A DNA stretch of 64,000 bases from assembly GCA_964016885.1 (NCBI GenBank), contig OZ024741.1, positions 296,980,001 to 297,044,000 on the forward strand. The letters are read 5' to 3'. The position numbers and the translations under genes are program-made. Positions 1-64,000 of this stretch are shown piece after piece (within the stretch, counting starts at the first letter, position 1; the number at the start of each line of letters is the position of its first letter). Below the pieces are notes generated by a model. The model was not told the origin of the DNA and searched no databases. It saw only the letters and a program-made list of their open reading frames with translations. Origin of the DNA: Eledone cirrhosa (Eukaryota).

Positions 1-12
1 TCGCAAAACTAA

Positions 13-191
<179 letters not shown>

Positions 192-307
192 TTAGAAATT
201 ATAAGCTTTCACCGTATTTTAGACTAAAGAAATTTCTAGCCTGATAGTGGGGGTTTATAACCCTCGGAGAAATGGAAAAAGATTAGTGTTGCCGTACATG
301 TTTATAT

Positions 308-1822
308 TTATAATTTGCTAGCTAATGGTGTGGCCACCTCCATATTATATGGTGGATTATACCAACAAATGCGACGGGATCTATTTCTTCTAGGTCTATT
401 TTCGTACTCTGTATATGCTACCTTATCGACAAATCCACTTCGAGCAAGAGCTTCATTGTAATAAGTGGAATGGTCGTTGAAAATACGCTCGTTGGTGGAA
501 AGACGGGAAAGCCTCAATGAAATGTTTCTTACCAGGTTCTTGGTTATGCTGGCAGGATGGTTGGAATGCTTACTTATGTAATTAAGCGTATCATTCGGCT
601 TTCTATACGGGTAATACAACCCATTCAATAAATTGAGGGTAACGTCGAGGTAATTAACGACCGAGAGATTGGCCTCAACCTGTATAGAGAGGTTGAAGCC
701 TTTAAAGAAGGCTGTGAGTTCTTTTCTGAACCTGTCGCAAGCACGAGGTCCGCACTTAGTCATGGTCAAGAGACCATCGTCACGGTACAAACCACCGCCC
801 GCGTTGGGGAATTCGTCCTTGATAGAGGAAAGAAGGAAAAGGCCGATAAGATCAGTAACCTCCGCAGAATCACTGGCGCCCATACTCACGTCGAATGGGG
901 TACTATTGGATTTTTTAATCCAAATAGAGTCGTCGAAATTAATCACCGACTTTCGGGCATTGAGGATGACATCAACTTCGAAATCCTTAACCACTGTGAG
1001 TGTTTTAGCGAAATTGATAGCTCTAAGGAGAAGTGGTAAAGTGATGGAGGAGTAGTAATTGTTGATGTCGAATTGGATAAAACGGCAATGTTCCTTGTTA
1101 CATATGCCGTTGAACCAATCAATCACCGCGAAAGAATTGTTCCACAGTGCAAGAGGGGCCAAACTTCTAATTTCAGGTATAATTCTATCAAGAATCGTTT
1201 TACTAAGTCTACCTAAATCGGACTTCGTAGGGTTAATAAGCCGAATAGAGGGGTTGTTCGGAAAATTGGATTTATGATCCTTCAGGGTAAAGTGGGGAGA
1301 AATAGGGTCCAGAGGTTCGGTCCGGTCCAGGATGTTGAGATCAGATGTGATTTTAAACCCAGCATCGTTGATTTCATTGATGACGCACCGATTAGTTTTA
1401 CGGTAATCCTTAGTTACAGCATTATGTAGTAGTTTATGGTAAGTACTGCGCTCCACTTGATATAGGTTGCCAGTTTTGTCGGAATGGACGTGCACGGCAT
1501 TAGAATCCTTAATAGAACGAATTCTATTCTTCAGGTCTTGCTTGAAGGAATTGCTCCTATTCCGAAATTTGATACTCCGAATGAGTTCCAAGACATCATT
1601 TTCGAAGGGTAGCAATGCTGGGTTACACGGGGGGTTATTATAGGTTTTAAATCCAAATTTATCCTGTTTGTTGTCTGCTTTTCGCGGATTATCGAAATAA
1701 AAGGCACGCCAACGCAACCTTTTAATGAACGCGTCTGTTTTCTGTATCAGGAGTTTTAGATATGTTTTCCTGCTTGGTACGGGTATGTTCTTTGTAGAAA
1801 TATTCAGATGTTGTTTCTGCAT
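308..1822 (-). CDS. Penelope-like element (Naiad-type) ORF, N-terminus plus RT, 3'-truncated near 320
   Basis: KNIP N-terminal motif, DKT, FDINNYY, MGAS, YRDDG, NYLDV RT motifs. Homology to 2963..4039 stops after VATPLA. Confidence 0.93.
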   Translation of the reverse strand: MQKQHLNISTKNIPVPSRKTYLKLLIQKTDAFIKRLRWRAFYFDNPRKADNKQDKFGFKTYNNPPCNPALLPFENDVLELIRSIKFRNRSNSFKQDLKNRIRSIKDSNAVHVHSDKTGNLYQVERSTYHKLLHNAVTKDYRKTNRCVINEINDAGFKITSDLNILDRTEPLDPISPHFTLKDHKSNFPNNPSIRLINPTKSDLGRLSKTILDRIIPEIRSLAPLALWNNSFAVIDWFNGICNKEHCRFIQFDINNYYSSITLPLLLRAINFAKTLTVVKDFEVDVILNARKSVINFDDSIWIKKSNSTPFDVSMGASDSAEVTDLIGLFLLSSIKDEFPNAGGGLYRDDGLLTMTKCGPRACDRFRKELTAFFKGFNLSIQVEANLSVVNYLDVTLNLLNGLYYPYRKPNDTLNYISKHSNHPASITKNLVRNISLRLSRLSTNERIFNDHSTYYNEALARSGFVDKVAYTEYENRPRRNRSRRICWYNPPYNMEVATPLASKL

Positions 1823-1976
1823 GATGAATGTAAGTCAGTAGAGTACTCAACCGAGGGAGCCAAATAGTAATAATAATAAATTTGAAGACTAAAATCCAAA
1901 GAGGGCTCGATAAGGATAAATATATATCAAATATATAAGAACCGTAGAGCAAATATTTATTAAAATAACAGATTAA

Positions 1977-2027
1977 AGTTTAAGCAAAGAATCGCTGCGT
2001 TCACCCTTAACGGGATCTTCTGAAACT
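1977..2027 (-). ncRNA. Variant type I hammerhead ribozyme in the Naiad UTR/pLTR
   Basis: agttt-CAGAAGA-tccc gttaa gggt-GAAC-gca...tgc-TT-aaact. Core deviates at U4A and A15.1C. Confidence 0.55.
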
Positions 2028-2962
2028 AACAAAGTCAATCTGTAAACGCAGAACTGGATATTTCAAAAAACGTTGCAACCGGAGGAAGACAGGAAGACGA
2101 TACTTTGGTTCGTGGTATCGTTCGCTGGCAAAGAACGGGAAAAAACGAATATAATACGTCATTAATAGGAGCGGTGAAAAACAATTACGCGCAAAGACAG
2201 AACCACGTTTATGGTATAAAAGAGGTCGTAGACTAATGTTCTCTTAGGTGGTGCATAGAGACGTTCTCTGGCAATGAACGATAAAAACGAAGATAATACG
2301 TCATATGTGGATCGTGGAGAACAACAGCACGCAAAGACAAAACCACGTAAATGGTATAGCAGAAGTCGTAGACTAAAATTCTAACTAGGAGACCGAATGA
2401 ATCTCCGCTACAGAGTTAAGAACAAAGTAAATAAATAAAATACAGAAGTAATAGAAATAAATAAATACATTCACGCAAACAAATACGTACATACACAAGC
2501 ATACGCAGAACATTTACCATCGGTATACAAAACCACGCACATATAAATATGTGTGTGTGTGTATGCGTGTATACAAATAAATAAATAATTATATAAACGT
2601 ATATAAATAAATAAATACGTATATAACAAGCGCACACACATACCTACATGTAAATACACGAATGTTCGGAGATGTAAGTCAACCAAAACATGAAGTACAC
2701 ATATACACACACCCTACATACGTACGAACCATCATACTCACACAGACGCAAAACTCCCGTATACACATAGCCAAACCATATGTACCAGAATATATAAAAT
2801 TATACGCCATAACATAAACAATCAAATATACGTACGAGAAGGTATAGGTACCTTCACAAACCATACGGGTAAAATATACTTACCTATGCAAATAAGTAAT
2901 GGTATAAACAAAACATACTTAGCTCCCACATCAAGACGTAAAATATCCACGTATAAATCGTA

Positions 2963-4039
2963 CTATCCGTTAGGGTATAACGTGGGGCTGTAATACAGGA
3001 AAGTTTTGTGCAATTTATGTTTACAAGCCGAAATTGCCTCAGATTTTTTGTTTAAGATGTGGTCTGTGGCGTAGAGTATTTCCAGAGTCTCAGCGGCGCA
3101 GAGGTCACATGGTATTTTATTTCCATTATACGATCTAGCCCTAGCTAGGATCTCCCAGTGTAACTTATATTGGGTATGGTTGTCTTTTAGACTCCAGATA
3201 TAAGCTGAAAGTGATGTCATATTCCTTCTTAGAGGGTAACGAAAAGAATGGGTATGCATGTAAAGACGCTGCTTGAATCTATTAGCGGTTAACCCTATGT
3301 AGGCCCTACGGGACGTGGGTGTTACAACCTTACATTTGTAGACAATGTTACTAGAGAGGCATTTCCCGGATAGGGGGCAATCAACCCGATTCCTACAATT
3401 ACAGTTAGTACTAACTACAGGGTTGCACGTGTTCCTACGGCCAGGTAGTTTAGCTAAATTTGAAGCTGTGATGTTATGTGCAAGGTTAGGAGTCGTAGAG
3501 TAAGAAATTTTAATAGTATTTCTATTAAAAATTTTACTATACTTATGTGTAGGGGGAAAATGCTTCGTAATAAGGGAAAGAAAGATCTTAGCTAATGGTG
3601 TGGCCACCTCCATATTATATGGTGGATTATACCAACAAATGCGACGGGATCTATTTCTTCTAGGTCTATTTTCGTACTCTGTATATGCTACCTTATCGAC
3701 AAATCCACTTCGAGCAAGAGCTTCATTGTAATAAGTGGAATGGTCGTTGAAAATAAGCTCGTTGGTGGAAAGACGGGAAAGCCTCAACGAAACGTTTCTT
3801 ACCAGGTTCTTGGTTATGCTGGCAGGATGGTTGGAATGCTTACTTATGTAATTAAGCGTATCATTCGGCTTTCTATACGGGTAATACAACCCATTCAATA
3901 AATTGAGGGTAACGTCGAGGTAATTAACGACCGATAGATTGGCCTCAACCTGTATAGAGAGGTTGAAGCCTTTAAAGAAGGCTGTGAGTTCTTTTCTGAA
4001 CCTGTCGCAAGCACGAGGTCCGCACTTAGTCATGGTCAA
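2963..4039 (-). CDS. Same PLE, 5'-truncated: RT thumb, CxC-x5-C zinc finger and GIY-YIG endonuclease
   Basis: NCNCRNRVDCPL, NIVY...AYIG, CDLC..E, ILN, CKH. First 150 aa nearly identical to the end of ORF 308..1822. Confidence 0.93.
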   Translation of the reverse strand: MTMTKCGPRACDRFRKELTAFFKGFNLSIQVEANLSVVNYLDVTLNLLNGLYYPYRKPNDTLNYISKHSNHPASITKNLVRNVSLRLSRLSTNELIFNDHSTYYNEALARSGFVDKVAYTEYENRPRRNRSRRICWYNPPYNMEVATPLAKIFLSLITKHFPPTHKYSKIFNRNTIKISYSTTPNLAHNITASNLAKLPGRRNTCNPVVSTNCNCRNRVDCPLSGKCLSSNIVYKCKVVTPTSRRAYIGLTANRFKQRLYMHTHSFRYPLRRNMTSLSAYIWSLKDNHTQYKLHWEILARARSYNGNKIPCDLCAAETLEILYATDHILNKKSEAISACKHKLHKTFLYYSPTLYPNG

Positions 4040-4961
4040 AAGACCTTCGTTGACAAGCCTTCCAGTGCCCCCTTAGCGCCCCTCAAGGCTTCAAACGCCC
4101 CCTAACGTTCTCTTGCTCCAAGACGCCCCCCCCCCTCCCCCCTGACCTCCGAAAGCCCCGTTGAGAACCTTTTCCTTAAAAGCATGAAATATTCTTTTTT
4201 TTTTTTTTTCAATTTTGCATTTACTTTGTTTCATTTGTGTTAATGTTTACATAGTTGAACTACTTGCTTCTTTTTTCAGCATTTTGGGACTTGTGTTACC
4301 TTTTCAAATATTTTCTCATTCTTATACATGTTGTTTTCTTTGGTTTCCATTTTTTTTCCGACTTGTCGTCTAGAGGATGATAATGTAGTAAGCAAAGGCA
4401 CTAGTTGCCGCGGCAGAGCAATTAGGTTGCGCTTGGTAAATCGCCGGTCCTCTGGGTCGTGGGCGTAGAAATACCCAAAACAACTTCCGCCCAACTAAAC
4501 AATTCGTGCCTTTCTTTTACTTATAAAAGAGTTGCAGCTTCGACACCAACCCAGCAGGACGTATCTAAATCCCTTCCTTAGAGCAACTCACAAGATGAAA
4601 TATTTACCAAAGGAGTTCAGCCCTATCAGCAAGGGCACAGCAACCTCTTATGTAAAGATATACCACAACTACGTCTAGTATTTTTTCTGTAATGTTTTAA
4701 GAAGAAATAAATCCTTTGTTAAATATCCTCGCGGTTCTTTCCTCTCACATGGACTACCGACCTTACGCACACAGCCTGAACAAAACATCTCTCTTTAACT
4801 GCTAAAGACTCAGATGGTACACGTGGTGTCATATTTTCTTACAGGCATAGTTGTTTCCAGGCACTGTTCGACCTGGAATCAGTGGTTGTACATTCTACTA
4901 AGTTTAAAGCTTAGTGTATTCATTCATGCATACAAACATACATATATAGACACACACAAAA

Positions 4962-5041
<80 letters not shown>

Positions 5042-5046
<5 letters not shown>

Positions 5047-5481
5047 AAAGTACTGCCAACCACAACAACGAAACCCACAGTAAAAAAATGCTATAGACCC
5101 AACTGTGGCATATGCATTAACCTAATAGAGGGTTCGGAATTCTATTTCAAAGAAGGACAACGTTTTATAGTAAAACACAATTTCACATGCGTTTCACAAA
5201 ATCTAATATATGTATTAACTTGCTCAGGTTGTCGAGAACAATACATTGGCCAGACTAAAAACAGCCTCCGCATGACTGTCCATAGATTCCAAATTAAAAT
5301 ACGGGAATACAGGAAAATACCACTGAGTGAACACATTGTTACCTGTGCCGCCCAAAATCATCACAACTTCAGAATCTTTCCCCTCTACAAATTTAAAGAT
5401 AATGCCACCCACACCCAGCGCATCAGCAAGGAATCTCACTTTATTAACAAATACGGACCCCGTCTAAACACTTCTCCCTAA
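5042..5481 (+). mobile_element. Degenerate PLE GIY-YIG endonuclease 3' fragment
   Basis: Frameshifted NLIYVLTCSGCREQYIGQT...H...E..FI...PRLN; begins at a (TA)n tract. Confidence 0.8.
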
Positions 5482-6700
5482 GACGAACCCACAACATACA
5501 CACGTCAACATACATACCTACATCAGCAAACATCCTACATACATCTCTATCCACATATTAACACAATGACATACGTAAACACACATGTTCTATGGTGCAA
5601 CACAAATATACACAAATTTGCATACCTTTTGATGTCTATAGATATAAACGTGCCGACACACACACATACATATACGCACACATGCATTGCACACTGATGG
5701 GCACATACATATTTGTACACAAGTATTCCAATACGGCAGGGCCTAATGTATTCCCCTTGCAGTACGTACAATCTGGACACTCACACACACCTTGGTATTA
5801 TGCCAATACTATATATCATTTCACACCTTTTATTATTAAGGTTTTTGATGTTCTATTGAGAGAATCGTTTTTACTGAAAATATCGAATAATGTACACCAT
5901 TTTACCAGTATCACAAAAATAAATACTGGTCCACCCACACACACACACATACACACACACACACACACATATATACACACACACATACACTAACATACAA
6001 AGAGACATATACACACACACACATACACACACACACTTCTCTGTATAAGACAAGAGCTGAAAAATATCTTTTAACATGTTAAAATATCCCCACACACGTA
6101 CAGACACATTCCTACTGACCGATCCCTCTACCACAAATTACTCTGCTACACACACACACACACACACACACATACTTGTATTAATAGGCACCTGAACTGT
6201 TGACCTGTCAACATGACTGCAATTCACACACACATCCCTACTGACCATTATCACAACAATGAACCTCTTTACTACTACTACACACACACACATATTTGTC
6301 TTAAAAGACTTATTTTTCAGTGACTTCTCAATCAGCCGAAACAAACCTACATTTGGCGCAAAATCAATTTTTTAACATTCACATGACCTCTACCGACCAA
6401 TCAAAATTGTTTTGACCACAAGAATTTTTGCAACACGAATTGGCGCGAAACTTATTTTAATACATCTGGAGCCACTTTTTTCACATAAAACAGGTAGAAT
6501 TTCCAAAACTAATCAGATTAGAGCAAACATCACGGACGCTCTATCTCAAAATTATTTTTGAAAAGCATTAGAAATGCGCAACCGGTAAAAACTTAAAACC
6601 AAAACTGAATACTAACCAATACTTATTACTAATTTTTACTTATTCCTAATTAAACTATTTTTCACTGGGAACAATTTGTCAGCATTTTCTTTTTCTTTTA

Positions 6701-6757
<57 letters not shown>

Positions 6758-6802
6758 GTGAGGTTTTTTTTACAAAATGAAAAATAACCGAGGTGTCCTA
6801 CA

Positions 6803-6962
<160 letters not shown>

Positions 6963-7158
6963 CTTTTTCCTTTTTTCTTCTCTCTTTCTTTTCTTTCTCT
7001 CCCTCATGGCCTTTTGATAGATAAAAGGCTATGGGCGCGCTACGGATAACTGTAGAGTTAATAATGCGCCGAAACATCCGTGATCCGTAGTTAACTACTG
7101 ACGAAGGGAGACTGTCCACCTCTTGTTTATATATATACACATACATATATATATATAT

Positions 7159-7262
<104 letters not shown>

Positions 7263-7572
7263 AATGAGTGTGAAAGATCAAAGGTCATTATTGAAAGACT
7301 TACGGGGTCGATAAAATAAAGTACCAGTAATGTACTGGGTAATTGCTGGCCTTGTGCCTAAAGTAGAAACAATTATTGAAAGACAGAATTTCGCAAAATA
7401 CTTAATATTTTTTATTGGAGAAGATAACATATTTTTCCGCACTGTTTTGTTTCCACTTACGTATTTTTTGAAAATGTTATCTATTCATTATAAAAATTAA
7501 ATCATAGCATTCTATATGTAGGTGGGCCCCCTTCATCTCCTGGCAACCAATATTTTTAGAACCAGTCCGCCA

Positions 7573-8520
<948 letters not shown>

Positions 8521-9522
8521 TGTTGGCTTCTTGCTCACAATAATTTCTATATTTTCATATATATATATATATATCCCTCTCACTTTCCCTCACCCTCTCT
8601 CTGCTAACCACCTCATAGTTTCCTTCACCTGTCTCTCTAGCAGTCCTTTTTTCACTTACATCTGCAGAGGTCAGTCTTGTCTTTTTTTCTCGTCCGCACA
8701 ATCTAGAACTTATGTTCAGTAATTGTCGTGGACTTTGATTTTCTCTCTTCGAGTTGCTCACACACTCTTCGATTTGTTGTTTCCCGTTTTTTTTCGCTGT
8801 TTTTCTCTTTTCTCTTTTCTCTTTTCTCTTTTCTCTTTTCTCTTTTCTCTTTTCTGCCCTTTTCCCTTGTTATTTCTTTCTCTCCCTCCTTTGTTTTCCC
8901 AATAACTTGCCTTAGTTATTGAACGCACTGGGGCGAGATATCTTGTCTTTAATGCGTAGAAATATCCGAGACCCCCAGCAGACAACTGATGAAGGAAAAT
9001 TTTCTCCCGTTCATGCTTTCTTCTTATTTTTAAGTATACCTTATCTAGCAACTACACAGCCACCTCTCTTCTTCATCACCCCCTCTGCCAGTCACTCTCT
9101 CTCAGCTGGCCTCTTCCTCACACTTTCACTCACTCACTCTCTGCTATTCCCCGTCTCTCACTTCCTCCCGTCAGACCTGTGTGAAATCCTTTTCTCGCTT
9201 ACATCTCACACGGCTCGGACGCGTTTGTGTCTCTCCTCGCCCATGATTCATCGAACTTAAGTTCATAGATATCACGGACTTGTTTCCCCTCTTCCTCTCT
9301 TTCCGTTGCATTACCATATCTGTTTGTTAACATGTCTCGCTCGCTTCACCCTATTCTACGTGTCCCAATAACTTTTTTTAGTTATTGCTCGCACCAACCA
9401 GAGGTATATGATCTTTAATGCGAAGAAATACCAATGACGGCTGGAAGATCAGTGATGACGTCTTCTCGCTCTAATTTTATTCATATGTATCCCATTTGCA
9501 ACAACGCAGCACGCCATTTTTC

Positions 9523-9579
<57 letters not shown>

Positions 9580-9589
9580 TAGTATGATT

Positions 9590-10037
9590 GGTGCTCTGAA
9601 ATAGCGATGTATATATGAATGTATGTATAGTATATTTGGCAATATACCGTATGTTTAATTAAAAACATTTAGAAGACCATACGCTATCACTTTTAAAGTA
9701 GTGACTATGTCACTTCTTTTCGGCGAAAGAAGGGAGAGAAGCTGACAGTGTCAGCTTCTCTCCCTTCTTCTTGACCGGCAATCACTCTGTATAATCAGCT
9801 CCTGATTATTGCTGGAATTCTATAAGAATCCAGCTTCTATGATTTTCGGCGAAAGTAGAGGAGTACGTGGCTCTGATGAACGCCAACCAGCGTGAAACAG
9901 ACTGTCAGCTTCTCTCCCTTCTTTCGCCGAAAATAAGTAAGTGACGTAGTCACTACTTTAAAATTGATAGCGTATGGTCTTCTAAATGTTTTTAATTAAA
10001 CATACGGTATATTGCCAAATATACTATACATACATTC

Positions 10038-10045
<8 letters not shown>
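9590..10045. mobile_element. Retrozyme/pLTR-like element with inverted duplication, related to the 312-bp array unit
   Basis: About 9617-9749 is inverted relative to about 9903-10037. Shares tgctctgaaatagcgat and aaacatttagaagacc-like motifs with the array unit. Confidence 0.75.
9869..9910 (+). ncRNA. Type I hammerhead ribozyme
   Basis: ggct-CTGATGA-acgc caacca gcgt-GAAA-cagactg-TC-agct, on an extended ttttcggcgaaag/ctttcgccgaaaa stem. Confidence 0.9.
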
Positions 10046-10069
<24 letters not shown>

Positions 10070-10525
10070 ACAGAGATTTCGTATTTCTAAAGAAACACGG
10101 TATGTTTAGAGGAAACATTTAGGAAGCCGTAGCTATGCAAACACCGGGACTAACGCCTTCTGGTGGTGTCCAGCAGAAGCAAGGGGGACAACCGTCTATG
10201 CATTTCAGGCTTGACTGGCCTTCATCAGGACGGTCCCTCTCACCGCTTGCAACTGCTGGACTTGAGAACAGTCAAGAATATATAGTTTTCTCGTCTGTCC
10301 AAATGAGGTGATTAATCTCATTTGCATATGAAGCTGCATAAGTTGGCTCAACTTATAATAGAATGGAAATAGGATTTCACTTCAGGCATAGCTTTATACA
10401 GATTGTGTGCTAGCATAGCTACGGCTTCCTAAATGTTTCCTGTAAACATACCATGTTTCTTTAGAAATACGAAATCTCTATACATATCTGTATAAAGCTA
10501 TGCCTGAAGCGAAATCCTATTTCTA
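10070..10525. mobile_element. Another retrozyme-like family with inverted ends, between (TG)n tracts
   Basis: About 10072-10138 is inverted relative to about 10413-10479; internal hammerhead. Confidence 0.7.
10191..10234 (-). ncRNA. Type I hammerhead ribozyme
   Basis: accgtc-CTGATGA-aggc cagtcaa gcct-GAAA-tgca-TA-gacggt; perfect 6-bp stem I. Confidence 0.92.
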
Positions 10526-10526
10526 T

Positions 10527-10984
<458 letters not shown>

Positions 10985-10985
<1 letters not shown>

Positions 10986-13392
10986 ACAGAATTGGTGCCT
11001 GTGAGTATGGTGAGGTTAGAAATGAAAGGACAGGTGTTACAGGGAGGATGAGAATAAGGATGAGAGGAATTCTAGGAGAGGGGGGGGGAGGAACTATATA
11101 TTAGGAGATTGCGGAGATTACGGGTGCATTTAAACGTGGTGATGGGTGGGTTTGGAAAAAAGCGAGTAGTGATGTGGTCGCAAAAGAGGGTGTGGAAGCA
11201 AAGAAGAATATATTGCCGGAGAGGTAGGATGATGGGGTGGTAAGTGAGAGGGGGTGGAGGGCGGATGTTGGGGGGTGTTGGGAGGGGGTGACAGTCAGTT
11301 TCACAGGCGCGAGTGACAGGTCCAGTGTACTGGGAGAAGATCTGGGCTTTGATGTAGCCAACAAGTTGGCATAGTTCAGACTCATTCTGGTTCCTATGGC
11401 TACCCCAGAGACCTGCTGGTAAAATTCTTCGGAAAAGAAAGTCCATTGAAGGACAGAACAAACTCAACAAAACGGTGAGGAATGGTAGTGCTGGGGTAAG
11501 AGGTAGGATGTCGGTCCAAAAAGTGTTGGAGAGTGCAGAGGCCATCATCGTGAGGGATGGCGGTATAGAGAGAAGTGATGTCCAGGGTGAAAAGAAGGCG
11601 AGAGAGGCCAGGAAAGAAGAAGAAAGAGTTGAAAAATCTAAGGGCATGATTGATGTCGTGAATGTGAGAGGGGGAGCTCGGTGACTTGGAGAGTGAAGAG
11701 GGTATTGAGGTATTGAGACGATTTTGATGAAGCGATTACAGGCAGAAACGATAGGACAGCCGGGATTATTAGGTTTATCTATTTGGGGGAGGAAGTAGAT
11801 GGTGGGTGTGCATACTATAAGGTTGGTGGCTGTAGGGGGGAAGTAAAGAGGAGATGAGCTGGTGAATGGTAGAGGACACAAGCTGTTGGTAGCCAGGGGT
11901 GGAGTCGAAGTGTAAAGGGCGGTAGAAATGGATGTCATAAAATTGGCAGAGGGCCTCAGTCTTGTAGAGGTCTACGCTCCATACCACCTTTGTTGGTGGG
12001 TTTGGTGACAATGCCATCGCGACGCCGTAGGCTGCGACGAGCAGAGCTCGGCCCGAGTGAAGTTAGTGCGACAAGAACGCTTGTGGAAACTGAAGAAGTT
12101 CACAGTGCGTCAGCAAATGTCCACAAAGTAGTCGAGGGTGCTGAACTGGCCTGAGCTCGGCATCCAGTGTGATTGCTGGCGACTGAGACTAGTAAAGTCG
12201 TCCGTCTGTGTCAATGATGGGTGTGATTGAAAAAGGCTTTAGTCGGCAGAAGAACCCTTCAATCTCAGCATGTGTGCGGAACTCGTCACAGGTGGATATG
12301 GTAGGTAGGAAACGCAAACCCCTGGTGAGGAGGGAGTGCTCAGCTTCGGAGAGTGATAGGTCTTGGGGTATGGTGACAACAGTGGAGGTACTTGAGGGAA
12401 TAAAAGTGGAAAGGCTGGGGGCTGTGGTGGATAGGCAAGGTGTGTGAAGAGTCTGTGGTGGGGAGAGGAGATCACAGGTGATGAGATAGTAGGGTTAGGG
12501 ATGGAGGTGAAATGAATTTGTGTGGTGACAGCAGGCAGGGAGCGGAGTGAGTGAAGTTTATGGTTTTCTATGGAAGTGAGGAAATTGAAGAAGAGGTGAC
12601 TGAGGTGAAGGATGAATTGGATGAAGGATTGGGCAAGGAGGTAAGTGGAGGAGAGATGGAGGCGGGCCTTGGGGGCATCTCGGTTGAGAAAACGGACTTG
12701 AGAGAGAGTGGAATGGATAGTCACCGCATGAGATGGCGAGAGGAGCGGGTAAAGATGGACTCAGTGGTGGGAGGGGAGTAAGAGGTGGGGTGGAACTTGA
12801 GGCGGAAACCTCGAGGATGAGGTGGTGGTGGAACAGCAACTTAAAAAAGTGATGTGACTATCATAGCATGTTTTGGTGAAGATGAAGCTGGAGAGATGCA
12901 GGGAGGATTGGATGCAAAGAGGAGGAGGGGGGGCATTTGAGGGTGGAATGGAGCTGGCGGAGGGAGGATTTGAGATTGGGCATGATGGAGGGCTGAGTGT
13001 GGGGAGAGGGTGTAGAAGTGACAGGGGAGACTAGCGGTGCGGTGGAGAAAAGGACGTGAGGTGGTGGAAAGAAGAGGCGAAAACACATGGGTGGAGGGTT
13101 AAGTAGGAAAGGGGGAAACAAGAGAGAGAACTGAAATAGACTGGTGGGATGGACAAGGTGGAAGTAAGAAGAGGATAGTGGAGGAAAATGCAATAAACAA
13201 AGAAAATAATTCACTTATCCGAAAAGATATCCAGGTGTAAGTTCAGATGAAGTCTGGGTGTAAATCCAATGAATTTGAGAGGTCCACATAAGCGTTGATA
13301 TATATGTATGTAAAAGGTAAACAGGAATAACAAAAATATCAAAACAAGCGGCACAGTACATGGAAGGAATATATTAGTTTAACGCTTGAAAT
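10985..13392 (-). mobile_element. Degenerate Penelope-like retroelement (non-Naiad, Poseidon/Neptune-like)
   Basis: TPTIYFLPQIDKPNNPGCPIVSAC resembles PLE YxLPKIHKxxxPGRPIVS; many frameshifts; pLTR end at 13310-13392. Confidence 0.8.
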
Positions 13393-14200
13393 AGCAGGAA
13401 GAGGGTCTTAATGGGTGTTGGTGTTGTTGACATTGTTGGTGACAGCTTTTTCTGTGTTGGACTTAGTGGTACTGGTGTTGCTGCTTCGTTTAGACTCTCT
13501 GCTGCTACTAGTGTTGATGTTATTATATTTGGTCTTCTAGTAGTTGTTGTTGCTGTGGTTTTTAGTGTTGGTAGGAGCAGAAGTTTCTTTATATTTGTTT
13601 TTAGGGAAGGGCAGAGTGTTCTCATGTGTTTTGTGGCGAGGCAGATATGACATCTAGCTTTTCGCTCTTCGACTTTTATGGGTAATATTATACTGCCTGA
13701 AAGGTGTAGTTGTTCAGGGATGGCATCTACGTTGTTTTGTGTGGCTTGCTGTAAAATTTGCTTATTTGGTAAACAACAAGGATTTTTGCGTTCTCCTTAA
13801 TGATTACCATTACGGCGGCTAATAGCCAAGAAATGTCTATTTCCAGTGGTATTTGATTTAATTTAATTCTTATTAATCTCATTCCACAGTAGAATGGGAT
13901 TAACAGAATTTCCTCACGCTGTATGGGCTTGAGGAAGTGAGATTTTGCCTCTTCTTCGGTGTTAAATATCATCTCCACCATGCTGAAGCCTCTGCCTCTT
14001 TAAATATAAACTTTTGGGGTCCAGGCTGGCACCAAAGCCTTTTGAATCTGAGCTTATGTAGCTCTTTCAATTTTTTTACTTTTTAATCCAATAATATGGT
14101 ATGTCACAGTTTGACGTATCGCATTTTTTGTCGTTTCCAAAGGAGTCTTGAGACTGACGATATGGCCATTGCTTTCAACAAGACCCCTTGCTTTTTCTAT
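13393..14200 (-). mobile_element. Non-LTR retrotransposon ORF1 (gag-like) remnant
   Basis: CCHC knuckle CHICLATKHMRTLC (CX2CX4HX4C) near 13610-13655; disrupted frame. Confidence 0.6.
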
Positions 14201-14518
14201 TTCATCCCCAGAAAAGTTTAGCTTTTAGCGATCCGCTGGGATCGTTGTTACTTTTAGTGTTGTTGTTGTTGTTTTCTTTGATACTGTTGCTACTGTTATT
14301 GTCGCCGTCGTCGGCGGGTTCGACGACGACAACGACAACAACCACAACAACAACAACATTAAAATGATAATATTTTTTTAGTTGCCGCAAGAGTCCAAGA
14401 TGTTGGCAACATTTCAAAGATAGAATCCTTAATGGAAGAGTAGCCAACAAGAAACAGCGTTGGATTTACATATAGTAAAAACAATAAAATCTCAACCATC
14501 ATCATAAAGACACAATAG

Positions 14519-14563
<45 letters not shown>

Positions 14564-14590
14564 CAGAGATACAGAGAGAGGGAAAGAGAG

Positions 14591-17500
14591 ATGGTGTACA
14601 CAGGCAGAAGACCAATTGACCATGGATGGGCATGGGTCATTTTGTCAGGTAAATTAATAGTTTTTCACTTAATTCTTTTGTTCTTTACTAGTTTCAATCA
14701 TCATACTGTGGTCATGCTAGGGCACCACCTTACTCTTTTCCTGATTTCAGTCATCAGACTGCAGTCATGCTGGGGCACCACCTTGCTCTATCACTGGTTT
14801 CAGTCATCAGACTATGGTCATGCTGGGTGTACTGGAGCAATGTGAAATCAAGAATTTTGCTCAAGAACACAACACTCTACCCAGTCCAGGAATTGAACCC
14901 AAAACATTATGATCGTACGGTAAAGACACTTGCTTGAGATTACACGCAATGGGCTTCAACCCAAGACATTAAGATAAATTGCTTTAAAATTCATGAAAAT
15001 ATCTGAAAGAAATATTTTGAAATTTGTATACATTTTATTTTATTTGGTAAGTCTGGAAAATGGAGCAGTACCCAATAGTCCTCTGATACTGAAAAGGTCA
15101 ATGTTGTTGATGTCCTGCTTACATTGTTGTAAGTTCAATCCTTTGAGAAAAACATGAGTTAGGAGTGAGTTCTAGGGGGCCAATGTTCTGGGCATGAAGT
15201 TCAGTGTAAGATGGACTGTGCAAGACGGACTGGACATAATAGTTAATGTAAGTCATGATAGCTGGACACAATATAGATAATGAGAGGAGGAGATGAGTTA
15301 GGAGTACCCGAGTGAAGGTGGCATGAGTTCAATAAATTCTGAAGAGCAGAGACCATTGTAGTAATGATAGTAGAGGTGAGGAAGATGATAACTCTTTCAC
15401 TACCATATTTCTAATGGCTGTTTCATATGCTGTTTTTCAATTATTTTATGAAGAATTGAAAGGTGTTACTAAAAGTATTTATTATTTCATTATTAAGATC
15501 GTATTTGTAATAAATGGTTCTTATAAAAATTTATGTTGGAAGATTTTAATTTAAATAGAAACCTTTGAAATGGGTGATTTTGTTTCATAGAACTAGAACC
15601 AGTTTTGGCTGTGTTGATATTAAGAAAGTTAAATCTATTCACCAATTTCTGAGAAATAGGTTTGGAATTTGGTTAGAAGGAAACCAACTCTCTGATTTCT
15701 TTTGTTTACAGCTACAACATCATTAATGATAATCGTGGTGGGTAATGTTCGGAGTTTTGGCATATTTTTCTTGGAAATGCAGCAGATGTTTGACACATCT
15801 TCATCAACTATATCTACACTTCTCAGTATAGAACATATGTCAATATGTATATCAGGTAAGAATATAACATTTGTCAACTATATCAACAATCCAAGAGCCA
15901 CTCTCTGTAAAAGGGGAAAGTTTGACCAACAGCCTGAGGGAAGCCAATTTTCGAGTTAAAGCTCTCATTATAGAGGTTGGCTTTGTGAGCACATCTGCCT
16001 ACAATCTCATGAAACAACTTTCAATCTTTGAGAAGATGAGGACCAAAGTCCTAAAGGCAATATCAGAGGCAGCAGAAAGGATTTCAGTCGAGGAACAAAA
16101 ACTTCCTCCTTACCATTTGAGAGGCACACTAAAGGAAGTAACTCTGAGTGAGTCGTGATTTGTAGTCAGTGATACTATTGACATCTCACCGTTACTAAGT
16201 TAGAATATAGCAGTTTTGCCATAGCATGTAAAATAACTCTATCTTCTTTTTAATTTCATTTTTTTTTACTTTATTTTCTAGGAGTTCTGGCAATGAACTT
16301 CCTCATCAAATTTATTTCAATAAGAACAATTGTTCTTTGCAGTTGTGCCATGTGCTCTTTGACATTTATCTTTGATTCTGTTACTAAGAATCCAAGTTTA
16401 CTACCACTCAACCATATACTTAATGGTAAGCATCCGTTTTCTTTTAAAATTTAATGAAAGTTATTTAACTCTTAATATCATGTACCACATGAAATTGCAT
16501 TAACAAGACATTCTTAAAAAGTACAAAACAGTTTTATGATTGCATCACATCACAAATTAAAGTTTTTAGTATACTGCAAATTTTCACAATGATTTGTTCA
16601 CTTGTAAAGATACAATAAACATTTGAATTAATAAATGATCTGAAATCAAATTAGCAAGACATTCTTGAAAAATACAAAATAGCACGATGATTGCATCACA
16701 TTAAAAAGTAATGTCTTTACTCTAATACTGCAAATTTTCACAATGATCTGTCAACTAGAGGAGATACTATAAACACTTGAATTAATAAATTCGCATTTAA
16801 CTATTTTCTACCAAATCATTACAAGATATTATGAGTTATTAGATTACTAAAAAATTTAAAATAAATATCATAATGCATCTGCCATCTTTTCTGTCGGGAC
16901 TGTGAGACATGGCACATTGTGGTGGGTCCCCCATCAGTTGTGATGATGAGTGATCAACTGAAACATCAGACTCAATAAATTATAGTTGAATGTTCCATAG
17001 ATATATATACCTTTAACATAATTCTGAGGGAAATTCAGCATAACATAGTATGTCACAAAGTTGGACATTTGAATTACAGGGCTTCTGAACAGTTTCACTC
17101 ACAAAACTTGACTTGACCCAAGACTATAGAACAGATTTAATCAATTGTGCTCTCCTTAAGATAAAACATGGCACCTTCTTCTTAATTTTTAGAATTCATA
17201 ATTACCAACAAATCATCTATAGTTGTTTATTTTTCTTATTTTATTTCTCCTTCTCTTTAATACCAGGAGCTGGAGTGTCTACGATATATGGATCTTGCAT
17301 TGTTGTGCAGAGTACATATTTTCATCGTTACCTTGGCACAGCAAATGCAATATCAGCTTGTGGAGTTAGTATAGGTCAATTCACACTTCCTTATTTACTA
17401 AACTTCCTAATACTAACTTACGGAGTCCGTGGAGCTCTTCTTCTCAATGCCAGTATCTTTCTACAATGCTTTGTGTTTGCTGCCCTTCTGCGTCCAATGA

Positions 17501-18853
17501 GTTACTATGATGCAATGACTACTTCAAAACTTAAATGTTTTACAGTTATAGAGCTAGAAGTTGTAAATTCAACTGATGATGCTACAATGGAAAAACAAAC
17601 TGAGTCATTAAAAGAAAAACCTGACCACAGCAGTGAAATACTTTCCTCTTCTTATTCAGGCTCTAACAACAGAGGAGACACTTGTGGACAAAATGATAAC
17701 TTGCAATCAGTCGAATCAAGCAAATTGGCTTCACATTCGCTTTTGTCACCTCTTGTAGTGAAAGAACAAATTGATTCAAAAGACAATGGCAAATGTGATT
17801 ACTCAAAAGAAAAATCTTCTATCGAAAGCATTGCCATTAAAACACCCTTACAAGGATTGTTGGATGAACTGAGAAGAAACTGGCAAAAACTTTTGGCTGC
17901 TACAGATTTCACACTATTTAAGGAGAAAATATTTATATGTGGCTTCATTGGAGCAATTCTTGGCAATGCTGTTTCCTCTCTGCCACAAATATTATTTCCA
18001 GCTCATTCAGTAGATTTGGGACTGACCTCTAAAGAAGGGATTGTTTTTCTCACAATTTCAGGAGTAGCTGATTTTGTAGGTCGTCTGCTCATAATCAGTT
18101 TAGCTGACCGGAAGTTTGTGAATCGTGCCCGACTGCTGGGAGTTAGTCTCATGATGCATGGAATAACTGCTTGTTTTGTATCATATTACACCAATTTCTT
18201 CCTATTTGCTATGTACTGCGCCTGCTATGGACTCGTCAGTGGCATACATTTCTCACTCACCAATACAGTCATTGTAGATTTTATTGGAGCTCAAAGAATT
18301 TCAGATGCAATTGGTTTTATAATATTAGGAACAGGAATTATTGGGACTGTTGCATTTCCTGTGATAGGTTAGTATTTTCTCTTCAATAATTTTCAATTTT
18401 TATAAAGCTTTCAGGGTTGTTTTTTTTTTTTATTATTTGTACTTTTAGTGATTTCGGTCATTTAATTGTGGCTATGCTGAATCTCTGCCGTGAAGAAATT
18501 GTGATCAACTATATCGCATTGATCAACACTTGAGGATAGAGTAGAAGACACTTGTCCAAGATTCCCATTGTGGGATTGAAACCAAAACCACATGACTGTG
18601 AAGTGAACTCCTTAACCCTGTACCCATGCCAGCATCTATCATTTAACTTTTGATTGTTTGTTTTCCTTTGTAAGTAATGTTTTTTTTTTATTTTGTTCTT
18701 TTTAATTATTCCTCAGGCTACCTACGTGATGTCAGTGGTTCATATAATATCGGATTTATTCTGAATGGTGTGGGTCTCCTCATCAGTGGGGCCATGTTTC
18801 TCATGGAGGCCTTTATATCTTATCCTAAACACCAACGAAGGGCAGATATATGA
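14591..18853 (+). CDS. SLC16/monocarboxylate transporter family MFS protein, about 527 aa; exons 14591-14648, 15712-15855, 16282-16425, 17267-18367, 18717-18853
   Basis: PIDHGWAWV N-terminal motif (cf. PDGGWGW), YF.RY.G.AN, YGVRGALL, LLRP, TM8 ADFVGR, GYLRDVSGSY. All introns GT-AG phase 1; spliced length 1584 nt, open. Confidence 0.93.
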
Positions 18854-18885
18854 CAGACTGTGACCTGTAACATTCTCAAACATAA

Positions 18886-19095
18886 AGTGTGTATGTATTT
18901 TTGTATGTATATATGTATTTTTGTATGTATGTATGTATGTTTGTATGTATGTATGTTTGTATGTATGTATGTATGTTTCTATGTATGTATGTACGTATGT
19001 ATATATGTCTCTATGTATGTTTGTATGTATGTTTGTATGTATGTATATATGTTTGTATGTATGTACAGATGTATATATGTCTCTATGTATGTATG
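18886..19095. repeat. (GTAT)n-like microsatellite just downstream of the transporter stop codon
   Basis: Degenerate gtat tandem repeats. Confidence 0.9.
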
Positions 19096-19639
19096 CTTTT
19101 TCTCTTAATTTCAAGTACATTTTGACCGGCCACCTTCCTGGTGGCAAGGTTGTAAAAAAAAAAGAAGAAATTGTCATCCCTTGAATTGCAAGAATGTTTT
19201 GCAAATTTTGAAGGTGCCAGCTATCACAGCTATTTGTAGTCTATGAATTAGGGAGCTGCGCTCTTTGTCCACAAATCAAAGATCAGTTATACTTTGTTCC
19301 GAGTGGGTTGGTATATAACCTGTAGCTCCAATAAATAGCTTCAAGCACAGGCATCACTTTATCTAAATGACTTTCATGTGTGTTACATGAGCATGGACTT
19401 TTCTTTTTTTTCTTTCACTACAGCATATGCAGAAATGAATTTAAGTTTTTGGCAGGGTTAAAAGGTCATGTTCGTGACACCCGTGTATAAGAAAAATGTC
19501 AAGGGATGGCAATTCTCGAAACTGAGATGCAGGTATTATTGCCATTATTATTATCATTTTGCGCATTATCACTGCATTACCGAGCACAGCTCTGTGCGCC
19601 TTGGGTATATGTAGTGTGGTTTTTGGTAGTGTTTCTTCT

Positions 19640-20110
19640 ATTGTAAGAAAATTTTAGAGTGTATGTTTTCATTGAAAACAAGGCAAATCAGCAACAAAAT
19701 ATTAGTGCACAATTGAAGGAGAGTGGAATTAACAACGTTCCAGCAAATTCGACCATTTTTCATTGGGTGAAACAATTCAAAGATGGCAGATCATGACTTA
19801 TTGATGCTCCTCATTCTGGCCGTCCTTGCATAACCACTATTCATGCCAACATTCAACTCATTCAAAGTATCATTGATGCAGAACCAAAAGAATCATTGCA
19901 TTGCAGTGCACATGTTACTGGAATAAACAAAGAAAATTTGTTTTTGCTTCATTAGAGGAGGTAATAGATGAATCGTTGCACTGATTTCAACAATTGCCGA
20001 AAGAACGGTTCCAGAAAGATTTGAATGCTTTGCATAAGCACTGTAAAGATGTTATTGCATTCAATGAAGATATGTTTTGCAGAATAAATAAATTTTAGTT
20101 TCAATATGTT
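19640..20110 (+). mobile_element. Mariner/Tc1 transposase remnant
   Basis: FHWVKQFKDG...IDAPHSGRP mariner HTH-linker motif; stops present. Confidence 0.7.
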
Positions 20111-20134
20111 GTGCATTTTCATTTAAAGGGTTAT

Positions 20135-21390
20135 TCTAATGACTTTATTGCCATGCTAAGTATTTGTGAGTCCTGGAGTTTTGGTTATGTGTCTGTCTTC
20201 AACATCCACATTTGGGTTATTTCTATCTCTAAATCTTTATATTTGGATAGTTTCTCCATTTCCTTGGTAGAAATGTTGTCATCAGTTGAGATTGATGCAT
20301 CAATCAAGAGACATTTTTTTCTTTGTAGTCTTTGATTATAATGTCTGGTCTGTTGGTTTTGATTTCCCTGTCTGTATGTATTGGCATATCTCAGAGAATA
20401 GTTGCTTTATCATTCTCTGATACCTTTTCTGTGTGTGTTTATACAATTTTTTTGTCAGTGGGTATGTTATAGTGTTGGCATAATTTCCAATGCATATAGG
20501 TTCCTACTCTATCATGTCTGTAGATGTAGTCCTTTTTATCTAAGGCAGCCTGAGATAATGCGGTTAATGGTTTCTTCCCCACTTCCACATATTCTGCATT
20601 TACTCACTATGTTTTTTTCAATATGCATTTCAGGTGATTTCTGGTTGGGAGGCTTTGGTCTTGTGCTGCAACCAGAAATCCCTCTGTCTCAGCTTTCAGT
20701 CCAGTGCTTCGTAGCCAGTTGTGTGTGTTTTGTTTGTCTACTTCCTCTCTATTCAACTTTTTCAAGTATTGGCCACGTGAGGGATTTTCTTGCCATCTTT
20801 TTAACATGGCATTCTGAAGGTTTGTTTTTATCTTCCTCGGCTATCTGTTAATCTGGTTTCTGCTTTGAATTTATTGGCTTCCTTGAAGACCGAGTGCAAT
20901 TTTTTGTTTTGTTCATGTTGTCATCATCATCATCATCATTGTTTAACGTCCATCTTCCACGCTAGCATGGGTTAGACGGGAGTTGTGCCACTTGAGGCAA
21001 GGTTGGTCGGGTGACCGTGTCTCGCTCGTATAGGACTATCTGGCAGGCTTTCTACGGCTGGATGCCCTTCCTAACACCAACCACATTTACAGTGTAGTTA
21101 TGAAATGCCTTTTGGTATTCAATCCATGCCATGTTGAGATGTTTTTCCATGCCATGTTGATTTTCTATAGGTATATCTTGTTCCATGTTCAGTTTTTGCC
21201 TAAATTTTCTTGCTTCTTTTGTTATTGGGTGTAGTTTCTTAATTTGTTCATGCTTGAGTACAGGCATAAGCAGTTCATCTTGGGTGTGGTGGAGGTAGCG
21301 ATCCAAACCCTTTCTTGAATGTGGCTTTTGTACACTTGTCCAGTTCAAATTCCATATGGATGTCATCACTGAATTGTTTCACTGTGTATT
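20135..21390 (-). mobile_element. R4/Dong-like RLE non-LTR retrotransposon fragments, interrupted by a SINE/RTE tail at about 20920-21100
   Basis: WLRSTGLKAETEGFLVAAQDQSLPTRN, CRICGSGEETINRIISGC, PDIIIK. Confidence 0.75.
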
Positions 21391-21419
21391 ATTATTATCA
21401 TTATTATGAAATTAGAACC

Positions 21420-22435
21420 AAAATAACAGAGTAAACTTTGGAAAAACTAAAGTCTTAGTGAATAGGGAAGGAGGTGAGACACAGATGCCTTCAGGGAAGT
21501 GGCCTTGCTCGATATGTAGGAGAGGAATAGATAGTAACTCTATACAATGTACACAATGTAAATCTTTGGTGTACAAGATGTATAGTGAGATAGCAAACAA
21601 ACTAACAGAAAAGGTAGATTTTCTATGTAGCGGGTGCACAGGGATAGTTAGTAGTAAGATTATCAGTGAAATAAACTTTTTCCAATCCTAGGAAGGATCC
21701 ATAGAAGTGTTTGATAATCTCTGTTACTTAGGTGATATAATTAACAGTGGTTTAGGTTGCTCTGGATAAGAATGGGATGGTAAAAGTTCAGGGAGCTACT
21801 ACTTCTACTGACAACAAAAGGTTTCTCTCTACAAACAAAAAGCTGGCTGTATGATTCCTGTTTGAGATGAGGGGAAGAAGTTGCACCAAGAGCATAATAG
21901 TTAGAGTAAGAACAGGATGGAGGAAGATCACAGAGCTGCTACCTTAATTGACAACAAAAGGCTTCTCTCTATGGAAGAAAGGCTTGCTGCACGATGTGTG
22001 TATATGAAGTGTAATGTTACATGGCAGTGAGACATGGGCAATGAACGTAGAGTATATGTAAAGGCTGGTGAGTAATAAAGCAAGCCTTCTTTGATGGATG
22101 TACAATGTTAATATGAGTGAAAGGCAAAACATAGATGAGCTGAGAGAAAGACTGGGTTTAAGAGGTATCAGATGTAGTGTACAAGAGAGAGGACTGCACT
22201 GGTATGGACATGTGATGCATATGAATGATGATCATTAAGTACCAAGAAATCAGAGGGGAAAGAAGCTGCAGCAGAGGGAGACCAAGGAAGACCAGGACAG
22301 AATTTGTGAAAGCTGATCCCAAATTGCTGAAGCTCACAGTGGAGATGGTGAAGGATCATGATGAGTGGAAAGATGCTTTGCTGGGAAAGACCCATGAAAA
22401 CGTGGAAGAGTAGATTTAAAATGGTTATGATGATG
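21420..22435 (+). mobile_element. Degenerate RTE-clade LINE 3' fragment
   Basis: WPCSICRRG..SNSIQC, LHGSETW, L.WYGHV, GRPRKT; same family as 60300-61537. Confidence 0.85.
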
Positions 22436-22677
22436 AAGCCTGACACATTGAACATTCTTTCCCTTTTTCCATATAAACATGAAACTAATAAGACTTTTTG
22501 TATCTATTTTGTCATTTCCTTGAACTATATATATATATAACAGTGAGTGTGTTCTGTTATTAATTCTGGCAATATTACACAAATGTGACCCTCCCCAAGT
22601 ATAACAATATTTGTTTCTACACACGATTTCATATCAAAAACCTCGCAAAACTAATTCATCGCCGTTATATATATATC

Positions 22678-22937
22678 AGTGTTGAACAAAAGGGCAACGA
22701 TGGTTGCTAAACACTGTACGGCTAAATTCGGGATGTTTGTTTACAAACAAACCGAGCATTATAATAAATGTTCGGTAAATCCATACGTACATATATTTAT
22801 GTGTGTATGTATGTATATATATATATACATACTACTGTACGTCTGTATACATATATGTATGTACGTATACATACTTATATTTAAGTAACAGCCGTACTAA
22901 GAGTGAGAAATGAAATTTCGTTTCATTTTTTCCATTT
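22678..22937. repeat. Diverged inverted copy of 26797-27053
   Basis: Reverse-complement similarity over about 260 bp. Confidence 0.85.
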
Positions 22938-23029
22938 ATATATATATATATATATATATATACATGTGTGTATTTATAGGGAAACATTTTTTGTTTGAAT
23001 CACCTCATGTCAATTGCACCCTGAATTCA

Positions 23030-24230
23030 TTTTACATGAAAGCAACACAGACAAAAGTCTACTCCCCTCCAAACAGCAAATACTTTTGTTTTCTCTACCA
23101 TCACGTCGAACTTGGAGAGACAATTTCAATTGGTGTAGAGAACACTAGCCAGAAGATCAAAGAAGTGTGGGGGAAAAGCAAATACCCCTACTAAAATGAA
23201 AAAAAAAACCATCCACACTTCAATTGAGAAATTGTATAAGGAGTATCAAGAACAGAAAAAAGAAAAATCAAGGATGACTGACAAAGCAATTGCAAAGTGT
23301 GAAATTTAGAAAAGTGATCTTGAGGAAATTTTTGACATTGCAAACCAGAATGTTCTCAAATGAAAGGATGTCCCATCTGAAGACAAATCTTTCCTTGAGA
23401 CAGAGTGGAAAGATCGGATGCCTTCATTCTTGGCTGGTGTTGATGCAGAACATGTGAGAGCCATTCAGAAGGAAAGAAGATTCATGATATGGAAATAAGA
23501 AAGAGAAATCAGGATGAAGTAGTTAAGAAGATGTCCAAGAAAGTAGCTCTTAAAATTTCGTCATCCAGTTCAGCTATTAGTGATGATGATTATAAAATCT
23601 TTAAGACACACCACCACAAACATCACTGCAAATAAAGCCCACTCTTGTTGCTATGTGGGAACAGGAGAAATTATCGGTATGACAATCAAGTACTTCATAC
23701 ATCACAATTTTGAAGAGTCTTGGTCATGATGTGTCTGAACTTTCGATTTCCTCCTCAACTGTTTATCAAGCAAGAACCAGTCACTGCTATCCACTTTCCC
23801 ACTTGAAAACAAATCCTGGCAAGTCCTCCACTGGGATGAAGAAGCATTACTATTGGCTTCCCAATCTAGCACAATCAAAGATCGGATTGCAGTTTCAGTT
23901 ACAGAATAAAAGGAGAAGCTCTTAGGTGTTCCGATTGCAAGAGATGGAACCAGACAAGTTGTTGGAGTGGTTTTGAAAGAAATTCAATGACTCAAAATTG
24001 AGTATAGAATAATTGGTATGTACTTCGACATCCCCACCAGCAACACCTCAAGTACCAAGGAGCCAATACAAACATTGAAGCAGCTCTGAAAAAATCCCTC
24101 TTATGGCTGGCTTGCTGCCATCACTTTCTTGGGCTGATTTTGAAGAAAGTCTTCGAGATCTTTTTTCCTATCATCTGGTCTCAGTATCCTAATGTTTAAA
24201 ACGTTACAGGAACGTTGGGACTTTTTTCTA
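23030..24230 (+). mobile_element. Degenerate hAT (hATm-like) transposase remnant
   Basis: IGMYFDIPTSNT (cf. FDTTASNTG) and LWLACCHHFLGL (cf. LACRHHILEL). Confidence 0.65.
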
Positions 24231-26058
24231 TCTATAAGGGTATTTTATCCAATTTCCTAAGCTGTTACTTATAGTAATCGACTGTATTTGCAGCTACTTT
24301 ATGCATCTGAGACTTCTGCATTTTCTATGTATTTCATATTTCCTCAGTGTTTCGAAAGGTCGATACTTGCATACAATGTTGTATAAAGATACACATGATT
24401 ATAACAACCTTTAAACATACAATGTTGTATAAAGATACAGAAGACTATGTATGTGTTAAGTACTCGTAACTCCTGGCGGAGTCATAGGGCGCTGTAATGA
24501 CATACAGCGTTTCTTGGGTATGTTTTAAAACCTGGTGGAGCCCATCTCCTTTCCAGGTTTGAGCACGGCCAATTTCTTCCAGAGAAGGAGTGAGGAAGTG
24601 AGAAAGAGATATAGAGGAAGAATAGACCCTATAATAATAAAATGGTGCTGTTTTTGTCTAACCTCAAAAAGAAGAAAGGTGAAGTTGAACTTGGATTTGA
24701 ACTCAGAGACCCAAAAGGAATGGCCTGTTGTTTCTACTCATGCTTTCATTGGAATTAATGGCCAGGACGGATGAGGTTCCTAGAAGAAACTCAATGGCCA
24801 CCATATGTCCATGACCTCAACCTTTAAACATACAATGTTGTATAAAGATACACACACGCATGCATAGATATTTTTGGGTCCCAAATAATAAGGGAGGGGT
24901 GAATAAGCGGAGTAGTGGAAAATCGATAATTTTTCTAGGTTGTCTCCCTTGATTTTTTTAAAAACCAGAATTAATCATTTTGTTTACATAGAGACCCCAA
25001 CCCATCCTATCTATCTTATAACGTATGGGATTTCCTGTAATGTACATTTTTTGTCATGTACAATGCTTTTCAATGTGTAAAGAAAATTAATTGTCGCAAG
25101 AATACAATCACTTAAAATAAAATTTCGCCGGAGATAGATTAGCAAAATTTAATAAGCAGAGGGAGTGGAAAAAATCTGAAAAATCATTAAACGGGGAGGG
25201 GTGGAGGGTATTCGAGACCCGAGAGTATATATATAGACCATTCCACCATTATATATGCTGATACACACAAAAAGTCTTCATTGGACACGACTAAAACAAC
25301 ATTTAAATATTTGTCTGTTGGGCCAGAACAAGGAGCGTCTGCTCTAGATGTGTTGGGGTTTCTAACGATCCCCAACAACGATGATAACTCTGCAAATTAG
25401 AAAGATTTTAAAGAAAATATTCTATATATAAACGCTAAATGAAAATCAGTAATAGAAATTTAGAAAAATTGACGCCAGAGTTATCTCGCTTGCAATTATC
25501 TCCCAGCCTGCTAGAAATAGCAGCAAATATTTCTCTCTCGCCATGTTTAAAAACAATGAAGAACACATTCGAGGCTCTAGTCTTAGATACACATATAAAC
25601 ACGGGATAGTCAAGGTAGGAATGTCACTGATCATACAATAGATCTGGTCACTCAAGTATGATCTATGATAAAAAATAAACAGTAGCAATTTCCCTCGATT
25701 TAAGAAAGCCAGTGAGTCGTGATACATGGATGGCTATCTCCTATTTTTTCTGTGTACCATGAGGTTAGCATAATGCTTTTCACTTTTAATTACGGGTTTA
25801 TGTCGAGGATTATAGTTTATAATATGTATATCTACCTAAGTTGTTAAAGAAAAAGAAAAAAGGCGCTGGGGAAATGGGATTTGAATGCACAGAACCAGAT
25901 CAGACACTGACTCATTATTTTGTTTATCGCCCCCGAAAGGATGAGAGGTAAAGTTGTCCTCGGCGAGATTTTAACTCAGAGCGCTGTGAACTGGAACGAA
26001 TCCAAGGTATTTAATCCGAAAAGACTGATGATCCTGGGTGTGTGTGCAGGTGAAACTC

Positions 26059-26114
26059 CATGGTAACAAGACTCTACTTAGTCATAAGTATATATACCTC
26101 TATTCTTTTAAATA

Positions 26115-26157
<43 letters not shown>

Positions 26158-26775
26158 CGAGGGAAAAGTGGTAAGGAACCAGGTGGACCATAACGCACCA
26201 AAGTACTCAATACTTAGGGTAGTAGAGTGGGTAATAGGAACGAGTAGGACCCCGACGGCTGAGCTCAAGCCGTTTCGACGGCTAATTCTGTACTGAATGA
26301 AAAATCAGTTCTGGTATTTAAATAGCCGAACTTGTCAAGGGGCAATTCCATATATGGTCAAAGAGATAATCACTAGGATAGGTCATCCCACAAGGTAGTA
26401 GTAATTCAGCGATGGCAAGTTGGTGGGGGAGGTAGCCAAACCTGCCAGTAGGAGAAAAGGGGAGAGGGGGCGGAGTAGACCCATTCATGCGTTGGTGGTG
26501 CCAGCTACAGCTGGGTGTGAGGTAAAAGAGGAGGCAGGGGAGGGGGAGGGGAGGAGGTCAATACGGTAAGTAGAACGATGAAAATGTAAAACAGCCATCG
26601 CTGAATTACTACTACCTTGTGGGATGACCAATCCTGGTGATTATCTCTTTGACCATACATGGAATTGCCCCTTGACAAGTTCGGCTATTTAAATACCAGA
26701 ACTGATTTTTCATTCAGTACAGAATTAGCCGTCGAAACGGCTTGAGCTCAGCCGTCGGGGTCTTACTTACTCCTA
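26059..26775. mobile_element. pLTR/retrozyme-like family with inverted arms (about 26245-26417 and 26593-26763), each carrying a hammerhead
   Basis: Reverse-complement match between arms; related copies at 38752-40345 and 42115-42300. Confidence 0.8.
26668..26760 (+). ncRNA. Type I hammerhead with U3-A8 core and long stem II (mirror copy 26250-26342 minus)
   Basis: cccc-TTGACAA-gttcggcta...tagccgtc-GAAA-cggct tgagctc agccg-TC-gggg. Confidence 0.75.
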
Positions 26776-26796
26776 TATATATATATATATATATAT

Positions 26797-27236
26797 AAAC
26801 GGAAAAAATGAAACGAAGTTTCATTTCCCACTCTTAGTACGGCTGTTACTTAAATATAAGTATGTACACGTACATACATATATGTATACAGACGTACAGT
26901 AGTATGTATATATATATACATACATGCACACATATATATATGTACGTATGGATTCACCGAACATTTATTATAATGCTCGGTGTGTTTGTAAACAAACATC
27001 CCGTATTAAGCCGTAGTGTCCAGCAACCATCGTTGCTCGTTTGTTCAACACTGACAAAGGAACGCTGTACTAGTTTCAAGCTTATTAGCTATCGTCGGCA
27101 ACGTATACCTTCCTGCCAGATTGTTGAACGTATATACTTACCTTATGCATATTAACAGCTGAGAAGCCCAATTTGCATATCGAGTGGGTTAATCGGCCGG
27201 GTGCACCAAAAACGCTAAACGGAAAAAATGAAACGG
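26797..27236 (-). mobile_element. About 420-bp retrozyme-like monomer with 19-bp terminal redundancy
   Basis: aaacggaaaaaatgaaacg at both ends, flanked by (TA)n; internal hammerhead. Confidence 0.7.
27062..27104 (-). ncRNA. Type I hammerhead ribozyme (U4C)
   Basis: acgttg-CCGACGA-tagct aata agctt-GAAA-ctag-TA-cagcgt. Confidence 0.75.
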
Positions 27237-27259
27237 TATATATATATACATACGTCTGT

Positions 27260-27383
<124 letters not shown>

Positions 27384-27434
27384 GGCTTCTACAGGAATAG
27401 AAATGTTTCATTCGGAGGAAATCATCAGAAAGCC
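27384..27434 (-). ncRNA. Type I hammerhead ribozyme
   Basis: ggcttt-CTGATGA-tttc ctcc gaat-GAAA-ca...tg-TA-gaagcc. Confidence 0.85.
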
Positions 27435-27862
27435 GACTGTCAATGTAAATTTCTGGTATTTATACATTTTGTCATGGTAAGGGAAGGGTTGTGGTTTGGG
27501 AGGGGGGGGGTAGAGGTCATGGTGGGATTAAAGGATGGGGATTCTTAGAAAAAACAAAATTTATTTAGAGAAAGAAGTTTAGTGGCAAGTTGCAATTGAA
27601 ATAAACACTACCCTATTCTATAGTAGAATTTTGAACAAAAGGTATCAAGTAGTTGATCGAACATCTGTGTAAATGGTAGGTTAGTACAAGCTCACACGCC
27701 AACACACACACGCGCACAAACACACACACACACACATACGCACATAAATACATATATACACACGGACACACATACACACATGTGTATGTGTGTATGTACA
27801 TACATATACACATATACACATATACATACATATACACATATACACATATGTATATTATATAT

Positions 27863-27910
<48 letters not shown>

Positions 27911-27986
27911 TTACATACATATATACATACACATACATACATACATATATATATACACATACACACACACACACACATATATATAT

Positions 27987-28026
<40 letters not shown>

Positions 28027-31000
28027 GAAGACAAACATAGACTATTCGAAAATATTCTGTATGTTTATAATAAACATTTTGAAGACCTAATCGCTATAGA
28101 ATAGAATACGTCACGTATTACAATTTGAGATTCTCGATAAAAGCAAGTGAAGTAACCTACGCGTTTCATTCTTATTTGAAATCATCAGGATTACATATCC
28201 AATGCTTTTATCGAGAATGACACAGCTAGAGACTTATAGAATACTTAGCTGTGTACAGGAACTGGTTTGAAAGAGCGGTTGCCGGTCCGGCAGAAATTAG
28301 AATTTGGATTTAATGCTCTGAAATAGCGATATATATGTGAAGACAAACATAGACTATTCGAAAATATTCTGTATGTTTATAATAAACATTTTGAAGACCT
28401 AATCGCTATAGAATAGAATACGTCACGTATTACAATTTGAGATTCTCGATAAAAGCAAGGGAAGTAACCTACGCGTTTCATTCTTATTTGAAATCATCAG
28501 GATTACATATCCAATGCTTTTATCGAGAATGACACAGCTAGAGACTTATAGAATACTTAGCTGTGTACAGGAACTGGTTTGAAAGAGCGGTTGCCGGTCC
28601 GGCAGAAATTAGAATTTGGATTTAATGCTCTGAAATAGCGATATATATGTGAAGACAAACATAGACTATTCGAAAATATTCTGTATGTTTATAATAAACA
28701 TTTTGAAGACCTAATCGCTATAGAATAGAATACGTCACGTATTACAATTTGAGATTCTCGATAAAAGCAAGGGAAGTAACCTACGCGTTTCATTCTTATT
28801 TGAAATCATCAGGATTACATATCCAATGCTTTTATCGAGAATGACACAGCTAGAGACTTATAGAATACTTAGCTGTGTACAGGAACTGGTTTGAAAGAGC
28901 GGTTGCCGGTCCGGCAGAAATTAGAATTTGGATTTAATGCTCTGAAATAGCGATATATATGTGAAGACAAACATAGACTATTCGAAAATATTCTGTATGT
29001 TTATAATAAACATTTTGAAGACCTAATCGCTATAGAATAGAATACGTCACGTATTACAATTTGAGATTCTCGATAAAAGCAAGGGAAGTAACCTACGCGT
29101 TTCATTCTTATTTGAAATCATCAGGATTACATATCCAATGCTTTTATCGAGAATGACACAGCTAGAGACTTATAGAATACTTAGCTGTGTACAGGAACTG
29201 GTTTGAAAGAGCGGTTGCCGGTCCGGCAGAAATTAGAATTTGGATTTAATGCTCTGAAATAGCGATATATATGTGAAGACAAACATAGACTATTCGAAAA
29301 TATTCTGTATGTTTATAATAAACATTTTGAAGACCTAATCGCTATAGAATAGAATACGTCACGTATTACAATTTGAGATTCTCGATAAAAGCAAGGGAAG
29401 TAACCTACGCGTTTCATTCTTATTTGAAATCATCAGGATTACATATCCAATGCTTTTATCGAGAATGACACAGCTAGAGACTTATAGAATACTTAGCTGT
29501 GTACAGGAACTGGTTTGAAAGAGCGGTTGCCGGTCCGGCAGAAATTAGAATTTGGATTTAATGCTCTGAAATAGCGATATATATGTGAAGACAAACATAG
29601 ACTATTCGAAAATATTCTGTATGTTTATAATAAACATTTTGAAGACCTAATCGCTATAGAATAGAATACGTCACGTATTACAATTTGAGATTCTCGATAA
29701 AAGCAAGGGAAGTAACCTACGCGTTTCATTCTTATTTGAAATCATCAGGATTACATATCCAATGCTTTTATCGAGAATGACACAGCTAGAGACTTATAGA
29801 ATACTTAGCTGTGTACAGGAACTGGTTTGAAAGAGCGGTTGCCGGTCCGGCAGAAATTAGAATTTGGATTTAATGCTCTGAAATAGCGATATATATGTGA
29901 AGACAAACATAGACTATTCGAAAATATTCTGTATGTTTATAATAAACATTTTGAAGACCTAATCGCTATAGAATAGAATACGTCACGTATTACAATTTGA
30001 GATTCTCGATAAAAGCAAGGGAAGTAACCTACGCGTTTCATTCTTATTTGAAATCATCAGGATTACATATCCAATGCTTTTATCGAGAATGACACAGCTA
30101 GAGACTTATAGAATACTTAGCTGTGTACAGGAACTGGTTTGAAAGAGCGGTTGCCGGTCCGGCAGAAATTAGAATTTGGATTTAATGCTCTGAAATAGCG
30201 ATATATATGTGAAGACAAACATAGACTATTCGAAAATATTCTGTATGTTTATAATAAACATTTTGAAGACCTAATCGCTATAGAATAGAATACGTCACGT
30301 ATTACAATTTGAGATTCTCGATAAAAGCAAGGGAAGTAACCTACGCGTTTCATTCTTATTTGAAATCATCAGGATTACATATCCAATGCTTTTATCGAGA
30401 ATGACACAGCTAGAGACTTATAGAATACTTAGCTGTGTACAGGAACTGGTTTGAAAGAGCGGTTGCCGGTCCGGCAGAAATTAGAATTTGGATTTAATGC
30501 TCTGAAATAGCGATATATATGTGAAGACAAACATAGACTATTCGAAAATATTCTGTATGTTTATAATAAACATTTTGAAGACCTAATCGCTATAGAATAG
30601 AATACGTCACGTATTACAATTTGAGATTCTCGATAAAAGCAAGGGAAGTAACCTACGCGTTTCATTCTTATTTGAAATCATCAGGATTACATATCTAATG
30701 CTTTTATCGAGAATGACACAGCTAGAGACTTATAGAATACTTAGCTGTGTACAGGAACTGGTTTGAAAGAGCGGTTGCCGGTCCGGCAGAAATTAGAATT
30801 TGGATTTAATGCTCTGAAATAGCGATAAATATGTGAAGACAAACATAGACTATTCGAAAATATTCTGTATGTTTATAATAAACATTTTGAAGACCTAATC
30901 GCTATAGAATAGAATACGTCACGTATTACAATTTGAGATTCTCGATAAAAGCAAGGGAAGTAACCTACGCGTTTCATTCTTATTTGAAATCATCAGGATT

Positions 31001-31424
31001 ACATATCCAATGCTTTTATCGAGAATGACACAGCTAGAGACTTATAGAATACTTAGCTGTGTACAGGAACTGGTTTGAAAGAGCGGTTGCCGGTCCGGCA
31101 GAAATTAGAATTTGGATTTAATGCTCTGAAATAGCGATATATATGTGAAGACAAACATAGACTATTCGAAAATATTCTGTATGTTTATAATAAACATTTT
31201 GAAGACCTAATCGCTATAGAATAGAATACGTCACGTATTACAATTTGAGATTCTCGATAAAAGCAAGGGAAGTAACCTACGCGTTTCATTCTTATTTGAA
31301 ATCATCAGGATTACATATCCAATGCTTTTATCGAGAATGACACAGCTAGAGACTTATAGAATACTTAGCTGTGTACAGGAACTGGTTTGAAAGAGCGGTT
31401 GCCGGTCCGGCAGAAATTAGAATT
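28027..31424 (-). repeat. 312-bp tandem array, left arm (about 10.9 units, 11 hammerheads on minus)
   Basis: Units start at 28027+312k; hammerheads at 28152-28194 +312k (k=0..10). Confidence 0.97.
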
Positions 31425-34019
<2,595 letters not shown>

Positions 34020-34059
34020 TATACACACACACACATACATATATACGCATATATATATG

Positions 34060-34432
34060 TGATCTCAGGCCCTGATGAAGAGAGAAAGACGTATATCGGG
34101 ATGACCTCCAACAACTTTAAGACCCGTTGGTACGCACACACCCATTCTTTTCGATTCGACGCCCGGACAAGTCCAACCAAACAACACTCGCCGCCCATGT
34201 CTGGGACCTAAAAAGGAACTCCATCCCCTTTACGCTCAAATGAAAACTACTCCAGAGAGCGCGGTCTTACACAGGAGGCCATAATTGTTGTGACCTTTGT
34301 ATTTCCGAGAGTTACGGAATACTATTCGCCAAAGGACCCTTACTCAATAGACTCTCAGAACACTGCCCGAAATGCATGCACAAAAACTATGCAACTTACA
34401 AGTCATATAGACCAGTTCTTCCCCCTGAATGA
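34060..34432 (+). pseudogene. Naiad PLE GIY-YIG 3' fragment (frameshift and in-frame TGA)
   Basis: [22 protein letters not shown] / [10 protein letters not shown]...K*KLLQRARSY...CDLCISE...LLN...CMHK. Confidence 0.88.
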
Positions 34433-34682
34433 TGATCCCATATGACAACGTAATCGACATTAAACATTAAACACACTCCCCCGCGCCCCCCTCCCATCCT
34501 AACCCTACCTTCGTTTTGTTACCTTTCAAACTTATAACTTATACTTTACTTTTCTCTACTTGTATTTTATGTTACTTAATTTCAATTTATGTTATTTGAT
34601 GGTTTTTCATATCTTGATTGTTTCCTTAAATTTTCCCCTTTGTGTATTTTTATATTTATTTTTATATGTTTATATGTGTGTG

Positions 34683-34798
<116 letters not shown>

Positions 34799-34921
34799 AA
34801 TCTACCAAAATATACGGTAGTGCCCAATCCGTATGAAGAACTCAATGTAATCCAAATATCATGAAAAGAGAAAATGTATTCAAAATTGTTTCGATGAAAA
34901 ACACAGGAAAACAGAGTCAAG

Positions 34922-35032
34922 ATAAATTAATAAAAACAATGAATAAAAACAAAGAAACAGTTCCTTATATTAAAAAATTCAATTTTTTAATATAAGGAAC
35001 TGTTTCTTTGTTTTTATTCATTGTTTTTATTA

Positions 35033-35038
<6 letters not shown>
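34922..35038. repeat. Perfect 58-bp inverted repeat with a 1-nt centre
   Basis: 34922-34979 is the reverse complement of 34981-35038. Confidence 0.95.
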
Positions 35039-35117
<79 letters not shown>

Positions 35118-35471
35118 ATATGGCTTTTATAATAATAGCACTAAACACTGTTTTTTAGACCCCTTTAAAAATATCCTGCTACTATAATAGCCCCAATAAC
35201 TTGTCTGTAATTCTGTACTACATTGACCCCTCTAACTAAATTTTGCCCAAACAACACCACTAGAAGAATTTACTTCCCCCGTCAACCCTAACACGCCTCA
35301 TTTGGCTAACTGCTGCCAAAACATTTTCTTCTATACAATCTCTACTACTCTGACAGACTTGAATTCTAAGACTCTCTCCCCCTTACTCACTTCCCTCTTC
35401 CTCTTCCCTTCCTACCTCCTACTTTCTCTCGTATCTAGTGTATAAAATATTTTCATATCATTCTACCAGAA

Positions 35472-35585
35472 AGGTCTGACGACATGGTGTGTTCTCTTAC
35501 AGTGTACCTACGATTTATGATATTTTTATATTATACAAATAGCGTGGTATAGGTAACCCACACACTATAGAAACAATTGTTACCT
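35472..35585 (+). ncRNA. pLTR hammerhead with about 87-nt stem II insertion (second copy 38504-38620)
   Basis: aggt-CTGACGA-catggtgtg...cacactata-GAAA-caattg-TT-acct. Confidence 0.8.
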
Positions 35586-35792
35586 AATATATTCTTTATA
35601 CCCACATTTCTGTTTCTTAAACTTCTTCTTCATATTTTCTCCGGATTTTAAAGCATATTTTATTATACGTTGAGCAATCTCCGACGCCGGTTGACTCCAT
35701 CCAATGTGACTACCTAGTAACATTGGAGTACTGATTTATTAATTCTTCACACTCCTTTACAGTCGAGTAACCTATCAACCTACGTCTTTGAA

Positions 35793-38075
35793 ATGGAAAA
35801 ACATCATTGTGGTATGTCCTTAAAAAACATACCCATTCAAGGTAGAAAAGAATACATTCTTGGTATGATACAAAGGACCAACGAATTTATTCGGCGGATT
35901 AGATGGAAGGCCTTTCACTTCGATAGGAATAAGATTACACAAACTTCCGACACCAACAACGATAAGTTTGGTTTCAAATCCTACAAAAACCCACCCTCTA
36001 ACCCTATTCTGGATTCTTTCGAGCAAGACCTAATGAAAATGATAACCGGAATCAAATTTGCAAACGGAAGGAAAAACGAACTGCAACGGGAGATTAAAAC
36101 TCTACTCGACAACCTGAGAAATACCAAAGGAATTATTATAAAGGCAGACAAAACATCGAATCTATATACCCTAGATGTAGAAACGTATAATAATTTTATA
36201 CGTAAGGAATTACATACGAAGTACAAAAAAACAAACGCAACTACACTAACCAACATTAATAACGCAGCATGTGATATTGTTAAGAAACGGAAAATCGACG
36301 ACAGAACGGAACCCCTATGTCCAGCTACACCGACTTTTAATTTGAAGGACCATAAGGCTAACTTCGATACTAACCCTAAAATTAGATTAATTTGTCCTTC
36401 AAAATCTGATATAGGTAGAATCAGTAAGTACATATTAGATCGTATTATCCCCCAAGTTAAGGCTAAGGTAGATATTAAATTATGGGGTAATACTCAACAG
36501 GCAATAAGTTGGTTCAATAACATCAGTGACAAAAACAAATCTTCTTTTATTCAATTCGATATAGATGAATACTATTCCTCTATTTCACCTGAAACTCTGC
36601 ATAAGGCCCTCTCATTCGCTAAGGCCAACTCGGACCTCACAAACGAGGATATTAATATTATACTTGAAGCTAGACGCACAGTAGTCCATTTTGAAAATAG
36701 TTATTGGGTCCGCAGAGATAGACCCTCGGAATTTGACATTACGATGGGTTCTAATGATTCGGCGGAAGTTACAGATTTGGTTGGAATCTATCTGGCTCAC
36801 AGACTCCAGAGCGAATTTATTGACCTCCACGGTGGAATCTACCGTGATGATGCACTCCTATTAGTCAAAACTATGAACAAACAAAATCTAGAAAGGCGAC
36901 GTAAAAACATTAGGAAACTTTTCTTAGAACTAGGACTTAGTATTACCTTCGAACACAATCTTAAAGTGGTCAATTTCTTGGATGTCACCTTCAACCTTAA
37001 TAACGGTAATATAAAGCCATTTCACAAACTTAATGAAAATCTCAAGTACGTTAATTTAAGATCGAACCACCCCCATTCCATTATTAAATCTATCCCTAAA
37101 AATATATCCATAAGGATCTCCAGACTATCGTCTAATTTGCAGACCTTCAACGAGCATGCTGAGTATTATAACGACGCACTTAGAAAAGCTGGTTACTGCG
37201 AGAAAATAGAATATCTAGAAGATAACCACATAAATACTATGAATAAATCACATTTAAGTCGAACTAGTATTGCACCACACAGACACATTAATAGGCATAA
37301 TAATAGGTGCAAACCAACAAATAGAGTTAGACGTAGAGAGTACATATGGTATAACCCCGTGTACAATATTTCTATTAGCACTAAGATTATCTCACAATTC
37401 TATACACTGATCAATAAACACTTTACAACTTCACATAAATACTATAAAATCTTAAACTCGCGCACCATTAGACTCTCATACTCCACTGCACCTAACATAG
37501 AACAACTAATTAAAAAACTCAACTCAACAATACTAAATAAGTACATCCCTAATGACACAGCGCACCAGCATAGCGACATACAACGCACTAACACGCAGCT
37601 ACAACCCCACCAAACTATCCAGGATACTACTGCAAAACATAAAAATAACTGTAACTGCACTAAACCAGGTTCGTGCCCATTGAATAACCAATGCCTAGCA
37701 CGCAATATTGTCTACCGATGTACAATAAATTCCGGAACCAACAAATGGTATTACGTCGGATGTACCGCAACATCTTTCAAAGCTCGCCTATACCAACATC
37801 GATCTTCGATCAAGCATGAGAAAATGCGCTCCGTAACAACCCTCGCCGACAAAGCCTGGCAGCTTCGGAAGAACAATCAAGCATTCTCCCTTGATTGACA
37901 AATTATTGCATTTGCGCCAGCATATAAGCAAAATCACCGATTTTGTAAATTATGCAATATGGAGATATACTGCATTTTAACGTCGGAAAACAAACTTTTG
38001 AACAGCAAAATTGAACGTTCACTTTACTGTAACCATCGTTTAAAAACGACTTTTTCTTTTTTTAAATGTATGTAA
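35793..38075 (+). CDS. Naiad RT/GIY-YIG protein: 701 aa to an in-frame TGA (37896-37898), then 58 conserved residues to TAA at 38073-38075
   Basis: KNIP, DKT, YRDDA, NFLDV, CNCTKPGSCPL, NIVY..YYVG; after the TGA: CKLCNME, LLN, CNH. Confidence 0.9.
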
Positions 38076-38665
38076 TGCTATCTTTTTACACCACCATTTG
38101 CAAATTTTTATTTTTATTTCATATTTTTATATGTTTATACACACGATATGGCTTTTTATAATAATAGCACTAAACACTGTTTTTTAGACCTCTTTAGAAA
38201 TATCCTGCTACTATAATAGCCCCAATAACTTGTCTGTAATTCTGTACTACATTGACCCCTCTAACTAAATTTTGCCCAAACAACACCACTAGAAGAATTT
38301 ACTTGCCCCGTCAACCCTAACACGCCTTATTTGGCTCACTGCTGCCAAAACATTTTCTTCTATACAATCTCTACTACTCTGACAGTCTTGAATTCTAAGA
38401 CTCCCCCCCCCCCCTTACTCACTTCCCCCTTCCTCTTCCCTTCCTACCTCCTACTTTCTCTCGTATCTAGTGTATAAAATATTTTCATATCATTCTACCA
38501 GAAAGGTCTGACGACATGGTGTGTTCTCTTACAGTGTACCTACGATTTATGATAATATTTTTATATTATACAAATAGCGAGGTATAGGTAACCCACACAC
38601 TATAGAAACAATTGTTACCTAATATATTCTTTATACCCACATTTCCGTTTCTTAAACTTCTTCTT

Positions 38666-38751
<86 letters not shown>

Positions 38752-38754
<3 letters not shown>

Positions 38755-40345
38755 AACGAGTAGGACCCCGACGGCTGAGCTCAAGCCGTTTCGACGGCTA
38801 ATTCTGGACTAAATGAAAATTTTTATCCTGGTAAATGAATAGCCGAGCTTCTCAGGAGGTAATTCCATACATGGTAAAAGTGATTGTCACAAGGATTGGT
38901 CAAAAGTGTGTTGTTGAGACACATAATTCTATCATGGCATTTTGTGGAAGGAAGGGGTAGCTGAACTTGCCAGTAGAAGAAAGAGGGAGAGGGAGTGGAG
39001 GAAACCCAGTCGTGCGTTGAAAGTGACAACTACAGCAGAATCCTAAGGATAAGAGGTCAAGAGGGGGAGGGGGAGGAAGTCGAAACACCCCACTTTCCGA
39101 CTTTGTAATGGGTAACCCCTGCTTACAAAGGTAGACGTAAGATTTTCTTATATATTTTTTATCGTTTCCTCTATATTTCCTTCTTCACCCCATCCCTTCC
39201 TAGTCCTTCCACCCAGTTCTCCTTCTTTGTCGTCGTTCTTTTCACCCTCTCGCCCACCCCGAGGCAGCCCTTCGGTCCTCTGTAGCCTCAGTACCCCCAC
39301 CCCACCCCCTATTATATGATAGAATTGGCCGACTCCGCTTTTTATAGCAGATGTGCTAGACCCCAGATACTTGCTTTCTTATCTGATTGCTGCCCCATTT
39401 CCGTGATTTCTAGATTTCTTAGTGGTATCTCTGCTTTAGTTTCTCGTATATCAGTTTTTTTTTGGGGGGGGGGGGGGGGGGGATTCTGAATTAATTTTTC
39501 ATATTAATTTTTTCATATATATCGTACGAGCATTTATGTAGTTTGCATTAGAATTTATGTATTGTAGCGGTACCCTTATATATCGTATTAGTATTCATTT
39601 TCGGAATTCTGAATTAATATTTCGTATTAGTTTCGGGACTCTGAATTATTATTTCGTATTAGTTTTTTTAGTATTTTGGCCCCTTACTTGTTGACCTGTT
39701 ATTGTAAGATAGATTTGGCCGATTACTACTAACTCATAAATTTCTTTCACTACAATCTCGTATTTAGTATCCCACCCCACCTATTAAACTTTTCTATAGT
39801 TTAGCAGTACCAGTGAGAGATTTGATGGTTGTGGTAAGGGAATAGTAACCAGAAATTGTTTTTTTTTTTGTTTTTTTTAACATTCTTATTTTTCTATATA
39901 GATTTACTCCATATAGATTTACTTATTGTTTAGACTTCCTCCCCCCTCCCCCTCTTGACCTCTTATCCTTAGGATTCTGCTGTAGTTGTCACTTTCAACG
40001 CACGACTGGGTTTCCTCCACTCCCTCTCCCTCTTTCTTCTACTGGCAAGTTCAGCTACCCCTTCCTTCCAAAAATGCCATGATAGAATTATGTGTCTCAA
40101 CAACAAACTTTTGACTAATCCTTATGACAATCACTTTTACTATATATGGAATTACCCCCTGAGAAACTCGGCTATTCATTTACCATAATAAAAATTTTCA
40201 TTTAGTCCAGAATTAGCCGTCGAAACGGCTTGAGCTCAGCCGTCGGAGTCCTACTCGTTCCTATTACCCACTCTACTACCCTAAGTATTGAGTACTTTGG
40301 TACGTTATGGTCCATCTGGTTCTTTACCACATTTCCTTCGTTATA
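38752..40345. mobile_element. Inverted pair of the 26-kb family (arms about 38752-39082 and 39932-40262); hammerhead-like motifs at 38766-38858 minus and 40155-40248 plus
   Basis: CTGAGAA core, same stem II base and same cggct/agccg stem III as 26668-26760. Confidence 0.8.
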
Positions 40346-40364
40346 TATATATATATATATATAT

Positions 40365-40451
40365 GTTTACAGATTGACTTTGTTAGTTTCAGAAGATCCC
40401 GTTAAGGGCGAAAGCACCGATTCTTTGCTTACACTTTAATCTGTTATTTTA

Positions 40452-40456
<5 letters not shown>
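40365..40456 (+). mobile_element. Solo fragment of the first Naiad's UTR with variant hammerhead (40385-40435)
   Basis: Reverse complement of about 1955-2047; CAGAAGA...GAAA-gca...tgc-TT. Confidence 0.75.
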
Positions 40457-40519
<63 letters not shown>

Positions 40520-40640
40520 GTATATATATGTGTGTATGTGTGTATATGTATGTATATATATGTGTGTATGTGTGTGTGTATGTATATGTATGTGTATGTG
40601 TATGAATATGTATGTATATATGTATGTGTGTGTATGTATG

Positions 40641-40673
<33 letters not shown>

Positions 40674-40708
40674 ATGCATATATGTGTATATATATGTAAA
40701 AATGTGTG

Positions 40709-40739
<31 letters not shown>

Positions 40740-40759
40740 ATGTATGTGTGTGTATGTGT

Positions 40760-40817
<58 letters not shown>

Positions 40818-41260
40818 ATATGTATGTATATATGTATGTATATATGTATGTATATATGTATGTATATATGTATGTATATATGTATGTATATATGTATATA
40901 TATATGTATATATGTATGTATATATATATGTATATATGTATGTATATATATATATGTATATATGTATGTATATGTATATATGTATGTATATATATATATG
41001 TATATATGTATGTATATGTATATATGTATGTATATATATATATGTATATATGTATGTATATATATATATGTATATATGTATGTATATATATATGTATATA
41101 TGTATGTATATATATATGTATATATGTGTGTTTATATATATATGTATATATGTATGTATATATATATATGTATATATGTGTGTATATATATATATGTGTG
41201 TGTGTATATGTATATATATATATATGTATATTTGTGTAAGAGTGTGTGTATATATATATG
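40457..41260. repeat. Compound (TA)n/(TG)n/(TATG)n microsatellite
   Basis: Directly visible; one of many such tracts in the window. Confidence 0.97.
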
Positions 41261-41262
41261 AT

Positions 41263-42097
41263 TCTCAACTAGCCACTGATTTACAAATTTTACGTGGGGA
41301 CGGGAAGCTAAAAAGAATCAATCTATTAGTTCCTGTCAGAAGCCTCAGCCAACGTGTCTCACACACAAATTATCAAGGGGTGAAAAGATGGCTATTAGAA
41401 ATAGCAGTTCACATTGATATAAAATAGAATGGTAGCATTCGGTTCATGTCTCCAAGCCCCATGGCTAGAGGAAAGCGATGGTAACAATGGTAGTACCAAG
41501 AACCTTTAACGGACATTAAATGCGATCATCCATTATATACCAATATAGTAGCGAGCTGAAATGTGTCAGCCACGTGCGTAGATAACCAGTCTAATTCACA
41601 ACTTAAAAGAGTGAGAGACAAAATTAGTAGCAGGAAAAAGACTGCATATCAAAACAAAAACACAATAAAAAGTGAAAAATTGTTTAACTTACTCTCAATA
41701 TTCCGCTCGTTGGGAGATAATAATAATAAGGGTGACGGACCCAGCATATTTATTAATGCCAGTACCGGTTGTATCTCAGCGCACTCAATGGGCAATGTAA
41801 GATACATTACCAGAGTATACACACACGTAAAACGGGTGCCTATAAGGTTCCCGGACTCGAGTTTCTGCAGCACTTATTCAGCAGTAAGGTGCACTGCACC
41901 ATCTGTCTGCATATATTATGCAACAATGCACAATCGGCTTATGCGGCTTCATCAGCGGGTATCGCCTAATCAATAACCAATCGATCGACATAATCCAAAC
42001 ACCGGCCCGTGCCGGTCATGACTGTTTGTGACAACCGACACGGTAAAGCGATTAACTGGCAACCGATAGGACTCTTTCTCTCAACTAGCCACTGATT
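41263..42097 (-). mobile_element. PLE-like fragment with short terminal direct repeat and hammerhead at 41850-41959
   Basis: tctcaactagccactgatt at both ends; cccg-CTGATGA-long stem II-GAAA-ctcgag-TC-cggg on minus. Confidence 0.7.
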
Positions 42098-42489
42098 ATA
42101 TATATACTTAATTTATTATGACTAAGTAGAGTCTTGTTATATATATATATACATCGTAGTTATATACATCTTGTTTATATATACATCGTAGTCTGGAACT
42201 AGCTGTTGAAACGGCTAGAGCTCAGCCGTCGGGGTCCCCGACTCTTTTAATATAACCATACTACCTACTTCTATCGAGTACTCTGTTGAGTAATCGTCTA
42301 ACCAGTTTCAAATACAATTCATCCTGATTTATTTGTACACACACACACAAGATAAAACTATATATAAAAGAGTATATATCAATTTAGAAACTACTAGTAT
42401 TTTGTATATATACACAGAACATTTAATATGTATGTAAATATACTCACTTCAAGCTGGTAACATTGCCTATAGTTTCTCAATTGATATAT

Positions 42490-44800
42490 ATTGCCAAAAT
42501 GATGTTCGCATCATCTTTAAAATTTAGCCAAGGTTTGGTCCTCGTGCTATCTGCCCACTATAACAACCAAACTCGCATCTCATAGCAACAATACGACACA
42601 ATTACTTCACCTCAGCTAGCTACGCTCTCCTTAATATCATACTGAAATACATTAAGACAGAAACAGATCCTATAATATTTAAAAGTTTCCTGGACAAATT
42701 CCTCCAAGAAATCCTTGATAAACCCCCTACACACGGATATGTCGCTGAAAACAACTCTTTACTTGGATGGGCCTATAGCGGAGAACTCGTGTGTATGAAT
42801 GTAACAAGGAGACATGGTTTGTGTGTATAATATTTAATTAACAATTTAACAGTATAGTTGACATGTCAAAGAAATAGATGAAAGAATGAAACAAAGTTAG
42901 TAGTTACCGTTTTGATTGCCAGGCAAACGCGGCTGGCAGAAGACGCCTGGCGAAGGCCAGGCGCCGGAAGGGCAAATGAGAGATAGGGAGCCGAAAGCTA
43001 TTCGTTTTATAGGGCTCTGCCGGAAGTTACAGAAAGGGTTCTACTTCCCGTCTAAATGTTGTTAATCTATTGGGGTTGTGAGTCACAACAAGGGAGGCAA
43101 CTGCTACATAACCTCCCGCCAGAATTTTAGAATATAAAAATCGAATGAAATATGTAGCAACTTGGCGAGAATGTTGTAACAGGCATGAAAATTACGACAA
43201 AAGAATGTTTGCAAAAATCAATGATAGATGTCAAGGTAGCCAACCGCTCTTGGCCAGAGAACGACTGGACATCTATCTATCCATCACCCAAAGATACAAT
43301 GTAATAAAATAAGAGAAGAGCTCAAAGTTCAAATGTACAAAATATAGTTCACAGGTGTGCAATCACATGGCAGCAGGAAAGAAAGTGTGTTCCAGAGAAT
43401 GAATGCAGGTGGTTTCTGTTCTGTGGTATATCGTGAAATTTCCAACCTCCGAATGGATTTTCTCACAGGAAGAGTGCTGCAAAAATAAATTCTCTGGCTT
43501 GTTCTGCTGGTTTTGGTTGTTTGTGAAGCTGTGTTGCTGTTGATGTTGTTGTCTCGCGGAGTGAGCGTATTCGGTGTTTAAATTCACAGTAAAAAAATTC
43601 TTTTCAGAAAAAATGAGTTGCGCAAAGTGCTAGAAATAACAGAAGTTGATGGTCGATGTTGAGAATGCGTTGACCTGGAAGGGTCAAGAGGCCAGCGACC
43701 AAAGAAATAAGCATTCTGAATAAATGCGCAGTTTTCAACGGCAAATTTACGTGGTAAATTTTTAAACCGGCAAATAGGAGAATATAGCTTAAGGCTGAAG
43801 AATCCTTGGCGAGAAACGTTATCTCTGGCGTGCGGCTATCTCTGTGAATCGAGAATTTGTGCTGCTTACACGTGCCAATACAAGGTTAAGTTAGGTTTAA
43901 AAAATAATATTTCTAACGCGCGAGAAAATGATAGTGCAAGTGTGAAAGTGACAATGATGAAAAAGAAAGGCTTCACTTAGCATAATTATTGGTGTGAACT
44001 TTGGAAAAAAAAACTTGAACGATGAACAAAACGATGAAAAAAAAAGGCAATGGTTCATGGAAAATAAATGTTCCTGTTGAAATGTTTTTTAAAAAATATC
44101 AAATTTCTTTTTTTGTTTTGAAAGTGTTCGTTGTAAGAAACGAGAAACATATATATATATCGTGAAATGCGACAGTTGATGCGTGAGAGAAAAAGTCTGT
44201 CTGAACGCGAATTTCACATGTGCGTGGTGTGTTCGTTTCTTTGACTGAGTATTTTCATAGTTTGTCAATAAATTTGCTGTGTATTCGTAATGTTACTCAC
44301 ACAACACCAGATTCTGCTATTTTTTTCTTTTTTCGGGGTGACCACTTATAACAGTGAACGGCTGCGTGTTCGTATCACGTCGGGGTTACCAATATAGCGG
44401 AGAACTCGTGTGTATGAATGTAACAAGGAGACATGGTTTGTGTGTATAATATTTAATTAACAATTTAACAGTATAGTTGACATGTCAAAGAAATAGATGA
44501 AAGAATGAAACAAAGTTAGTAGTTACCGTTTTGATTGCCAGGCAAACGCGGCTGGCAGAAGACGCCTGGCGAAGGCCAGGCGCCGGAAGGGCAAATGAGA
44601 GATAGGGAGCCGAAAGCTATTCGTTTTATAGGGCTCTGCCGGAAGTTACAGAAAGGGTTCTACTTCCCGTCTAAATGTTGTTAATCTATTGGGGTTGAGT
44701 CACAACAAGGGAGGCAACTGCTACAGGCCTTAGTGTCCAAAAAATGATGAGGTTGTGGAACCAATTATCTGAAAGACTTCGCCAGGTGGTGCTATTAAGG
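42490..44800 (+). mobile_element. CR1-like LINE 3' end, interrupted by the LTR element
   Basis: FKSFLDKFLQEILDKP...GY...NNSLLGWA; sequence resumes after the TSD at 44726. Confidence 0.6.
42774..44725 (-). mobile_element. Non-autonomous LTR retroelement (Gypsy-like): LTRs 42774-43108 and 44393-44725, TSD GGCC, tRNA-Trp PBS
   Basis: LTRs appear to differ only by a 2-nt indel. GGCC at 42770-42773 and 44726-44729. PBS TGGTAACCCCGACGTGAT, PPT GGCGGGAGG. No gag/pol recognised in the 1.28-kb interior. Confidence 0.9.
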
Positions 44801-45923
44801 CTATTAAGTATTTATATGCATATAATAAGACTGTGTGAGTGTGTGTATGTGCGCGTGAGTGTGAAATATATACATATATACCAGGTCCGGTCAGAAGGAA
44901 CCAAACTCCCACTTTAATTGCCTCCGTCTCTCCCGCTCTCCCCATCATTCACTATTGTAAGCAAATGGGCGCCCACGCAATGGCGGCCCTGGCGGACAGA
45001 ATAGAGAAGGCGTTAGACTGGCCGAAACCTACCTATGTCGCTTCTTCTGTCCCCAAGCCTTGAGAATAAAGGGCTGACCTCCAGAGGTCGTCCACTCTCA
45101 AACCTGTTGACGCCCGAAAGGAGATAACCCCCAAAATTACCGTTAGATGTCACCCAGGGGTCAAGGTGTGGACAGATTTCGCTACATACTCTCTTGATAA
45201 TGGTTTTTTAAATATTTGGAATTATTAAATTTGCTAAGGTAAGATTCTAGTGTTATATTGGCAATTTTAATTTTCTAGTGCATTGTATGGCTTTCAAAAA
45301 TATTTTAATTTGTGTTTCATATATATGAATATATATATATCCTTATAAAAAGGAAGTTTGGTTGTACGTTGATCACTAAATTAAATTGATAATAATTAAG
45401 GTTTTTCGTATTTTCAACTAATCTGAACTCCATCAAGGTAACTTGACTAATTTTCCGAAGATGGAAGGGGGGGGGGGCAGTTGGATGATAATTTACTGCT
45501 ACTTCTAGCACACAGATACTGTCTCTTCCTCCGTGATGCTGTCAATATCGAAAGAGGGAAACACTACACCTCTCACTCAAATTACCTCCTCTCTCTAACT
45601 AAAACGTTTGTTGTCAGTGGGCCTAAACTCTCTCTCTCTCTCTCTTTATCTACCTCTTTTTCTCTCTATCTGTATGTATATCTATCTATTGTTCCTCATG
45701 CTATCTATAGAGAGAGTGAAACACTACTTTAGCTTTCAGTCATTTCACTTCCCCCTCTCTATAACTAAAACGTAATGTGTGTATTTCTGTATGTCCAACA
45801 ACTAACACACGTATCATCATTATCTATAAAAGGCAGTACCAGTAATGTACTGGGTAATTGCTGGCCTTGTGCCAAAGGTAGAAACAATTATCTATAAAAG
45901 GCAGAGTTACCTCCCTGTATGAT

Positions 45924-46040
45924 CTGAGTTCAAATCCCGCCGAGGTTAACTTTGCCTTTCATCCTTCCGGGGTCGATAGAATAAAGTACCAGTAATGCAT
46001 TGGGTAATTGCTGGCCTTGTGCCAAAAGTAGAAACAATTA
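45924..46040 (+). mobile_element. Nin/Deu-domain tRNA-SINE (representative; other copies near 7300, 45835, 49895, 52485, 52604, 53410, 53640, 61728, 62300)
   Basis: B-box gagttcaaatcc plus gcctttcatcctt..ggggtcgataaaataaagtacc core, ending agaaacaattatt. Confidence 0.8.
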
Positions 46041-47153
46041 TCTATAAAAGGCAGATTGTTGTTGTTGTTGTTGTGTGTGTGTGTGCATGCTCCATGTTTA
46101 TACATTTTCACAATTTCAAACCGATTCGACTCAAAGTCTGTAAGAATGTTGAAAATGGTCTAACTTAGGTCAACGACTATTTATTTCATTCAAACTCACC
46201 CACAATTACGGAAATAATCGATAAAACTAAATACATGACGCTTTACCCCTCTAATACAATCAGATTTTCCTCTCACTACTCCCCTTAAAATTCGATAAAA
46301 CTACATACATGCTGCAATTTTCTCTTATATACGATTAAACTTAAAAACTTTAAGAGAGAGAGAGAGAGAGAGAACGTTTGTTTTTGAGTGTGGAACGGTC
46401 AAACATTTATTTACTTCAATGACAAAGAGAACTTATTACATTTCATACGAAACAACAATTATTCAAAAGCAACAGATAAATTTATTCAACAACAAAAAAA
46501 AATAGCGATAAATCTTTTTTAAAACATCTATCAACGAACGTGGAAGAAAAAAGTATCAGTTCATTTACTATACACAATAATATCCTCTATGAGGTCACTA
46601 AACCTGCTAGAAACACCAGCTAACTCTCCCCCATATTACACCACTCCCTACGGTCTTAAATTTAGAAAACATATCCTCTATGAGGTCACTAAACCTGCTA
46701 GAAACAGCAGCTAATTCTCCCCCATTTCACACACCTCCCCACTGTCTTAAATTTAGAAAACATATCTTCTGTGAGGTCACTAAACCTGCTAGAAACAGCA
46801 GCTAACTCTCCTCCATATCACACCCCTCCCTACTGTCTTAAATTTAGAAAACACACATTAGACAACCATGCAGAACAACTCCATCGCAGCTCTGTTGTTC
46901 GGCTGGCATCGTCTACGCGTGTGTTGCGCAAGTACTGTGAAACAATAAATTTCAACACTTCTTTGCACAGAGATAATATCCATAGGCGAAACTACATTTG
47001 TCACTGCTGGCGCAGCTCCTGCTTCGGCAGTCCAGGTCTGCAATTCATTCACCCAGTGCCTGGCAGATAAAAAAAAGTACTGCAATAAAATGGGTGGTGC
47101 AACCTAACTTTGGTAACTTGCTGACCCCGAGCAACGCCGGGCTTTAATGCTAG
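46041..47153 (+). mobile_element. Non-autonomous Helitron
   Basis: A|TC 5' end, 3' hairpin cccgagcaacgccggg then CTAG|T; three internal repeats of about 92 bp at 46580-46855. Confidence 0.7.
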
Positions 47154-47202
47154 TATATATATATATATATATATATGTAGATACACTCGCACGCACATAT
47201 AC

Positions 47203-47247
<45 letters not shown>

Positions 47248-47979
47248 AGCAGACACACGTATATATATATATCTATAATACTTATAAAAAGGAAGATGTA
47301 CGTTGACCTCTAAATACACTAAATAAAATTAGTAATAATCAAGGTTTTTCCCTGTGTGTTCGGCTTATATAACCTCCGACATGCTCGCAATCGACTTTTT
47401 CTCCGAAAACGGAATATGGTTGGGGGGAGGGGGGGGGCTCGGATTTCCCAAGCCTCGGAGATTTCTTTAGTAATTTCTTTTCTTTTCTAGTTTCTTTTGT
47501 TTGTTTTCGAACAATCTAACATCCGATTCACTCGCCAACGACTCCTTTTTTCGACAGGGAGTGAGGGAGGGGTGGCTTCGGAGTTACAGATAAGCACTTC
47601 TCAGCCGTTTAAATTTATAGAAAACCACCCGCTGGGGAGCATGAAGAAATATTTTTCCTAGTTTTTTTCGTGTTTTCAACTAATGTGACCTCTGACATGT
47701 TTGCAATCACCTACTTTTCTGAAAACCGAATTGGGGGAAACTCAGATTTTTCTAGCCTCGGGGATTTCATCAGTGCGAATAACAGAGGCGATGGGGGGGG
47801 GGGGGGTCTGAGACTCGGAGTTACAGGTAAGCACCTCTCAGCCGTTTACATCTATAGAAAGGCAATCCTTTGACACTGAAGGATGTTTTGATTCTTCATC
47901 ATTTTGTACTGTTGTGGAAAGCGTTGTAAGCTTAATTAATTAGATGTTCCTCAATTTCGAAATCTACCATTCCAATGAG

Positions 47980-48820
47980 AAGTGGCTGCGTGAAAATGGC
48001 TGTAATCCTTGTCCCCCAAAACATCACAGTGAATGCCATCAACAAAATTTCTCATAAATGATTCCTGGAGATAGCCACACCTGTAAATCTATCGACGAAT
48101 TTATTGACGAGGACGATGCTGTTCATTATCCCGTTGAATTTCTCAACAATGTGGAACTGTCCGGTATGCTGCCACACAACTATCGTTTATTTCCGTATTA
48201 CCACGACTTCTGACAGCTAATACCATGAACTTAAATGAATTTTCACCAACAGTGGAGTTACTTCTGACAGCTAATACCATGAACTATATTTTCATAGTCA
48301 TGGTTATCAATGTAGAAAACAAGTCATTTTCACCAACAGTGGAGTTAACTTAATTGAAAATATAGGTGGCCCTTAAAAGGGCCAAATTAGAAAACAAATA
48401 TATGGTTATCAAATTTTTTTCACCAACCCTATACATGAAATTGATAACCATGACTATGAAAATATAAATGATTAAATCCAATTTATTTGATAACCATGAC
48501 TTGTTTTCTAATTAACTTAAATTTGTTTTCTAATTTGGCCCTTTTAAAGGCCACCTATATTTTCATTTAAGTAACTCCACTTACATCGATATGCTTTATT
48601 AAAATAACGCGTGGCAATACGGAAATAAACGATGTTTACGATTGAGAAGGTTGACGAAACTTTCACTTCTGACAGCTAATAGCATGGTCGTGCCTCGTTT
48701 TTATATCTAGAATATCGCTAATAGCAACAGATGTCCCTTTTTGTTTCAAATGATTGCAATTCCCAGAGAGAGTCAGTTACATTATGACCATTAACAAGTT
48801 CCATAATCAAACCCTACAGG
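47980..48820 (+). mobile_element. Helitron Pif1-helicase remnants split by a foldback insert (about 48180-48690)
   Basis: HYPVEFLNNVELSGMLPH (cf. YPxEFLNSLxxSGxPPH); degenerate DVPF...MTINK region. Confidence 0.7.
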
Positions 48821-49214
48821 TTCCTGTGATGTTCGAAACGTTTGGTGGAGCTGTGCAGCTCACAGCGAAGTTCTTGTCATCGCTGGCGGCTCCGTCATAC
48901 TGAGCTATCAGGTGATGCCTGTGAGGGTGCCTGATTGTTTCAGCGCTTTAGCCTGAAGCGTATTGGCTTGCCTCAAAGTATTTAGTTAACCTCAAAATAT
49001 TTAGTTAAGATGTGATGTGCGGCCGATTGTCGCACTTGGCGATGACTCTTCATATATGCTCCAGAAGTTCTGTAAATGTTTTTTTTTTTTTTTTCGTAGA
49101 ATACATATGCATATATGTGAGTATGTGTGTACAAGAATATATATATGTGTACGTGCATTTGTGTACGCGCGAGTAGGTGTATGCGTGTGTGTGTGTGTAT
49201 ATATCAACGTGTTT

Positions 49215-49760
49215 TAAGTGAGAGCTTTGGCCCGGGCAAACATCACCTCAATTTTGGAACCGCCTGGGTTGTCCAGAATTGATGGGAAAAGACCTGACGG
49301 CCTTACCCTGTGCCTCTGATCGAGAGGCAGGTGCCTTGTCTGGGACGTCACACTTAGTGACTCTTTTGCTTCTTCCCACATCCTAGATGCTGCGGTTAGG
49401 GCGAGAGTCACAGCTTCCGCAGCTGAACGGAACAAAATCCTAAAATACCGTGATCTGTTGGCCAACTACATTTTCCAGCCTGTGGCGTTCCAGACGCTTG
49501 GGGGAGTTGGGCTACTGACTGCGAGATTCCTATCTTCATTGGCGGCTCGCCTAACAGAAGTAATTGGTAAAGCTCGTGGGGGCGCTTGGTTGTTCCTGCG
49601 CATCAGCCTCACCATCACCCGAAGTAACGCCGCGAACCTGCTGGCTTGCCTAGAGGTTTCTCAGTGCTCCTCGCGATACTGTTATCTTTTACTCTGGTAG
49701 CGGCTCGGTTGTCCACCCCTTTCGCCTGCCTTTTGCTCTATGGGGTCCTAGATGTGTGTG
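49215..49760 (+). mobile_element. CRE-clade non-LTR retrotransposon RLE 3' fragment (shorter copies at about 48830-48980 and 50525-50720)
   Basis: [45 protein letters not shown]. Confidence 0.8.
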
Positions 49761-50274
49761 CTAACCGCTTGTGTTGTTGTTTTTTTCTTTTCTCTTCCTT
49801 TTCCTCTTGCTTTTTTTTTTTCATTTCCCTTTCCTTTATATTATATCTGTCTGTGTTTTCGTTCTGTAAGCATTTTGGCAGTATCAGTAGACGGTCTGAG
49901 TTCAGATCCCGCGGAGGTTAACTTTCATCCTTACTGGGTCGATAAAATAAAGCACCAATAATGCACTGGGATAATTGCTGGCCTTGTGCCAAATGTAGAA
50001 ACAATTATTATATTTCTTTTTTATACAACTGTAAGAAATAGTGTTTTTTATATTACAAATGAAATTTATTACGTTATTCTAAATTATGACGTCATAATGG
50101 CAAATTGAGAGAAAAGATATTTTTGGATTTTTATTCTTTTACCTAGATATATATCAATGCGAATAGCTCGATATTTTCTTGTGTGAAAAAAATCAATCAA
50201 TTATTTCATTTGTTGTGATATATCGATACATTATTGTTTATATTTGTTAAATTTACTTTTCTTTTTCCATAAAT

Positions 50275-51324
50275 ATGACTGAAAAGAGCAAACGTCGCTC
50301 CGGCCGTTTTGCAAAATTTATTGCCGGAGCCCAATATTTGGCTGAGATTAGCATTCCTTGTTACCGTCGACCAGGACGATGTCAGCACCAAGATGACGTA
50401 TGTGTAGCTCCACCTTTGGAGGATCCATTACCACTAGCACGAAGACTGGATATAAATGAATCGGCTCAAACAAATATCAAGCAGGGTAAGTAATCATGAA
50501 AACAGTTGGTAATATATGAAATACAAGGAGGGCGCTTGGTTGTTCCAGCGTATCAGCCTCGCTATCATCCAGGGTAACGCTGCAAGCGTTGCTGGCTTGC
50601 CTCAAAAATTACTGGACAGGTTTCCCAGTGCTCCTTGCGATATTATCTTTTGCCCTCGTAGCGGCTCATTTGTCCATCCCTGTCGCCTGCCTTTTCTTGT
50701 ATGTGGTCCTAGATGTGTGTATTACCTGCTTATGTTTTTTTTTCTTTTTTTCCTTTCCCTTTCCTTTTTTCATTGGTAAAATAAATTAAAAAATCATTTT
50801 ATTAAGATTGTATGAATTTACAGTTGAAAAACATTACAAATATGTTTTGAATATATACATAAATAACATTACAAATGCGTAAATAACATTATAAATTGCT
50901 TGCAATTCGTTCAGAAGAACATTACAAATATAATGTCTAAACCGTGTATAAAAATATAATATAATTCATTGAACAATATATTATATTTGTTTGTGTTTCC
51001 GTTCTGTAAGCATTGTTATACATATTTGTTTTTATACAACTGTGAATAAAACATACTTAATTAGGGGGAAATGAAAGAAAAATAAAGACAAGCTAATTAA
51101 ACAGTTGTCCTATATTTTGTAGCTTGTCTTGTAGACCATTGTAAATCTATTTTCACAAGAGATATCTCTCGCCCACATCAAAGTGGGTGGGTGATCTTCC
51201 CGTCGATCCTGAAACTTAAGGTCGCTCATACATGTTAAGTGTATAACATTTTATATTAAATAAGCTCTTTTGCACTCTCAATAGATTGAGCAATGTCTTC
51301 CTTGACCTTTTATCTACGGATATC

Positions 51325-51380
<56 letters not shown>

Positions 51381-52937
51381 CTATATATACATTGTTTCCT
51401 TTGTTTTTGTTTACAAACTTGCCAGAAGTGAAAACTGATTGTCCAAGTGAGACGCCAGTTATTGACGGTGAGTTATTCATACATAACATTTCTAGTTTTA
51501 TATATATATATATATATATATATGCCGATCTACTTCACCACGGGATGGATGTGCATGGCCACCAGAATATCACAATGATCTCTCCTCGCTGACCTCGATA
51601 CTTGTATCCGAGCGGCAGCTGGGAAGATATGCAATGTCAGGTTTGACGATGCTGAATAGCAACAGGCCACTTTACCTGTCAGATATGGCGGCCTTGGCCT
51701 CCGGTCCCTGATCTCGCTGGCTTTGCAGGCGTTTCTTTCATCGGTAACCCCATGCCGCGTCCTCGTCAGCAGGGTTCTCCAAAACACAATAGAACTCTCT
51801 GTGTTCAAGGAACGTGAGGTCGCCTGTGAGACGTGGGACATGCTGCGACTTATCCCGGTAGACGTCCCTCCTCCTTCTCCCCCTGCTGACGTCAAGTCCC
51901 CCCAAAGCGCATGGGATTCCATCCAGTGCAGCCTGGCCTCAGATAGGCTCACACGCCAGCTCGATCAGCACCGCCCTGCCTGTTTTCGCGCGAGCTCCAA
52001 ACCCCACAGTGGTGCCTTGGTCCATGCCTTGCCCTGCTTCTTCCCTGGCACGCAGCTGGATAACGATAGCCTGTGTATCAGCATTTCCTTGAGGCTTGGA
52101 CAGAGCCACATAAATGTCGCTGTGGATCCACTGTGGACTCTTTCGGACTCCACTCGCTTTCCTGTCACCACAGTGCTGGCCGCCTTCCACACCATGTTGC
52201 CCTCAACGAGGTCATTAAGCATGGCTTCGACGCTGCAGACTCCCCCCCCCCCCAGCTCGAGCCGGTGGGATTGGACTGAGGGGATGGAAAAAGGCCAGAC
52301 GGTATGATCATCTTCCCGTTCCGCAGTGGAAAACCCCTCATCTGGGATGCCACTTGCAGCGACACAGCAATGATTGCGTAAACATCTGATGAAGTCACAT
52401 TAATAACCATGTAACAGAAATATATATATAATGCAATAAACAATTATAGTGATTTAACCCCATCTTAACTACCATTATTTCATATCCGCCGAGGTTGACT
52501 TTGCCTTTCGTCCTTATGGGGTCGATAAAATAAAGTACCAGTAATGCACTGGGTAATTGCTGACCTTGTGCCTAAAGTAGAAACAATTATTTCATATCAA
52601 ACAAATCCCGCCGAGGTTAACTTTGCCTTTCATCCTTACGTGGTCGATAAAATAAAGTACCAGTAATGTACTGGGTAATTGCTGGCCTTGTGCCAAAAGT
52701 AGAAACAATTATTTCATATATATATATATATATTTGTATGGTTCACCATTGGGTAGAACTGGTCATTCCGTTTAGTTAATTATGGTGTAATATTAAGAAA
52801 AGCACTCTACGTTATGCAACTCATTTGTTGTAGATGTTGATTCCTGGTGCAGGAACGGAGTTAAACGTTTATTTAATTAAAATAACAGAAGGCAGAACTG
52901 GAAATATTTCCAGTCTGCCCTTCTCTTGTTTTAATTA

Positions 52938-52978
<41 letters not shown>

Positions 52979-53222
52979 CAAGGTTTAGTAAATAGAGAAA
53001 AAGTTTTAAAATAAATTTCAAAAAGTTCACTGTACTTACTATATGTGCCTTTACCGCGGTTTCCGATCTCAAAATAAACAGATAATCCAAGCGGATTTCC
53101 ATTGAGAAAGAGTTCTTTATCAGAAGGCTTTTCTCACTCGGAGAATATAAAATTCTCGAGTTCAAATCACAAACTGGCGCCATACAAAACTGTTCCCGAA
53201 TGAGAGTGAATTAGAGAAGAAA

Positions 53223-53262
<40 letters not shown>

Positions 53263-56200
53263 GAGCGAGAGGGGCAGTAAGAAAGGAAGACAGTGATAAG
53301 TGTATGATTGTTATGTTTTATCTTTTTTTCAGTCATACCTCTGGTAGAGATTGCAAGACCTGATTTACGGAGATGTGAGTATTATTATTATTATTGTTGT
53401 TGTTGTGTGGTGGCTTGGCAGTATCACTAAAATGTCAGACAAGTTGCTTTGCAGCATATAGTTACATCCCTTTACATTCTGAGTTCAAATCTCACCAAGG
53501 TCAGCTTTGCCTGTCATCCTTATGAGGTTGATTAAATAAAGTACCAGTAACACACCGGAGCCGATTTAATCGACTTTATCCTTCCCCAAAAAATTGTTGG
53601 GTCTTGTGCCTAAATCAGAAACCATTATTATTTTGGTTGTTACGGCCCTTGCCATTCTCAGTTCAAATACCGCCGAGGTTAACTTTGCCTTTCATCCTTA
53701 CGGGGTCAATAAAATAAAGTACCAGTAATGCACTGGGTAATTGCTGGCCTTGTGCCAAAAGTAGAAACAATTATTATTTTGGTTGTTGTTGTTACAATTA
53801 TGGATAACAGAGACCTCATCATTCTAGCAAGTGACTTGAAATGGCATGTTAGGCAACAGCAAGATAGCTAGTCTGGAGTGCATGATATCTATGGAGATGG
53901 CTAGAGAAGTGAAGAGGGATTAAGGCTCCAAGAATTCAGTGATGCAAAATACTTAACCATTTGCAACAGTAACCAATCAGGCAAGCATGCTAGCCAGATT
54001 GGCTTCATGCTCAATAAGTTTTAAAAAACTTTATGTAGAATCTCTACAAGACAACTTGTTTTAGGTTGTTTATGGAAAGTGTGGCTTGAGAAAAGTATCA
54101 GCCAAACAAAATTGGGGCAGCAAAGAGCAATACCAAAGCTCAATGACAAGTTTACATATCATGTAAAGAAGCAGAAAGCAAGAAGTTTGCTAATGCCTTG
54201 TTAACTGAGAGTCAACAGGGTGAGGTGTTCCACATTATGAAGCAATGTCTCAGTGTGAATCAAAATGCTGTTAGAGAGAAGTGTGTTTGAATAGACACAT
54301 GTACAATTAACCCCACTGAGGATCAGCAGAAGGAGGCCTGGAAATGCTACTGTGAGAGGTTGATGAATGTGGATAATGAGTGAAATGAAAAGGTACTACT
54401 TCATGTAGACTCAACAAAAGACTTGTTTATCAAAACAGACAGTTTTAGAGTCAAAGAAGCAATCAGAGTTGTGGACGGGTGTTGCACAACTACTATCACA
54501 TGTAAGTCAGATTTATATTGAAGGTTGAACCGCCACCTTCTTTTAGAAGGGAGGCACTGCAAGCCTTCTTGGTTGGGTGATTTGCTAGTTAAGAAAGCTG
54601 TATGGTGAACTCATCTAAATGGATTGAGGACAGGACTCTTTGTTTCTTGTCAAACCCTCATCAACTTCTATAAGTTCTACTTGAAGAGGAAGGTGAGGGT
54701 AGAAAGGGACATGCTGCTCCTTAATGTGTTTTATGAAAGATAGCTGACAGTGGCGAGTTTCTCCCTGGAAATACCTTAAACTGTAGTCCACACTATTTTC
54801 TATGTATAATTATTACTATTTTTACTATTGTTATTCTTACTGTTTTGTGATGTCCCCTTTACTTAATGTAAAGCTCATTCTTTAGTACAATACCTGGACA
54901 TCACTATGTACTCCTGGTTTATATAGTGTACACACATACAGATATACACACATACATACATACAAACATACACATACGTTTACTATAGTACTTGACTCAG
55001 TAGGTCATTATAACTTACCATTTTTAAATTGTAAGTTATAATACAAACGCTTTCTATTTTTTAATGAATTATATTGTTACTAATTATATTGTTACTAATT
55101 ATATTGTTACATATTATATGGTTGTATATACAACAAACACTGTAAGGCTATTTCCTCAGTTATACAAATTGTAGGCTTCATAACAAACATCATATTAGCC
55201 ATGGGATCCTTTTTTAGATAATGTGGTATTACCAAATGCTTTCCTGACACCAGCCCTTTTGTTATGTCTTACAATATTATGAACCGTATATGTATGTGTG
55301 TGTGCGTGTGTGTATATATATATATAGAAAGAGAGAGAGAGAGACTGAGATGTAGGATAGATAGATAAATATTATTGTCATTTTTTTCTGTTTTTAGTTC
55401 CAACTTCTGTAGAAACCGCTGAGCCAGATTCATCAACATGTGAGTATTATTATTGTTATTATTTGGTACAGAGACAAGCTGTAACACCAATCTGAGACAC
55501 TGTGATCCCTCCCCTCCACAGAGACAAGCTGTAACACCAATCTGAGACACTGTGATCCCTCCCCTCTACAGAGACAAGCTGTAACACCAATCTGAGACAC
55601 TGTGATCCCTCCCCTCCACAGAGACAAGCTGTTACACCAATCTGAGACAGTGATCCCCCCTCCACAGAGACAAGCTGTAACACCAATCTGAGACAGTGAT
55701 CCCCCCCCCTCCACAGAGACAAGCTGTAACACCAATCTGTGACAGTGATCCCTCCCCTCCACAGAGACAAGTTGTAACACCAATCTGTGACAGTGATCCC
55801 TCCCCTCTACAGAGACAAGCTGTTACACCTATCTGAGACAGTGATCCCCCCTCCACAGAGACAAGCTGTAACACCAATCTGAGACACTGTGATCCCTCCC
55901 CTCCACAGAGACAAGCTGTTACACCAATCTGAGACACTGTGATCCCTCCCCTCCACAGAGACAAGCTGTAACACCAATCTGAGACACTGTGATCTCTCCC
56001 CTCCACAGAGACAAGCTGTAACACCAATCTGAGACAGTGATCCCCCCCTCCACAGAGACAAGCTGTAACACCAATCTGTGACAGTGATCCCGCCCCTCCA
56101 CAGAGACAAGCTGTTACACCAATCTGAGACAGTGATCCCTCCCCTCCACAGAGACAAGCTGTAACACCAATCTGAGACAGTGATCCCTCCCCTCCACAGA

Positions 56201-59200
56201 GACAAGCTGTAACACCAATCTGTGACAGTGTTCCCTCCACTCTACAGAGACAAGCTGTAACACCAATCTGAGACAGTGATCCCTCCCCTCCACAGAGACA
56301 AGCTGTAACACCAATCTGAGACAGTGATCCCTGCACAGAGACAAGCTGTAACACCAATCTGAGACAGTGTTCCCCTCCCCTCCACAGAGACAAGCTGTAA
56401 CACCAATCTGAGACACTGTGATCCCTCCCCTCTACAGAGACAAGCTGTAACACCAATCTGAGACAGTGATCCCTCCCCTCCACAGAGACAAGCTGTAACA
56501 CCAATCTGAGACAGTGATCCCTCCCCTCCACAGAGACAAGCTGTAACACCAATCTGTGACAGTGATCCCTCCCCTCCACAGAGTCAAGCTGTAACACCAA
56601 TCTGTGACAGTGATCCCTCCCCTCCACAGAGTCAAGCTGTTACACCAATCTGAGACACTGTGATCCCTCCACTCCACAGAGACAAGCTGTAACACCAATC
56701 TGTGACACTGTGATCCCTCCACTCCACAGAGACAAGCTGTAACACCAATCTGAGACACTGTGATCCCTCCCCTCCACAGAGACAAGCTGTAACACCAATC
56801 TGTTACAGTGATCCCTCCCCTCCACAGAGACAAGCTGTTACACCAATCTGAGACACTGTGATCCCTCCCCTCCACAGAGACAAGCTGTAATACCAATCTG
56901 TGACAGTGTTCCCTCCACTCCACAGACAAGCTGTAACACCAATCTGAGACAGTGACCCCCCCCCCCCTCCACAGAGACAAGCTGTAACACCAATCTGTGA
57001 CAGTGATCCCTCCCCTCCACAGAGACAAGCTGTAACACCAATCTGAGACACTGTGATCCCTCCCCTCCACAGAGACAAGCTGTTACACCAATCTGAGACA
57101 CTGTGATCCCTCCCCTCCACAGAGACAAGCTGTTACACCAATCTGAGACACTGTGATCCCTCCCCTCCACAGAGACAAGCTGTAACACCAATCTGAGACA
57201 GTGATCCCCCCTTCCACAGAGACAAGCTGTAACACCAATCTGTTACAGTGATCCCTCCTTTCCACAGAGACAAGCTGTAACACCAATCTGTGACAGTGAT
57301 CCCTCTCCTCTACAGAGACAAGCTGTAACACCAATCTGTGACAGTGATCCCTCCCCTCTACAGATACAAGCTGTAACACCAATCTGTTACAGTGATCTCT
57401 ACCCTCCACAGAGACAAGCTGTAACACCAATCTGTGACAGTGATCCCTCTCCTCCACAGAGACAAGCTGTAACACCAATCTGTGACAGTGATCTCTACCC
57501 TCCACAGAGACAAGCTGTAACACCAATCTGTGACAGTGTTCCCTCCTCTCCACAGAGACAAGCTGTAACACCAATCTGTGACAGTGTTCCCTCCCCTCCA
57601 CAGAGACAAGCTGTAACACCAATCTGTGACAGTGTTCCCTCCCCTCCACAGAGACAAGCTGTAACACCAATCTGTGACAGTGTTCCCTCCACTCCACAGA
57701 GACAAGCTGTAACACCAATCTGTGACAGTGTTCCCTCCTCTCCACAGAGACAAGCTGTAACACCAATCTGTGACAGTGTTCCCTCCACTCCACAGAGACA
57801 AGCTGTAACACCAATCTGTGACAGTGATCCCCCCCTCCACAGAGACAAGCTGTAACACCAATCTGAAACACTGTGATCCCTCCACTCCACAGAGACAAGC
57901 TGTAACACCAATCTGTGACAGTGTTCCCTCCACTCCACAGAGACAAGCTGTAAGACCAATCTGTGACAGTGTTCCCTCCTCTCCACAGAGACAAGCTGTA
58001 ACACCAATCTGTGACAGTGTTCCCTCCTCCACAGAGACAAGCTGTAACACCAATCTGAGACAGTGATCCCTCCTCTCCACAGAGACAAGCTGTAACACCA
58101 ATCTGTGACAGTGATCCCTCCCCTCCACAGAGACAAGCTGTAACACCAATCTGTGACAGTGTTCCCTCCACTCCACAGAGACAAGCTGTAACACCAATCT
58201 GTGACAGTGTTCCCTCCACTCCACAGAGACAAGCTGTAACACCAATCTGTGACAGTGTTCCCTCCTCTCCACAGAGACAAGCTGTAACACCAATCTGTGA
58301 CAGTGTTCCCTCCTCCACAGAGACAAGCTGTAACACCAATCTGAGACAGTGATCCCTCCTCTCCACAGAGACAAGCTGTAACACCAATCTGTGACAGTGA
58401 TCCCTCCCCTCCACAGAGACAAGCTGTAACACCAATCTGTGACAGTGTTCCCTCCACTCCACAGAGACAAGCTGTAACACCAATCTGTGACAGTGTTCCC
58501 TCCACTCCACAGAGACAAGCTGTAACACCAATCTGTGACAGTGTTCCCTCCACTCCACAGAGACAAGCTGTAACACCAATCTGTGACATTATTCCCTCCT
58601 CTCCACAGAGACAAACTGTAACACCAATCTGTGACAGTGTTCCCTCCACTCCACAGAGACAAGCTGTAACACCAATCTGTGACAGTGATCCCTCCTCTCC
58701 ACAAAGACAAGCTGTAACACCAATCTGTGACAGTGTTCCCTCCTCTCCACAGAGACAAGCTGTAACACCAATCTGTTACAGTGACCCCTCCTCTCCACAG
58801 AGACAAGCTGTAACACCAATCTGTGACAGTGATCCCTCCCCTCCACAGAGACAAGCTGTAACACCAATCTGAGACAGTGATCCCTCCTCTCCACAGAGAC
58901 AAGCTGTAACACCAATCTGTGATAGTGTTCCCCCCTCTCCACAGAGACAAGCTGTAACACCAATCTGTGACAGTGTACCCTCCACTCCACAGAGACAAGC
59001 TGTAACACCAATCTGAGACACTGTGATCTCTCCCCTCCACAGAGACAAGCTGTAACACCAATCTGTGACAGTGTTCCCTCCTCTCCACAGAGACAAGCTG
59101 TAACACCAATCTGTGACAGCGTTCCCTCCACTCCACAGAGACAAGCTGTAACACCAATATGTGACAGTGATCCCCCCTTCCACAGAGACAAGCTGTAACA

Positions 59201-62200
59201 CCAATCTGTGACAGTGTTCCCTCCTCTCCACAGAGACAAGCTGTAACACCAATCTGTGACAGCGTTCCCTCCACTCCACAGAGACAAGCTGTAACACCAA
59301 TATGTGACAGTGATCCCCCCTTCCACAGAGACAAGCTGTAACACCAATCTGTGACAGTGATCCCTCCCCTCCACAGAGACAAGCTGTAACACCAATCTGT
59401 GACAGTGTTCCCTCCTCTCCACAGAGACAAGCTGTAACACCAATCTGTGACAGCATTCCCTCCACTCCACAGAGACAAGCTGTAACACCAATATGTGACA
59501 GTGATCCCCCCTTCCACAGAGACAAGCTGTAACACCAATCTGTGACAGTGTTCCCTCCTCTCCACAGAGACAAGCTGTAACACCAATCTGAGACAGTGAT
59601 CCCCCCTCCACAGTGACAAGCTGTAACACCAATATATTTGTTGTTATCACCTGTCACTGCTACCTCCCATGATGTTGACACATTTCCCTAGTAACACTGA
59701 AGTGACATCTCCAAGGAGCAAGCCTGGGTTTGAGTATATTAAGATCCTAGGTTTCCCAGACACCACAATCTTCTTCTCACCCTCACTGGTGTAGTTCAAA
59801 TGATGACAGAAGAGTAGTATGTTTAGTACCAGATTGGTTTCAGAAGGTGCTGGAAAGGTTTTGAGTCAAACAGCACAACACCTCAAGGGCTCCACACTAG
59901 ATTTATTATAAGTTTTACTTCCTCTCCTTTTTCCCTCACACAAATGATGACAATGACAACTACCACCACCATGGCATGAGGTGGAGGTCTATAACCATGG
60001 ACAGGTCTATATCAGAAACTGTCAATCAGGGTCAACTAATCTCTCTACATGTGTCAGGCAGGGGTCATCATACCCTAAAGTAGTGAATACCCTATATTAT
60101 GCTAGAAATAACAGCTAAATCTCCCTCAAATCATTGTGTGTTATGTATGTACATTTGTATGTATAAGAGAATAAAGGAGATATTTGCATGGAAGTTAAGC
60201 CTAAGAGATAAAGCAGCTACTTCTCCTTCAAATCACATCTTTCTAATTTTGGTACACCACTACGTACTCCTATTTGTATATTATACACACACACACACAT
60301 ATAGAGAGGAAGTTCCAAACATGGAAGCATGGCCTTAGAGTCAACTTGTCTAGGACTAAAGTTCTAGTATGTAAAAAGGAAAATAGGGTACAGATACCCT
60401 CTGGGAAGTGGTATGCTCTGTGTAGGATAGGAGTAGGCAGAAACTCTATTTTATGTCCCAAATGCAGACTATGGGTACATAAAAGATGTAGTGGAATCAG
60501 AGGTAAGCTATCTAAGAACGTATATTTTATGTGTGGCCGATGCTCAGGTGCAGTAAGTAGCAAGGACCCACTGGATGATATCTCCTTCAACTGCCCAGAT
60601 GGTTCTATCGAAACAGTAGACACCTTCCGTTACCTGGGTGACAAAATCAGCAGTAGAGGAGGGTGCTCTGAAAGTGTAGTAGCCAGAGTTAGAACAGGAT
60701 GGAAAAAGTTCAGAGAGCTAATACCGCTGTTGGCCACAAGCGGTTTTTCTCTAAAAATGAACGGCAGATTGTATGATACTTGTATACGAACAGTGATATT
60801 ACATGGTAGTGAGACTTGGTCATTGTGTGCTGAAGACCTGCGTAGATTAGAAAGAAATGAAGCTTGCATGCTCCGATGGATGTGTAATAGTAACGTGCGC
60901 AAAAGGCGAAGCATAAACAAACTAAGAGGGAGACTAAGCATAAGAGGTATCAAATGTTGTGTTCTGGAAAGGAGATTGTGTTGGTATGGACATGTGATGC
61001 GTATGAAGGACGACAGCTGTATAAAAAAGTGCAGGGCAATGAAAATTGATGGAAGCTACGGAGTGGGTAGACCAAGAAAAACCTGGAACAAGGTGATAAA
61101 AACTGACCTTGCCCACCTACACCTCTCTAAGACAATGATACTGGATCAAGACCTTTGGCGCCATGCAGTTGTACAGAAGACCCAACTACCACGGCATACG
61201 AACCTACAGTCAGTAGGCACCTCTTAACTCAATGTACACCCCACCGCCACTCCCTACCCCATCCTCCCTCTCCCATTCCGTCCACTGTGTCAATGACACA
61301 ACAGTCCACACTGTAAGGTGGCCATGTAAGAGACACAGTGAAAAGGCTCCCAGTCCACACTGTAAATGTGGTTGGTGTTAGGAAAGCCATCCAGCTGTAA
61401 AAAAAACCTGCCAGAGATGCTTCCATGAGAGCGAGACACGGTCTCCCGCCCATTCCCGCATCCAATGGAACAAAACCGTCTAATCCATGTTAGCGTGGAA
61501 GATGGACATTAAACGATGATGATGATGATGATGATGTTGATATATATATATATACACGCGTGTTTGCTATAATATATTTTGTTTTTGTTTTCAGACACAG
61601 TCAATTTGGTCTCAGTAGGTCTCGGTCAGAGACCAGTTAAAAATGGTAAGTTATAATACAAACACTTCCTAGTTTTTAATTAATACATTAACTAACGATA
61701 TTGTTACCTATTATCTTGTATTATGTACCGAGGTTGACTTTGCCTTTCATCCTTACGGGGTCGATAAAATAAAGTACCAGTAATGTACTGGGTAATTGCT
61801 GGCCTTGTGCCTAAAGTAGAAACAATTATGTACAACAAACACTTTAAGGCCATTTCGTCTGCTATACAAATTATAGACTTGATGACAAACATCATATTAG
61901 CCATGGGTCCTTTTTTAGATAAAGTGGTATTGGCAGATGCCCTTCTTGGCACCAATCTTTTTTTTTGTTGCTGTCTTTCTGGGGATTATTATAGTTTCAG
62001 ATACCTTATAAGACAGGACGATTCCCCACCAGTGTATCAATAGAAACCATGGAGTTATCCATGGCTAGCTATTTAGGATGAAAACAATGGATGTTGGATA
62101 AAACGAAACACACACACACACAGACACAAAACAAGAAGAAATAACTAGACAGAAAGAGAGATGTAGAAATGATACTTTTTGTCTTTTTTTGTTTTTAGTT

Positions 62201-62240
62201 CTAACTCCTGTAGAGACACCTGAACCAGATTCATCAACAT
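50275..62240 (+). CDS. Orphan micro-exon gene, 3' partial; exons 50275-50485, 51426-51467, 53333-53374, 54989-55030, 55398-55439, 61595-61645, 62199-62240
   Basis: Each micro-exon has AG and GTRAGT splice sites, is 42 or 51 nt, and is open only in phase 1. The spliced frame is stop-free. The first exon (ATG 50275, G|GTAAGT) is less certain. Confidence 0.75.
51525..52370 (+). mobile_element. CRE-clade non-LTR fragment (RT C-terminus, zinc finger, RLE), intronic
   Basis: [18 protein letters not shown]...GLHSLSC, GKRPDG...WDATC. Confidence 0.8.
53800..54470 (+). mobile_element. Highly degenerate RTE-like LINE fragment
   Basis: [16 protein letters not shown] motif; many stops. Confidence 0.5.
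55468..59633. repeat. Intronic 48-bp minisatellite, about 85 units (45-50 bp variants)
   Basis: Consensus ccacagagacaagctgtaacaccaatctgtgacagtg(a/t)tccctcccct. Confidence 0.97.
60300..61537 (+). mobile_element. RTE-clade LINE, 5'-truncated (ORF remainder to 61227, 3' UTR, (GAT)n tail)
   Basis: [38 protein letters not shown]; tail ttaaacgatgatgat. Confidence 0.9.
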
Positions 62241-62830
62241 GTGAGTATTATTGTTGTTGTTGTTATTATTTGGCAGTAACAGTAGAGGGTTGGACACCAT
62301 GCTTTGACGCATAGAGTTACGGCCCTTGCCATTCTGAGTTCAAATCCCGCCGAGGTTAACTTTGCCTTTCATCCTTATGGGGTCGATAAAATAAAGTGCC
62401 AGTAATACACTGGGGTATTGCTGGCCTTGTGCCAAAAGTAGAAACAATTATTATTATTATTATTATTTGGTCCAGGGACACGGTGATCCCTCCCATCCAC
62501 AGTGACAAGCTGTAACACCAATCTGGAACACAGGATCCCTCCCCCTCCACAGTGACAAGCTGTAACACAATATATTTGCTGTCATCACCTGTCACTCTTA
62601 CCTCCCATCCCCTAGGAACACTGGTGATATCTCCAGGGAGCAAGTCTGTGTTGGGTGTATTAAGATCCAAGCTTTCCCTGACATCACCACAATCCTCTTC
62701 TCACCCTCACTGGTATAGTCCAAAATATTACAGAACAGTATGTTTAGTACCAGTTTGGTTTCAGAAGGTCTGGAAAAGTGTTGAATCAAACAACACAACA
62801 CAAGTATATTATAAGTTTTACTTCCTATCA
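61595..62830 (+). repeat. Diverged duplicate of the two-exon module at about 54989-59930
   Basis: Matching exon pair and intron blocks; 59635-59925 resembles 62570-62826. Confidence 0.85.
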
Positions 62831-62940
62831 TTGTCTCTCACAAGACAGTGAGGTTATTTAACTCTAGTATATCTATATATTTCCAGGCTATATATATATA
62901 TTAAATAACCTCATTGTCTTGTATATATATATATATATAT

Positions 62941-63727
62941 GGAGGCACATGGCTTAGTGGTTAGAGCATTGGCCTTGCAATCGAAAGGTTGTGAGTTCAA
63001 TTCTCAGACTGGGTGATGTGTTGTTTCCTTGAGCAAGACACTTTATTTCACATTGCTCCAGTTTACTCAGCTGTGGGGTCCCTATCATTCCACTGCAAAG
63101 TGGTCGTGGAGGTGCCACAGCAAAAAAAGCACCCAGCAGTCACTGTAAATTAGGTTGGTGTTAGGAAGGGCATCCAGCTGTAGAAATCAAGCCAGAATCA
63201 GTTCCCGTCCCACCCTTGCAAGCAGGGAAAAGCGGACGTAAAATGATGATGATGATATATATATAAGACAATGAAGTTATTTATATATATAGCATGGAAA
63301 TATATAGAATTACTAGAGTTAAATAACCTCACTGTCTTGTATATTTAGCATACTAGGGCTAAATAACTTCATTGTCTTATATAAATAATGATGATGATCA
63401 TCATCATCATCGTCATTTCATTTTACGTCCACTTTTGGGATGGGAACTGATTCTGGCTTGATTTCTACAGCTGGATGCCCTTCCTAACACCAACCTCATT
63501 TACAGTGAGTGCTGGGTGCTTTTTTGCTGTGGCACCTCCACGACCACTTTGCAGTGGAATGATAGGGACCGCCAGTCCCTATCATCTCATTTCTACAGCT
63601 GAGTAAACTGGAGCAATGTGAAATAAAGTGCCTTGCTAGGGAAACAACACATCACCCGGTCTGAGAATTGAACTCACAACCTTTCGATTGCAAGGCCAAT
63701 GCTCTAACCACTAAGCCATGTGCCTTC
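62941..63727. mobile_element. Inverted pair of tRNA-derived SINEs (about 62941-63255 plus, 63395-63727 minus); another SINE starts near 63790
   Basis: A-box tggcttagtgg, B-box gttcaattc, (GAT)n tail; flanking sequence is also duplicated in inverted form. Confidence 0.85.
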
Positions 63728-64000
63728 ATATATATATATACAAGACAGTGAGGTTATCTAACTCTAGTAATTCTATATATATATAGTGCAGGCACGTGGC
63801 CTAGTGGTAAGGGTGTTGGACTTAGGATCATATTGTCGTGGGTTTGATTCCTGGGTTGCGTGTTGTGCTCTTGAGCAAAACACTTCATTTCACATTGCTC
63901 CAGTATACTCAGCTGAAAATGAGTACCAGCAATAGCTTGGAGTTAAACCCTGTGTTGAACTGGTGTCCTATCTGGGGGGGGTCTTTTACTCTCAGTTGCT

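Follow-up and report, generated by a model that had tools for sequence, protein, structure and literature searches.

The window, a stretch of 64,000 nucleotides of the Eledone cirrhosa genome, carries a gene of very short exons that belongs, as a small and divergent member, to a family of about 19 related loci in the same genome, and the first-pass annotation of this gene as an orphan is therefore not upheld. We read the locus, with a probability of roughly 0.6, as part of an amplified, lineage-restricted family in which tandem duplicates of symmetric phase-1 exons come after a conserved basic first exon. The product would likely be an N-terminally anchored, disordered repeat protein, and its length would be set mainly by the gain and loss of exon copies at the DNA level, possibly in germ cells. 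Judged from sequence, the family genes are very probably transcribed and spliced as modelled.

Features of the window gene are listed in Table 1. The six small exons (E2 to E7) were all located where the first-pass annotation had placed them. They have YAG acceptors and GTRAGT donors, and all are open in phase 1 but blocked by stops in phases 0 and 2. The ATG exon ends in phase 1, and no exon combination creates a stop at a junction. Chance expectation was estimated from the surrounding 1.37 Mb of strand-bases, with both gene copies excluded. Under a strict filter (strong sites), 2 of 63 background candidates were multiples of 3 and open in phase 1 only, corresponding to 0.017 expected per 11.8 kb; five of the six small exons pass this filter. 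Under a lax filter, the background yielded 8/240 (0.069 expected) and all six pass. The small exons at 51426-62240 are real, and their number is far above chance.

Table 1. Coordinates of the window gene and associated features (window positions, or positions in L003 where so marked)
Feature	Coordinates	Strand	Description
Upstream element	50083..50098		perfect 16-bp palindrome containing TGACGTCA, ~190 nt upstream of the ATG
E1	50275..50485	+	coding exon with the ATG; 70 codons + 1 nt, phase-1 donor; basic N-terminus; LAE..PCY motif
E2	51426..51467	+	42 nt, symmetric phase-1; no detectable likeness to family exon types; missing in inverted copy
E3	53333..53374	+	42 nt, symmetric, PVE type; paralogous to E5 and E7
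E4	54989..55030	+	42 nt; from an E6-type copy via a 31-nt deletion; weak acceptor; family donor flank
E5	55398..55439	+	42 nt, symmetric; shortened relative of 66-nt family type (0/200 shuffles reach score)
Intronic minisatellite	55468..59633	+	48-bp unit, 86.5 copies
E6	61595..61645	+	51 nt, symmetric; alternative AG at 61601 gives 45 nt; family donor flank GTAAGTTATAAT
E7	62199..62240	+	42 nt, symmetric; shortened relative of 66-nt family type (0/200 shuffles)
Intron 7 start	62241..64000	+	continues beyond window end
E8	L003:8028-8096		69 nt, acidic, symmetric
E9	L003:8694-8862		169 nt, last coding exon; stop 2 nt before donor; C-terminal motif common to C28 paralog
E10	from L003:8996, end uncertain		likely 3' UTR exon

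The gene extends about 9 kb past the window end, where three additional exons (E8 to E10) were found; the further 42-nt exons envisaged in the first-pass annotation were absent from 200 kb downstream. The complete model has a 235-codon frame that is open through nine exons. Each of the seven internal exons has a length divisible by 3 (42, 51 or 69 nt, none of them a family length). The earlier description as a multi-exon coding gene with a variable low-complexity linker is supported. The C28 paralog keeps the spliced frame of E9, so an alternative reading that invoked a frameshift and a stop was rejected. Contigs from three read runs pass through the introns, and those listed include no exon-exon joints; the runs behave as DNA, represent at most one sample, possibly the source itself, and are uninformative on splicing.

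A duplicated two-exon module had been suspected, and the DNA bears this out. Including flanks, E4 and E6 share 78% identity and E3, E5 and E7 share 70-88%, and the relatives of the gene are two-type exon arrays. In a control of 200 shuffles per exon, scored against all targets, E2, E3 and E6 by themselves showed no significant resemblance to the family types (25-39 of 200 shuffles for E6). E4 may be a pseudo-exon, because its pyrimidine tract and AG were deleted and a weak substitute AG, with 11/20 pyrimidines, is used. The introns of the window gene are packed with repeats. The 48-bp minisatellite behind E5 recurs as a remnant of two to three units after E7 and as a 5-kb array after the matching exon of an inverted gene copy, and these occurrences mark the duplicated module.

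The inverted copy lies 310 kb away on C2 and has four symmetric exons versus seven in the window gene. The last exons of the two C2 copies are 100% identical, and their first exons differ at three positions, all nonsynonymous. The window first exon aligns to 17 other loci, most on two other contigs. Of 22 candidates, 18 matched a paralog first exon, 17 of them real and one a microsatellite artefact. Compared with nine paralog first exons of other contigs, the window first exon shares 34% identity with the C18 type, and the alignment (n=11 sequences) has 17 invariant columns. The C-terminal motif exon differs from that of the C28 paralog with pS 0.71 and pN 0.49, and a 16-nt difference shifts the C-terminus. 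Nine close paralogs have individual spans of 47.6-122.9 kb, and one paralog pair has 34.8 kb of upstream flank in common at 99.4%. Near-identical family copies are dispersed in both orientations. A transposon with defined ends was considered for the C18 copies and is unsupported.

The TGACGTCA core, which we take to be a CRE/ATF-type site, is found upstream of all 19 family first exons. It lies at -447 to -636 in 16/16 paralog first exons with an intact ATG, and it also precedes the first exons of the inverted copy and, at a distance of about 1.9 kb, of a frameshifted copy. Within 704 kb surrounding the window, ATGACGTCAT is confined to two sites, those at the two gene copies. Eleven stretches around other sites bearing the upstream element contain no family exons.

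In the four relatives that were read, the arrays comprise between 27 and at least 112 phase-1 exons, with lengths of 60 and 66 nt, and every array stands behind an ATG exon with the conserved upstream element. The two types alternate in the C18 gene with a period near 1.45 kb, and one relative shows higher-order aab triplets. Exons of one array are near-identical to each other. The acceptor pattern of the 60-nt type has 801 matches versus 1 in the control, and the family donor pattern has 17 versus 0, two of the 17 being window exons. Among 262 copies in the four arrays, 238 are intact, 18 have dead splice sites, four are frameshifting and two bear stops. Both stop-bearing copies are the last module exon ahead of the final exon; the four frameshifting exons have intact splice sites and fall in two genes, two of them being identical duplicates. 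Decay is also seen in other copies, as a frameshifted first exon (L170) and a TGA (L169).

Such arrays could be non-coding macrosatellite DNA or mobile-element cargo that merely looks splice-like. The dispersal of near-identical copies in both orientations would fit, as would dN/dS near 1 and the Helitron-like ends in the last intron of the relatives. Candidates with the family donor are, however, strand- and phase-specific (93/129 are multiples of 3 and open on the gene strand, 0/12 on the other), each array read follows an ATG exon and upstream element, and the copies examined have tens of kb of flank in common, as segmental duplications do. Nonsense changes are also depleted: 90 distinct live module exons show 54 synonymous and 189 nonsynonymous changes and only 1 nonsense change where 9.4 would be expected (P about 0.0009), in parsimony counts that presuppose a tree, an assumption violated by gene conversion. 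We hold this reading of the arrays to be very unlikely.

Amino-acid constraint is weak, because dN/dS is about 1.1-1.4 for module exons and near 1 for the first exon of the window gene versus its relatives. The family could be coding and yet include, in the window copy, a paralog under decay or relaxation with remnant exons. The lost E4 acceptor, the shifted C-terminus, the exclusively nonsynonymous first-exon differences between the C2 copies, and the repeats filling the introns are in line with this. Against it, the 235 codons are open across nine exons, the internal exons, none of a family length, are all multiples of 3, and five diverged PVE exons contain no stop. The upstream element, ATG and motif exon have also outlasted a dS of about 0.7-0.9 or higher. 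We consider such decay or relaxation improbable.

Another explanation is combinatorial splicing as in schistosome micro-exon genes (MEGs), with symmetric exons skipped in many combinations to give a repertoire of protein variants per gene. Any skip would preserve the frame, in-frame alternative acceptors occur in E6 and 15 nt inside PVE-type exons of the window gene and the C18 gene, and the four frameshifting exons of the relatives would have to be skipped if the genes that hold them are live. On the other hand, skipping among near-identical array exons would alter length but hardly sequence, most splice sites are strong consensus, and the signal peptide of MEGs is absent. Tandem duplication by itself demands symmetry, and symmetric modules can be gained or lost in DNA. 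Symmetry is already explained, because duplication and death of exon copies are seen directly: the C2 copies have seven versus four symmetric exons, paralog spans differ, and 18/262 copies have dead sites. Unequal exchange and splice-site death, made harmless to the frame by symmetry, probably explain the architecture better than regulated skipping does, and a combinatorial repertoire seems rather unlikely.

Hydropathy detected no signal peptide, as the first-pass annotation had stated; the best 11-residue score within the first 40 residues is 1.12, and the N-terminus is basic. An AlphaFold model of a paralog first exon predicts helices at 3-25 and 28-45, with pLDDT 83-88 over residues 11-40 and pTM 0.35. 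The N-terminal amphipathic moment is 0.41 in the window gene, weaker than in its relatives (0.59-0.63). Module regions are rich in Ser/Thr/Lys/Pro, and the window linker is Glu/Pro-rich with a net charge of -15. The basic helix, PCY and basic cluster might tether the protein to membrane or chromatin, with the repeats as a spacer of tunable length, although we hold this at slightly less than even odds.

Neither the first nor the motif exons gave a Pfam family above cut-off, and an RRM is absent, since the 235-aa model has no room for one elsewhere. Olduvai (DUF1220) had no match in the five exon products scanned; single module exons are too short for such a scan. Protein homologs of the first and motif exons were not found at the set thresholds, in searches that cover longer proteins only and are weak for short pieces; the collections may not include MEG proteins. 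A 1138-aa repeat protein (E 3.5e-4) matched over 21 residues and was judged a chance hit. There was no Atlas match at 0.8 or above and no PDB match below E 0.65. Such negatives are no proof of novelty. The literature consulted, mostly open-access papers, contains no description of a cephalopod family of this kind; for Octopus maya testis, about 85% of transcripts are reported to lack a known match (PMC6341066). Because no match was found in the protein collections searched, current annotation probably lacks the family or splits it into fragments.

By analogy with known systems, expression in germline or testis is plausible, if a little short of an even bet; none of the present results favours a particular tissue. 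A more elaborate scenario, to which we give low odds, is an undescribed cephalopod germline family with 4 to >100 individually symmetric mini-exons per gene, whose disordered protein is tuned by both DNA copy number and RNA skipping. Its amplification and fast first-exon change would reflect genetic conflict or sperm competition, and the window gene would represent a reduced side branch that acquired a prenylation-type C-terminus.

With about 19 loci and roughly 800 copies of one exon type, the family is a candidate set of fast-evolving cephalopod reproductive genes. It also provides a clean case for deciding between two views of symmetric mini-exon arrays, as a means to splicing diversity or as the footprint of DNA-level repeat turnover. 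It is an invertebrate parallel to the DAZ and NBPF arrays and follows a simpler rule: every exon is frame-neutral alone, so that exon birth and death can be read straight from the genome.

The likeness to schistosome MEGs proposed in the first-pass annotation holds for the short exons, mostly multiples of 3, the long introns, the lineage restriction and the difficulty of annotation, but not for secretion. MEGs are described as secreted; their products bear a signal peptide, and they have 10-20 exons, for the most part 15 bp long. The window exons (42-69 nt) fall within their 6-81 bp range, far above the 15-bp mode (10.1101/2023.06.21.545858). The Eledone family lacks a signal peptide and has tandem duplicates of two types, up to >100 per gene. 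In the cited account of the human Y amplicons, DAZ exon-7 arrays are likewise tandem arrays of a short exon in amplified and inverted paralogs, with copy number and subtype mix varying through recurrent duplication and deletion (PMC13252187). DAZ has one exon type and an RRM, whereas the Eledone family has two types and neither an RRM nor any Pfam family above cut-off; the likeness is one of architecture, without demonstrated sequence relation. NBPF/Olduvai genes, as far as the cited source describes them, are likewise lineage-restricted and amplified, with intragenic tandem exon-doublet units and higher-order patterns, but each of their doublets consists of a ~52-nt exon and a large one (PMC9313022). 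Both Eledone types are short (60/66 nt) and individually symmetric, so that single exons can die without a frameshift. The best reading is that the family would work like the DAZ exon-7 or NBPF doublet arrays, rather than like the secreted MEGs of schistosomes.

The first-pass annotation described six mini-exons in the window, and placing its peptides on the window sequence indicates that the claimed positions are exact. In all six exons the acceptor is YAG and the donor GTRAGT, phase 1 is open, and phases 0 and 2 contain stops; no pairing of exon ends creates a stop, also as claimed. With a strong-site filter, five exons were seen versus 0.017 expected per 11.8 kb (background, with both local gene copies left out: 2 of 63 candidates with the same profile over 1.37 Mb of strand-bases). 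A lax filter recovered six versus 0.069 expected (8 of 240 background candidates with that profile). The six-exon observation is real and well above chance. The exon E4, however, is doubtful, because its alignment to the 51-nt exon shows a 31-nt loss that took away the pyrimidine tract together with the AG; the acceptor that remains is weak.

The window (G000:C2:296980001-297044000) lies within a 3.0-Gb animal genome whose repeat sequences suggest a cephalopod, probably an octopod, and its gene is larger than first described. With the exons past the window end included, on the stretch L003, the gene model encodes 235 residues. An inverted second copy is located 310 kb away, with 99% identity in the first exon and 100% in the last exons and their intron, and contains only four symmetric exons (42, 51, 42, and 69 nt). 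The sequence common to both copies starts about 190 nt 5' of the ATG, at a palindrome with TGACGTCA. Through the 16-nt difference from the C28 paralog, both copies end in CFII-stop, which fits a CaaX prenylation box; this ending was not found in the relatives examined. The MFS_1 gene upstream is presumably monocarboxylate-transporter-like.

Coordinates of the window gene and of other features observed in the genome
Feature	Position	Remark
First coding exon	window 50275-50485 (+)	
E2, E3, E4, E5	window 51426-51467, 53333-53374, 54989-55030, 55398-55439 (+)	
E6, E7	window 61595-61645, 62199-62240 (+)	E6, 51 nt
E8	L003:8028-8096	69-nt symmetric exon, past window end
E9	L003:8694-8862	169 nt; stop 2 nt ahead of last donor
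E10	starts L003:8996	final exon
16-nt difference	L003:8840-8862	versus C28 paralog; shifts last residues
MFS_1 transporter gene	window 14519-18372 and onward (+)	Major facilitator superfamily, E 4e-18; ~30 kb upstream of mini-exon gene, same strand
Long open frames	window 308-1834, 2963-4072, 35721-37898, 60247-61227	retroelement-like; Pfam on three: weak PHD_2 match at 60247-61224, other two without family
Back-to-back paralogs	C28:45210021 (-), 45247072 (+)	37 kb apart; 43 and 27 module copies
Further symmetric phase-1 exons	C28:103600483-103675609 (L126-L133)	48, 36, 63, 60, 57, 27 nt
TGACGTCA-palindrome unit	C5:12548249-13131360; also C4:235182527, C1091, C1240	nine C5 sites, often ~17 kb apart
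Short elements in last intron	L119:3090-3340, L073:1700-1985	C18 and C28 paralogs
Tandem repeat	C28:28908000-28938000 (L093-L096)	~30 kb, downstream of C28 paralog

The 169-nt exon has a weak match on contig C28 (E 0.15), which proved real: the two have intron sequence upstream of the exon in common (E 5e-12), and in the spliced frame 18 residues align. Exons adjoining this match share their donor flank with E4 and E6. The family donor-flank pattern gave 17 genome matches versus 0 in the control, two of them without an exon ahead of the flank. The gene on contig C18, reached via this flank, comprises a first exon, 80 copies of tandemly repeated module exons (68 intact), and a last exon. Its first exon as a query gave 18 matches among 22 candidates, and 17 of these matches are real. 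The window first exon is too diverged to appear among these matches and aligns at 34%, with the LAE, PCY, and NES positions invariant. Together with the two C2 copies, the family comprises 19 loci, one of which, on a small contig, may be a duplicate of a C28 copy. Every one of the 16 first exons whose ATG is intact has a phase-1 end and TGACGTCA 447-636 nt upstream. The acceptor pattern of the 60-nt module type occurs 801 times versus once in the control, and the C18 arrays hold 91 of the first 100 matches listed.

In the window gene, E5 and E7 match the 66-nt module type, as does the inverted copy's second exon (0 of 200 shuffles for each); E8 matches it weakly (6 of 200). No significant match to the family types was obtained for E2, E3, E4, and E6 in this shuffle test of exon sequence alone. 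Through matches of flanked DNA, E3 groups with E5 and E7, as E4 does with E6. Given these family-type matches and flank ties, the earlier proposal of a duplicated two-exon module is correct, although the module here is shortened.

Arrays were read in detail in four of the 17 genes, one without its end. Their 262 module copies comprise 238 intact ones, 18 in which the AG or GT is dead, and four of frameshifting length with both splice sites intact; two more carry a stop, each being the last module exon ahead of the final exon. For 90 distinct live exons, parsimony trees yielded 54 synonymous, 189 nonsynonymous, and one nonsense change, counts that are approximate owing to gene conversion. The single nonsense change compares with 9.4 expected (P about 0.0009), and dN/dS is 1.12 and 1.35, with similar values from a partial exon set. 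The frame stays open while residues drift. Among nine close paralogs the distance between two fixed landmarks varies from 47.6 to 122.9 kb, and in one pair 34.8 kb of upstream flank is 99.4% identical; the copies are therefore segmental duplications whose arrays are elastic. When the C18 type is compared with the C28 type, the first exon has 31 differences in ~219 nt and the next intron 17 in 385; acceleration of the first exon is suggested but not shown, because 8 of the 25 differences within its first 150 nt fall on CpG. At the DNA level, symmetric exons come, go, and are inactivated with the frame unbroken, and this turnover, rather than regulated skipping, would be the main cause of exon symmetry.

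In a structure model of the C18 paralog (pTM 0.35), the N-terminus is helical and basic and ends in PCY plus a basic cluster. The predicted protein has a long middle rich in Ser/Thr/Lys/Pro or Glu/Pro, with no clear membrane span and, as previously annotated, no signal peptide. Cysteines combined with a basic amphipathic helix point to a lipid-modified membrane anchor, and clusters of the KKRR kind to nuclear import. We favor a role as an anchored disordered spacer for the predicted protein. Mammals have CRE-driven spermatid genes, and by likeness to these and to amplified, fast-changing families, expression may be in the germline.

The further symmetric exons on C28 have family-like flanks, unrelated sequence, and long introns, with no first exon found within the 100 kb examined; they are possibly an older family member. 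The palindrome unit on C5, in which a TATA-like box comes after the same 16-bp TGACGTCA palindrome, is another amplified unit unrelated to the mini-exon family. The short last-intron elements are, from their end pattern, presumably Helitron-like, and at the position of such an element the C-terminal motif exon is missing from the C18 gene. The C28 tandem repeat is Thr/Pro-coding-like and could represent either satellite DNA or an exon of mucin-like type.

Protein, family, and literature searches, which are weak for short exons, retrieved no homolog, protein family, or describing paper. Secretion, a criterion for schistosome MEGs (10.1101/2023.06.21.545858), is not predicted here. The family varies a gene architecture that is already known: DAZ exon-7 arrays (PMC13252187) and NBPF exon doublets (PMC9313022) work like the arrays here, with no sequence relation detected.
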